A stretch of DNA of 59,175 nt, counting the filler. It is 6 parts of 6 records of this genome, joined end to end, with 100 filler letters (N's around TTAATTAATTAA, not from the genome) between each part and the next. Parts side by side here need not be neighbours in the genome. Positions count along the whole stretch, not along the records: positions 53,292 to 59,175 come from SRR20825019_1577; 5 more parts are not named here. The stretch is one strand, 5' to 3'. The notes under the pieces are model-generated. The model ran no database searches and was not told the DNA's origin. It worked only from the letters and a program-made list of their open reading frames with translations. Within the stretch, counting starts at the first letter, position 1, and every line of letters begins with the position of its first letter. A program made the translations under genes and the position numbers. Shown piece by piece: positions 1 through 59,175 of the stretch.

Positions 1-1
1 G

Positions 2-520
2 CGGCGGTGGATCACGGTGCTGGCGCGCCGCCCCGAGGTTGGCTCGGACACCGAGGGTGAGATGCTGGAGGAGGTGTCCATGCGGTACAAGGGTGACGTG
101 GAGACGGGCCAGCCCATACAGCCCGGTGAGGACGAGACATCATCCGCCGTGCACGGGTTCGGCGACATTCCCGCGCCCAACCAGCCGTCACCCGATCTCA
201 GCACTGGTTCTAATTCATCCGCGCGGTCATCATTGAAGCGATTGTTCCGCGCCAAGACCAAGGAGCGGAGCCTGCCCACCTCCGGTGTCTCCCCCGACTT
301 CCCGCCGGTGCAGACTATGCGTCAACCGTCGACCGCATCCAGCGTCTCGGGGATGGGTCTTGTCACCATCGAGGTTCTCCACGTGTCACCGCCTTCCGCC
401 CGGCCCCTGGATCCGCGCAATGTTGTCCGCGTCCCCACCACCATTCGCGCCAAGGTGGGCGGTCGGTCAGTGGTGGTTCCAGTCAGTCATCGCATCGTGG
501 CGATCCACGAAAATAAATAA
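2..520 (+). CDS. 3' end of an unknown eukaryotic protein (Ser/Pro-rich, low complexity), truncated by the window edge
   Basis: Open frame from the window start to TAA at 518-520, converging on the ankyrin gene 77 bp away; no recognisable domain. Confidence 0.4.
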   Translation, partial: RRWITVLARRPEVGSDTEGEMLEEVSMRYKGDVETGQPIQPGEDETSSAVHGFGDIPAPNQPSPDLSTGSNSSARSSLKRLFRAKTKERSLPTSGVSPDFPPVQTMRQPSTASSVSGMGLVTIEVLHVSPPSARPLDPRNVVRVPTTIRAKVGGRSVVVPVSHRIVAIHENK

Positions 521-596
521 ACACATTGCCATCAGCACACTGGTGCAACACCCTTGGGGTTGCTGAATGATAGCAGCATTGCATGCCGCATGAGTC

Positions 597-1562
597 TCAG
601 CGCGGCTTCAGTCGGAGGAGGGAGCGGCGTGCGTAGGGCTTGTACTCGGACCGCAGCCTCACGGTGCCACCCGACCCAGCCATTGTTAGCAAGGCAATGT
701 GTTGCACCACATCGTACGGCAGAATGTCAAAGACGCCGACCGCGCGCTCCGGATCCACACAGGCGCCGTCCGTTCCGCCCCGTAGGCTCTTGCGTCGACG
801 GCTGGGGGCCATTTCACACTCTGGGGTCATCCGTCTCGCGATGATGAGGGCATGCACCGTGTATTGGGGTATGTGTGTGGTCAGGAGGGTGTGTGTGGCC
901 TCGTCTCCATTCCTCTTCGCAAGGGCCGCGGCTGTCTGGCCATACTGCGCCACAAAGTCAGGTTGAATCCAAGAAGGCCCACAACGTCCTGAGTTGACGG
1001 GGGGTGGACACAATCCTACCTGCCCGACTGCACAGCGGTTCGCCCCGCGGTCCAGCAACACCATTACGATCTCGGTCCGTCCATAGGCGGAAGCCGCCAT
1101 CAGTGGGGTGAAGCCGTCCTCCCCCACGGTGTCCGTCGGGGCACCGTAGTCTAGCAGCATCTCCACCGTCGCCGCGCCGTCCCTGTTCCATGAACACGCC
1201 ACGTTCAGTGCGTAGGGACCCCCCCGGGCCTCTTGCGTGAACAGCGGGGTGGGCTGGAGACTCAACAGGTACTGGACCACAGCCGGGTCAGTGCAGAACT
1301 CCGCGGCCAACAGCAGTGCACTCCGCGCCTGTAGGAGAGGTTATGACCACGGCGTTAGAGTGATGAAAAGGGCACGCACCTGAGGAAACGGGCACACAGG
1401 GACGGCGGAGGCCACGGTGGCCAGGGAGGGGTCCGAGCCCCAGCTCTCTCTGAAGAGGTAGTTGTACGGAGTAAGGCTGTTTGCGTCGGCAGTGCCGCTG
1501 TGTGACTGCGTGGTGGGCGCGAACAGATCCGAGCTCAAGCTATCCATCTTGAAGCGAAGCAT
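597..1562 (-). CDS. Ankyrin-repeat protein (spliced; start codon uncertain)
   Basis: Ankyrin motifs GPYALNVAC...TVEMLLDYGA, DGFTPLMAASAYGRTEIVMVLLDRGAN and YGQTAAALA; predicted GT-AG introns at 1329-1379 and 945-1019 (in frame). Confidence 0.75.
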
Positions 1563-1689
1563 GGCTGGGTCTTCCCCGCGCTCAGTGCGGGGCGGGCGGG
1601 CGGGCCTGTCTTTCATTTTTGTGTCGCCCGGACCAACACCGTCCGTCGTCCGCCCGTGTGAAGGCCGGGTGTGACGCTGCCCATACTTA

Positions 1690-2350
1690 TTAACGCCGCC
1701 CGCCCGGCCCCCAACGGAACGCGCAGTGAGGCGCGGTTTGCGGAACGGCGCGCCGGCGGGCCGGGGGCCGGCGGGCGTCCCGCCGGCCGCGGCCGGGAAT
1801 GGGCCGCCGTCGACAGCGGGCCGCCGCCCGGCCGCCGGGCCCGTGCCAGGCTCGCCGTCGCGCGTCACCCGGCCGTTCCGGGACGGCCGCCCGCCGCCCG
1901 GCCCGTCCGCCGGCGCCCCCGCGAGAGTCTCCGGGCTCCACCCGGCGCCGAGGCCAACTGAACCGTCCGATCCGGCCCGTGCCGGCCGGCCGCCTCGCGC
2001 GGGGGTAGCCGAACCGGTCCTCCTGAGTTTGGACGATGCCATGCACGCCGGCAGTGCGCCTGCTCAGCTCCCATGATCGCGGAGACGGCGGGTCATCAGC
2101 CGCCGTAGTGCCGCGGGCCGGCCGGGCGCGGCCGTGGTGCCTGGGTGAGTGGGTTAGTTTGTTTGGTTTCCGCGGCGGCCCGCCGGGGCCCGCTGGCCAC
2201 GCCCCCGGCTGACCCGGCGCCCCCACAGACTGGCCGGGCAGCAGCGGGCCAGCCCGGGCCCGTCGCGGAAACTTGGACGTCAAACTGAGCGGGCCATGGC
2301 TGGCCCGGCGGGCCCACTGACTCGCCGCTTGAGACCCGTCCGGTCGCGAC
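1690..2350. promoter_or_regulatory. GC/CpG-rich island between divergent genes (putative bidirectional promoter)
   Basis: Almost pure G/C tract between the 5' ends of the ankyrin (-) and coiled-coil (+) genes; ACTGACTC at 2316-2323. Confidence 0.45.
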
Positions 2351-2458
2351 TAGTAGGACCACCACTGAGGCAACCGAGCCCGGCTGTACCAGTCCGCCAC
2401 TCAAGAAAGGCACACATAAATATGTATAGCTATGCACCCGTTGGAGGCCTTCCAAGCG

Positions 2459-5400
2459 ATGGAGAGGACGCCAACTCACTCCCCCCTTCGGGCCGCACGT
2501 TCGCCGCCGGGCTGGGACGTGGAGGCAGCGACCGGGCGTCTGGACGACGTGGTCAGGTCGTTCACCAAGGCACGCCAGGTCATCAGGAGGGTCAAGGCCT
2601 CGCCCCGCGTCTTCCTAGTATGACTCATGTCAGCGTGGTGGGCGCGGCTGACAGCTGACGACTGTGCAGCGCGGTAATACAGGGCGCGCGGATAGCAACT
2701 ACATGAGCCTTCCTGAGTGGGAGGACGTGATCACTAGCGCTTGTGGTGAGATTGGCCTCAGCTCCGATAACGTCAAAGTGATCCAGGTATGTTAACGCCT
2801 CCAAGCTTCGCACCTGCGTTGCGCACGGAGATGGGCTGACGCGGCGAGACTACAGGTTTCATTGCCTCCGCGCCCTCCCGGTGGAAGCCCAAACCGTTCA
2901 GGGGATGATGACTATGCCGGACAGCTTGTTGCTGAGCGAGAAAAGAATATTATCCTGCGTAAACTCAATATGCTGTTTGAGCTAGCAATGGTACCGTTAG
3001 CCTGGCGAGGATGGATTGGAGGACTGATCAGTCGGCGGTGCAGGAGAAGGCCTCGGTGGACCTCACAGAGGCGGTGATGGGCGCACAGCGCAGTGTGCAT
3101 CTGGTGCAGCACGACAACACCAGGCTGAAGGCGCGCCTGCATGAAGTCGAGGGCCGGCTGGGCACCACGCACAGCCCGCCCGGAGAGCTGCCGGAGGGGT
3201 TATCCGCCAAAGGCGTGAAGATGGAGGCGCTGGTGAAGTACTATGAGATGCTGAAGCAGGCTAAGGAGAGGTGTGCTATCCAGTGGGGGGGGGGGGACTC
3301 TGACTGACGGACTCTGACTGACGGTGTGTCTCAGGGAGCTCTTGGAGGTATTGCAGAGGTTTGAGGCTGTGGTGGAGGAGAAAGACTCTGTTATTGCGGA
3401 GATGTCTGCACGCATCGAGGCGCTCAGCGGGCACGCGGCAGCCGAAGAGAGGATGCGACAGGAAGTCGATGCCTCCCGGGAGAACACTGCCCGTGTCGAG
3501 GCCGAACTGGCGGCGGCGCGCCAGTCCCTAGTGGCTTTACAAGGGCGGATCGGAGAGCTGGAGGAAGAGTCAGACCGGGCGCGCGAGATGGATCAGATGG
3601 TGGGCGAGCTCCAGCAGAGGTATCAGGCAAGCGAGGAAGACGGCCGGGCCTTGCGGCGGGACGTGGATGACAAGATGCTGGAGGTGGAGATGCTCCGGTC
3701 GGAACTGAAAACAGTGCAGGATGCGGCGTGGAGCTCCCAGAACCAGTAGGGGCGGAAGGGTGGCTGGGTTGGTAAGAGTTGCTGAGTCTTTTTCAATAGG
3801 ATGGACCGCACCAAGACGACTATAGAGGACCTATATGGAATCGTGGAGGCACGTAAGCAGGAAGTCATAGCAGAGAAGTCCAAGAATACCCAGCTGGCCG
3901 CACTGTACGAGGAGGCTGTGGCCAACGCGACCGCGATGGAGAGCGAACTCCAAGCCGAGTCCCGGGCCCTTCGCAGGGTGAGTAGGCATGTCTATTCAAA
4001 GATGGATCATCTCTGACGGCCCGCTCCAGTCAGTGGAAGAGCTGAAGTCCGAGCTCGAGAAGCAGTCACGTGAGCACTGGGATCAGCTGAGCGAGCACGC
4101 CAAGGCCATGGCAGCCCATGAAGGCACGGCCGCTGACCTTGCCCATCACCGTGACCTGCTGGAGCAAGTCGCCGCCAAAGCAAGGGAGGTGCGGACAGAT
4201 GTGATGCGCCTGGGCGGACCGACCGAAATCGAATCATCGCAAGCAAACCCGGGCACGCCCGCAGGGCCCCATGAGGCGCTTAGGGAGCTCAGTGTACTGC
4301 ACGGGCACCTTCGTGCGCGCATCCACATCATCACTAGTCACTTGGCCGAGAAGGATAGTGACACCGCCAAGCTCGACCACCTGCGTTCCCAGTTGCAGAC
4401 CGAAGCCGACACAGGCGCGGAACTTAGAGAGAAGTTGCAGGAATTCACAAAGGTATTACGGGACCGAGAGGACGAAAAGTTGGCGGCCGAACTCCGCGCC
4501 AAATCACTGGTGGACAGGGTTGATTCACTTGAGGCTAGCCTTCAGCGGGCCACCACCGCCCATGGCCATGCCACGGAGAGAATTGAGACTCTGTCCGGAC
4601 AGCTCGCCAAGGCGACTAAGGAGGGCGACCGGCATTCCAAGGACCTTATTGAAGCCCGCGAGGAGAAGTCCGAGCTGGCACAACGTGTTGGCGAGCTGGA
4701 GGCGAAGGTCAGCAGCTTGGATGCAAGCGTTCATGAAGGCGAGGCCATGATTGCGCAATTGAACAAAGACCACAGCTCAACGGAGGCACAGTTAAGGGAA
4801 CATAACCTTCAACTCCAGCAGGACCTTGTCAAGAGCGAGGGTGATGTTGCGGCATATCGGCGGAAGCTTGAAGGCCAGGAGGCGGACATTCTTGCTAAGC
4901 TCTCCGCCAGTGAATCGCGATGCCGCGAGCTGGAGGCTGACCTGGAGCGGAAGGATGGCAAGGTCCAGTCTAGCAAGGAAGACGTGGACAGAATGGCCAA
5001 TGAAGTCAAGTCTTCACGCTCCCAGCTTGCCAGCGTCCAGGATTTGCTCAATAGCGCTCGAGAATCTCTGGACACAGCCCGCAAGGAACAGGAGCGCATG
5101 TCTCAAGATACGACGAGGCTCCGTGAAGAAACCAACGCTTCGCAGAGGCGCGCGGAGGTGGCGGCGAAAGAGTTGTCTCAGTGCAAGGAAGAGCTCGAGC
5201 GGAGCAAGAATGCTTTGCGTGATGAGGTGGCTGCTTCGGAGGATAAGGCGAATGCTGCCAGTGGCATGGCGTCGACACTGCAGGAGGAACTCAATCGGGC
5301 CCTCAGCGATCTTCGGTCGGCCCGTGAGGAGGCGGCCACGTGGAAGGCGGAGTGCAACAACCTCCGCACCAAGCTCGGCAAGCTACAGAAAGATGCACAA

Positions 5401-6847
5401 GAGCATGAGAACTCAGCTGATGAGCAGCGTGTGTGCGTCCTTGAGCTCGAGGGTCTCTGTGATCAACTTCGTGATCATGCGTCCAAGGCCGACGCCGAGG
5501 TGAAGAAGAAGGATACCGAACTGAAGGAAATGCAATCGCGGCTCGAGAAGTCCCTGGCGTCAGAGGCCGAGGCGCGGGAGGAACTCCACACGATCCAGGT
5601 GGCGCACCAATCCAGCATCGTTGAGCTGCAGAAGAACTCGGCGGACATTGGCGCACTGAAGGCCGATGTTGCGGAGGCCAAGGTGCAGATGAGCGTCAAA
5701 GACCGCAGCCTTAGTGAGAAGGACGAGGAGATACGGCGCCTGCGCACTGCGGTGGACAGCACGAGCCAGGCCGAGGACAGGGTGGGATCGATGAAGGCCC
5801 AAATAAGCACGTTGAAAAATGATTTGGCGAAGGTATGCCCGCATTATCTAACGTGAAAGCGACTGGATTTAAACTCTTTTTTGTTCAGGAACGCTCCAGC
5901 AATGAAAAACTAAGAGAGGAGATCCAGGATCTGAATGCGCGCCTGAAAGAGGCAGATACGCGAGTGGAGCAACTCAGTGAACAGGCAACCGATACTAGGT
6001 GAGAAAAACGTTGAAGCAACCGGAGACTTCGTCCTGGCTGAGATGGGTGCAGGGCTCATCTAGAAAAGGAACGGAAGGGATGGGAGGCCGCAATTGCCGA
6101 GCTCCGACAGAGCAAAGCGATTCGTGATAAGGCGATGGAGGTACGGGGCGGCCACGGATTCATTCATTCCGGGGGGTGTCTTACTTTTGCGAACAGCAAT
6201 CTTTTCGTGACAGAGATGCTGGCCGCATTGCTGAGCTGGAGAAGATGGTGGAGAACCTCACCAAAGAGCTCGACGAATCTCTGGAGGCGGAAGATTCCCG
6301 CCAGGCTCAGATGCAGGGAATGATAGACGAAGTCAAGCGCGCGGGCGAGAGTGCCGCTGAAGCCCAGCGCGAATTGACTGCAGAGTCCGAGCGCAGTCGA
6401 AAATTGGCCGAGGAGCTGGAGCGCGTTCAGACTGCAATACGCATGGCTGGTGCAAAGTCAAGTGACCTCGAGGCTTCGCAGGATGAACTCAACGGAAAGC
6501 TTGAGGAGGCCCAGGCCAGATACTCGAGGGTGAAAACAGAAAATGAGACTTTGGTCGGGCAACTGGAGGACAAGAACCGTAGTCTTAAAGAGCTGGAGGG
6601 CGCCATATTTGCCCTTGATGAGGAGAAATCCGAAGTAGTCAGGTGAGGGGAAGGTGTGTGGGGATGTTGGCGCACTAACCGGCTAGAATTTGTCAGAATG
6701 ATGGAGGCTAAGCACAAGAATGATATTGCAACTTTGAGCAAGGAACTGGAGGCGCTCAAAGCCAATGGCGACGAGGTGGTCACTAGCGGCACCAGCAGTG
6801 CCCACCCTTTGCGGAAGCAGCGGACATTCAACACGGAGTACATATAG
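2459..6847 (+). CDS. Large multi-exon coiled-coil protein
   Basis: Successive E/K/L/A-rich heptad ORFs (2862, 3011, 3324, 3801, 3988, 6176, 6656) joined by short GT-AG introns, e.g. 2991-3031, 3271-3334, 6643-6686; the 5' exons are tentative. Confidence 0.7.
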
Positions 6848-7096
6848 CAAATAATATTCTGGTTCTAATCGCTAGTATATGGCTCGGTCATATGAGTTAG
6901 ATTCAGCCTGTCCTCAGTAGGCCTATCAACGCAGCGATAATCAGTTTCTCCAAGAAACGGGTTATCAACATCTGGCGTCTTTCAGGCTCTTTAGACGGGG
7001 CGCATCCCTCCCACAGTCCATGCATCCTTCCTCACCGCAATGCTATGCGCTGAAGGCCGATAATGCCGGCGGTATTACTAGAGCCTTGGCATAGAC

Positions 7097-8953
7097 TCAG
7101 ACCCACCTCCTTCCTACCCTCCCCTCCGCCCCCCGGTCCCTCCTAGTCGCTCCTCCACGTTTTTCACGTCGTGGGCGCGTCTCGGAGTTACGAGAGGCCG
7201 GGGTCTCCGGGCGAGCACCAGAACTCAAAATCTTAAGGTATGTCGGAGTGGCCTTCTTCCCGTAGGAGGCCTCCAGCTGGTCCAGGAACGCACGCTCGGA
7301 CATGGCCAAGTACTCGCGCGGCTCCACACCAAACGGTCTGCCCCTGCGTTGCTCCATCACTTTCACACACTTGTAGCGTGGTTGCAGGCGTGTCACAAGA
7401 CTCAAAGTCAGCAGCCGAGGCTCATCGAGCAGCGTCCTCGTACTTATGCCGACGTTTCTCATCAGGAACTCCGCCTTGCGGTTCTCCACACCTCCGGTGA
7501 CAACCACTGCTGGGTACCTGTACAGGAGATCCCGCAGCTCCGGCCGACTAAGGCGCAGCCGATTGATCAGGATGCTCATGCGGCGTGCCATGTCATCGGC
7601 GGGCACCTCCATCAGGCGGGGCTCTCTCTTGAGCACCCTCAGGACCCAATTGTACGAGCACTGGTAGCGCCAGAAATTTTTCACAACCTTTTCTATGTTA
7701 GCGAGTGTTGTGTCTGCGAAGAGGTGGGAGCGGTATCCCCGGTTCATGATGGCCCATATATCGGAGTCACTTGCTTCCAACGAGTCCCGCAGAAACTCGC
7801 TCACTTCCGCACAGTGGAGACGTTTCTCCAGCGTGTCCTTTTCCGAGTCAAAGTACTTTTCCATTAGAGTGCTCAGCCTTGCCCTCTCATTGAAACTCAT
7901 GCTACCCTTGGCAACATGAGCTCGGGTTTCCTTCATACGTAAACCATAGTACGACTCATATTCCTTGTCAGGCTTTGTGCTATATACCCATCTGTTGCTA
8001 TTACCAAAGCGCGCCAAAAGCAGTTTTCTAAACTCGTCCTCGGAACACCTGAAGTATTCCAGCTTCGAGGCCCCCCAGAGCTGATGTCTGTCCTCCATCA
8101 TGGTCACGAAGTCATACCTGGGCTTCAGCTGAAGCTCCTCGTCGAGGAGAAGCAGGTCGGGGTACTGAATCACTTCGCTGCGAGACAGCTTCACAACATC
8201 TATTAGGTACCTCATCTTGGCATGCACACCGTCCGTGTGTGCTAACATGGGCTCTCGAAACAAAAGGTCCGTCACCGTCGAGCGGTTCTCCCCTAACGCC
8301 TGGACTAGCTTCTTGACACGCACGTGGAGGGTCTCGGGGTTGCACCTCAGAAACTCGGGGCACCTCCGCAGCACATCCAGCACCTGTGGATCTGTCCAGC
8401 CCCTCCTTCGCAGGAACTCCAGTGTCCCATACAACCGCTCATAAGTCACGATCCCTTGCCCGACGATACTCCTTGCGTCCTCCTTGGTGGCCTGCAGCTC
8501 CTTCCGCAGGCACTGGCTGACCGCCTCCCGCAGTTTCACCAGTGCTTCGGCTCTGGCAGAGTCCTTATCCATCTCCGGCAACGCCGACTCCTTGACACCC
8601 CCAGCATGGGCGGACCACCGTCCACTGCTGCCGCTCCCTGCCGCTTCGTCTACGGGGATGACACCGTCCTTCACCGAGGGATGAGCCCCATCACTATCCC
8701 CGAGTGCATCCGCGGCGTCGCCAAACCTTTCCGGTGCGGCGTGCCCGGGACGCTCGGTGGACAATCCTCGAAACAGTGAGAGCGCCCAGCCCCTATAGAA
8801 GGCCATCCCGCCACAAGACCTCGGCAAGCCATGGAGCCCTCCCTGCGTTCGCGTGACGTCACGTCTCACGGTCAGCACAGCATGACCTTGACGCGAAAAC
8901 GACAAGAGCTCGGGATTCGCCGCTTGAAAAAGCCGGCCAGTTGAGCGAAGCAT
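7097..8953 (-). CDS. mTERF-family protein with organelle transit-peptide-like N-terminus
   Basis: mTERF-like repeats VLRRCPEFL, EVIQYPDLLLLDEELQLKPRYDFV, VLKREPRLM and TLLDEPRLLTLSLVTRLQPRY; Arg/Ser-rich N-terminus from ATG 8953; no introns. Confidence 0.75.
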   Translation of the reverse strand: MLRSTGRLFQAANPELLSFSRQGHAVLTVRRDVTRTQGGLHGLPRSCGGMAFYRGWALSLFRGLSTERPGHAAPERFGDAADALGDSDGAHPSVKDGVIPVDEAAGSGSSGRWSAHAGGVKESALPEMDKDSARAEALVKLREAVSQCLRKELQATKEDARSIVGQGIVTYERLYGTLEFLRRRGWTDPQVLDVLRRCPEFLRCNPETLHVRVKKLVQALGENRSTVTDLLFREPMLAHTDGVHAKMRYLIDVVKLSRSEVIQYPDLLLLDEELQLKPRYDFVTMMEDRHQLWGASKLEYFRCSEDEFRKLLLARFGNSNRWVYSTKPDKEYESYYGLRMKETRAHVAKGSMSFNERARLSTLMEKYFDSEKDTLEKRLHCAEVSEFLRDSLEASDSDIWAIMNRGYRSHLFADTTLANIEKVVKNFWRYQCSYNWVLRVLKREPRLMEVPADDMARRMSILINRLRLSRPELRDLLYRYPAVVVTGGVENRKAEFLMRNVGISTRTLLDEPRLLTLSLVTRLQPRYKCVKVMEQRRGRPFGVEPREYLAMSERAFLDQLEASYGKKATPTYLKILSSGARPETPASRNSETRPRREKRGGATRRDRGAEGRVGRRWV

Positions 8954-9089
8954 CACTGGCAGGGGCGGACTCGGGTTAGTGCGGCAGTAGGCCAGGTAAG
9001 GTGTGGTGCCGATGATTCCGAGGAGGAGGCACACACCAAATTAAAAATAAATTTCTTGCTGTGCGGCTGTGGGTCGGATAGCAACCTGA

Positions 9090-10110
9090 CCGGCCGGTCG
9101 GACCCAGGCAGGGTCGCTGGTTGGCGAGGCCGGCCTGCCGAGCGGGCTCAGCCTCTTTTCGGGGCCCGTACTGCGGCCCAGTGTCGGGGCCCGCCCGGAC
9201 GGCGGGGGCCGCCGCCCTCCGGGGCTCTGTGAGCGGGGCGACTCAGTCCAGCCGGCGGGGCGGCACGAACCCGCTGGGCGCCGGCGGCCGGGGGTGGGCC
9301 GTCCTGGCTCGACTGAGGCGCCCTCCGGCTCCGTCCCCGTCACTGACCCCGCCCCGGGCGGCCGGCCCCCGGGCGGCCGGCCGGCCCCCCCGGCCGGGGC
9401 GGGGGGCCGCGGCGCGGCCGCCGGCCGGTGGCGCCCGGCCGCCGCGGGGCTCGCGCCTGCCGGGCCCGCCGGGCGCGGCCCCGCGGCGGCGGGGCCCCCG
9501 GGCAGGCTGGGTCAGCCCCGGAGTCGGGCCGGGCCGGCCCGTGCGGGCCGGCCCCCCCACGAGTCAGTCTCGGTCTCAAACGGGATGTGGTCTCTAAAAT
9601 TCCTCAAGAAATGCCTGGAGTTTACGATATGTCGCTTAGTAACGAACATCGTGTAGGTTGCCTTGACGGATGACACGGTGACCGCATGAGCGCCCCACCG
9701 GACACCAGGCTGGCTACGCGACAGTTCAATCGGCGGTCGTCGTCCCCACGCTCGAGTGACCACAACCGCCGGGGTCGTTCGAGTGCGCTCCACCGCTCCC
9801 ATGATGGGCATCTGGCCGGCGGACGAGCCGGCCCGGCTGACCTCTGATGAACTGAACGATCGCACTGAGTCCGGTCAGTCTGCCGGTCACTGACAACACG
9901 ACGGACCGCTCTCGTCCCTGAATGGTTCCGGTTGAGGCCTGCCAGTGCCGTGGGCCTCCACTCCAGACTCAATGGACGAAGCAGTGCGGTGCATGAGGGA
10001 AGATCGGTAGGTAGGCCGGGCCGCCGCCTGCCCGCGCCGGCAGGAGACCGGAGGAGCACCAAGGCCAGGTAGTCCTCTCCCCGCCGCCGCTGCCGGCCGC
10101 ACGGCCCAAC
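9090..10110. promoter_or_regulatory. GC/CpG-rich island(s) between the divergent mTERF and phosphatase genes
   Basis: Extreme GC core at about 9260-9560 flanked by GACTCAGT (9240) and GAGTCAGT (9561); ACTGAGTC at 9864. Confidence 0.45.
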
Positions 10111-10184
10111 TCGTTTATATTCACGCACCTCTCATAAGGCTATCGGTTCATATCAGTTGTGGGCCTAACGTTTCGTGAAAGGGG

Positions 10185-12861
10185 ATGGCGCCGTGTGCAG
10201 GCCGGAAGGCCGTTTTTGTTGCGGTCTATATAGTGCTGTCCATGGTGGTCCTCTCAGACACCATGTCTATTCCGGAACAAGGGGCCGCGGAAGCTCCCGG
10301 CCCACGGGTAATCATCGACGATGAGACCCCCGACGACGATTCGGATACGGTTGAAAATCCGTTCTACGAAGATGACGAGGAGGTCGTGAATAATCCGCAC
10401 TTTGAGGATGAGCCAGGAAGGAATGGAGAGGAGAACGACGAGAGTGTCCACCTTGACGACGACACCTCCTCTACGACCTCCTCTGACGACAGCTTGTCAA
10501 GCTCCTTGGAGTCTATGGCGGACGACTGGGAAGTGCATGAGTTTGTGGACGACGACGACCCTATTGTATATACGGTGGCCGCCTCCGGGGATACCCATGG
10601 GGATACCACCGCCATGATGAACGTGGTGCGTGCTTCGAAACTGTTTCGTGTCGAAGGCGACGCTGAGGACGTTGAGGGGGTCGAGTTCGAGTGGATTGGA
10701 CGGCCCTCTGATCGCCTAGTGCTGACCGGTGACTACGTCGACCGCGGACCCAACTCATATGGGGTGTTGATGCTGGTGCAAAAGCTCGAGAAGGCTGGAG
10801 GTGTAACACCCAAAAACGAGAAGCGAGTGGTGGCGCTCCTTGGTAACCATGAAATCACTAATTTGATCAACACGGACAGAGTCGTCAGATCATATGCTGG
10901 CTGGGTGCACCCATTGGAACTGAAAAACTATGCCCCGTATCAGGAGTGTGTGGGTGGAGCCCGCGTCGATGAGGCAAAGAAAGACGATAGGCTGCGGGCG
11001 ATTGACACTTACTGGGAGAAGTATGAAGAGTGCAAGGCGCAGATTGAACAACAAGGCGGAAATGCGCACCAAATGTTGAATGCAATGCCGTTTCAAAGGA
11101 GTCTGCTCGGCTCCTTAAGAAGAGCTCTCGGATCTTCAGAATCACTCAGCAGCTGCCCGCCATTCAGTGCCTTGGGATGGGGAGAACAGAGACTTGTAGG
11201 GGAGGCATTGGCTATATACGAGAACAGCTGGAGTATGAAGTGTGACTTTGGTGCCTGGCTTCGTTCACACGATGCGATTGCCAAGATCGGCGACGCCGTC
11301 TACATGCACGCCGGACTAAAGGGTCAGCTGCTTCGGTCCGAATGCCTTGTAACTCACGAGAATCAGGCCATTTCCGTGGTGAACTCAGTGATTCGGAGGG
11401 CACTCACGGGTGAAGATATGGACGAATCTGAGGAGGATTGTGCACAAGCTCTGTTGTCAAACTCAGGGGTGGTGTGGTGGAGGCCCATCCGTGTTGCTAT
11501 ACAGAACCCCTTCAAGGCAGAAGAAGTGGCCGATGATATCAAAGAAGGACTGGCGCAGACTGGCTCCAACCGCATGGTGGTGGGTCATGACATCCACTCG
11601 GATCGTGACTACATCACCTTCACTGAAAAAATGTACAGTTCCAATCTTCAGAAACTCGTGCCCCACACCATCCTCATTGGGATCGATATTGGCCAGAGCC
11701 ATTATATTTCCGAGTACGGCAATGTGTATGGCCCCCCCGGAAAGGCTGACAAGTCCAGGGCTTCTGTCCTGTTGACCAACTACCACCAGTCACGTGCAGT
11801 TACCGTGAGACAATACTACACTGTCAACGGGAAGCCTGAATATTATCACCAATGGGATAGGATCGAGCCAGAGGAACTGGACAAAGATGGCTTGCTTGGT
11901 TTTGAAGATGAACCGGAAGAAGAGGTCGTGCCTCTACCTCTCAATATAGAGGTGGACCCTATTCGAGAGGCACCTAAGCCCTCCGAGCGCGAGATGCCGT
12001 CCACGCCCGCCGCCGAGAGCCCTGCTAATCCTCAAGAAGATCTGTGGAACAAGAGGGCACCCTTCATGAAGGACCTCAAGAATCTGGTAAGGCCCTAAGG
12101 TTTGGTTGTCGTTCCCTGGGATTGACCATTGGCATGCAGAAACAAAAGGCGAATCTTCTGATGGATTGTCACGGTGATGACTGCGACGACTGTGAAATTT
12201 TGGACAAGCTTAGGGACAGCTTGCACGTCCGGGCATGGAGGGAAAGCACGTGGGTGTCTGATGTGAATGTGCTGATGTGGGAATTGACACGGCGCATCAT
12301 TGAAGGGGGACTTGCTGCGAATGGGATGGGGTTCGGTGCAACGATGAAGGCAGAGTGGAAGGTCTTCACCTGGCCGGACAGGGCCTGAATGGAGTGGTTC
12401 CTTCTGTCATAGTTTTGCTTGAGCACCTGAGGGTCCTGTGAGTATGAGGTTGAACACAATGATGCAGTCTCTGAACCTCGGTTGGAATGCAGGGACCTCA
12501 GTAAGAACTTACTGGAGGGCGGATTCCCTCTTGCAGTATTCGGGTTGGATAATCTTCAGATGTTGAATTTGTCCCATAACCAGTTCAAGGGAGAGATCCC
12601 GAACATCTGGTATCTCCTCAGTCACCTCCAACTAGTGTAAGTGTCTGGCTGCATAGTGCTGAGATTGTTCCTAACGCTACCTGACACAGGAACGTGTCCA
12701 GCAATAAGCTGACTGGAGATATTGCTGACCTTGGATTGGAAATGCTCCAACTAAGACATCTTGACTTGTCATTCAATCCTATCAGTGGGCGAGCGCCGAG
12801 CGCGCTTCTGGATGAGTTGAAAGACAACTTCTGGCATTATAGCACTTCCATTTCTGATTGA
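10185..12861 (+). CDS. Secreted Shewanella-like (Shelph) PPP-family phosphatase fused to a plant-type LRR cap and LRRs (predicted 819 aa, 5 exons)
   Basis: Signal peptide; motifs GDTHG, GDYVDRG, GNHE, HAG, VVGH and IDIG. In-frame introns 12087-12139, 12250-12305, 12438-12492 and 12637-12689 extend the ORF into CCEWDGVRCNDEGRVEGLHLAGQGLNGVVP and repeats such as LQMLNLSHNQFKGEIP; stop at 12859-12861. Confidence 0.75.
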
Positions 12862-12914
12862 ACTACAAAGTAAAGTCGGTACACATGGCTTTAATTAATC
12901 GAGAGACGAAAAGA

Positions 12915-14732
12915 TTACTCGACTGTGGAGCCAGCATTGGATGTGCGTTTGTACACCTCGTTCATCTCGGTCTCTTCCTCTTCCTCTTCCTCTTCGTCGA
13001 GTTTCTTCGCAGTGGACATATAGTTGAAGGTCTCAAGGAAGGCATGGAGCATGCCAACACCAAATGCAGTCCCTATCACGTTGACTGTGGTGCGGACGCG
13101 GTCCAACACCCAGTCAATCGGTGTCACGTGGCGAATGCGGTCTCCTGTAAGACCCATGGACTCCATGATGGGTGGCATGGTTGCGAGTGAGCCGGAGGGG
13201 ATGGCAGCACTGCCTGCTGTTATCAACCAGCACATCACTACCACCAAAATAAACTGGGAAAAATTCCACGAGTGCTTTGTGCCTTCAAGGTCATCTGGGT
13301 CGCCCATGACACTCTGCGCACAACAGCGTCAGCACTAGCACGCACACAGCAAAGGATCCACGACTGTGTCACTCAGTCATTCATCTCTCACCATGTAGTA
13401 TATCGCAACACCTTTGTGCGCTGCGGATCCGAACATGTTGAGGGTGGTGCCAAGGGGAATGAAGAAGGACACCAGTTCTCCTGGAACTTTGTTGATCACC
13501 TCGCAGCAATGCATGGTGTAAGGGATTGTAGCCGCGGAGGAGGCCAGGCCAAATGCTGTCACCAGGGCCTGGTTGAGGCCAAACATGTACTTGATAGGGT
13601 TGCGGCGGGCAACGATGAGGTACGCCAAAGGGATGAGGATAAAGCCAAGAACAATCTGTGCGGCGATGTCAACCGCAAAATACGTCATCATTCGCCCAAT
13701 GGTGTCACCAAGATCCTTGGAGGACGAAACGGACTTGATAACGATGGAGCACACTCCCACCGGAGTCAGCCACTGAGGCCACATCTTGATGACGGCGTTA
13801 CCAAATATACTGATGTTCTCCAAAAGGGGCTTTCCGCGGTCCCCAAGCTTGACAAGAGCTGCGCCAAGCATTGCAGAAAAGAAAAGGAGAGAAATGATGT
13901 TAGGGCGGTTCTTGGACGGCTTGTCTTCTTCCGTTCTGACAAGTTCGAAAAGGATGTTCTGCGGGACAATGTCTTCAATAAGGTCAATGATCTTGTTGAA
14001 GGACTCCATAAAGCCAGACGAGCTCTGTGTCGGCGGATATCTCTCAGTGATATAGACGCCTGGTCGAAGAAGGAGGGCCCACAAGGCACCAAAGAATGAA
14101 GCAAACAGTGTCCCAAGGCCCTAACCACGCGACAACGTTAGCCAATGACCACAAGTGATACAGGGATACGTCAAGATAAAGTAACGTACAATGTATGCGA
14201 TGCAGAACCATCCTGTTGGGCCTTTTTGGGCAAGGCTACTGAAAGCAGCGACTCCACTCACGATGCTGCTGAAGATTAGTGGAATTATCATCATTTTGAG
14301 AAACGAAAGAAATAGTTTGCCGGGCAGCACCAGGAGCCTATAGAATACGATGCCAACATCGGTCTCTTGCTTGCCTGAGCTATCGGCACCCAGTCGGAGC
14401 AGCAGTCCGATACAGACACCTAGCAAAGCAAAGCACAGGAGTCGCACAGACTTGACATTTTGCGAGGGAGGTGGATTGGACTTAAATAAGAACACTTGCA
14501 TAAATACAAGCCCGAGCCACCCCCCAAACTCCTTCAACTTGTCGTCACGAGCTCCTCCGTCACCATCCTGGGCCTTTTCTCCCGGGACCTCGCCTACGTC
14601 TTCGTTTAGGAAAGCGCTCACGACAGTTGATGTTCGACGGCGTGCATCGGTTATTGCGGTGCCAACGGTGGACCGCCGCGGGCGTGAGTTATCAAGCTGC
14701 TCCTGGGTTCCGTTTCCTGACTCATAATCCAT
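12915..14732 (-). CDS. Dicarboxylate/amino acid:cation symporter (DAACS/SLC1 family), spliced
   Basis: Motifs LKMMIIPLIFSSIVSG, AFGLASSAATIP (HP1), LGTTLNMFGS, AAIPSGSL (HP2) and DWVLDRVRTTVNVIG across three ORFs separated by short introns. Confidence 0.85.
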
Positions 14733-14979
14733 GGTCAAAAGTGCGTCGGGGCTATGACCAAGTGAGAACCTACACAGCTAGAAAGCCTTGTACAAATACT
14801 TCTGCAGGGCCCCGGCAGAGGGCCATGCCGGAAGGCCACTTTTCGCTGCTTGAAACCTTTAAGAGACTGACGGAGCCCCCGTGGCGGCCGTTGGCAAGGA
14901 CTCCATTCGACATCCTGGTGTGGCATACCCAGACCGCCAGCGAACTGTCGACTGAATCGGCCGCTTCGGCGGGCGCAGC

Positions 14980-15170
14980 CGGCCCGGCCCGAGGCCCGCA
15001 CTGCCATTTGGCGGTGCGCCGGACGACCACAGCTAGGCTGGCGGGGTGTGGGTTCCGCTTGCCTCGCCACACGTAGTCTGAGTGAGGACGGCCGACCGCG
15101 GCTCCGCGACCCGCCGCCCGGCCCTCCCGGCAGCAAGGTTGAGTGAGCGACCAGTCGCGCAGAGGCGTCG
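14980..15170. promoter_or_regulatory. GC-rich island upstream of the DAACS gene
   Basis: Local GC/CpG-rich tract 5' of the minus-strand transporter gene. Confidence 0.35.
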
Positions 15171-15484
15171 GTTGTGAAGTTCAGTGGTCGGCTAACTAAC
15201 AGTATTGACACTGATGAGGGCACCCGCACGATCATTGGCATTGTTTCGGAGCGTCAACAGTCCGCTGAGGGCGCGGACGTCTCGACGGGCCGAGGGATAA
15301 CGGCGATAGGCTGCCCGGGGACCACCCTCGATTCACCGGACCGTGGGCTCGGGTCATGCGCCGTAGTACTGAACTTCGGGGTGGACTCCTCCGCAGGGAT
15401 TTCAGTTTCAATTGAACCGACTACCAGCACAGCAGGGGGATCACGCTTGAGTTCGATCCGGCGAGGTTCTCCCACCGGACCGAG

Positions 15485-15584
15485 NNNNNNNNNNNNNNNN
15501 NNNNNNNNNNNNNNNNNNNNNNNNNNNNTTAATTAATTAANNNNNNNNNNNNNNNNNNNNNNNNNNNNNNNNNNNNNNNNNNNN
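15485..15584. other. Artificial contig spacer (N44-TTAATTAATTAA-N44)
   Basis: The same 100-nt linker, with stops in all six frames, occurs five times. Confidence 0.98.
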
Positions 15585-17075
15585 CAGAAACAGAAACAGA
15601 AACAGAAACAGAAAGAAGCAAAAAAGGGTGGAAAAAAGAAGCACAAGAACCGTGGAAATCGAAACACATCCATGGATAGCGATGATGATGATAGTGAAGA
15701 AACAAAAATGCACCGTGAGTTCCGAAGAAAGCTGGAGGAAGAGAAGCAATACTTCCGTGAGCAGAAGGAAAGAATGAGAAGGAGTAACAAGAAACGAGGA
15801 TGGAAGGATCCGGAAAAGAGGAAACGCAGCCGCGCACCGGGTGCTCTTGCACCAGGCGAGGACAAGGCAGTGGATTCTCTAGATGTTTTTGACGAATGTA
15901 CGCATCCTCTCGCCGTGGCCATCAAGTCTGGGCTATCTTTGGTTTTCGCGGATCAGGTGATAAATATCACAGCGCGGGGACAGTCCCTATTGTTGGACGT
16001 AGGTTCTTGTTGAATGGAGAATGTCAGTGTATGACTAATGCGCCCTTCGCAGGATGACCTTAATACCCCTTTACACTACGCCGCACGTTATTCAAAGAAT
16101 AGCATCATCCAGATGTGCATCAATTTGGCTGGTGATAACTGGCCAACAGTCATACTTGCCAAAAACAAGGCTGGCCTAACCGCACGGGATATTGCGGAGG
16201 CAGAGATGCGATTCCACAACGACGAGGCAACAAAGGAGGGTGAAGTTCCGTCAATGCCCTTTCAAACTGACGACGAAAAGGCCGAACGTGAGGAATCGAC
16301 CCCCCAATTGCGAGCATACATTGCTTATCGCTTGCGAGAACTTCAAGACCAGGCTGTCAGCGAGCTTGCTGAGCGTGAGAGGAAGTCTCAGCGCAAGTTT
16401 GATCCCATGCGCACCGTGTATATGCTGTTTGTATTCACTTCATCGTACTTCTTGCTTAACTTCATGGCTGAGGAGTATGTCGGATGGCTCACATTCTTTA
16501 TGTGCTTGATTTATGCGATTTTGCCCGCCACACTAGTGTCTGCCCGCCTCCTGCTTATCGTGTTCACGCTTGTGGTCATGGCACCCACTCTACTGTACTA
16601 CTTATTTTTGCCATTGTATTGGCTTTACGACTGGGGTTGGTGGTCCATCTTTCCATTATTTGGCGTGTGGTGCTTTGCAAGAGTTGTATATGGGTTTGTA
16701 ACGAACGCTTTCGTTATTATGACGAATATCAGTGCGATTATTATCTTGCAGTACATTGTTTGGCAGGAGAAAGCCACCCAGTTTTCTTTGAAATGCCTGA
16801 GTAAGGTTGACATTACTGGATGGGTATCCTCTTATCTGCACCAGCATCATCGTATTTCCAACACACTTTTGGAAGCCTATGAGCGGGTGTTTGAAGCAGT
16901 AATATTTGGCGTATTGCTGTTTCTTATAGATTTGGTGTGGCGTTTCCTGGTCTACCTTGGATGGATATATTCGATACTGATCATAGTTGTTGTCGTGATA
17001 GCTGTCTGTTATAGGGAAGGTATGAAGATGGAAGGAAACAAGAACGCAGTTGTCAACAGACCAGTCGGGAAATAA
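15585..17075 (+). CDS. Ankyrin-repeat multi-pass membrane protein, 5' truncated
   Basis: (CAGAAA)n encoding KQ repeats and a charged region; intron 15999-16052; ankyrin motifs NTPLHYAARYS...KNKAGLTARDIA followed by several hydrophobic segments. Confidence 0.7.
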
Positions 17076-17215
17076 ACACCTTTTGAAGGCGACACATGTA
17101 TACACCATGTTGTAGAAAGCGACTTGAAAGAACCGCTACGACTTTATTCTCAAAAGTTGGGCGTGATTCTCGGGAGAAGAGTGAACGAAAGATGCACCAG
17201 GATCAAAAGTTCACA

Positions 17216-18337
17216 TCAATACCCACCAAATGAGGCGGGCGCCCCCCTCCTTCCAGACCGGAACTGGCCATGGACAACATTGAATTTGTCAAGCAGCTCG
17301 CTGATGGCCTCCGTACTCTTTGTAAGTGTAGACAGGAATCCGATCAGGACTGCGTCAGTGTATTCCTGCAGAAACTTGTTTCTGATTTCAGGGCTATCAA
17401 GGGAAGGCAGTCTGTTGCAGAGGCTTTTTGCTTGCCTCAATAGTTCATAGTCAGGGGGGATAGCTCCGCTCTTCGTTGCCTCCAAAAAAGAAATGACCAC
17501 AGCCACACGAGTGTGGAGCATCTTGATGGCATTGAACTGACCACCAAGGTTTGCTGTGACTGAAAGTAGCCTCGTCAGCATCAAAGCAATACCATCCACA
17601 AACACAAAGCACATACGTTGAGACTGCCCACTTCCCACACCAGCAGGCGTAAGCTTCGCAACATGGTCCACGGAAATCCTTTCGGCCTCTCCGGTTTCTA
17701 TTTTGTATTGTACACGAACAAAAGTAGTAGTAGGAACATCATTGACGACATGCACTTCCGATTCGTACAAGGTAATCGGGAGATCCTGTTGAAGTACTTA
17801 GTCAACGACTGTAACGTAATCTTCTCAACAAGGCAATACCTTCTGCGTAGGGGATATGCTTGAGTCGAGCAACAGGAACAGAGGGTTCTCATTGGTTTCA
17901 GCCACTTGCTTGTGCAGGAGTACATCCTCATCCTCTACAGCAGAAGCTGTTTTGTACCATCCCATAACCTCAAAATCGGGAAACACCTTTTTCACTGACC
18001 CGAAGTTGTTAACAGTAAATCTCATTCATTTTCAAGGCTTATACATACATTGTTCCACCTTTGTTTCGAGAAACTCCTTATTGATTACCTTCTCTCCGTT
18101 TTCATTTTTATCTATCAAAAGCTCAAACGAGTTGAAAACCTCATAGTGACGGCCGGTTTGCACGCCAAGGAGGGCACCCACAACCCGCTGCCCCACCCCA
18201 TCATGCTGTGCCCGAATTCTGGAGAGAGTGAGTTCATGCCGACTCAGGCAAGGAGAGTTTTACCTGCTATAGTGGTCGGTCACGTTAATGATAACCAAAG
18301 GATGCAAAGAAACCTCAAGGTCTGATGCTTCGTTCAT
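17216..18337 (-). CDS. CSN6: COP9 signalosome subunit 6 (MPN domain), spliced
   Basis: Motifs MNEASDLEVSLHPLVIINVTDHYSR, VVGALLGVQ, EVFNSFEL, KKVFPDFEVMGWY, ENPLFLLL, IETGEAERISVDHVAK and LLRQAKSLCNRLP. Confidence 0.9.
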
Positions 18338-18429
18338 AGTTCGAGCTATCGAAAATATGATGGAAGCGCCATAGATATAAGCAAAAATAAATTATGGACG
18401 ATTGTTGGAGGTCTGCTTCTGTGCAGGAG

Positions 18430-18990
18430 ACGCCGCGCTGGGCAAGACCAGTAGCGCCTGCCGCCTGTCAGCGTCCGAAAGAGTAGCCATGCCGAACGGC
18501 TTCCGGGTGCCACCCCCCGCGAGGGCCCCCGCGCGGCGGCCGGGGCGGCCGGGCCGGGGCCGGGGGTCCGGTCTCCATCACTCACACTGCCCGGGTGGCA
18601 GGGGGCCTCGCGTCCGGTCCGCCGGTCCGAGGCTCCGTGCCGTCACACCGACCTTCGGGTTCATTCCCATTCGGGGATTTTGATGATTGATTAAGAAAGT
18701 TGGAACGTCAGTTACACGGCATGGCACACAGCACCGTGGCACCGCACCCTGACGCCGGCACCCTGAGACCCCGGGGACCGCGACCGGCGGGGGGCCGGGC
18801 CGCGCCGGCGGGCAGCGCCCGGCCGGGCCTGCCGACGGTCCGACACCCAGTCTGCAGTGAGTCAGTGGTGGGCCGGCCGACCGGACTGGACGCCGGCGTG
18901 CCGCCCGGGTCTGTGATGAGTACGTGGGCAGGCCTGCCAGTGGGCGGCCCTTGCGCCAGCCCCGTCCCCCCATGCCTCTACCCATCCCGG
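18430..18990. promoter_or_regulatory. GC/CpG-rich island between the divergent CSN6 and EF-hand genes
   Basis: GC-rich tract with GAGTCAGT at 18859-18866. Confidence 0.45.
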
Positions 18991-19061
18991 CACGGCAGGG
19001 CTCGTCCGTTCAGCAAACTGCAAAAAGGCTCCGGGATCATCGGCAACCGCGGTTGGCTGCA

Positions 19062-21045
19062 ATGGAGGCATCTGCCATCATCGCCAGCGCGGCCGATGCA
19101 AGTTGGGGCCTATGGTTGTCACCTCCTTAGCATGTAGGACGAAATCTTACGCGAACCTCTCGGGGCCGGCAAAGGCTTTCCCCACGCAAACTATAAGTGG
19201 CACTTCACCACATGTTGGCGGACACAGTGACTCGTTAGACATTCTCGATGTATTAAGGCAGTTTCAGCTTGAAAATGAACGTACGGGGAGTCGGTAAGTG
19301 CCTCACAGAACTGGTTTCCGGAGCTGAGCAAAATTTTTTAGATTTGTCCTCTCGCCAAGCGGCAGAAAAAATCAAGCGACCAAAGACGGCCGGTAAGAGA
19401 TGGTTCACTTCCTTCAAGATCTTTACTGAAACGTCGCTGCAGCGAAAAAGAAGAAGAAGAGCGGAACCAAACTTGGTGGGAAGGTCAATGAAAAAATTCC
19501 GCGACCAGCAACTTCTCTGGGTAAAAGCCGCCCTGTTTCTCGCTCGCACATTCGCCCTGCAACTCGGGCTGATCATCGCAGGAAAGGAGAGGAAGAAGTT
19601 GAACTTATTGATCAAACTCCGGCAACCCCAGTTCCAACTCGTTCTCAAGGATGGAGTCCTCCGGGTTCTCCTGAAAGTGATTTTAAGGTTCCGATAACGA
19701 CAGATGTTCCTCTATTGGATATGGAGGCCTCGGAGGCGCCTTCCCCGAAGCCTGAGGAGCCTTCACAGGAAACTTCCGCCGTAGCCACTCCGGTTCCAAC
19801 CCCGACTGCTACTCCTGCAGAATTGGCCGCACTTGAAGATGGAGCTGACGGTCCTCCACCTCCACAAGTGAGGATTAGAAGGCTATCAACAACACCAGCA
19901 TTGTTCCGTGCGGTAGGAAGCATGACGAATTTATATCGCGACGTTCAAGACGAGGAGACAAGATCACATGAGGTTGATAAGGAGAAGTTGGTAGAAATCG
20001 AGCAACGCACAATCATGAACGCAATGCTATTCCAGAAAGATATCAATGTCGGCGACTACTTTACTGAGGTAGCATATTCAAATGAGCGGGGTTTTCATCC
20101 CAAGATCTAACAGCAATACAGGAAGAACTAGGCCAACTCACAATCATGTTCGACGATATGACCATGGACACATTCTGGGCACGTGAGATTAAGGTGTACG
20201 AAGAAGAAGCACGGATTCTTGCAATCGAGGAGGAAAAGAGGCGAAAGGCTGAGGAAGACAGCGACGACGACGTGCTACTGAATCCTCCTGGGCGGAATCG
20301 ATTGCCGGCGACTACCCGAGCTGAAAATCGACATTTGAATGAAAAAGAAGAAGAGGGCTCAAAGAAAGAAAATGAGCCTAACAATGAGAATATAGACAAA
20401 AACAGTACCGAGCTCGTTGCAGAAGACAATGTGCAAACCGAAACTAAGATTGAAGGGAAAAGTCAAGGGAAGAAAAAAGGTCGGTCAAGAAGAAAATCAA
20501 TTTCCTCTACCATCAAAACCGATGTAGATATAGGTAATCCTGATGATGTTCCTCCACCTCCACCCATTCCTAATCCAGAATCCCATGGTGAAATATCGGT
20601 CCACACATTTGTTGCAAGATTCGGAAACTTGCCCTTTGTTGAAGACCCTTCGTTTAAAAGAAGATTAGTTGGAGCAATTGATAGGGACAAAAGCGGAAGC
20701 ATAGACATTTTGGAGTTTTTTAGGATCGCGGCGATCTTGTTGAAAGGAACAATGTCGGACCAGGTGTCCTTTTTTTTCAGATTGTGGGATACCGGCGCTA
20801 AAGGATACTTGGACAATTTTGACATGCGAAGGCTTTTCTGGCAGGCCCGAACCACCATGTTTAACCGTCGACGGGATCAGGTGATAGATACCCAGGAGGA
20901 ACTGGATTGGGTGGTGAAGCAGATGTGGATGCTTTACGACACCAATCATAACAAACAGTTTTCTCTGCTCGAGGCTGTATCGGCTGCAATGATGGATGAC
21001 GAGTTGCTTTATCTAATGGCACGAGGAACGTGCTCCATGTCATAG
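19062..21045 (+). CDS. EF-hand protein (calcineurin B/recoverin-like C-terminus) with a long disordered N-terminus; start uncertain
   Basis: EF loops DRDKSGSIDILEF, FRLWDTGAKGYLD and YDTNHNKQFSLLE; introns e.g. 19393-19442 and 20069-20113. Confidence 0.7.
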
Positions 21046-21241
21046 AGACAGGTGCGTGTGTCTACATTCTGAAAATGAGCTACGTGAGCCATCGATGTGG
21101 TATCATTGAGCTGCCGATCATATTTAGTCAGGTTAACACCATTGATCCACAAGGCTCCCACGCTCATCAACGCATATCTTTCATATATTGCTCTCCTATA
21201 TATGCTTCACAACCCTGAGATGCCCGACTCTCCTCGTCTTC

Positions 21242-21341
21242 NNNNNNNNNNNNNNNNNNNNNNNNNNNNNNNNNNNNNNNNNNNNTTAATTAATTAANNN
21301 NNNNNNNNNNNNNNNNNNNNNNNNNNNNNNNNNNNNNNNNN
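21242..21341. other. Artificial contig spacer
   Basis: N44-TTAATTAATTAA-N44. Confidence 0.98.
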
Positions 21342-21342
21342 A

Positions 21343-24300
21343 ATTGAAGTAGGTAACGTAAGTATGCCGCTAAATAGCACCTTGATTCAAGGGGCACAAA
21401 GTCTTTTTGGTGTAAAAACACAACTTCAGTTTGGTAAAACTACGATTACAGGAGTTTTCTCTGAACAAAAATCAGAGACCAGAACCGTTACCGCTGAAGG
21501 AGGTGCAACAATTACAGATTTTGAGCTTTTTGCATTAGATTATGATGATAATCGTCACTTCTTCTTAGGGCATTACTTTAGAGATAATTACGATCGCGTA
21601 TTAAAGCAGTATCCTTTCATTAACAGTAATGTGCAGATTACCCGAATGGAAGTTTGGATAACTAATCGCACAAGTAGAACTGAAAATGTACGGAACATTG
21701 TAGCATTACAGGATATTGGTGAATCAGACCCTACAAATATTGGTTTGAAATTCCCTCCTGGTGGATTTATAAATGCGTCAAGAAGCGCTTACCCAGACAA
21801 CGGGAATAACGATTTTAATCCTTTTGGAATTAATGGCGGTGCTCAAACCTTGCTTAACTCAGCAATTCGTGATGTAGCAACTGTAGGTCAAGGTTTTACT
21901 GGCGTTCAGGTTAGTGAAGGAAAAGATTATGTAACCCTAGAAAATGCACGTAGACTAGATGCTGGCGAATACTCGCTTAATTCACAATTAGGGTATATAT
22001 CGTTAAACCAACGTTTAACGAATGATGAAGTACTGGCGGTTTCCTATCAATTTACTGTTAACGGAAAGGTATACCAAGTTGGTGAATTTTCTAATGATGG
22101 GGTTGAGGCAAATGGAGGTGTTCAAAATACAGGAACTGTAACAAATCCAGGTGATGAACAAGGCGGTATTGCACAAAACCTTGTGGTAAAAATGCTTAAG
22201 AGTAGCATTACAAGTGTTGAAGAACCAAATTGGGATTTAATGATGAAAAACATCTATCCAATTGGAGCGTACCAATTAGAAAAAGAAGATTTTAAACTTA
22301 ATATTCTTTATACAGACCCTTCACCGCTTAACTATATAAAGGAAGCGCAAGGAACAGTAGGTCACCCAGCAGCAGAGCTTCCTGAGGATGTGAAAAATCA
22401 AATTCTTTTAAAGGTATTTAATCTTGATAGATTAAACTTTAATAATGATCCGGTACAAGGAGGTGATGGTTTCTTTGATTTTCTTTCAGGGATAACAGTA
22501 GATGCTCAAAACGGTCGAATTATTTTTACAACAGTTGAACCATTTGGAGAGCATTTATTTGAGAAGCTAAACGTTCCTTCAGTTCCGGCTACCTACACTA
22601 TGCCTGATACCTATAACGCAAATCAGGATAAATACGTTTTTAGAACCCTTTATACGGGTACCAAAACGCAAGCAGAACAGCAGGAAAGTGAGAAAAATAA
22701 ATTCCAATTAAAAGGAAGTTACAAATCTACTGGAGCAGACGGAATTCCAATTGGGGCATTCAATATTCCGCAAGGTTCTGTTACCGTTACGGCTGGTGGA
22801 CGAACCTTAGTTGAAGGGGTTGATTATACCGTAAATTATCAATTAGGAAGAGTTCAAATTTTAGATCCAACACTATTAAATAGTAATATACCTATTTCTG
22901 TAAGCACTGAAAATAATTCACTTTTTGGACAGCAAAGCAAACGTTTCACAGGTTTGAATGTGGAGCATAAATTTAGTGATAAGTTTCTTGTGGGGGCAAC
23001 CTACTTAAACCTTAACGAGCGTCCGTTAACACAAAAATCTTCGTATGGTGTTGAGCCAATAAACAACAGTATTTTTGGTATTAACTTAAATTATTCTACC
23101 GAAGTACCATTCCTTACGAGAATGGTAAACCATTTGCCAAATATTGATACCGATGTAGAATCGAATATCTCCCTACGTGGTGAATTTGCTTATTTGAAAC
23201 CTGGCGCGCCAAAAGTTTCAGATTTTGATGGAAAAACAACAGTTTATGTTGACGATTTTGAAGCTTCACAAACAGGGAATGATATTAGTGCGCCATTAAG
23301 TTGGTCTTTAGCAAGTACGCCTCTTGGTTTTGGAGGTGATTTAGCGAATGAAGATCTTTCCTACAATTATAATCGTGCAAAATTAGCTTGGTACAGTATC
23401 GATCCAATTTTCTATAGCAGTCAACGTCCTGATGGTATAAATGATCAAGACCTTTCTTCTCCTTTTACACGTCGTGTTTTTAGAGATGAAATTTTTCCAC
23501 AGCAAGATATTATTCAAGGGCAAACACAAGCATTATTTACATTAGACTTGGCGTATTATCCTTCTCAGCGTGGTGAATATAACTTTAATCCTGCTGCTCA
23601 AGGAACAAATGAACTTCCAAATCCGCAAGATCGTTTTGGAGGAATAATGAGACCGATTACCACAACAGATTTTGAAAAATCGAATGTGGAATACATTCAA
23701 TTCTGGGTAATGGATCCTTTCATTTATGATGAAAATACGTCGAACCCTGGGGGGATGTTAAACTTTAACCTTGGTAGTATTTCAGAAGATATCCTAAAAG
23801 ACGGTAGAAAACAATATGAAAACGGATTGCCAAGAGATGGAAGCAAAGCGAATACGCTTTCTTCTTCAATGGCGGTAACACCTTCAAGCCAATCTTTAGT
23901 TTATACTTTTGATACCGAAGGGGATGAACGTACTAATCAAGATATTGGTTTAGATGGGTTAAATGATTTAGATGAATTAGTAGATCCTAAAAATCCAGGC
24001 AGTCCAAATACATCTTTAAGAAGTGCTTTTGGAGGTTTGTCTGATCCTGCAAATGATAACTACCAATATTTTCTGGATGCTGAAGGAAATATTCTTAATC
24101 GTTATTTAAAATACAACGGTACACAAGGAAACTCACCATCAGAAGTTACGAATACAAATCGTGGAAGTACTGCTCAGCCTGATGTGGAAGATATAAATCG
24201 TGACAATACAATGAACACGATAAACAGTTATTTTGAATATAACATTCCGTTTAAAAACGTAGGTGGGCAATTAGAGACTGTAAATAACAAATATGTTACT

Positions 24301-27300
24301 GATGTAAAAACGCTCGATGTAACCACACAAGATAACAGTGTGATTCCTGTGCGTTGGGTGCAATTTAAGATTCCAGTAAGTAAACCAGACCAAGCATTAA
24401 ATGGAATTTCAGATTTCCGTTCTATTCGTTTTATGCGTATGTTCCTTTCTGAATTTTCTCAAAACACCGTGTTGCGTTTTGGTACTTTAGAATTGGTTCG
24501 TGGGGATTATAGAAGATTTGATAAAACATTAGATGAAGTTACTTTTGAAGACCCATCTAACGACGATACCGTTTTTGAAGTTCAAGCTGTTAGCATTGAG
24601 GAAAACGAAAACCGTCAGCCAATTCCATATGTATTGCCTCCAGGACTACAGCGTGAAGAGCTTAACAATAACAACAATATTATCCGCGAAAACGAACAAT
24701 CACTTTCATTAAGAGTATGTGGTTTAGAGCCAAATGACGGGCGTGCGGTATATAAAAACTTTAATGTGGATATGCGCCAGTATAAAAATCTGGAAATGTT
24801 TATTCACGCAGAATCCTTAGAAAACGAAACAGCACTTTCAGATGGACAATTGGTAGCGTTTATGCGTTTAGGAAATGACCTTACCAATAACTATTATGAA
24901 GTTCAGATTCCTTTGAATCCAACTAATTTTGGAGCACGAAGCGCAGAGGAAATCTGGCCACTTGCAAATAGGTTGAATTTACCTTTGGAATTGCTTCAAC
25001 AGGTAAAAACAAAGGTGCTTGGCGATCAAGCATTTGATCAAACAATTGTTAACTTTTTCAACCAATCTGAGCTAGAAGGAGGAACTACAAATGGTGAAAA
25101 TGAACTACGAATTGGTATAAAAGGTAATCCAAGTTTTGGAAATGTTCGTACAATAATGTTGGGTGTTAGAAACAGTACTACTAACGATTTATGCGGTGAA
25201 GTTTGGTTTAACGAACTTAGAATGTCTGAACTTCAAAACCAAGGTGGTTGGGCAGCGGTTGTAAGTATGGATGCAAATATTGCAGATTTTGCTACCATTA
25301 GCGCAACTGGAAGAAAAAGCACAGTAGGTTTCGGTTCTCTTGAACAAGGGCCAAACCAACGAAGTAGAGAAGACCTACAACAATATGATGTTGTTACAAA
25401 CTTAAATCTTGGGCAGTTAATGCCTAAGAAATGGGGTGTGCAATTACCATTTAATTATGGCCGTTCAGAGGAGTTGATTACTCCGCAATACGATCCAGAA
25501 TTCCAAGATATTGAATTGGACTCGAGAATAGATAATACGGACGATCAAGAAGAAAAAGATAGAATAAAAGAACAAGCTGTAGATTATACTAAGCGTCAGA
25601 GCGTAAACTTTATCGGAGTTCGTAAAGAACGTACAGGTGATAGCAAACCTCAGTTTTACGATGTTGAAAACCTAACGGCTTCCTTCTCCTACAATCAAAC
25701 GGATCATCACGATTTTGAAGTAGAAGATGCTTTAGAACAAAATGTGCGTGCTGGAGCTACATATAACCACAATTTCACTGCAAAACCTGTAGAGCCATTT
25801 AAGAAAAATGATTCGTTATTTACAGGTAAATACTGGCAATTCCTAAAAGATTTCAACTTTAATTATTTGCCTACCAATGTTTCTGTAACGTCAAATATTA
25901 CACGTCAATACAACGAGCAAAAGTTTAGAGAAATTGATTTACTTGATGATAACATTGGGCTTCCAAGATTGTATCAACGAAATTATTTATTCGATTGGCA
26001 GTATACTATTAATCACAATTTAACCAAATCACTTCGTTTTAATTTTACGTCTTCAAATAATAGAATTGTAAATAATTATGTAAATGAAGGCGGTATTGTA
26101 AATAATGAAATTGGTGTCTGGGATGGCTTCTTTGATTTAGGAGATCCTAACCAACATGTGCAATCTTTACAAGTAAATTATGACTTGCCTTTTAATAAAT
26201 TCCCATTCTTGAAATTTATTAGAGCTACCTATTCTTATACAGGAGACTATCAATGGCAGGCAGGAAGTGATCAGTTTACTAATTTGCCTATTCAGTTAAG
26301 TGATGGAACTACAAACACCTACAATTTGGGTAATTCTATTCAAAATGGTAGTACACATCAAATCAATTCATCTATAGACATGAATGGGTTTTATCGTTAT
26401 GTAGGGCTTACTAAAATTAAAACCAGTAGAGCGTCAAGAAAAACAGCTGACGGCAATGATGGCGATAGTAAATCTGGTGGTGATGAAAAGAACTCGCTAT
26501 CAAATGGAAAGAGTAGTGCGCCGAGTGTACTTGGTAGAGGAGCTGCTGGAGGAACAGGTGGAGCTGGTGGAGGCTTGAATGCTGGTGATAAAGCATTAAA
26601 CTCTGTTATAGGTTTGGCTACAATGCTAAAGAAAATACAATTCAACTATCAAGAAAATAATGGTATTTATTTGCCAGGTTATTTACCTTCTATTGGTTTT
26701 ATTGGAACACTTAAACCAACAACAGGTTTCATATTTGGTAGTCAAGCAGAAATAAGAGAAATGGCTGCGAAAAAAGGCTGGTTAACATTATACCCAGAAT
26801 TCAACGAACAATATACAGAAGTTGAAAGCAGACAGATGGATATTCAAGCTAATTTGGAGCCAATAAATGATTTAACCATAGACATTAATGGAAGCAGAAT
26901 TTATTCTGAAAACTATGCTGAAAACTTTATAGTTAATGATGGACTTTATAACTCATTAACTCCAAATACTTTCGGAAACTTTAATATTTCAACGGTATTG
27001 ATTAAAACAGCATTTGGTGCTAGTGATGAAATTGGTTCTGAAGCTTTTGATGAATTTAGAAACAATAGATTAACCATTGCAAATAGATTGGCTGAAGAGT
27101 ATTACCAAGGCAGAGCTTTTAACCGAACAGATGATGGTTTCCCAGTTGGTTTTGGAAGAAATAGCCAAGATGTTTTATTGCCATCTTTCTTAGCTGCATA
27201 TAAAGGTAGCAATGCTTCAAAAGAAAAAACAGGAATATTTAGAGATATTCCACTTCCAAACTGGGATGTAAAATATACTGGATTGATGAATATTGCATGG

Positions 27301-27936
27301 TTTAAGAAGAACTTTAAGCGTTTTTCACTTACCCATGGTTATAGAGCGAGCTATACGGTTAATCAGTTTCAATCTAATTTAGATTACGATGAAAACAATC
27401 CAGAAGCTACCGATCAATCTGGAAACTTTAAGGCAAAAACATTGCTTACAAACGTAAACCTAACAGAGCAATTTTCACCGTTATTGCGTATGGATTTTGA
27501 AATGAAAAATTCAGTAAAAATCCTTGCCGAGATGCGAAAAGACCGCGCATTATCTTTAAGTTTTGCGAATAATTTGCTTACTGAAATAAAAGGAAACGAA
27601 TACATTATTGGTCTTGGATATAGAATCAAAGACCTTCGAATTGCAACAAATTTTGGAGGAAAAAAATCTGTTATTACTAGTGATTTAAACTTTAAAGTAG
27701 ATCTTTCTAGAAGAGATAATGTAACAATTATTAGGTATTTGGATATTCAAAATAACCAAACAACGGCTGGTCAAACAATCTATGGCGCTCAATTGTCCAT
27801 TGATTATGCATTAAGCAAAAACCTAACAGCCTTGTTCTATTATGACCATACCTTCTCTGAGTACGCTATTTCAACAGCGTTCCCGCAAACAACAATTAGA
27901 AGTGGATTTACACTTCGCTATAACTTTGGAAACTAA
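21343..27936 (+). CDS. sprA: Type IX secretion/gliding-motility outer-membrane translocon SprA, 5' truncated
   Basis: ORF of more than 2190 aa beginning ..GNVSMPLNSTLIQGAQSLFGVKTQLQFG and ending SGFTLRYNFGN; directly upstream of gcvH as in Flavobacteriaceae. Confidence 0.93.
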   Translation: MEVGNVSMPLNSTLIQGAQSLFGVKTQLQFGKTTITGVFSEQKSETRTVTAEGGATITDFELFALDYDDNRHFFLGHYFRDNYDRVLKQYPFINSNVQITRMEVWITNRTSRTENVRNIVALQDIGESDPTNIGLKFPPGGFINASRSAYPDNGNNDFNPFGINGGAQTLLNSAIRDVATVGQGFTGVQVSEGKDYVTLENARRLDAGEYSLNSQLGYISLNQRLTNDEVLAVSYQFTVNGKVYQVGEFSNDGVEANGGVQNTGTVTNPGDEQGGIAQNLVVKMLKSSITSVEEPNWDLMMKNIYPIGAYQLEKEDFKLNILYTDPSPLNYIKEAQGTVGHPAAELPEDVKNQILLKVFNLDRLNFNNDPVQGGDGFFDFLSGITVDAQNGRIIFTTVEPFGEHLFEKLNVPSVPATYTMPDTYNANQDKYVFRTLYTGTKTQAEQQESEKNKFQLKGSYKSTGADGIPIGAFNIPQGSVTVTAGGRTLVEGVDYTVNYQLGRVQILDPTLLNSNIPISVSTENNSLFGQQSKRFTGLNVEHKFSDKFLVGATYLNLNERPLTQKSSYGVEPINNSIFGINLNYSTEVPFLTRMVNHLPNIDTDVESNISLRGEFAYLKPGAPKVSDFDGKTTVYVDDFEASQTGNDISAPLSWSLASTPLGFGGDLANEDLSYNYNRAKLAWYSIDPIFYSSQRPDGINDQDLSSPFTRRVFRDEIFPQQDIIQGQTQALFTLDLAYYPSQRGEYNFNPAAQGTNELPNPQDRFGGIMRPITTTDFEKSNVEYIQFWVMDPFIYDENTSNPGGMLNFNLGSISEDILKDGRKQYENGLPRDGSKANTLSSSMAVTPSSQSLVYTFDTEGDERTNQDIGLDGLNDLDELVDPKNPGSPNTSLRSAFGGLSDPANDNYQYFLDAEGNILNRYLKYNGTQGNSPSEVTNTNRGSTAQPDVEDINRDNTMNTINSYFEYNIPFKNVGGQLETVNNKYVTDVKTLDVTTQDNSVIPVRWVQFKIPVSKPDQALNGISDFRSIRFMRMFLSEFSQNTVLRFGTLELVRGDYRRFDKTLDEVTFEDPSNDDTVFEVQAVSIEENENRQPIPYVLPPGLQREELNNNNNIIRENEQSLSLRVCGLEPNDGRAVYKNFNVDMRQYKNLEMFIHAESLENETALSDGQLVAFMRLGNDLTNNYYEVQIPLNPTNFGARSAEEIWPLANRLNLPLELLQQVKTKVLGDQAFDQTIVNFFNQSELEGGTTNGENELRIGIKGNPSFGNVRTIMLGVRNSTTNDLCGEVWFNELRMSELQNQGGWAAVVSMDANIADFATISATGRKSTVGFGSLEQGPNQRSREDLQQYDVVTNLNLGQLMPKKWGVQLPFNYGRSEELITPQYDPEFQDIELDSRIDNTDDQEEKDRIKEQAVDYTKRQSVNFIGVRKERTGDSKPQFYDVENLTASFSYNQTDHHDFEVEDALEQNVRAGATYNHNFTAKPVEPFKKNDSLFTGKYWQFLKDFNFNYLPTNVSVTSNITRQYNEQKFREIDLLDDNIGLPRLYQRNYLFDWQYTINHNLTKSLRFNFTSSNNRIVNNYVNEGGIVNNEIGVWDGFFDLGDPNQHVQSLQVNYDLPFNKFPFLKFIRATYSYTGDYQWQAGSDQFTNLPIQLSDGTTNTYNLGNSIQNGSTHQINSSIDMNGFYRYVGLTKIKTSRASRKTADGNDGDSKSGGDEKNSLSNGKSSAPSVLGRGAAGGTGGAGGGLNAGDKALNSVIGLATMLKKIQFNYQENNGIYLPGYLPSIGFIGTLKPTTGFIFGSQAEIREMAAKKGWLTLYPEFNEQYTEVESRQMDIQANLEPINDLTIDINGSRIYSENYAENFIVNDGLYNSLTPNTFGNFNISTVLIKTAFGASDEIGSEAFDEFRNNRLTIANRLAEEYYQGRAFNRTDDGFPVGFGRNSQDVLLPSFLAAYKGSNASKEKTGIFRDIPLPNWDVKYTGLMNIAWFKKNFKRFSLTHGYRASYTVNQFQSNLDYDENNPEATDQSGNFKAKTLLTNVNLTEQFSPLLRMDFEMKNSVKILAEMRKDRALSLSFANNLLTEIKGNEYIIGLGYRIKDLRIATNFGGKKSVITSDLNFKVDLSRRDNVTIIRYLDIQNNQTTAGQTIYGAQLSIDYALSKNLTALFYYDHTFSEYAISTAFPQTTIRSGFTLRYNFGN

Positions 27937-27960
27937 AAAAACTCTTATATATTATTTATT

Positions 27961-28338
27961 ATGAATGTACCATCTAACCTAAAGTATACAAAAGACCACG
28001 AATGGATTAAGGTTGAAGGCGATATTGCTACTATCGGTGTAACCGATTTTGCTCAAAGCGAACTTGGTGATATTGTATACGTGGAAGTTGAAACCGTTGG
28101 CGAAACAATGGATAAAGAAGAAGTATTTGGAACCGTTGAAGCTGTAAAAACTGTTTCAGACCTTTTTTTACCACTCTCTGGTGAAATTATTGAATTTAAT
28201 GATTCTTTAGAGTCAGAACCTGAAAAAGTAAATACAGATGCATACGGTGAAGGCTGGATGATTAAATTGAAGATTTCAAACCCAGATGAAATAGCTGAAT
28301 TATTGGACGATGCTGCCTATAAAGCGCTTATTGGGTAA
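27961..28338 (+). CDS. gcvH: Glycine cleavage system H protein
   Basis: Motifs [23 protein letters not shown], lipoyl-lysine motif VEAVKTVSD, and YGEGWMIK. Confidence 0.96.
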
Positions 28339-28705
28339 TAAAACCCTCTTACTAATTGCCGTATTTTACAGCTGTGCTATAACAACCCTGTTTTTTATTC
28401 CAAGCCCAGAAATACCAAAAATAGAATTTTCAGATACAGATAAGGTAGTTCATTGTTTGGTTTATTTTATTCTGATAAATTTATGGATGTTATATTTTTA
28501 CGTAAGAAATAATTTCCAATTTACATTTAAATTGGTTTTGATGCTTCTTCTTACAATCCTGGTTTATGGCATAATAGTTGAAATATTACAAGGACTGTTA
28601 ACCGTTTCAAGAAGCGCAGATTTTTTTGATGTTTTAGCAAACTTAACAGGCTCATTACTTGGAATATTTTTTTTCAATAGCATTAAAAAAAAATTAAAAT
28701 CTTGA
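28310..28705 (+). CDS. VanZ-like membrane protein
   Basis: Motifs [15 protein letters not shown] and [14 protein letters not shown]; hydrophobic. Confidence 0.8.
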
Positions 28706-28772
28706 AAATTTCAATTAAGTTTTAAATTGAATGATAATTTCTATATTTTAGCAACACGTTAAACACACTATT

Positions 28773-29495
28773 ATGGAACCCAAAAAAAATCCGAAAGCAG
28801 ACGTTAGTCGTAGAAGTATGCTTTTTTTCCAACTCGGAATGGTTGTAATGCTTTTTCTTGCATGGCAAGCAATTGAATGGAAGTCGTATGATAAATCCGA
28901 TAGCGACTACGGAAAACTAGATTTAGGCGATGAATTGGAAGAAGAAATTCCAATCACACAACAATTAACGCCACCACCGCCACCACCGCCACCGCCACCA
29001 GCACCTGAAGTAATTGAGGTTATGGAAGACGAAGACGAAGAAGAGGAGACTATAATAGAATCTACAGAAGCGAAACAAGATGAAAAAATTGTTGAAGTAA
29101 AGGAGATTAGAGAAGAAGTAGTTGAAGAAGAAATTGCTGATGTACCTTTCGCAGTTATCGAAAATGTGCCAATCTATCCTGGTTGTGAAAACGAAAAAGG
29201 AAACGACGCAAAAAAGAAATGCATGTCTTCAAAAATTAGTGCATTCATAAACAAAAAGTTTGATACCAACTTGGCTTCAGATTTAGGTTTAGAAGGAAGA
29301 CAACGTATTGCAGTTCAATTTAAGATTGATAAAAGTGGGAGAGTTGTAGATGTTCGTGCTCGTGCACCGCATCCAAGACTTGAAAAAGAAGCGATGAGTG
29401 TTGTTCAATCACTTCCAAATATGACGCCAGGAAAACAAAGAGGTAAACCAGTTGGGGTACTTTATTCTCTTCCTATTGTGTTTGATATTCAGTAG
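28773..29495 (+). CDS. tonB: Energy transducer TonB
   Basis: N-terminal anchor, poly-Pro tract, acidic linker and TonB_C domain (PGKQRGKPVGVLYSLPIVF). Confidence 0.88.
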   Translation: MEPKKNPKADVSRRSMLFFQLGMVVMLFLAWQAIEWKSYDKSDSDYGKLDLGDELEEEIPITQQLTPPPPPPPPPPAPEVIEVMEDEDEEEETIIESTEAKQDEKIVEVKEIREEVVEEEIADVPFAVIENVPIYPGCENEKGNDAKKKCMSSKISAFINKKFDTNLASDLGLEGRQRIAVQFKIDKSGRVVDVRARAPHPRLEKEAMSVVQSLPNMTPGKQRGKPVGVLYSLPIVFDIQ

Positions 29496-29517
29496 ATAAA
29501 CATAGAAATATTATTAT

Positions 29518-29554
29518 AAAAGTCCCGTCTTTGCATAGCTAAGACGGGACTTTT
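29518..29554 (+). terminator. Intrinsic (possibly bidirectional) terminator
   Basis: AAAAGTCCCGTCTT-loop-AAGACGGGACTTTT, just after tonB. Confidence 0.8.
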
Positions 29555-29613
29555 ATGTTTTGGCATAACAGTTGTAATTAATAAGTTGTATTAATCCTTT
29601 AAAACCATTTATT

Positions 29614-30390
29614 ATGAAAGCAAACACAAAAAATGCCAGAACCAAAAGAGACGATAAAAAACAAATCAACATCAAATGGAATTCACGTTTGTTTTTCCAA
29701 TTAGGTATAATAGTTAGTTTGCTATTCGTATTCTTTATAATGCAAATGGATTTTGAGAAGAAAGCCATGGCCGTAATTAATTCAACTTCTGAAGGGATAA
29801 TTGAACCGCCCATGATTACCTATGTATTGGATGTTGATATGCCAAAACCTAAAACAGAAACGGTAAAAGTTAAACCAAAGCAACTAGTACAAAAAGTTGT
29901 AAAGAGTAATAATTTTGTTGTAAAACCAAACACTTCACCAGATGAAGAAACTCCAGTTTTGCCAACTGATGAGCCTGTAGTGGAAAGTCAACCGATACCA
30001 GTTAGCCCTCCAGTAGCAAATAAGCCAGAGAAACCTGAATTTTTGAATAGTGTTGAGTTTGTTCCTGTTTTTCCTGGATGTGAAATGTTAGGTACAAACG
30101 CTGAGAAAATTGAGTGTATGTCTTCAAAAATTAATTCCTTTATAAATAAAAATTTTAGAACAGAATTACTTGAAAACTTACAGTCAAATGAGACTCATAG
30201 GGTGTATGTTAACTTTAAAATCGATGCGAAGGGGTATGTAACAGATGTTATGGCAAATTCACATGATTTAAAATTAAAGAAAGAAGCACAGCGCGTAATT
30301 GCAGATCTTCCAAACATGAGACCCGGAAAACAAGGAGATAAAAATGTAGCTGTTTTATATACAATTCCTATTGTTTTTAATATTCAATAA
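29614..30390 (+). CDS. Second TonB-family energy transducer (paralogue)
   Basis: LFFQLG anchor, Pro-rich linker, VPVFPGC and PGKQGDKNVAVLYTIPIVFNIQ. Confidence 0.82.
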   Translation: MKANTKNARTKRDDKKQINIKWNSRLFFQLGIIVSLLFVFFIMQMDFEKKAMAVINSTSEGIIEPPMITYVLDVDMPKPKTETVKVKPKQLVQKVVKSNNFVVKPNTSPDEETPVLPTDEPVVESQPIPVSPPVANKPEKPEFLNSVEFVPVFPGCEMLGTNAEKIECMSSKINSFINKNFRTELLENLQSNETHRVYVNFKIDAKGYVTDVMANSHDLKLKKEAQRVIADLPNMRPGKQGDKNVAVLYTIPIVFNIQ

Positions 30391-30410
30391 TTTATTTCTT
30401 TTATATTTAG

Positions 30411-30445
30411 AAAAGCTCCCTTTTAATTAAATGGGAGCTTTTTTT
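30411..30445 (+). terminator. Intrinsic terminator
   Basis: AAAAGCTCCC...GGGAGCTTTTTTT. Confidence 0.75.
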
Positions 30446-30502
30446 AAAACCAGCCATTGTAAAAAATCTGTATCTTTCGCCTTTAATTGATTACACTAAC
30501 AG

Positions 30503-32593
30503 ATGAAGCATTTTTTCTTCTTTTTAATATGTACTATTTCGGTAGTATCTTTTGGTCAAATTCCTTCAGCGCAATATGAAAAATATCCTGTTTTTGAGGA
30601 ATGTAAAGATGTAGTTGTTAATTCAATGGAAAGTTGTTTTAAAAATACATTACACCAATTTATTTTTGAAAATTTTAAGGTGCCCGAAAAAGTTTTTACA
30701 GAAAATTATAAAGGAAATGTAAATGTACTTTTTGAAGTTACGAAAGAAGGTAAGTTTAAAGTTTTATACATTGATGGTATTTATAATGAATTAAAAGAAG
30801 AAGCAAGACGGGTTTTTGAAACACTTCCGGCAGTAGAACCAGCAACTTATAATGGATCCCCAGCGTATGTACAATTTACTTTTCCTATAACAATTCCACT
30901 GGTTGCTCCAGGTGAAAGTATTATACAAGCTACTGCTATTTCAAAAGAAAATGAAAGAGAAGCTTTGGTAGATGAGTTTGATGCAATTGTAAATTTGCCT
31001 TATAATAATGAGGAGTATAGAAGCAATATAAATATCCCACTTTCACATCATAACTATAGCCTTTTTGATCCAGCATTGAATAGGGTTGGCTTAAATAATC
31101 ATACCGCACAAAAACCTTATATTTATTCAGAAGTAAATAAATATTATGATTTTGAGGCTGCGAATAAAGAAATTTTAAAAGAAAAGTCTTCATGGTTTGG
31201 GCGAAAATTTTGGAACGAACACCTTGTTACAGTTAAAGGTAAAGAATATTGGTTAACCTTTGATGCAGGAGTCGATTTGCAAGCAGGAAAAGATACAGAT
31301 GCGGATATAGACACGTATAATAATACCCGTTTGGTGTACACCCAAGGAGGTATTGGCAAACAAATTAATTTTTTTGGAGTTATTTATGAAAGCCAAGGTC
31401 GCTTTGCTGATTATTTTAATAGATATGCTGAATCTATTCGCGCATCTGGAGGCAGTCCAGCATTAATACCCGGTCATGGAATAGCAAAGGTGTTTAGGTC
31501 AGATTCATACGATTACCCGGTAGCTACTGGTCATATTTCATATACTCCTTCTAAATTTTTTAATCTACAACTTGGGCATGGCAAAACATTTATAGGTGAT
31601 GGATACCGTTCATTGTTATTTAGTGATAATGCCAGTCCCTATCCTTTTCTTAAAATAAATACTACTTTTTGGAAATTAAAATATACCAATACGTGGATGT
31701 CACTTAGGGATGTGCGACCAGAAGCAACTGTTGATCGTGCGTACAGAACAAAATATATGGCAACCCATTATTTAAGTTATAATATTACAAAACGATTTAA
31801 TTTAGGGCTCTTTGAATCTGTAATTTGGCAAAACGATAACGATCGTGGTTTTGATGTAAACTATCTTAATCCAATTATTTTTTATCGTGCCATAGAGTTT
31901 TCTACCGGTTCAAGAAGTGGAAATGCTTTAATCGGTATTAGCGGAAAGTATAAAGTAAATGATCGAATAAATATTTACAGTCAATTTATTATTGATGAAT
32001 TTTCTACGAGTGACGTATTTGGTGGAGCTGGTAGCTATAAAAACAAAACAGGATATCAGTTGGGGTTAAAGTATTATAATGCTTTTGGGTTTAAAAACCT
32101 CTATTTGCAAACAGAATACAATAGAGTGCGCCCTTATACTTATTCTCATAATTCCGTAGTATTAAATTATGGACACAATAATCAATCTATGGCTCATACT
32201 CTTGGGGCTAATTTTTCTGAATTTATAGCTATTGCACGTTACCAAAATGGTAGAATTTATGGCGACCTAAAACTTATTACGGCAAAACGAGGCTTTGAGT
32301 TTAATACAGATGAAGACGCTAATTTTTATGGTGGAAGTATTTATGGCACAGAAAACGATCGTGTTTCTGAAAACGGAAATGAATTGGCTCAAGGAAATAC
32401 CACTGATTTCTTTCATGCAGAGCTTCAAGCAGGTTATGTTATAAACCCAGCAACGAACTTAAAAATTTATGGAAGTTTTATTTATAGAAATTTTGAGCCT
32501 GAAGTAAATACTGAAACAGTTTTTGAAAATCAAACCACTTGGGTGAATTTTGGGATCCGTACAGATTTATTTAACTGGTATTACGATTTTTAG
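30503..32593 (+). CDS. remB: Gliding motility protein RemB-like (TonB_C-like N-terminus plus outer-membrane domain)
   Basis: Signal peptide, YPVFEEC, GDGYRSLLFSDNA and C-terminal TDLFNWYYDF; lies between tonB and cyoE as in Flavobacteriaceae. Confidence 0.7.
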   Translation: MKHFFFFLICTISVVSFGQIPSAQYEKYPVFEECKDVVVNSMESCFKNTLHQFIFENFKVPEKVFTENYKGNVNVLFEVTKEGKFKVLYIDGIYNELKEEARRVFETLPAVEPATYNGSPAYVQFTFPITIPLVAPGESIIQATAISKENEREALVDEFDAIVNLPYNNEEYRSNINIPLSHHNYSLFDPALNRVGLNNHTAQKPYIYSEVNKYYDFEAANKEILKEKSSWFGRKFWNEHLVTVKGKEYWLTFDAGVDLQAGKDTDADIDTYNNTRLVYTQGGIGKQINFFGVIYESQGRFADYFNRYAESIRASGGSPALIPGHGIAKVFRSDSYDYPVATGHISYTPSKFFNLQLGHGKTFIGDGYRSLLFSDNASPYPFLKINTTFWKLKYTNTWMSLRDVRPEATVDRAYRTKYMATHYLSYNITKRFNLGLFESVIWQNDNDRGFDVNYLNPIIFYRAIEFSTGSRSGNALIGISGKYKVNDRINIYSQFIIDEFSTSDVFGGAGSYKNKTGYQLGLKYYNAFGFKNLYLQTEYNRVRPYTYSHNSVVLNYGHNNQSMAHTLGANFSEFIAIARYQNGRIYGDLKLITAKRGFEFNTDEDANFYGGSIYGTENDRVSENGNELAQGNTTDFFHAELQAGYVINPATNLKIYGSFIYRNFEPEVNTETVFENQTTWVNFGIRTDLFNWYYDF

Positions 32594-32650
32594 AGTGTAA
32601 ATTTTATGCTCAAACCAAATTTTTCATCTGAAGTAAATAAGTAAGGTTGG

Positions 32651-33622
32651 TTACTCCTTTTTTTCTTTCATTTGATCTCTAAGCTTTTCACGAGCCTTTT
32701 TGTTGTTTTCGTCATTGATTTCGATCTGTTTACGTGATTTTGCAACTTCTGCATAAACCATTTTTAAAAAAGTTTCTCTATTTATAAAGCCAGAACCATA
32801 GCCTTGTTCATCGTATTCTTTGGTTAATTCAGGCGTGTTTAGTACATCTGCTTCGGTTTTTTTTGTAATGTAAAGCATAGAAACTTTTTTGTAGACAGTA
32901 GAGAGCATATTAACTGTTTTTTGAAGGTCTTTATAAGTTCCTACATTTCCGTGGCCAGGAATTATTTTTGTGTCTTCATTAATTAACATCATAGCTTTTT
33001 CTAAACCTGCAATATAACCCAAAATACTCCCTCCATTTTGTGTGTCTATATAAGGGTATTTTCCATTAAAAAAAACATCTCCAGTGTGTAAAACATTACT
33101 TTTTGTAAAATAAACCATCGCATCTCCATCAGTATGGGCATTATGGATATGAAAAACATAAATTTTTTCACCGTTGAAATTAAAAGTCAAATCTTCAGAA
33201 AAAGTTACCATTGGAAGCGTGTTTTCTTGTATCTTTTTCTTCTCTTCATTTATGATATTTGACAAACGATTACGAACATTTTCTTGTGAAAAAATTATGG
33301 TTCCAGTGTCTGCCATTGCTGAGTTTCCTCCAGTGTGATCTCCGTGAAAATGAGTGTTAATCAATAACCGTATTGGTTTATCGCTAATTTTTTTTATTTC
33401 GTTCTGAACTTGTTCAATACCATCAGCATACTGATCATCTATCATAAAAATACCGTCGTTACCAATACTTAGCCCAATATTTCCACCTTTGCCTTGAAGC
33501 ATATGAATGTTGTTTTGAACTTTAATTATTTTTACATGTGTTTTGTCGCCTGTATCTGTCTGAGCAATAGTTGCTAATGATAATAATGTAAAAATTGTGC
33601 TGAAAAATAATTTGGGTGCCAT
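32651..33622 (-). CDS. Secreted MBL-fold metallo-hydrolase (cyclase-like)
   Basis: Signal peptide; motifs NTHFHGDHTGGN, AHTDGD, HTGDVF and IIPGHG. Confidence 0.85.
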   Translation of the reverse strand: MAPKLFFSTIFTLLSLATIAQTDTGDKTHVKIIKVQNNIHMLQGKGGNIGLSIGNDGIFMIDDQYADGIEQVQNEIKKISDKPIRLLINTHFHGDHTGGNSAMADTGTIIFSQENVRNRLSNIINEEKKKIQENTLPMVTFSEDLTFNFNGEKIYVFHIHNAHTDGDAMVYFTKSNVLHTGDVFFNGKYPYIDTQNGGSILGYIAGLEKAMMLINEDTKIIPGHGNVGTYKDLQKTVNMLSTVYKKVSMLYITKKTEADVLNTPELTKEYDEQGYGSGFINRETFLKMVYAEVAKSRKQIEINDENNKKAREKLRDQMKEKKE

Positions 33623-33717
33623 ATTTTTTGATTTAAATATTGGTTCAAATTACTAAAAATGCTGAAATAAAAGCATAAGATTGTTGATAATATATTGCTG
33701 AAAAAATTAAGGAAGCG

Positions 33718-33725
33718 TATCTTTG
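33718..33725 (+). promoter_or_regulatory. Bacteroidetes sigma70 -7 element (TAnnTTTG) upstream of cyoE
   Basis: TATCTTTG about 20 nt before the likely TTG start at 33747. Confidence 0.55.
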
Positions 33726-33746
33726 CATCGCTTAAAATTAAAGATA

Positions 33747-34309
33747 TTGTCTGTTACACAATCACAATCTATTACTAATTCCTTAATTAGGAATTTTACT
33801 GAGATAACAAAGCTGAGACTTTCAGTGAGTGTGGTGTTTTCTTCTGTGGCAGGTTATTTATTAGGAGCCGACTCTGTAGATTTTTATATACTTTTCTTAT
33901 TATGTGTTGGGGGGTATTGTATGGTTGGCGCTTCAAATGTATACAATCAAATTATTGAGCGAGATCTAGATGCATTGATGGATCGCACAAAAAATAGGCC
34001 GTTGCCAGCAGGACAAATGAGTTTTCAGTCTGCTTTTATTCTTGCTAGTATTCTTACTATTATAGGAATTGTTGTGCTCTATGCTATCAATCCGATTACT
34101 GCAATGTTTGGGGCTATTTCTATTTTTATGTACGTTAGCTTATACACTCCTTTAAAAACTAAAACGCCACTTTCTGTTTTTGTCGGTGCATTTCCAGGGG
34201 CTATTCCTTTTATGTTAGGGTGGGTAGCTGCTACAGGAAAATTTGGTATTGAACCTGGAACCTTATTTATGATTCAATTTTTTTGGCAATTCCCACATTT
34301 TTGGGCTAT
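33747..34309 (+). CDS. cyoE: Protoheme IX farnesyltransferase (heme o synthase), 3' truncated
   Basis: Motifs TKLRLS, NQIIERDLDALMDRTKNRPLP, YTPLK, GAFPGAIP and WQFPHFWA. Confidence 0.92.
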
Positions 34310-34409
34310 NNNNNNNNNNNNNNNNNNNNNNNNNNNNNNNNNNNNNNNNNNNNTTAATTAATTAANNNNNNNNNNNNNNNNNNNNNNNNNNNNNNNNNNN
34401 NNNNNNNNN
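34310..34409. other. Artificial contig spacer
   Basis: N44-TTAATTAATTAA-N44. Confidence 0.98.
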
Positions 34410-34559
34410 GCTCCTAAGCAAGATGCGAACGACTCCGATTAACATAAAGTATATTTGAAAGCACCGTACCGGCCACGCCACACCATAATTTCTGTAATTT
34501 CTGTTATGATACAGTTTTATACAGATCCTGGCGGTTAATCTGGTATTGCTTCTAATTTT

Positions 34560-34845
34560 AGGTCGGCGTGTGTCCGGGGCCGCGCCCCCGGCCCGGTCAG
34601 CAGTACCCGGCGGCCCGCGCCGGCCCCGGCCGCCCCGGCCACCCGGCTCACCTGGCCCTGCCCCCCGGCGCCGGAATGTGTCCGTCGGGCCCCCCCCCCC
34701 CGCCCCGCCGGATTCCGTGCCGGGGGCGGGGCGCGGGTGCTGGAGCCGGCTGATCGGCTCCGGGGCCCCACCGCCGGGCTCCGGCCCGGGCCGCCCCAAT
34801 GCCGGCAAGACAACTGTCGCCCACTGCAGCCCCGGCCCCCGTATA
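34560..34845. promoter_or_regulatory. GC-rich island upstream of the MYND gene
   Basis: Nearly pure G/C tract ending in a TATA-like TATATA (34842-34847) about 50 nt before ATG 34895. Confidence 0.45.
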
Positions 34846-34894
34846 TACGGCACGCCTGCGAATGGATACGACAAGTAGCCACAAGTGAAAAGAT

Positions 34895-35758
34895 ATGTCT
34901 GCCGTAAACCTTAACCCGGAGCTTCAAGGCGAACTTGACCAGTACCTTCAGTATATGGATACTGTCTATCAGATCAAAGAGTTTGAGAACGACTCGGGCT
35001 ACTACTATGATGAACTGCAAAAGCTGACTACCAAAGCCGAGAAACAACAACATATTAGTGTGATTAAACAGTTGCGCAAGACCACGGAGGCTCGAAAGGT
35101 AGGGTTTGTCTCCCTCTCGACCAATGGCGCTCCACATGTCAACTTCAATATCAAGGTTGTAGGAGGTGGTTCGGACCCCAAGAAGTTGGAGAAGTCATAC
35201 CATTTCATATATGACATTCCTCCAGTCCTCTTGGCTGCGATGCGTGCTAAGAACGCGCTCGTGGCGCACCCAGTGCTTCAGACGTTGTGCAGAATGGTGT
35301 GCGTGGAAATGATCAAAGATGGCTGGACTTGTCCATGTGGAAAGAAGGCCGAAACCTTCAGGCTGCATCCCGTGAGCCACATCAGTGATAAGAAACCTCG
35401 CGTTGAGAACATAGACCCGCCTTGCATTGCATTGTGTGGCAAGGATTCTTGTGCGACGAGTAAGTCTGCCGGAGTGGTGATTGATGGCGCTGGCAGTGGG
35501 TCAGTGGCTGATGGACAACCCATTGCCGGGGTTGTACCCCTTGAGGAAGGCACACCAACGGAAGGCACGAACACAGATGTTAGCACGAGTCTGAGTTGTG
35601 CTATGTGTAAGATCGACGCGCAATCTCTTGCGAAGTCTGGCGCACCGGCTCTGAAGTCCTGTGCTGCTTGTAAGAAGACGTGGTACTGCACTGTGGAATG
35701 CCAGAAGGTCCACTGGAAGCAGGGGCACAAGAAAGAGTGCAAAAAGCAGGCGGCGTAA
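34895..35758 (+). CDS. MYND-type zinc finger protein
   Basis: C-terminal CAMC...CAACKKTWYCTVECQKVHWKQGHKKEC. Confidence 0.85.
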   Translation: MSAVNLNPELQGELDQYLQYMDTVYQIKEFENDSGYYYDELQKLTTKAEKQQHISVIKQLRKTTEARKVGFVSLSTNGAPHVNFNIKVVGGGSDPKKLEKSYHFIYDIPPVLLAAMRAKNALVAHPVLQTLCRMVCVEMIKDGWTCPCGKKAETFRLHPVSHISDKKPRVENIDPPCIALCGKDSCATSKSAGVVIDGAGSGSVADGQPIAGVVPLEEGTPTEGTNTDVSTSLSCAMCKIDAQSLAKSGAPALKSCAACKKTWYCTVECQKVHWKQGHKKECKKQAA

Positions 35759-36039
35759 GAGTTTCGCAGCTATGTGAATACATGTGACGATGCAGTGTTA
35801 TCTATTGCTCGAGCTGACCGTCTCGGTGGGCGACCGGATTCCAGGCACGCTTTCCAGTCATCATTTTGTATGGACACCATCCGGTTTTTCAGCCTGCTAG
35901 CTAGCTACTCAAGTGGAGCCTGAGAGGAACCGGAAATAAATCCTAGTGACACCCCTGGCTTTGTGACTGAACATACACTCTCTGAGCAGTTGAGCTTGCT
36001 CAGTGCTGCCTCAGTCAGGCCGGTGCCTGACACATCGCA

Positions 36040-36440
36040 GGCAGCACTTGGCCGGGCCGGCGGGCGCCCCCGAGGCGTCCTCCGGTCCGGGGGCCCGGCC
36101 GGGTCCCGCCGCCCCCCCACCAGGCGGACTGACTGATTCGAGCGCGCGGCCCCGGCCCGGGCCGGGCCTGACCCCCGGGCCGCCGGGAGCCGGGCAAGGC
36201 CTTAGGGCCACGTGGACCCGGCGGCGCGGGCGGCCGAGCCGCCGGCCCCGGGGCGGCCGGCGGCGCCGTTTTTTCGTCACTCCCGCGGGCCGGTCCATCG
36301 ATACTATACGTCAGGGCGGGGTGTGCGGTACCGTACGGCGGAGGTCCCGCCGGCAACGGGCCGGACTGAGGCACGACTCGGCACCACTTCAACCGGGCGT
36401 GCCCTACCCCGGTGCCGGCGGCCCGGCCTAGCCGGCTCAC
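36040..36440. promoter_or_regulatory. GC-rich island upstream of the DTW gene
   Basis: GC/CpG-rich tract containing ACTGACTG at 36128. Confidence 0.4.
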
Positions 36441-36561
36441 AGTCCACCTCGTTAGTTCTTGGTGAAGCCGCTCGATTGGCCTTTTCACACCAATCCAGTG
36501 ACGCTCCATCTTTAAATAATGTACTTCGCTGTGAAGGAAAAAAGCAATGGTTTCGTCGTGA

Positions 36562-38114
36562 ATGTTCTTCGTTTCTTCCGCTTGCCGTTCGCAGCTCCAG
36601 CGGGTAGCGAGAATGGAAGCTCTAAGGAGCACGTGGGCGGGCAACGTCGCCAACATCCATACCGGGCGCGCCTGTGTTGAGTTCGAGGTGTGGGCGCACC
36701 ATTTTGCCAACCGGCGTTCACTTATTGGTGTTCTTGTGTAGAACACGGGCAAATGTACTCGCATTGGCTGCAGTTTGGACCACAACAACTGTGAGCGCAA
36801 GAAGCCTGCCATTACGTCACTGCTGACTCAATAACCATGCAGCTGACAATGTGATGAAGAAGGGAAATATGACACCTGCCGAGTTACGAGAGTATCAAGG
36901 TGAAAGATTTTAAGGAATTTAAGGAATGGGAGCCTTATATATACTGATAAAGGTTGTAGTGCGGCGGATCCTCCAGCACTCTGCCGAACGAGATCACCCC
37001 AACGTTCCCGAATCGAAGCGGACGTGCCCTCAGTGCTGGCTCGTGATAGGGTGGTGCATCTGTAATAGGGTGAAAATGGCTCTCGGAGCTGACGACAGGC
37101 TCGTTACACGTGCTCGGTTTGCTGTCTATATGCATCCGAAGGAATATCACCGGGCCAGCAACACCGGGAAGTTGGCAGAGCTGGTATTGGGAGAGGAGAA
37201 TGGAGAGACCTTCATATGCGACCTTCCTGAACACGAAGCCGCACTGACGAAGGTGTGTTGAACTGTGGCGGGGTTCGCACTTGTGTGTGTATGTCTAGAC
37301 GAAGAGTGGAGGGGCCAATGGATAGCAAGGTTCTACGTAGTCCAATGTGGTGACTCTCGATCGCTAACGCGTACTTTGCCCAGCGCATTCGAGCTTCATG
37401 GCCGAACATTTGTATCCTGTTTCCATCAGACCATGCCATCTCGGTCTCGGACTACCTGAGCGGGTCCCAACTCCTTTCAGCCAGCGCTTACAGTAGCACA
37501 CGCCCGTGGGAAGAAGGCGAACCAGCCTCATATGCCGCATACCTTGCGAGGCACAACGCACCAGCGGCGACACCAACATCTAATGCAGTGGCGGATGTGA
37601 TTCTCATCGACTCGACCTGGCCTCAGGTAAGTGTTGTATTGAGCTCAGCCGAACTAGCTCATGCTGGTGATTCAGGCAAAGCGAATGGTCGGGCGATTCC
37701 CAGAGTGGATTCCGCGTGTGAAACTCAGCCCGGATACTCTTTCAAGCTTCACGTAGGTTCAAATGATGCATCACTTTGCAGCGACCTTAATTGCGCATGC
37801 CAGCATCCGCTCCCAATCACAGGCTGATCGTATTAGCACCATAGAGGCGGCGCGGATGTTGTTGGCGGAGTTGGGTGAAGAGAAAAGAGTTCTTGAGAGC
37901 CTTGATCGATCATTGGAGGTATGTTTCGACGCATAGTCGCATCTGCAAATTCTCGTTGAGCGCATTTTAGGTTCTCAATGAGGCGTACTTGGCACAAGGA
38001 AATAAGAACAATGATCATTACAAGAGGGAAAAACAGAAGAAAACAGCGGGCCGCTTGTTGAAATCTCAAATACCTAGACCTGGAATAGCCTGCCACACCG
38101 GAAATCCTAAATGA
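36562..38114 (+). CDS. DTW-domain tRNA aminocarboxypropyltransferase-like protein (DTWD2/TapT family) with N-terminal CCCH zinc finger, multi-exon
   Basis: Motifs CPQC...CIC, HPKE...SNTGKL, VILIDSTW and STIEAA; introns 36688-36741, 36791-36842, 36900-36959 and others. Confidence 0.78.
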
Positions 38115-38177
38115 CTGAGTAACTGGCAGAGGTTTCTTGGAACATTAATTATATTTACGCATAGGAGAGCATTAAGC

Positions 38178-40949
38178 CTAAAGCTCAACCTCATCGTGTC
38201 CAAACATGGCGTCGAACTCGCCTGCCTCATAGTCCCCATGCGCTTGGAGGACGTCCTCTCCTAGGTCACCCAAGAGCTCCATAAGGGGATGGATAGGCGT
38301 GGTCATGCGACAGAATTCCTGGGCGATCCCCACGGTTTCGCCGAGGTTGAGCGTTGCGTGGGGCCACTGGGCGGGGATGTAGAGAAGGTCACCGGCCTCC
38401 TGGGTGCATTCAAATGCCTCCATCAGATGTGGATCCTTGGTAAAGTCCTCGCGGAGCATCTTAAGCACAGGCTTTGTGTGAATTACGGAATCGTGCCATC
38501 TGTAGGGAGCTGCAAGACGAGTGTCGGCACAGGTTATGTTTAAACATTGTGCACTTACGAGGCAGAATAAACCACTTCTTGCGGCCGTACACCACAGCAC
38601 AATAAGCATGGTTGTGATGGTGCCACGGAGCTCCTGCAGTGTAAATGTTAGGTGCCGAAGTGTTTTGAAAACACCGCCGTCCTCATACCGCTGAAGGTGG
38701 GCCCAATGCTAAACTGCTCAGATCCGGGGCTGGAGCAGAATCCGAACGTGGATGGAGGCTCGAAGTCGCCGGGCCACTCCTCCGCCCCTTCCCGCATCAT
38801 GAAGTCTACATCGAAAATAACGTTGTTTGGTGCGTCGGGTCGAATTGATTCTGCGGTGTCAGCCGGCATCTGGGACACGAATTCTGACACCGTTCCTCGC
38901 TTAATTGTGGCGGGGTCACCGAATTGATAAGCATACGGAACAGGAGCGTAGGGGACCTTGACTGAACCATATGCCTCCAGAAGAGACTTTTTCGTCCATC
39001 TGCACAGGAGTTAGTCATTGCATATGTTGCTTATGTTGCCATACTTTTGAAAAGCAAGCCAATGCTTGATAGCATTTCGGATGATAACCGGCTTTCCAAT
39101 CGAAAAATAGTTTTGGATGAACTCTTCATTTGTAATCTTCGCCCCATCCACAACATCAATATCACAGCGATCCAGATCCAGTGGCGCCCCCGCCTTCTCG
39201 AGGGTACTTTTCAGGGCATTCCTGGACGGTTGTGCCCAACCTCCCTTATATATCACGTCGTCGACCTTCCCTTCAGCCTCACGAGGGGCATCTACCTCAT
39301 TCTTTCGATGTCTGGGCCGCATGAGGACTTTGGGGTCGACAGGAGTATCGCTTGAATCAGCAAGATCCTTCGGGATCTGAACCTCCCCAGCCCCATAGAA
39401 ATAGTTCCACAACTTATCAGGAAATGATTCTTCGTTCGGGTTCTCCTTGAAGTGGCTGTCCCATGATTCAATTACTGGAGTATGAAGAATAAGATCCCCG
39501 CAGAGGGCCGCTAACATAGCTCTCGCATGACTGACTTACCATGCATCATCTCCAGAAATCCGTGGGCAACCGCAATATCGTGAGCCGTTCGCCCATTTTT
39601 GTCTCTCATGTGAAGCACTTCGTCGGTGGTGTACGGGAGCATGTGCTTGATTGATACGGTGTCCCCCCTAAGGGCTGCAAGGGTGTCGCCTTTAACTATC
39701 CAGACCAGAGTAAACCCCACCTCCACAAATTCCAAGATTGAGGAATCTGGGCCTTTCCATACCTGCGACGTGGAGAGCAGTCCTCCCTCCCAAGTCCACC
39801 GTCTTTCCGGGAACAGCACCGTTTTGAAGGAGCAAGGGAAGAATGTTGTGTTTTTCATCCAGAAACTCGTCGTGCCCGCCTGCAAATAAGATGCATGATG
39901 GTGAGCAGACTTGCTGTAACTCTTGCTGACACTGGACTAGACAGAACTTACTGTAGAATGAATGGGCATCATATGCGGCGTAGTGGAGTGCATCAATACC
40001 CTCACTGGTCACTGCGTTGACATCGGCTCCATGCATCACCAGGGTATAGACCAGGTCTCGCCGTCTTGATCTGATTGCAACGATCAACGGCTTCACACAC
40101 GATGAGCCCAGAACACGGCAAGAGACCATTAGCCATGCCCCACTCAATGCCTTTGTTGACTAAAGCTCACCGTGAAACCATCATCATCTTGTTCATTATA
40201 CTCCGCCCCGTAGTCCAAAAGAGTCGCGACAACCCCTATCCTGGAAGACTGGCCCATCCCTACAGCATAGAACAAAGCCCCGGTGAATTTCTGGTTTGGG
40301 TTCAAATCCATTCCTTGCCGCCGGAGGTTAGGATTTGCCCCATACATTAGCAGTAACCGGACCATTTCTTCATTGCCCAGTCCTGCAGCGAGGTGCAACG
40401 CTGGCAATATGGGCAGTTCAAGCTCGGGCTTTTTCTGCAATATCTCCTCTGTCAGCTCAACCGTCCTTTCGTTAACGGCATCAAGGTCAACTCCATGAGA
40501 AAGAACTGCACAACGATGAAAGGAAGGCAGGGAATTAGAACCCCCACCCAGTTATTTTAAAGCGAAACAGCCCTGCACACACCTTGTTTCGCGAAAGTGA
40601 CGTTCCCTTTGGCAACAGCCATCACCAAGGCATGAGTGTGCACCCTTCTCGTGGTCTGTTCCTCCCCTTTTGCAATATCTTGAGCAGAAACATATCCACC
40701 TTCTATCATTTCCTCTTCGACGTTTTTTTCCCAGTCTTCTTCGTGGTGCTCGTCAGAGCCACCATGGGGGACCGCAGTATCCCAGCCTCCCGCGACAATT
40801 GGAGAGGCCTCGGGCACATTGGCCTCGTCATGCAAGACGGCGAAGGAGTCAGGGACATCCTCCTCCTCGAGTCCATGGGCCGGACACGCGAGTACACTAA
40901 TTGCTGCACACAGGGCAACTACCCCGAGTGCCCGAATCCGGTGCGTCAT
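38178..40949 (-). CDS. Secretory-pathway ankyrin-repeat plus JmjC (JMJD8-like) protein, multi-exon
   Basis: Signal peptide MTHRIRALGVVALCAAISVLACPAHG; ankyrin motifs ALHLAAGLGNEEMVRLLLMYGANPN and GRTALHVA; JmjC-type motifs GKPVIIRN, FSIGPTFSG and CTQEAGDLLYIPAQWPHATLN; ends HDEVEL. Confidence 0.8.
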
Positions 40950-41139
40950 TCCGTGGCCAGAAGCTAGAAAGCTTAACGACTGCCTGCAGAACGTCCCCAG
41001 TGCGAAGTATAGATATTTCCTTCTTTGAAATTCATTTTTTTCAATAGCAATGTTAACAGAAGCTTGCTGTTGGCGGAGGGGAACAGCAAGGTATTATTGT
41101 GTTTTGAAGGACAGGCTTGGCCGCCTGTCCGGTGTTGAC

Positions 41140-41520
41140 CATCGAGCCCGGCCGTGGTCCTTTGCCTCCGAGCCTGACACGGGCTCCCCTCCCCCCGGTC
41201 CGGTGCCTGGCTCGCGGCGGAGGGCGCGTGCAGTGCCGGCGAGCCTCGCCTCGGAGCCGGAGTCCGTCGGGTCGCCGGGCCCCCGACTCGGCGATCCCGG
41301 GGGCCCGGGGGCCGGGGCGCCGGGGCCGGCCCGGCCGGACAACTGACAGCGGGGCGGCCGCCCGCCGGGGACGCCGCGCGCCGCCGCCCGACCCGGAGTC
41401 GGACCGGCACGGCCCCACTGTCGTGGCCCGCGCGGCCCGGCAGTCGAGGGCGTCATCGGCTGGGCTCGCGAGTCCCCTAAGCTGAACCACCTCCGCCGGC
41501 GGCCCCACTCGCGGTTGGCC
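41140..41520. promoter_or_regulatory. GC-rich island upstream of the ankyrin-JmjC gene
   Basis: GC/CpG-rich tract 5' of the minus-strand gene. Confidence 0.4.
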
Positions 41521-42010
41521 TCCGGCCTTGTAGTATGCAATACCCTCCCCATGGTGGGGGCTTTGCATGGTGTCGACCGGGATCATCCAGTCCGATGATC
41601 GCGGTCAGTGCCGTCCTCCCCTGGCAGAGGGACATCGTCCCAACAAGAAATAATTACACAGTTGTGCATCTTTCTCGATTTATTCTCATCACGAAATTGT
41701 AAACCAAGGCCCGAAGGCCGGGGCAATGCCCCAAAACTGTGACAAGAAAGAATTAGCACCAGCCAAAGCTCAGGCAATTCTCACTTACCCGGGGAGTTCC
41801 TATCGCGGCCCGTCACGTTGCGCTACTGCACGAACATCAAGCACGGGAGGTAAGCAATGGACTTCACAAAAAGATATTCAAACTTACCACGGTGATGCTC
41901 GGAGAGAAGTCGTTCCCATCTTAGAATACTAGATCTTCTCAGAGTCAGTATGACACGATGCACCTTTCACCTCAACGTACAATTACTACAATCGGATCGC
42001 TGCTTCCTCT

Positions 42011-42352
42011 CTCGGTGCTCGGTGCTCGGTGCTCGGTGCTCTGGTTGGTCACGGGCCAACGGTGGTCACGGGCCACGCGGCGAATCACGGGCCGCCCCAT
42101 AGACCACGGGCTATGAAGCAGATCACAAGCTGCAAGCGGTCACGGGCCGCGGCGCACTCGAGGCGCCTGGAGTGCACGTGCTCCGAGACAATCACGGGTG
42201 TCTCTGCAGATCACAGGCTGCCTAACACACACGGGGTGTTCGCACTCACGGGGTGCCGCACACACGGGGTGCCTCTTATCATGTGGTCTTCCGCCCCTTT
42301 TCTCTCCGCTCATCTCTTCCTCAATCCGTCCGTCCGTCCGTCCGTCCGTCCG
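42011..42352. repeat. Repeat cluster: (CTCGGTG)x4, a degenerate ~18-bp array with a CACGGG core, and a (TCCG)n microsatellite at the contig end
   Basis: CACGGG at 42050, 42067, 42086, 42105, 42141, 42193, 42230, 42247 and 42263. Confidence 0.7.
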
Positions 42353-42452
42353 NNNNNNNNNNNNNNNNNNNNNNNNNNNNNNNNNNNNNNNNNNNNTTAA
42401 TTAATTAANNNNNNNNNNNNNNNNNNNNNNNNNNNNNNNNNNNNNNNNNNNN
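42353..42452. other. Artificial contig spacer
   Basis: N44-TTAATTAATTAA-N44. Confidence 0.98.
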
Positions 42453-42542
42453 CCAGCATGCTGGCGGTGCAGGTAAGGTCTGATATCACAGCCTCAAGAT
42501 GACAAACAAAACCCGGTGCCCGACATTTGGAATGAGGGAAGC

Positions 42543-43838
42543 ATGCTGACAGTTCCCTACTACACGGTTGCCAAAACAGCGGATGTCGTTCGACCTGCAA
42601 CGATCATCCGCGATACCGAGTGGGATCAAGTGAAGAGCCACAGTCTCCCTACCGGTTTCCACTATCTTGTCTATGACGGATGCAGAATTGTTGAGCCGGT
42701 CTTATTCTATCTCCATGACAAATGCGTCCGGTCCTCGAGAATTCCCTCGGTAGGAAACACACAAACAGCTTTAACCTATGACCTGTATGAGTGGTTCACA
42801 TATCTAGGCTTGATTCATAGGGATTGGGACGCTGCTTGTTTCGATGACATCGAACTATATCGCGACAAGCTTTTATGCAGCAAATCACCTAAAACCGGTA
42901 AACGATATGCTGTTGCAACAGTACGCCGCAGGCTTGGCACCATCGTTGACTTCTATGAATGGGCGTCCAGACAAGGCTTGATTGAATTTGATGCGAAAGA
43001 GTTTTACGAAGAACGTATCAAACCCCGAAATTATGCAATTACCCGGATGGCGCATGTTCAATCCGGCGACAATACGGTCAAAACGAGTAAACTGCTTCCG
43101 AGAACCTATAACAGTGAAACGGCTGAGGCATTTTCTCCCGAAGCTCTTCAACGAGTGCTCGCCGAACTTGGTTCGATCCCCGGAGACAAAGCTGATCGTC
43201 GTCCATGCAGAGACCGGCTCATTGCCAGCCTTGCTGTCGCCACAGGAATGCGACTTGACGAATGCGCCAACCTCACTCTGTCGCAATACAAGAATCTCAA
43301 GAAAGATGGTAGCTACAGCAACGTCGCATTGCCTCTTTACAAAACCAAAGGCCTGAAGCCGCGCACAGTTGTCGTACCGGGCATAATCCATGATGATCTG
43401 CGACATTACGTAAAAACAGAACGGGCCCGTGCGGTTCGACGCGCGAAAACATCTGTCGAGGCTCTTTTTGTCAATCACGCCCATGCCAAAAGAAATCCGG
43501 GTGAAGCAATGACAGCTCATTCCATCTGGCGCCACTTTCAGCGCGCGGTTCTGAAAGCCGGTCTTGTATGCCCTTCCCATAAAAACGGCACAACCAGCCC
43601 CTTAGACAGACCTGAAGCCCTGCACAGCTTTCATCACCTCCGTCATACCTTTGCGGTTACCATGTATTTTGAACTGGTTCGCGCGGGCAAAGCAGAACCC
43701 TGGCTCAGCCTGCGAACATTGCTTGGCCATAGTCACATAACGACAACAATCAATACATATTTGCGGAGTGTACAAATTCGGGAAGCACTCATGACAGATA
43801 CCCTGAATACGTATCTCAAGGCCCTACGCGATGGCTAG
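42543..43838 (+). CDS. Tyrosine recombinase (GinA-like)
   Basis: Catalytic set TGMRLDE (R), TKG (K), HHLRH (HxxR), LLGH and TTINTY (Y); RBS-like GAGGGA before ATG 42543. Confidence 0.9.
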   Translation: MLTVPYYTVAKTADVVRPATIIRDTEWDQVKSHSLPTGFHYLVYDGCRIVEPVLFYLHDKCVRSSRIPSVGNTQTALTYDLYEWFTYLGLIHRDWDAACFDDIELYRDKLLCSKSPKTGKRYAVATVRRRLGTIVDFYEWASRQGLIEFDAKEFYEERIKPRNYAITRMAHVQSGDNTVKTSKLLPRTYNSETAEAFSPEALQRVLAELGSIPGDKADRRPCRDRLIASLAVATGMRLDECANLTLSQYKNLKKDGSYSNVALPLYKTKGLKPRTVVVPGIIHDDLRHYVKTERARAVRRAKTSVEALFVNHAHAKRNPGEAMTAHSIWRHFQRAVLKAGLVCPSHKNGTTSPLDRPEALHSFHHLRHTFAVTMYFELVRAGKAEPWLSLRTLLGHSHITTTINTYLRSVQIREALMTDTLNTYLKALRDG

Positions 43839-45687
43839 AAAGCGCATGGACAGATCTTTTCTCACGTATCGCCCGGGTGCGGCACCTGCCTTCGACAGGA
43901 ACAACCTGGCCCGTCCGGAAAAGGAAGAGAGAGAATACGGGGTTATCCAAAAGCTGTCACCTGACGGAAAACTGTGTCAACTCACGCTAAACTGTCCCCG
44001 TACCGCAAAATCCAACCGCGGCAGTGCCCAGATCAATGTCAGCGACGATTGGCTGAAAGCCGAACATCTGTCTGTTCCGTTTGCTACGGCCATTTTCTCG
44101 CATATTCGCAAGTTTGGTCCCTCTACCCAGGTCAACAAGGTTCAAGCTCTCAATCGCTTCTTTGCTTTTATGTGCGAACAGGGAAAAGCACATTTTAAAC
44201 TGTCGGATCTGACCACAACTCTTTTTAATGAGTACATTTTCTGGCTCGACACCCAACAGCTTACAAGCAAAACGAAAGCCGGGTTAATCTCCCCACTCCG
44301 TGTTGTATTGCACTATCTTAAACAAAATCCACAATATACAAGCGAAGTCCCTGGGGATGCTTATATCCAGCCAAATCCCTGGCCTGGAATAAACGAGCAA
44401 ATTGCTCATCGACCAATTTTGGCTATCACCGATCTTGTAACGATTGAGCGCGCCTGCATCAAAGAAATGCAGACATGGATGCGCAAATGGGAAGAAGGAA
44501 ACGACTTTATTAAATCAGGTAGAGAACGCCTGCAGGCGGGTGCTTCACCCACCGAGCATAGACTTGAAACATTGCTGGCAATCATTGAAGACCGCTATGG
44601 TGGCTATGTGACGAACAGCAAACAATTCTTTGCTGACGGCGATGGCCGGCGACGACAAATCGAGTTTTTCGGAGGGATCAAGGGTATTGCTCCGTGGCTG
44701 TATGCAACAAAGCGCTCTCTGGTCCCGTTTGTCGTGATGATGGCAATCAGGACGGCCTTCAATCCGGAAACCATACTGGCTTTACGAAAATCCGCCCTTC
44801 GGGAGAGCTCGTTACTTAAAGGAAGTGCCGAACTGGCGCCGAGATATCGGGTGGTCGGCGGGAAGAAACGCGCGCGAGGCGATCAGGTTCGAACCTATCC
44901 TCAGGATAGCACAGAGATTGATAGCCCGATTTCCATTTTCAACAATGTCGGAAAGCTGACCCGTCGCCTCCCAAATGCCGAGCACGATCCCGACCATGAT
45001 ATGCTCTTCATATTTCAGGGCAGAAATTACGGAAGGGCTCATCATTATCTCAATGCAACCTGCACCTTCCCTAACGCACTTTCTGCTTTCAGAAAAGATA
45101 ATCAACTCCCTGATTTCAGCTTGTCGAACATTCGCCCCACCATCTCGGAGATTGTCAATCAACTGAGTAACGGGGATATCAAGGCACAACAGGCAATTCT
45201 CAATCATTGGCACACAGAGACAACGGAAACGCATTATGTGTCGGAAGCGGCCCGGCACCGCAGACGGGAAACATTGGGCAATCTTTTGAACCGACGGGAA
45301 CGATATATCCGGACATCTGGAAAGTCCGATGACCGTATCAATCTTCCAAACAATACAGGTCGCGCCGCAACGCCGGGGTTTGAATGCACCGACCCCTATG
45401 ATTCTCCTCTCGCATCCCAGTCCACAGGACAACTCTGCACCGCCTGGGGAGAGTGTCCGCTATGTCCTCGCGCCGCCGTGATCCCCGACAATTCACACGC
45501 TTTGGCACAACTGCTTCATCTCCACAATGCCATTGAGAAAGCACGTCACGATTTACCGCCAGGTCGCTGGCTATATTGGTCAACGGTACAAAAGGCCCTG
45601 AACAATTGGCTCAGCAAGTTCCCGGCCAAGAGTGTTTGGCATGAGGCCAAAAACATTCAAAGAACCCACGCCATTCTGATCGAATGA
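43831..45687 (+). CDS. Divergent tyrosine-recombinase-like protein (GinB-like) with C-terminal Cys cluster
   Basis: RTAFNPET (N at the first Arg position), SNIRPT, LNH and THY; FECTDPYDSP...CTAWGECPLCP; overlaps the upstream gene. Confidence 0.7.
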   Translation: MARKRMDRSFLTYRPGAAPAFDRNNLARPEKEEREYGVIQKLSPDGKLCQLTLNCPRTAKSNRGSAQINVSDDWLKAEHLSVPFATAIFSHIRKFGPSTQVNKVQALNRFFAFMCEQGKAHFKLSDLTTTLFNEYIFWLDTQQLTSKTKAGLISPLRVVLHYLKQNPQYTSEVPGDAYIQPNPWPGINEQIAHRPILAITDLVTIERACIKEMQTWMRKWEEGNDFIKSGRERLQAGASPTEHRLETLLAIIEDRYGGYVTNSKQFFADGDGRRRQIEFFGGIKGIAPWLYATKRSLVPFVVMMAIRTAFNPETILALRKSALRESSLLKGSAELAPRYRVVGGKKRARGDQVRTYPQDSTEIDSPISIFNNVGKLTRRLPNAEHDPDHDMLFIFQGRNYGRAHHYLNATCTFPNALSAFRKDNQLPDFSLSNIRPTISEIVNQLSNGDIKAQQAILNHWHTETTETHYVSEAARHRRRETLGNLLNRRERYIRTSGKSDDRINLPNNTGRAATPGFECTDPYDSPLASQSTGQLCTAWGECPLCPRAAVIPDNSHALAQLLHLHNAIEKARHDLPPGRWLYWSTVQKALNNWLSKFPAKSVWHEAKNIQRTHAILIE

Positions 45688-45688
45688 C

Positions 45689-47590
45689 ATGAACCCTATA
45701 CAAACCGCTACAGCATATCATCTCATGGCAGCGGAAGATCTGCGGGAAACGAGGATCAACCGCCATTCCCGCTGGTCTGATGACAGATGGTTCTTCGACA
45801 ATCTGACGCCAGGTCACGACGCTGCAGCCAGCACCATACGCTGGGATTTCATCATGCCGGACGGCAGTAAATTCGTAGACCCGAAATGGGCGATATTGCT
45901 CGACGCACATCGTCGACTGGTCTGGTCACTGATTGTCGACCCAAGACAGCGGCATAGATACAAGCCGGGCTCAATGGGCAAACTCTCCCGACGGGTTCTT
46001 TATCTTGCTCGCTGGATGGGCAAATCCGGCTACGCTCATTTCGGCGCGCTTGATACCTGTGCTTTTGACCAGTATCTCGACAACCTGCTCATCGACAAGC
46101 AGAATAAAGCCAATCTCAACGCCGTGTATCTTATGGAACATCTCGCATTGCCTGTTTCTCTGGGATATCAGGCCCCTGTTCTGGCAAAGGCGGGAATTCC
46201 TGTACCGGGCAGCGCCCCCTGGCATGGCATGACAGCGTTCGAGGTCGCGAAACAGCTGGCAGGCAGGGAACAGGGATACGTCCCGCCAGTCCCCGACCCC
46301 ATATTTTTGCACATAATGACCAGCGCCTTGTGCATGCTTGACGCGGCAGAGGATATTATTTTACAGGCTCGGCATTTCGCGGACACCAAAGACCTGCAGG
46401 TTGCCGAAAAACATGCACCAGACAGGAAGCATTTACGCGATCGCATGAACTCTCTGACTGACGCGTGCCTGATCCTCATCCAGGGATTGTCGGGTATCAG
46501 AGTGAGTGAATTGCTGGGACTGCAAGCCTCTGATACGCCACTGGCACAAAATGCCTTGCCCGATTGCATAAAAATTGAACCGTCGGCCAGCGGTCTTCAT
46601 GAGATATTTTATCTTTCCGGTCATATCTACAAGACGACGAAAACGCCTCGCCCGGCCACCTGGGTCACCGGACTGCGCCCGGTCGGGAGTGATCACCTTC
46701 CTGTTCCGGTCAAGGCAATATCTGTCATCGAAAGGTTGTACGCCCCCTGGCGCACTCGAAGAAACATCAACGAACTGATTGTCGGTTTTAGCCGAACAAA
46801 AAGCCTGACCAAAGATGTGAAAGCCCATACTTTAAGTTGGGTCAATCGCTGCCAGAGAAGGTTCTTTGTCAGAAGCGGTGTAAAGGATTGGACTGTTACT
46901 TCTCATCAATGGCGCAAATCCTTCGCCCAATATGTCATCCGAAGCGACAGCTGCATGCTCCCGGTGCTTCAGGAGCATTTCAAACACATCAGTATGGCGA
47001 TGACCGAACAGGGATATATAAATGCGGATCCAGAACTGAAACAGATCCTTGATGATGCTGCGGTTCAGTCAACGGTCTCTCTCATTGGCGAAATGATTGC
47101 CGGCAGAAAAAACGTCACGGGGGCCCTCAGTGGAAAACTGAAAGAGACTGCGAATCAACTCGGAAGATCTCTGGACAACCGTCCCGAAGATGACCGCCGA
47201 CGCGATATTGAAGAACTGGTTCGTACCTCGGGTATACGGGCACATGATATTCGCTGGGGAGAGACATCCCTCGGCACCTGTCTCTTTCGACAGGGAACCG
47301 GAAATTGCACGGTTGGCTGTTCAGCCCGATGGGTGATCAGTGCGCCGCTATGGTCGGCCGCCCGCCCCGATTTGTGTTGGGAATGTCAAAACCTTGTCCT
47401 TGACGAGACTCATTTGCCCTTCTGGAAAGACCGCCGGGCCAAATTGCAAGATGATCTGAAAACGGCAACAACCAATGATGACTTTGCTCTCGCACAACTC
47501 TGCAAACAACGCCTCGAACAATGTATTATGGTGCTAAACAAGCTTGAAACCACCGAAGCTGCAGCTGCAGAAAACAACAATCCCGGGTAA
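45689..47590 (+). CDS. Tyrosine recombinase (GinC-like) with C-terminal Cys cluster
   Basis: Motifs SGIRVSEL, HQWRKSFA, HFKH and TEQGY; C-terminal CLFR...C...CWECQN. Confidence 0.85.
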   Translation: MNPIQTATAYHLMAAEDLRETRINRHSRWSDDRWFFDNLTPGHDAAASTIRWDFIMPDGSKFVDPKWAILLDAHRRLVWSLIVDPRQRHRYKPGSMGKLSRRVLYLARWMGKSGYAHFGALDTCAFDQYLDNLLIDKQNKANLNAVYLMEHLALPVSLGYQAPVLAKAGIPVPGSAPWHGMTAFEVAKQLAGREQGYVPPVPDPIFLHIMTSALCMLDAAEDIILQARHFADTKDLQVAEKHAPDRKHLRDRMNSLTDACLILIQGLSGIRVSELLGLQASDTPLAQNALPDCIKIEPSASGLHEIFYLSGHIYKTTKTPRPATWVTGLRPVGSDHLPVPVKAISVIERLYAPWRTRRNINELIVGFSRTKSLTKDVKAHTLSWVNRCQRRFFVRSGVKDWTVTSHQWRKSFAQYVIRSDSCMLPVLQEHFKHISMAMTEQGYINADPELKQILDDAAVQSTVSLIGEMIAGRKNVTGALSGKLKETANQLGRSLDNRPEDDRRRDIEELVRTSGIRAHDIRWGETSLGTCLFRQGTGNCTVGCSARWVISAPLWSAARPDLCWECQNLVLDETHLPFWKDRRAKLQDDLKTATTNDDFALAQLCKQRLEQCIMVLNKLETTEAAAAENNNPG

Positions 47591-47597
47591 TGAAACC

Positions 47598-47981
47598 ATG
47601 TCACCCACATCTGTTGAAGCCGCATTCATGATGGCGATTGATCGGCTCCTCGCGCGTCATGCTCTGAAAGCCAATTCCAGCAATACACCCAAAATCAACA
47701 AAAGTATGGTTGCGCGCGAAGCCGGGCATAGCCGGACAACACTGTACAAATATCCCAAAGTGCTTGAGAGACTGAAATCATTTGAGGCAACAGCAAAATC
47801 ATCAAAACAAAATGAGATCATGAGTCTGCGTCAGGAAATCGCCAAATTAAAACAGGAAACCGGGACGGCGAGAGACCTGATGGCAGCAATGCTGCTTCAA
47901 ATGCGCGAGATGGAACGACAAACGGCTTCAAGAATTCGCCAGGCAGTACGTATGACACAAGCAGAAGGTTCTGATACGTAA
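47598..47981 (+). CDS. Small HTH plus coiled-coil accessory protein (GinD/TnpC-like)
   Basis: HTH-like VAREAGHSRTTLYKYP followed by a coiled coil; last gene of the recombinase operon. Confidence 0.7.
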   Translation: MSPTSVEAAFMMAIDRLLARHALKANSSNTPKINKSMVAREAGHSRTTLYKYPKVLERLKSFEATAKSSKQNEIMSLRQEIAKLKQETGTARDLMAAMLLQMREMERQTASRIRQAVRMTQAEGSDT

Positions 47982-48141
47982 TGGGCCTTCCACGACACAG
48001 GAAGACTCTTAACAAGCCTTTTACATCAATCGTGGTGTCTACGCCAAGCCTCTCCTAATGCACATGTCTCCCATCTTCCATAAATCATCCCACTTACGAC
48101 AGATCACTTCCGCAGATCAGCAGAGAGGCGCCTCCCCAAGT

Positions 48142-48813
48142 TCATGCCTTTGCCCAGTCTGCCAGATTGACAAATAGCCCGAACCAGATTGACCATAGGC
48201 CAAGGGCGACGAAAACAAAGCCGGTCAACCAGCGGCGCGGACGCATCCAGTCTGCAAGTCCGACAAGAAGCGAAGTAAGTTGCGGCACGACCGAAAACGG
48301 TACCAATGGAAGTGACAACGACAGCGCAAAGACCGCCATCAGAATGAAACCCTTTGCGGCGGAGCCTGTTGCGGTTGCGGCCCCCATCAGGCCGAAAAGG
48401 ATCGGCGCGGCGCAGGCGGGAATATTCAGGCCAAACGCAACGCCCTGAACCCATGGGTTTTTCGTGATCCGCCATCCGACTGGCGCAATCCGGATACGCC
48501 GCCGAAACCGTCCCCCTGCACCGAACAGGAAGACAATTCCGATGACCATATAGAGTGCCCCAAAGATCAGCCATGCCCCGGTCTGAACCCCGATCATGCG
48601 TTGTCCCAGCATGACGATCACGCCGCCGAAACCGCCCATGACCAGAAGGCGTGCGAGCATGAATGCAGCTAGAGCCCCAACCCGCATGCGCAGTGAACGG
48701 TCACACTGGCTGTTGAGAAACAGCATATGCGCGCCAATCGTGCAGGGCTCGATAAATCCCAAAAATCCCAAGCCCAGCGCAAGAAAGATCAGGTTGAACA
48801 GGTCCGGTGTCAC
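48142..48813 (-). CDS. CcdA/DsbD transmembrane-domain protein, last gene of the mer operon
   Basis: About six TM segments with two membrane cysteines (EPCTIG, IPACAAP); GTG start with AAGGA RBS 32 nt after the merA stop. Confidence 0.7.
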   Translation of the reverse strand: MTPDLFNLIFLALGLGFLGFIEPCTIGAHMLFLNSQCDRSLRMRVGALAAFMLARLLVMGGFGGVIVMLGQRMIGVQTGAWLIFGALYMVIGIVFLFGAGGRFRRRIRIAPVGWRITKNPWVQGVAFGLNIPACAAPILFGLMGAATATGSAAKGFILMAVFALSLSLPLVPFSVVPQLTSLLVGLADWMRPRRWLTGFVFVALGLWSIWFGLFVNLADWAKA

Positions 48814-48845
48814 GTTTGTAAATTCCTTATCATCGTCGCATGGTG

Positions 48846-50267
48846 TTACCCGGCACAACAGGACAGTCTGGCGACATCTCTCGCAAAGCCCTGAGCGGCA
48901 AGTTTCAGGCCCTCGACTGTGGTCAGATAGGGAAAAATCGTGTCGCCAAGTTCTTGGGCGGTCATCCCAAACCGTATGGCCAGCGCCATTGTCTGAATGC
49001 TGTCACAGCCCTCGGGTGCCAGTATCTGAGCGCCCAGCAAGCGGTCAGTTGCTTCATCTGCAATGAGTTTTATCAAACCGCGTGTATCACGGGCGGCAAG
49101 TGATCTGGGCACCAGATCAAGCGGCACGACAGATGTCTTGACCACAAAGCCCCGTTTCTGTGCCTGAACCTCGGAGAGACCTACGCCAGCAACTTGTGGA
49201 TCAGTGAAGACAACCCAGGGCATCGTTGTGTTGTCATATGTCTGTTCGTCACGGTTATAGGCATTTATTGCCGCAAGTTTGGCGCCATAAGCTGCCATAT
49301 AAACGAACTGGTCGCGCCCGGTCACATCGCCCGCAGCATATACATCAGGACGCGTCGTCCGCATGTACGCGTCCACAACAATTCCGCCATTCGAATTTAC
49401 TTCAATTCCGGCCGTTTCGAGGCCTAATCCGTTTGTATTCGGCTTACGGCCTGTCGTTACCAGGATATGTTCAGCAAAAAGAACCTCGGCCTGGCCATCA
49501 ACGTTAATGGTCAGTTCCGTTTTATCATTCTTCCGTTCAACCCTCTCGTAGGTGAGGCCCGTGCGAACGGATACCCCTTCATTCCTTAACTCCTGAGTGA
49601 GCGATGCAGCAATTTCCGGTTCTGCTTCGGGAAGAAGCCGTGACCGTGTCACCAGCGTAACCGAGCTGCCGAGCCGTGCAAACATCTGAGCCAGTTCACA
49701 ACCGATATATCCGCCGCCAATCACGAGAAGTGATCGTGGCTGCTGATCAAGTTCAAGTGCCGTTGTACTGGTCAGACAGGGGACATTCTCAATGCCTGGA
49801 ATATCGGGAAATGACGGGGATGTGCCGGTTGCAATGATTGTCTTTCTTGCAACAAGCTTTTTGCCGTCAAGCAGAAGACCGGTGTCATTAAATATAACGT
49901 CCCCTTCGAGATAATCGATACCATCATATTCGGGCAGCAGATCGATATATTTCTTCTGACGCAAACCGGAAACCAGATCCTCTTTAGCCTTGATCAGGGA
50001 CTGCCAGTCAGCGACATGAGCGTTTCCGGAGAGGCCGGGAAAACGCGCAGCGGCCCCCGCACCATGCACGGCCTCTGCGGCACGGATCATGGTTTTGGAG
50101 GGAACACACCCGACATTGACGCATGTGCCGCCAATCATTCCCTTGCCGATAAGTGCGACCCTTGCGCCCTGTTCAGCGGCCGTAATCGCCGCCGAAAAAC
50201 CGGCCGAACCCGCGCCGATGACAGCAAGGTCATATTCCTGTTTGTCGGTCGAACAACAATTGTTCAT
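48846..50267 (-). CDS. merA: Mercuric reductase without an N-terminal NmerA domain
   Basis: Motifs GAGSAG, GGTCVNVGCVPSK, GGGYIG, FVYMAAY, FPYLT and C-terminal LSCCAG. Confidence 0.95.
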   Translation of the reverse strand: MNNCCSTDKQEYDLAVIGAGSAGFSAAITAAEQGARVALIGKGMIGGTCVNVGCVPSKTMIRAAEAVHGAGAAARFPGLSGNAHVADWQSLIKAKEDLVSGLRQKKYIDLLPEYDGIDYLEGDVIFNDTGLLLDGKKLVARKTIIATGTSPSFPDIPGIENVPCLTSTTALELDQQPRSLLVIGGGYIGCELAQMFARLGSSVTLVTRSRLLPEAEPEIAASLTQELRNEGVSVRTGLTYERVERKNDKTELTINVDGQAEVLFAEHILVTTGRKPNTNGLGLETAGIEVNSNGGIVVDAYMRTTRPDVYAAGDVTGRDQFVYMAAYGAKLAAINAYNRDEQTYDNTTMPWVVFTDPQVAGVGLSEVQAQKRGFVVKTSVVPLDLVPRSLAARDTRGLIKLIADEATDRLLGAQILAPEGCDSIQTMALAIRFGMTAQELGDTIFPYLTTVEGLKLAAQGFARDVARLSCCAG

Positions 50268-50268
50268 A

Positions 50269-50520
50269 TTATTTTCCTTTCCGGGTGGTTGGTTGTGTAT
50301 CGGTCTCGCAGCAAGCGCGCGCACGGGCTCGTTGTCGGTAGCCGTACAGTGCCAGGGCAATGAACAGGAGTAATCCGGGTATGAGGACATAGTCTATCCA
50401 GCCCAGCCATGCCGAGAGTCCAAGGGCCCCGAACGAGACAACAAGGATTGGTGTGAAACAGCAGATCACAGCAAAAATTGTTCCGACGATCCCGGTTTTG
50501 AAAATGGTGTTGCCACGCAT
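50269..50520 (-). CDS. merF: Mercury transporter MerF
   Basis: Motifs AVICCFTPILV and WIDYVLIP, with C-terminal CC. Confidence 0.88.
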   Translation of the reverse strand: MRGNTIFKTGIVGTIFAVICCFTPILVVSFGALGLSAWLGWIDYVLIPGLLLFIALALYGYRQRARARACCETDTQPTTRKGK

Positions 50521-50523
50521 TAT

Positions 50524-50853
50524 TTAATCCCGCGCCTTGGCCGGATAACCGGCATTTGTCGAAGCGATCCCGATGGTTTCCACATTGGCGACTGACGGGT
50601 CGAAGGTGACAGTTGCGGTTTTTTTATCGAAGTTGACGTCTACGGCCTCTACGCCGGTGACGGCTTCCATCGCGGTTTTGACCGTCACCGGACACAGGGC
50701 GCAGGTCATGTTTTCGATGTCGAAAACGGTTGTTTGTTCATCCTGCGCTGTGGCGCTGGCAGCAAGCGCCGCAGTTGGGAGGTAGCCTCCCGGATATATG
50801 ACAGCCAGTCCCAGGGCAAATGCCCCGGCCAGAATAATGCCTGTTCGTTTCAT
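50524..50853 (-). CDS. merP: Periplasmic mercury-binding protein
   Basis: Signal peptide; HMA motif MTCALCPVTV; TNAGYP. Confidence 0.88.
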   Translation of the reverse strand: MKRTGIILAGAFALGLAVIYPGGYLPTAALAASATAQDEQTTVFDIENMTCALCPVTVKTAMEAVTGVEAVDVNFDKKTATVTFDPSVANVETIGIASTNAGYPAKARD

Positions 50854-50864
50854 CTCGATTTCTC

Positions 50865-51254
50865 CTAATAGAACAGCGGTGCCCACCAGTTGATTGTCAG
50901 GGCCAATCCCACCAGCACGGTTGAGAACCACAGGGCGGCTTTGGTGATCAGTGCGGATTCCGGACGGGCGCAGTAAGACCCGTCGTCACAAGCTGGCTTG
51001 GTCTTGAAATAGACCTGCCAGAACCCCAGCCCGATAAATATCAGAGCCACCGTCGCGAAGAGTGGTTTGTAAGGTTCAAGAGCCGTCAGATTGCCGATCC
51101 AGGCCCCCGACACCCCCAGCATCAGAAGCAGGAGTGGTGCGACACAGCAGGCGGATGCAAGAATGGCTCCGACCACTCCACCAGTTGCAAGCAGACCTCT
51201 TTTTGTCTGCTTCCCGTCATCCGACAACAGGTCGTCCGATTTGATATCGTTCAT
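50865..51254 (-). CDS. merT: Mercury transporter MerT
   Basis: Motifs ASACCVAPL, GAWIGNLTALEPY and CDDGSYC. Confidence 0.92.
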   Translation of the reverse strand: MNDIKSDDLLSDDGKQTKRGLLATGGVVGAILASACCVAPLLLLMLGVSGAWIGNLTALEPYKPLFATVALIFIGLGFWQVYFKTKPACDDGSYCARPESALITKAALWFSTVLVGLALTINWWAPLFY

Positions 51255-51283
51255 GTGATTTACCTCGAATTCGATTCGCAGTT

Positions 51284-51314
51284 AAGATACAGTCTGTAGC
51301 TGCTACAGATTAAA
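51284..51314 (-). promoter_or_regulatory. MerR-type promoter/operator for merTPFA
   Basis: On the minus strand, TTTAAT-19 bp-TATCTT encloses the dyad TCTGTAGC-N-GCTACAGA (51293-51309). Confidence 0.8.
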
Positions 51315-51329
51315 GAAGGTTTTGATCAC

Positions 51330-51746
51330 ATGGACGATCACAATTCCGGGAGGCGACTAAAGCGAGCAGAATTGTCGAAGGTGACAGGCTGTCATCTTGA
51401 AACGATCCGCTATTATGAAAAGACCGGCATGATGCCCGATCCGCGGCGCAGCAAAACGGGTTACAGGCTGTATGACGAAACACATGTTTCCCGGTTGCGG
51501 TTTATCCTGCGCGCCCGTGATCTGGGTTTTTCGATTGAAGATATCCGGGGGTTGCTGACTCTTATAGATGGTCAGTTGCAAACATGTTCGGAGGTCAAAC
51601 AGCGTACGGAAAGCCATCTTGCTGACGTGCGCACAAAAATTGATGACCTGAAACGGATCGAACAGGTTTTGGCGGAAACGGCAGCTCAATGTTCAGGAAA
51701 AGATGTGCCTGAGTGCCCTGTTCTGGAAGCCTTGTTCCACGTTTGA
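51330..51746 (+). CDS. merR: Hg(II)-responsive MerR regulator
   Basis: ETIRYYE HTH, RARDLGFS and three Cys ligands (TCSEV, QCSG, ECPVL); divergent from merT. Confidence 0.88.
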   Translation: MDDHNSGRRLKRAELSKVTGCHLETIRYYEKTGMMPDPRRSKTGYRLYDETHVSRLRFILRARDLGFSIEDIRGLLTLIDGQLQTCSEVKQRTESHLADVRTKIDDLKRIEQVLAETAAQCSGKDVPECPVLEALFHV

Positions 51747-52039
51747 AGTAGTAGCTTGTGAGTTCGGCTTCATCAAAAGGACAAAGAGGCCAGTTATCAA
51801 TTTTTACAACATTGTCAGCATGCCAACAAATGAAGTAAATTTCAATTATTCCCAAATCCTTGAGCTAAATATCAACAAAAACTTATGATGGAATGCCAGA
51901 TTACAAAAAAGGATACGCCCCAAGTAATATATAAAATAGGAAGTATTTAGCAAGATAAACCAAAAAAGTTTCTGTTTATATAATTAAATCGGCAAGAGTA
52001 AAATATTGGTTTTTCGGTTTGTTCCACAGTAAAACCCCT

Positions 52040-52447
52040 CTACCTCTTATGCGTCTCTTTATCATTGATCCCAGAAAGAACGCCACATTCCTCTACATCC
52101 CGTCCATCTTTGCAACTTTCTCTTAGTGAAACGAGTTGTATTTCTAGCGCTTGTAGAGTGGCAATCTGTGATTGCACATGAGATATGTGATCATCAAGTA
52201 AAACGTTGACCGCATTACAAGGCTGATGAGGCTCATCCTGATGCTGCTGTAGTTCGGAAATCTCCGCCAGAGATAGACCCAGAATTCTGCAGCGACGGAT
52301 AAATCTCAACCGTTGACCATGCTTTTTGGTATAGACGCGGTAGCCGTTTTCTCTCCGCCCTACCGACGGCAATAGGCCCTGCTGTTCATAGAAGCGGATT
52401 GTTTGTGTGTCGATCTCTACTAACCGTGCCAACTGACCAATGCGCAT
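52040..52447 (-). CDS. cadR: Cd(II)/Pb(II)-responsive MerR-family regulator
   Basis: Motifs MRIGQLA...QTIRFYEQQGLL, FIRRCRILGLSL, PCNAVN and SC...ECGVL. Confidence 0.8.
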   Translation of the reverse strand: MRIGQLARLVEIDTQTIRFYEQQGLLPSVGRRENGYRVYTKKHGQRLRFIRRCRILGLSLAEISELQQHQDEPHQPCNAVNVLLDDHISHVQSQIATLQALEIQLVSLRESCKDGRDVEECGVLSGINDKETHKR

Positions 52448-52464
52448 TTGTCCTCTCCACCCTA

Positions 52465-52495
52465 TTGACCTTATAGTTACTATATAGTTTTGAAT
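52465..52495 (+). promoter_or_regulatory. CadR/PbrR-type promoter-operator
   Basis: TTGACC-19 bp-TTGAAT with the dyad TATAGT-T-ACTATA (52472-52484). Confidence 0.7.
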
Positions 52496-52527
52496 GGTAA
52501 CACTGTAATTTAAAGTGGAACCATGTC

Positions 52528-53191
52528 ATGAGTATATTCTGTGATAGCCTTTCTGGTAGTGATGCACCTCCGCCATCGAATACCGATGAACCGAACGCCT
52601 TCGAAGCATCAGAGCAATGGATCAGTATTTATGCAGTGCCAAAAATGGACTGCCCGTCAGAAGAACGAATAATCCGCCTCGCCCTGAATGGCCTTAAGGA
52701 GATTCAGACCTTGTCCTTCGACTTGTCGAACCACCAGTTGGAGGTCGTACACAATGGCGAAGTTGCCGCTATCACTACAAAGTTGGAGACCTTGGGGCTA
52801 GGCGCTACGCTTCAGGAAAGCACCGCAGCCGATCCAGAGACCATCAAGACCGCCGAAGCCTCAACTACCTCTATCAAACAAGAAGCAGGCACCCTGCGCT
52901 GGTTGCTTGGCATCAATGCACTCCTATTTCTAATAGAAATGATTTCCGGCCTGGCAGCCCAGTCCACTGGCCTAATTAGTGAGTCTCTTGATAATTTCGC
53001 AGATGCGGCGGTATACGGGCTCGCCCTTTATGCTGTTGGGCATAGCATAAGAATGCAGGTGCGTGCCGCGCATCTTGCTGGTGTTCTGCAGCTAATTCTG
53101 GCTGTTGGAGCACTAGCGGAGGTGGTGAGACGCTTTGTATTTGGCAGTGAGCCTGAATCGTTGGTGATGATGGCTATCGCATTCGTCGCAT
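52528..53191 (+). CDS. Heavy-metal cation transporter (HMA-like domain plus CDF-like TM region), 3' truncated
   Basis: Motifs KMDCPSEE, LLGINALLFLIE and ESLDNFADAAVYG. Confidence 0.8.
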
Positions 53192-53291
53192 NNNNNNNNN
53201 NNNNNNNNNNNNNNNNNNNNNNNNNNNNNNNNNNNTTAATTAATTAANNNNNNNNNNNNNNNNNNNNNNNNNNNNNNNNNNNNNNNNNNNN
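53192..53291. other. Artificial contig spacer
   Basis: N44-TTAATTAATTAA-N44. Confidence 0.98.
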
Positions 53292-53379
53292 GATTCACTT
53301 TGATAAAGATCAACTGCTATAAAGTTTTGAAGAAACTACTAAAATGTGAGGCCGCTGATCTCTCAGCTGGTCCACCATG

Positions 53380-53560
53380 GCCGCGCCCGCGGCGCGGTTC
53401 GTTGGCGGGCCGATTACCTACAATCGGTAGGTGTGGGGCGGCCCGGTCCGGTCCGCCGGGGCCATTCGAATTGCGCCGCGGCCGGCGGCGCCCGGCCCGC
53501 GGCCTCAACTCCTGCCTCGTGAGCCTGACCAGCGCACGGCAGCCCGGGCCGTCACACTCG
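53380..53560. promoter_or_regulatory. GC-rich island upstream of the helicase gene
   Basis: Same GC/CpG-rich style as on the other eukaryotic contigs; a candidate 48-nt intron (GTATGT...CTAAT...TAG) lies at 54032-54079 upstream of the ATG. Confidence 0.35.
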
Positions 53561-54142
53561 TGGGAGAACATGATCGGAAGTTTCCGTTCGGCAACTCGGA
53601 ACGCTCGGCTGCCGACCGACTGGAGGTGGGAACCGCCGCCATCTCATCGAGCCGCAGTGTTCTTGTTGAGGCTTTGTGAGCCCATCACGCAAGGCTGTGA
53701 CTCCCGAGGCAGCGCTCGCTCAGACCAGTCTCCTTGGTTCCATCAGTCATGCATATTTTTATACCAGGCTGTTGCGGAACGAAGACTTCCGCTTGCTCAG
53801 TCCCGCTCGCTGTGCCGCCCCCCTCTGGTCAACCATGTCTCGACTCTCCAGATAGTGCCTGTCGGGGCGCGTCGGGTGCCGGCCCCTATACTCACCCCAC
53901 CCCCCAAACCATCACACCAAACATCCCGCTCTCCTCCACCCTCCAAGTAGGTTGAGGTTTTGAATATGCACACCAAGACGATGACTATCATCAAACGTCG
54001 AAGGACGATATCAAAATTATAGGGATTATTGGTATGTCGTCCGTAGAGTGTACGAGTGTCTTTGTCTGCTAATATGTAGCTTGAAGAACACTGCGGTTAC
54101 GTCAGTGGAGAGAAGAGCTTTTCGGAGAAGAGAGAAGAGAAT

Positions 54143-57100
54143 ATGGCGAAGTGCGGTGAAGATTTCGCCGTCAACAAGGGGGAGGGGCACAAGGGCAAAA
54201 AGGGAGGGAAATGGGCTGACACGGTTGCAAGCAAGGGTGAAGATCAAGATGAAGACGCACCCAAAACGAGCGCTCATCAGAGCCATAAGTCAGAGTATTG
54301 GAGGGATCCGGCTGCGCAACAAGAACGGCGCCGGCTCTATAAAAAGACGGCCTCACAGCAAGGTCGAGAGGATCGGTCAGATGAGATGCACGCGTCGCAC
54401 TTGTTTGGTTGCGACCGCGTATCACATATGGCCAAGGAAGGTCTCATTCCAAACGATGAGGACATACTTGAACTTGTAAGGAATCAATTTAAGGGCCTTG
54501 ATGTAAAGAATGTTCGAATGACGAATGCGACAACGAATGCCGAAGTCCATACGGCAATAGCCAAGGAATTCAACGAAGTAGTGAATGACAAAGAGAAGAA
54601 GATCACTGCATTCACCACGAAGCAAGGGTGTGAGGTCACGAAATCAGAGATACAAGCGCGTGCGAAAGGGGAGATAAAGCTGGCGAAGGAGATGGGTCTC
54701 ATGCGCTTTAAGGAGGTTCATAAGCACTTCAAGGACGTGGCCAAGGCAGTGGAATTGGATGGCCGTGTTGTTGGTAATAACACTAAGACCTTCGAGACTG
54801 TCAAGGAGGCCCGCGAGACACTGCGGAAAGAAGCTAGAGCGAAAGCTGAGGCGAAGAAAGAGCTTTCCAATGGCAACGTCCCTAAAACAATTGCCGATAA
54901 GCTTGTCGATGATAAGGTGGCCAGCCGCGATACCCCTGGTCCGGTGCGGGTGTACATTTGCAAGCGCGATAACTATAAAGAAGACGTCCACAAGGCCAAT
55001 CAGAGGCTGGATAAGTATCGTTATCTTGACCGGCACGGCAAGGACACGCCAAGAATGCTGCGATCGGCCTTGGAGAAAGACGGGGTGAAGATGGACAAGT
55101 ACCAGATTGGCCACGTCTACCCTCGAGCCGGGAGCACGGATAAGAGCATCAACAGTGTCAAGAATCTGTTCATCCAGCATGCAACAGATAATGATAAGCT
55201 ATCATCTCTTCCCGCAAGCTCGGGTGAGCTTTTGGCTGCCGGTCGTTATGCCCTTGTTCTGCATCGGTACGGCCTTGGGCGAGTGATTGTGGATCCAGAA
55301 AAGCTACCTGACGAAATGAAGGATGGGCACGACAAATTCGAGAAGCCTTGTTTTGATCGTGAAGTGCGTGTGAATGTCATTTCACCGGAACCTCCTTACG
55401 ACAGCCACGGGTGGCATCGGATTTGTGACTTAGAGCCCGGAGACCACGTGCGCTCGGCGGATGGTGGTGCGGCTCGCGTGATGCGGGTCACTTGCAGCCA
55501 CGTTGGCAGTGATATCCTGATGTGTGGCCAGGCCGACAATTCCACAGATCCGCTGTGGCTCACACCAGGCCATCCACTGAGGATCAAAGGCAAATGGATC
55601 CGGCCAAGCGAACAATGGGAACGCATTTCGCGCTATCAAGACGCTGTGTACAACATCTACGTGGAGCCTCCCAGTCCCATATGCATCAGCGCTTGCCCTG
55701 ACGGCGCCGTGCAGTTCGAAGCCAGTAGCCTGGGACATCCCACACCAGGCATTGCGGGCGAGGCGAACGACTCTTGGCTGCAGGCCTCATCAGCCCAAGC
55801 TGGCGTTTGTAAGTGGCTTCTTCAATTCGATGAGTTCCACGTGAACCTGACTTATCGCGGTTCCTTGGCCGACGTGGAGGCTGCCCGCGACGCTGGCCAC
55901 CACTATCGCCTTATTCCTCTCTCTACACCACTGGCAACCTCCATGGCTCGTACTCAGATTTGTAAGGTTCGTACAAAAAGGGGTGTCCGCCGGTGTGAAA
56001 TCATTGATGATCCGACAATCAATGATGATGATGGTGACATGCACGCGGTGTTTCTGGTAGCTGAGTCCGAAGATGTCCTTGAGCGCGCTGCCCGCATCAT
56101 GGATACAAACGATGGCGCAGCCAAGATTCTACAAGCACGAGAGCGGCTCCCTTCTGCGAAGAGCAAGGCGGAAGTCATTGAAATGGTAGCACGAAATGAT
56201 ATTGTCGTGATTTCGGGCCCGCCTGGCAGTGGGAAAACCACCCAAGTTCCTCAGTACCTTCTTGAATCCGGGCTTGTCCCTCCTAATCTTGGAATAGTGT
56301 GCACGCAGCCTAGGGTTGTTGCCGCTCGTGAAGTTGCCGGCCGTGTCGCGACTGAGCGTGGCGTGGTTGTTGGGAGCGAGGTTGGATACAACGTCCGATT
56401 TGACAATATGACATCGCGGGAGACAAGGATGCACTTTGTTACGGACGGGATCATTCTACGTGAAATCAACATGGACCCCCTTCTCTCCAAGTACGGTGTT
56501 GTAATCGTGGACGAGGCGCATGAGCGCGGAAAGAATTTAGATCTGGCGCTGGCACAGCTGAAAAAAAGTGTCGTTGAGCGAAAAAGAAACCACGAAGCTG
56601 ACCCCTCTTTGCCGCTGCTGCGTGTTATTGTGATGAGCGCGACCATGGACACAGACAAGTTCTCCTCCTTCTTCTTCGGTGCCCCAATAGTCCAGTTCAC
56701 TGGCCGGGCGTTCACTGTGAGTGAACGATTCATCGGAGGTGGCCTGCCACCACAAGCATGGGCGAATCCGGAGTCCGTGGCCAGTTCAGCGGTGGATGCA
56801 GTACTTACGATAAGCCGGGACGAGGGCCACCAGCCTGGTGATGTCCTAGTCTTTCTTCCAGGCACCGCCGAGATCGAGGCGGCCGTGAGCATGATGCGTC
56901 ACAAGTTCAAGAAAAAATCTGATGCCCTTCCGCTGGTGATCCTTCCGCTTTACAGTAAGCTTCCCAAAGAGCAACAGAAAAAGGTTTTTCGGCCGGTGTG
57001 TGACGGGAATCGGAAGGTGGTGTTTTCAACGAATGTTGCCGAGACCAGCGTGACGATCGATGGAATTGTTCATGTTGTGGACTCTGGTCTCAAGAAGGAA

Positions 57101-59146
57101 GTGGTCCATGACCCGGCAACCCGAAGTGATTGCCTCCAAACTACGCCAATATCGAAGGCGAATGCCAAGCAAAGGCGTGGTCGCGCTGGTCGCACCCAGC
57201 CCGGTCATTACTACAAGCTTTATAGCCAACACACCTACAGTGACATGCCGGACGCCACTGTGCCTGAAATTCTTCGGACCAGTGTAGCAGGGCTTGTCCT
57301 CTACCTTGCTGCCCTTGGCCAGTCCCCTCGCACCGTCGAGTTCCTTGATCCGCCTCCGGCTAATGCAGTAGCCGATGCGGATGTGCTACTGAAGGAGATC
57401 GGCGCAATGGACAGCTGTGGAGCGATCACCACGCTCGGCTGTGAAATGGAGAAGCTGCCTTTGGAGCCCTGTCTTGCGCGTTCAGTCATTGCTGCCAACG
57501 ATCGTGGTTGCGTCGACGAGGTCCTTGTCATAGTCGCAATGCTTTCTTCCAAGGGTGACCTTTTTATCCGTGGTGATAATCTCGACGAGGGTACCAAACA
57601 ACGAAAGGAGTCCCTTGTCCACATGTTCGGCGATCATATCACCTTTCTCAATGTTTTCAATAGATATGTTGAGGTTTATTTTGATGAAGGACCTGATGCT
57701 GCCCAAGCGTGGTGTAAAGATTTCGGTGTGAATGTCCAGACATGCGATGAGGTGTGGACAACATGGTGTCAGCTTGTCCATGATGTTGAAGAAAGTGGTC
57801 TGTACGTATCATCTGCCCATGGAGATGGCCCTGTAGCAAAGGAATACCAGCGGACATTTCCACGAAAACATCAATGGACCTGCTTATGCAAGTGCGCCAA
57901 CCGTGAATACCTGTCACAATGCAGTCGCTGTGGATCGGACCGGCCTTCCCTGCAAGACGTTGCTCGACAAATGGAGGCTGTGCGACGCAGAAACAACGTT
58001 GGCTCGGATCCGCACTACACAGCGGTGCGTCGTGCGTTTATAGCGGGCTTCTTTATGAACGTCGGGAGGCCTAGTGGTCGGCACAACACTTATTACCACT
58101 TCAGGACAGGTGCCATGATGATGCCCCATTTCACCTCCACGCTGCGCGGGGTGCGAAGCTGGCAGGGCAGTACCGAAATGAAGATTGATGCAGTGGTAGG
58201 AATGATACTTCAAAAGATAGAGAAGCCATCATCCAGTGTGGATGTACAGTCTTGGAACGTATCCGATATGATAGACCAATCCCATCAACCCCTGCAGGAG
58301 GACGGCGTGTATAATGACACCGTACTATTCCACTCCTCTTCGATTTCAAGGCCCGGCAAGGTCATGCGTGGCTGTATGATGATCGACAGCAGGTGGCTGG
58401 CAGATGAAATTCCTTCTCTCTTCGCCATGGTGAACAACGTGGTGGTGGACAGGGTGATATTCAGCGGAGTCGCCACCCTGACTGCCAGTGGGCTCAGGCG
58501 AGTGGTCCGCAAAGGGCTCCTTCATACCTCTTTGGAGGGGATCCAGCGGGCCACTTTGCTGCCTCGCCGGAATGCCGTACTTGTGGTTGGAGAAATCCAA
58601 GAGCATGTGGACCAGGAAGTGCATCGGATCACTGAGGCTGGTCGCACATACCCTGAGGAGACTCGGGTATTTCCGGATTTCTCTTCGTTTGCAGCCACAG
58701 CTCTGATCAGCAAAGACAACAACTACTACAAGACCATCATGTGCGAGTATGAGTGTATCGTATATCCGCAATGGGAGAGAGGAAGCAAAGCCAGCAGTAC
58801 GGCTCTGCAAATGAAGGGGCAGCCGGCTGACCTGGATGCGCTAGAGGAGTATCTGAGGCAGAACATGAAGAAGTGGCATTTTGTTGGCATGGAGGCGGCA
58901 TGGGCCGCTGATCCCGGAGGAAAGTGCATTACAACGTGTACTATCCCGAACTGCATGGTGGGTAAGCTGATTGGTAAGAAGGGGAGCAACATTTCGCAGC
59001 TGAAGGATCAACACGCCGAGGTCAAGATCGTAGTCAAGAAGAACTTGGGCGCTGGGCAGTGCCCGGTTGTTATCACTGGTGGTAAGACAGCCGTGGATAC
59101 TCTGTGTGTACACCTCTGTACCACGTATGGAGCTCAGGTGGCATAA
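54143..59146 (+). CDS. DEAH-box RNA helicase fusion: HNH-like x2, Hint (Vint-type), DEAH/HELICc/HA2, RanBP2-type zinc finger, OB-like region, KH
   Basis: Helicase motifs GPPGSGKTT (aa 692), TQPRVVAA, TDG, DEAH (aa 790), SAT, FLPG, STNVAETSVT and QRRGRAGR; Hint motifs CF (aa 403), LTPGHP, VYNI and SLGH (aa 532); zinc finger WTCLCKCANREYLSQCSRC; KH motif IPNCMVGKLIGKKGSNI. Confidence 0.88.
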   Translation: MAKCGEDFAVNKGEGHKGKKGGKWADTVASKGEDQDEDAPKTSAHQSHKSEYWRDPAAQQERRRLYKKTASQQGREDRSDEMHASHLFGCDRVSHMAKEGLIPNDEDILELVRNQFKGLDVKNVRMTNATTNAEVHTAIAKEFNEVVNDKEKKITAFTTKQGCEVTKSEIQARAKGEIKLAKEMGLMRFKEVHKHFKDVAKAVELDGRVVGNNTKTFETVKEARETLRKEARAKAEAKKELSNGNVPKTIADKLVDDKVASRDTPGPVRVYICKRDNYKEDVHKANQRLDKYRYLDRHGKDTPRMLRSALEKDGVKMDKYQIGHVYPRAGSTDKSINSVKNLFIQHATDNDKLSSLPASSGELLAAGRYALVLHRYGLGRVIVDPEKLPDEMKDGHDKFEKPCFDREVRVNVISPEPPYDSHGWHRICDLEPGDHVRSADGGAARVMRVTCSHVGSDILMCGQADNSTDPLWLTPGHPLRIKGKWIRPSEQWERISRYQDAVYNIYVEPPSPICISACPDGAVQFEASSLGHPTPGIAGEANDSWLQASSAQAGVCKWLLQFDEFHVNLTYRGSLADVEAARDAGHHYRLIPLSTPLATSMARTQICKVRTKRGVRRCEIIDDPTINDDDGDMHAVFLVAESEDVLERAARIMDTNDGAAKILQARERLPSAKSKAEVIEMVARNDIVVISGPPGSGKTTQVPQYLLESGLVPPNLGIVCTQPRVVAAREVAGRVATERGVVVGSEVGYNVRFDNMTSRETRMHFVTDGIILREINMDPLLSKYGVVIVDEAHERGKNLDLALAQLKKSVVERKRNHEADPSLPLLRVIVMSATMDTDKFSSFFFGAPIVQFTGRAFTVSERFIGGGLPPQAWANPESVASSAVDAVLTISRDEGHQPGDVLVFLPGTAEIEAAVSMMRHKFKKKSDALPLVILPLYSKLPKEQQKKVFRPVCDGNRKVVFSTNVAETSVTIDGIVHVVDSGLKKEVVHDPATRSDCLQTTPISKANAKQRRGRAGRTQPGHYYKLYSQHTYSDMPDATVPEILRTSVAGLVLYLAALGQSPRTVEFLDPPPANAVADADVLLKEIGAMDSCGAITTLGCEMEKLPLEPCLARSVIAANDRGCVDEVLVIVAMLSSKGDLFIRGDNLDEGTKQRKESLVHMFGDHITFLNVFNRYVEVYFDEGPDAAQAWCKDFGVNVQTCDEVWTTWCQLVHDVEESGLYVSSAHGDGPVAKEYQRTFPRKHQWTCLCKCANREYLSQCSRCGSDRPSLQDVARQMEAVRRRNNVGSDPHYTAVRRAFIAGFFMNVGRPSGRHNTYYHFRTGAMMMPHFTSTLRGVRSWQGSTEMKIDAVVGMILQKIEKPSSSVDVQSWNVSDMIDQSHQPLQEDGVYNDTVLFHSSSISRPGKVMRGCMMIDSRWLADEIPSLFAMVNNVVVDRVIFSGVATLTASGLRRVVRKGLLHTSLEGIQRATLLPRRNAVLVVGEIQEHVDQEVHRITEAGRTYPEETRVFPDFSSFAATALISKDNNYYKTIMCEYECIVYPQWERGSKASSTALQMKGQPADLDALEEYLRQNMKKWHFVGMEAAWAADPGGKCITTCTIPNCMVGKLIGKKGSNISQLKDQHAEVKIVVKKNLGAGQCPVVITGGKTAVDTLCVHLCTTYGAQVA

Positions 59147-59151
59147 GCACA

Positions 59152-59175
59152 GGGGGGGGGGGGGGGGGGGGGGGG
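59152..59175. repeat. Terminal poly-G run
   Basis: G homopolymer running to the window end; may be a sequencing or assembly artefact. Confidence 0.6.

Follow-up and report, generated by a model that had tools for sequence, protein, structure and literature searches.

A Divergent DEAH-Box RNA Helicase Preceded by a Vint-Type Hint Domain: A Candidate Self-Processing Precursor

Introduction

Hint domains are found in three settings in eukaryotes (hedgehog/Hog proteins, Vint proteins and inteins), and in both Hog and Vint proteins the Hint domain is a disposable C-terminal module. Bacterial polymorphic toxins with an internal HINT domain begin with a secretion or filament module and carry the toxin C-terminal to the Hint domain, after which comes an immunity gene. 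According to Burglin (2008; PMC2362128), the processing of Vint proteins probably takes place within the cell, and new N-termini are readily gained by Hog domains. Another eukaryotic intracellular Hint domain, BIL2 of the Tetrahymena BUBL proteins (PDB 6y75), targets its upstream neighbor, a ubiquitin-like domain that it is reported to conjugate to lysines without ATP (PMC8616854). Our literature search returned no demonstration of Vint autoprocessing, and it returned the term "Vint domain" in this sense from Burglin (2008) only.

Here we describe a gene whose predicted product, P0001, consists of a poorly conserved N-terminal region of 402 aa, a Hint domain, a linker domain and a DEAH helicase core, followed by further elements that end in a C-terminal KH domain. 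The joining of a Hint domain to a DEAH helicase with RNA-binding add-ons is apparently a rare and undescribed combination: the literature search produced no description that combines a Hint domain with DEAH, or a Hog domain with an RNA helicase, which agrees with an initial annotation of this DNA in calling the architecture new. On balance, we favor the explanation that this is a rare, eukaryote-type gene for a divergent DEAH-box RNA helicase that is probably, if by no wide measure, made as a self-processing precursor.

Results and Discussion

A Single Open Reading Frame on Its Own Contig

The window, by which we mean the whole 59,175-nt stretch of DNA analyzed, is made up of six unrelated contigs joined by spacers of the form 44N+TTAATTAATTAA+44N. 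The spacer to the left of the gene (N runs at 53192-53235 and 53248-53291, flanking TTAATTAATTAA) precedes the gene's own contig (53292-59175; 5,884 bp; no strand assigned), and anything left of 53292 belongs to other contigs. The sole gene on this contig is an ORF on the plus strand (54143-59146), which encodes the 1,667 aa of P0001 in one uninterrupted frame, as annotated initially; it has zero internal stops, ends in TAA (59144-59146) and follows a stop in the same frame 66 nt 5' of the ATG. The genes for MerR, HMA/cation-efflux, Pyr_redox and three tyrosine recombinases that lie to the left in the window were rejected as genomic context because they sit on a different contig, and the gene therefore has no usable context. 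Rfam and tRNA scans across the window found nothing. The contig terminates in a run of 24 G (59152-59175; no strand assigned) that begins 5 nt past the stop codon and is probably a sequencing or assembly artifact; this artifact-like end is also a counterpoint to the precursor reading set out below.

A Vint-Type Hint Domain with Intact Catalytic Residues

The Hint domain claimed in the initial annotation was recovered, with C403, T474 and H477 at the positions given there. Its Vint-type core (aa 403-537; 55349-55753, plus strand) is recognized by Pfam, by comparison with the PDB and by structure prediction. Pfam Vint (PF14623) matches aa 402-510 above its cut-off (E=7.1e-9; 36.1 bits vs. 27), and the match spans positions 1-95 of the 166 in the profile, a partial coverage that is likewise a counterpoint to the precursor reading. 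The domain contains a putative nucleophile (C403), the block-B residues T474 and H477 and the stretches VYNIYV (502-507) and SSLGH (528-532). The PDB search matched the crystal structure of a Tetrahymena Vint domain (8r2c) by sequence (E=7.3e-4), and the same structure was the best Foldseek match in the PDB (E=3.8e-8, TMt 0.67, 169 columns) for an AF2 model of the domain built from a 9-sequence alignment (pLDDT 79.2), so that the AlphaFold and Foldseek check proposed for this segment returned a Hint fold. BIL2 (6y75) was the second match (E=5.2e-5), mini-inteins also matched strongly, and the tail of the Hint domain (aa 538-571) was modeled with low confidence. An alignment of P0001 with eight Hint relatives (nine rows) places a Cys opposite C403 in eight rows, the ninth (P0014) beginning only after it; in block B, His-Pro is shared by all nine rows and Thr by eight. 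Given that the catalytic residues are intact, self-cleavage at P402/C403 can fairly be predicted from them.

By Pfam, sequence and fold, P0001 has the same Hint subtype as the VWA-Vint proteins (PF14623, 8r2c), with which it shares the Cys and the block-B TxxH. Intracellular processing has been proposed for these proteins (PMC2362128); no signal peptide is evident in P0001 by eye, and its processing would therefore be intracellular as well. However, VWA-Vint proteins have an upstream VWA/Vwaint, neither of which Pfam matched in the whole of P0001 or in aa 1-403, and their Hint domain is the C-terminal module, whereas that of P0001 is followed by an RNA helicase part of ~1,100 aa. We accordingly rejected membership in the VWA-Vint family, there being no upstream VWA match and the Hint domain not being C-terminal.

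Hedgehog/Hog proteins resemble P0001 in placing a variable N-terminal domain before the Hint domain, and by analogy the N-S acyl shift at their Cys is the chemistry that would be expected of P0001 as well. They differ in having a sterol-recognition tail after the Hint domain, where P0001 has its helicase; furthermore, Hedgehog HhC (1at0) was only the 41st match of the Hint model in Foldseek (E=0.011), Pfam Hint (PF01079) is absent from the matches for P0001, and the lack of an evident signal peptide also separates P0001 from these proteins. Inteins in helicases and Prp8 (PMC5784728) share the Hint fold with P0001, but they are inserted inside conserved host motifs, whereas the Hint domain of P0001 has an unrelated N-terminal region on one side and the helicase on the other, and contains no homing-endonuclease insert. 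We rejected an intein on the grounds that, by inspection, no C-terminal Asn plus Cys/Ser/Thr is conserved between P0001 and its relative P0009 and that there is no host-motif insertion. In bacterial polymorphic toxins with an internal HINT domain, a mid-protein Hint domain parts a variable module from the rest, as in P0001, but the order of modules in P0001 is the reverse, and Pfam and PADLOC found neither a secretion or delivery module nor a toxin domain in it; P0001 was therefore not classed as a polymorphic toxin. The ubiquitin-like flanks and terminal Asn of BIL2 are also lacking in P0001.

A Complete DEAH Helicase with RNA-Binding Additions

A linker domain (aa 572-665; 55856-56137, plus strand) lies between the Hint domain and the helicase. 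AF2 models it as a compact strand-helix-strand-strand-helix unit (10-residue block means of 82-96, with one block at 60), and it is kept in P0009; it matched no Pfam family and nothing in the ESM Atlas, and it may have an R3H- or KH-like fold. The DEAH core that follows (RecA1 and RecA2, aa 676-1018; 56168-57196, plus strand) has motifs I to VI intact (GPPGSGKT 692-699, TQPR 721, DEAH 790-793, SAT 832, FLPG 904, TNVAETS 963 and QRRGRAGR 1010), matches Prp22/DHX8/Prp43 in the PDB to ~1e-116 and exceeds the Pfam cut-offs for DEAD and Helicase_C, all of which bears out the DEAH helicase of the initial annotation. Downstream are the HA2 winged helix and ratchet (aa 1082-1168; 57386-57646, plus strand), in which HA2_C (aa 1108-1168) also passes its cut-off (E=9.5e-9) and HA2_N is matched weakly (E=0.29).

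Between the ratchet (HA2_C) and the OB fold is a zinc knuckle (aa 1245-1263; 57875-57931, plus strand) with the pattern W-x-C-x-C-x3-N-x6-C-x2-C, also kept in P0009. The RanBP2-type zinc finger (PF00641) follows the pattern W-x-C-x(2,4)-C-x3-N-x6-C-x2-C, whereas the first spacer is a single residue in both P0001 and P0009; Pfam Zn_ribbon_RanBP gave no match at E<=10 on aa 1225-1296 of P0001 and a match below the cut-off in P0009 (E=0.09). A zinc knuckle is thus present after HA2, where it had been annotated, but its designation as RanBP2-type came from the pattern alone. The OB fold (OB_NTP_bind, aa 1295-1424; 58025-58414, plus strand) contains extra residues (130 over 83 profile positions) and scores below the cut-off (E=1.7e-4; 22.1 bits vs. 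29.5), which that of P0009 passes (58.9 bits). At the C-terminus, a type-I KH domain (KH_1, PF00013; aa 1599-1652; 58937-59098, plus strand) is above its cut-off (E=2.5e-8; 34 bits vs. 21.5) and has GKKG (1611-1614) as its GxxG loop, in keeping with the KH domain first noted there; the annotated order of Hint, DEAH, zinc knuckle and KH was also correct.

With the spliceosomal DEAH helicases (Prp2/DHX16, Prp16/DHX38, Prp22/DHX8 and Prp43/DHX15), P0001 shares 40-42% identity over the core as well as the motifs, HA2 and the OB fold; it differs from them in the zinc knuckle ahead of the OB fold and in the KH tail. P0001 has both a Vint and a KH domain, but neither was found in any of the 120 best helicase matches listed. 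In a tree of 27 rows made by a quick method, with Prp43/DHX15 and other DEAH subfamilies left out, P0001 and P0009 pair with each other (SH-aLRT 97) on long branches (2.34 and 1.27) outside the Prp2/DHX16, Prp16/DHX38 and Prp22/DHX8 groups. An orthologue of any of these three was rejected on the basis of that placement.

One Relative and a Conserved Hint-Helicase Unit

An exhaustive search of 1,835,955,588 representatives returned nine proteins at E<=0.001, of which P0009 matched from Hint to helicase, P0012 matched aa 47-188 only and the other seven matched the Hint domain only. The search thus yielded one true relative, P0009, whose match continues from the Hint domain through the linker into the helicase (E=2.3e-58) and which shares the stretch from Hint to KH only. 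It has Vint, DEAD, Helicase_C, HA2, OB and two KH domains in addition to the linker domain and zinc knuckle, and is 41% identical to P0001 over 985 columns (48% over Hint and linker) in an alignment that begins 13 residues before the Cys. Ahead of the Hint Cys there are ~28 residues in P0009 as opposed to 402 aa in P0001. Since P0009 is without the N-terminal domain, the unit that is conserved consists of Hint and helicase and does not include a nuclease; the variable N-terminus suggests the swapping of cargo. Cleavage of P0009 would free only ~28 residues, unless its gene model is cut short, and this is a further counterpoint to the precursor reading.

The Hint-DEAH family is represented by two lineages, each on a short contig, which is another counterpoint to the precursor reading. 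A word-indexed search with the whole protein returned HrpA-like and other helicases only (seven matches), and with aa 660-1667 it did not place P0009 among the best 120 matches, so its prefilter misses true relatives. A single-protein pattern scan gave 10 matches and no relative, viral contigs were negative in both the protein and the pattern search, and the pattern scan of genome contigs gave seven stretches, each a chance match of 9-14 residues.

We hypothesize that the P402-C403 bond would undergo an N-to-S acyl shift onto C403, aided by T474 and H477, and that the resulting thioester would be resolved by water or another nucleophile. Cleavage of this kind, known from hedgehog/Hog proteins and proposed for the intracellular processing of Vint proteins, would yield an N-terminal fragment and a separate Hint-helicase fragment. 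The latter, which contains the zinc knuckle and KH domain, would then work on RNA, and the N-terminal piece (402 aa here and ~28 aa in P0009) may be interchangeable cargo or a pro-region. In both P0001 and P0009, a complete RNA helicase comes immediately after a Vint-type Hint domain that retains its catalytic residues. Should this domain be active, P0001 would be the first case of an RNA helicase produced as a precursor that cleaves itself, and would make a simple system in which to study the function of Vint domains. The suggested swapping of N-terminal cargo is of interest to protein engineering and conflict biology. At present this is a rare domain architecture predicted from sequence.

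Alternatively, the Hint domain may no longer cleave and may serve as a structural or interaction module in a protein that works as one 1,667-aa RNA helicase, which we consider unlikely. The ~1,100 residues after the Hint domain, unlike the arrangement of Hog and Vint proteins (PMC2362128), are in line with a retired module, as are the match to the Vint profile, which ends at position 95 of 166, the low-confidence Hint tail (aa 538-571) and the fact that P0009 would lose almost nothing on cleavage. However, P0001 and P0009, although only 41% identical, both retain the nucleophilic Cys and, in block B, the Thr and His, which argues for selection on catalysis, and conservation starts 13 residues before the Cys, as expected for a recognized cleavage junction.

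The N-Terminal Region and the Question of a Nuclease

The initial annotation placed two HNH-like motifs ahead of the Hint domain and proposed that an N-terminal nuclease effector is released by Hint cleavage. The first of these (aa 83-132) has no family match and falls inside a conserved module (aa 47-188; 54281-54706, plus strand) that contains HASH (83-86) and KNVRM (122-126) and to which only P0012 is related (library search, E=5.2e-6; BLASTP, 35% identity and E=3e-14). His and Asn residues are invariant between the two proteins, and the module matched nothing in Pfam, PADLOC, PHROG families or the PDB. The second is an HNH_4-like stretch (PF13395; aa 315-351; 55085-55195, plus strand) that includes IGHVYP (322-327), KNLFIQH (340-346) and TDNDK (348-352) and remains below the Pfam cut-off of 22 bits in each scan (12.7, 15.0 and 17.1 bits; E 0.13 to 0.0054), the best score (17.1; E=0.0054) coming from a 143-aa piece. 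The pair of HNH motifs was consequently not upheld, and nor was the nuclease effector: no nuclease family, fold or profile was matched significantly, and P0009 lacks the 400-aa domain.

Indeed, Pfam, PADLOC, PHROGs and the PDB profile search gave no significant match to any HNH family model. On the N-terminal region, PADLOC returned zero families, PHROGs returned matches at E>=0.065 only and the PDB profile search returned noise (E=0.66), and the PDB single-sequence search matched Vint only and no nuclease. The AF2 model of aa 1-402 (from a 2-sequence alignment) is unusable (pLDDT 38.8), and the ESM Atlas had no usable match to aa 40-402. Aligned with each other, the two "HNH" segments score 28 vs. 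a shuffle mean of 29.3 (293 of 500 shuffles reach 28), and an internal duplication was rejected, since their likeness is no greater than that of shuffled sequence.

These results bear on the proposal that the helicase, KH and zinc-finger part senses foreign RNA and that Hint cleavage frees an HNH-type nuclease to act as an effector of immunity or cell suicide, a proposal that we regard as improbable. In its favor are the weak HNH_4 match at aa 315-351 (17.1 bits), in which the His and Asn come in the expected order, the reality of aa 47-188 as a conserved module with His and Asn invariant in P0012, the length of the branch leading to the two helicases, which fits fast evolution, and an N-terminus that differs between the two members as in cargo-swapping conflict proteins. 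Against it, in addition to the sub-threshold HNH score, the absence of support from PADLOC, PHROG and the PDB profile, the unusable model and the result with shuffled segments, a Gly precedes the putative catalytic His, the N-terminal region is missing from P0009, the gene has no readable genomic context and we found no precedent for ligand-gated Hint cleavage through a downstream helicase. Nuclease activity of the N-terminal piece is possible, and an immune or suicide role of the protein is speculation. A wider view, which we hold to be a long shot, is that Hint-DEAH proteins form a small eukaryotic "pro-helicase" family in which the RNA-bound helicase would control or be armed by Hint thioester chemistry, with RNA-triggered release of a swappable N-terminal effector (here possibly an HNH-like nuclease) or its covalent transfer to a target, which would amount to a conflict or immunity device of protists unlike any described so far.

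Integrity of the Gene and the Fate of the Thioester

It is very unlikely, in our judgment, that the N-terminal 390 aa were joined to the Hint-helicase part through misassembly, recent gene fusion or pseudogene formation, in which case no functional protein would have the full architecture. The contig is short and has a poly-G end, bacterial and eukaryote-like contigs are mixed in the source assembly, P0009 begins just ahead of the Hint domain and the codon usage of the N-terminal part correlates poorly with that of the rest of the ORF (r=0.20 to 0.43), all of which would suit such an origin. However, weak correlation (r=0.16 to 0.45) is common to all segment pairs inside the ORF, and codon usage therefore does not discriminate; moreover, 402 codons are open in the Hint frame with no stop, GC and GC3 are alike along the ORF, and the homologue P0012 marks the N-terminal module as a real coding domain.

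In the self-processing precursor that we favor, resolution of the thioester would release the N-terminal fragment. That the fragment is instead conjugated to a nucleophile, such as a lysine of some protein, a small molecule or a helicase-bound substrate, on the models of Tetrahymena BIL2/BUBL (PMC8616854) and hedgehog cholesterolysis, seems highly improbable. BIL2 is the second-best fold match, and a Hint domain beside an RNA-binding machine may invite substrate-directed transfer; against this, Pfam scans found no ubiquitin-like or other recognizable tag ahead of the Hint domain, and the structural similarity does not go beyond that of Hint domains in general. The matches from a fold search of BFVD, which speak neither for nor against a giant-virus origin, were also at the Hint level only, such as the Hint proteins of Cafeteria roenbergensis virus.

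Vint-Type Hint Domain and DEAH Helicase in One Protein

As the initial annotation had proposed, P0001, the 1667-aa protein under study, is encoded by a single uninterrupted frame (54143-59146, plus strand) that is open over all 1667 codons, with an in-frame stop 66 nt 5′ of the ATG. Pfam resolves this product into Vint, the hedgehog/intein-type Hint subtype PF14623 (aa 402-510, E=7.1e-9, 36.1 bits against a cut-off of 27), DEAD (aa 676-836, E=1.2e-6), Helicase_C (aa 891-1018, E=1.7e-13), HA2_C (aa 1108-1168, E=9.5e-9), OB_NTP_bind (aa 1295-1424, below cut-off at E=1.7e-4, with 130 residues over 83 profile positions) and KH_1 (aa 1599-1652, E=2.5e-8). The residues on which the annotation had relied were recovered where it placed them: C403, T474 and H477 of the Hint domain; DEAH at aa 790-793 and the other motifs of an intact helicase core; a zinc finger from nt 57875, seen here as a Zn knuckle of pattern W-x-C-x-C-x3-N-x6-C-x2-C (aa 1245-1263, nt 57875-57931); and the GxxG of the C-terminal KH domain (GKKG, aa 1611-1614). 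The PDB sequences closest to the core are Prp22, DHX8, Prp43, Prp16 and DHX16 (~1e-116 to 1e-107).

Aligning aa 395-665 with P0009, a relative that shares the Hint-to-KH portion, and with seven small Hint proteins gave nine rows, in which the C403 column holds Cys in eight (the remaining row, the small Hint protein P0014, begins downstream of it), the block-B His-Pro is kept in all nine and the Thr in eight. An AlphaFold2 model built from this alignment was usable (mean pLDDT 79.2) and comprises a beta-rich Hint core (~aa 398-537), a low-confidence stretch (aa 538-571) and a second compact domain of strand-helix-strand-strand-helix order (aa 572-665; 10-residue pLDDT means of 82-96, one at 60). 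Its top Foldseek match in the PDB is the Tetrahymena Vint structure 8r2c (E=3.8e-8, TMt 0.67, all 169 target residues), followed by the Tetrahymena BIL2 domain and mini-inteins, with hedgehog fragment 1at0 at rank 41; when aa 1-660 were compared with PDB sequences, 8r2c alone matched (E=7.3e-4). On the strength of the Pfam, alignment, AlphaFold2/Foldseek and 8r2c results, the Hint domain is real, belongs to the Vint type and retains the catalytic residues. An intein inside the helicase is ruled out, since inspection of the alignments revealed no conserved C-terminal Asn and nucleophile junction in P0001 or P0009 and the upstream sequence is not helicase.

Relatives and Phylogenetic Placement

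A HMMER search of aa 1-660 against 1,835,955,588 representative proteins returned nine matches at E<=0.001, of which P0009, a 1348-aa protein from a two-member cluster on ~5.2 kb contigs, is the one true member of the family. The match to P0012 is confined to the N-terminal module, and the matches to the remaining seven to the Hint domain; among the latter, close cluster-mates or members bear names from a Pavlovales haptophyte and from Pelomyxa. A word-indexed search of aa 390-660 likewise found P0009 alone (1 of 1708 candidates). P0001 and P0009 share 41% identity over 985 columns, in an alignment that sets in 13 residues ahead of the Hint Cys, takes in the Hint domain, the linker domain, the entire helicase and the Zn knuckle, and reaches into the OB fold. 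The KH domain at the C-terminus forms an alignment of its own. P0009 has Pfam matches to Vint, DEAD, Helicase_C, HA2, OB and two KH domains, and just ~28 residues precede its Hint Cys. The P0009 Hint domain also carries a ~50-residue insert (residues ~35-99) between its first strand and the remainder that is absent from P0001.

The helicase half, by comparison, has thousands of DEAH relatives: 5571 of 8000 scored candidates matched aa 660-1667 at E<=0.001. The best 120 of these (34-43% identity), which span fungi, animals, plants and protists, bear the names DHX16/cdc28, Prp22/DHX8 or Prp16; none of the 120 has Vint or KH. No relative turned up when viral, metagenome and prokaryote genome contigs were scanned, the metagenome contigs with a single protein. 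Proteins of this type are rare, with two lineages among the proteins searched.

A maximum-likelihood tree was inferred by a quick method from 27 rows (761 of 3670 alignment columns kept), comprising P0001 and P0009 cut to their helicase regions and 25 others picked by name from proteins P0002-P0144, with Prp43/DHX15 and other DEAH subfamilies absent. P0001 and P0009 pair (SH-aLRT 97) within the eukaryote-type helicases relative to bacterial HrpA-like rows, and fall outside the Prp2/DHX16, Prp16 and Prp22/DHX8 groups, a placement that is unsure given long branches (2.34 and 1.27). From this placement, we read the P0001 helicase as a probable divergent paralogue, not a housekeeping orthologue.

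The individual parts belong to known families, namely Vint Hint domains, DEAH/RHA helicases and KH domains. On the features tested, P0001 as a whole does not qualify for any of several known systems: VWA-Vint proteins, hedgehog/Hog proteins, intein-bearing helicases, Prp2/16/22 orthologues or polymorphic toxins. The open-access literature yielded nothing pairing 'Hint domain' with 'DEAH' or 'Hog domain' with 'RNA helicase', and 'Vint domain' in the Hint sense in Burglin 2008 only. The combination of a Vint-type Hint domain, DEAH helicase and KH domain thus seems undescribed, in line with the annotation's claim of novelty, excepting the HNH part of its architecture, which is unsupported.

A Candidate Self-Processing Precursor

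We hypothesize, with somewhat better than even confidence, that P0001 is a divergent helicase made as a self-processing precursor from which Hint cleavage splits off the N-terminal fragment. This model is based on the architecture, the Hint-onward conservation in a second lineage and the intact Hint and helicase motifs. By analogy with established hedgehog and intein Hint chemistry (PMC8616854 outlines the intein steps), C403 would attack the P402-C403 bond to form a thioester, whose resolution would part the N-terminal fragment from the Hint-helicase fragment; the helicase, Zn knuckle and KH domain would presumably act on RNA. Burglin 2008 (PMC2362128) proposes intracellular processing for Vint proteins and describes Hog domains as readily gaining new N-termini, which the variable front end of P0001 and P0009 fits. 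The interest would be high if the chemistry of a Hint domain on an RNA helicase were shown to be regulated or of a transfer type. That the Hint domain is inert and the protein works as a single-chain helicase is a less probable reading, at about one chance in five: the ~1100 residues that follow the Hint domain are in its favor, and the retained Hint residues speak against it.

The N-Terminal 402 Residues

The initial annotation envisaged Hint cleavage releasing an N-terminal nuclease with an immune role, which we consider improbable. In its favor is a resemblance to HNH_4 at aa 315-351, the sole Pfam family touched in this region; the match scores 12.7-17.1 bits against a cut-off of 22, and Gly precedes the putative catalytic His. 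The other of the two HNH-like motifs proposed there (aa 83-132) matches no family and falls inside a block (aa 47-188) conserved with only one protein, the 203-aa P0012 (35% identity). This conservation makes aa 47-188 a real domain. Kinship between the two stretches was not detectable (local score 28, which 293 of 500 shuffles reached; their mean was 29.3). Searches of the ESM Atlas, PADLOC, PHROGs and PDB profiles returned no usable match to the N-terminal 402 residues, so that neither these nor Pfam bear out the nuclease, and an AlphaFold2 model of aa 1-402 has an uninterpretable fold (pLDDT 38.8).

Contig of Origin and Composition of the Window

The P0001 gene sits alone on the last contig (53292-59175, 5884 bp), and genes leftward in the window are therefore not its genomic context. 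This contig terminates, five bases past the stop codon, in 24 G (59152-59175), which we read as a sequencing or assembly artefact and which looks like one of two-colour chemistry. That the architecture is itself an assembly or fusion artefact is distinctly unlikely: such a contig end invites the suspicion, and the open frame tells against it. Codon usage, which correlates weakly between all pairs of segments of the frame, points neither toward nor away from a chimera. BUBL-like conjugation via the Hint domain is the least probable of the alternatives to the precursor model. The 850 bp upstream of the frame (53292-54142) contain a very GC-rich island (~53370-53560) with AT-richer flanks and a 216-aa ORF with a TTG start (53300-53950) and no Pfam match; scans of the window for RNA families and tRNA found none.

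Five spacers, each 44 N + TTAATTAATTAA + 44 N (15485-15584, 21242-21341, 34310-34409, 42353-42452 and 53192-53291), split the window into contigs 1-15484, 15585-21241, 21342-34309, 34410-42352, 42453-53191 and 53292-59175; adjacency across them is meaningless, as the window is a concatenation of six contigs, and their origins are mixed. Contigs 1-15484 and 34410-42352 look eukaryote-like (56-59% GC overall, 1-kb windows reaching 72%), the former with a Taxilin-like coiled coil (3988-5856), an mTERF gene (7097-9034, minus strand) and a metallophosphatase (10185-12098), the latter with a zf-MYND gene (34895-35758). In contrast to these GC-rich contigs, 21342-34309 looks like that of a Bacteroidota-type bacterium; it has 34% GC and bears a 2190-aa SprA-type gene of type IX secretion (21364-27936; SprA_N E=3e-166), a TonB_C-like ORF and a metallo-beta-lactamase-fold ORF. 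On contig 42453-53191, three head-to-tail tyrosine-recombinase-like genes (42516-43838, 43831-45687 and 45689-47590) form a triple (42516-47590) that we take to resemble bacterial 'recombinase in trio' elements; beyond it lie a Pyr_redox enzyme (48846-50390, minus strand), MerR (52040-52447, minus strand) and an HMA/cation-efflux ORF fragment interrupted by the contig end. Simple repeats at contig ends, (CAGAAA)n at 15585-15614, (CCGT)n at 42323-42352 and the terminal G run at 59152-59175, are a pattern typical of assembly breaks.
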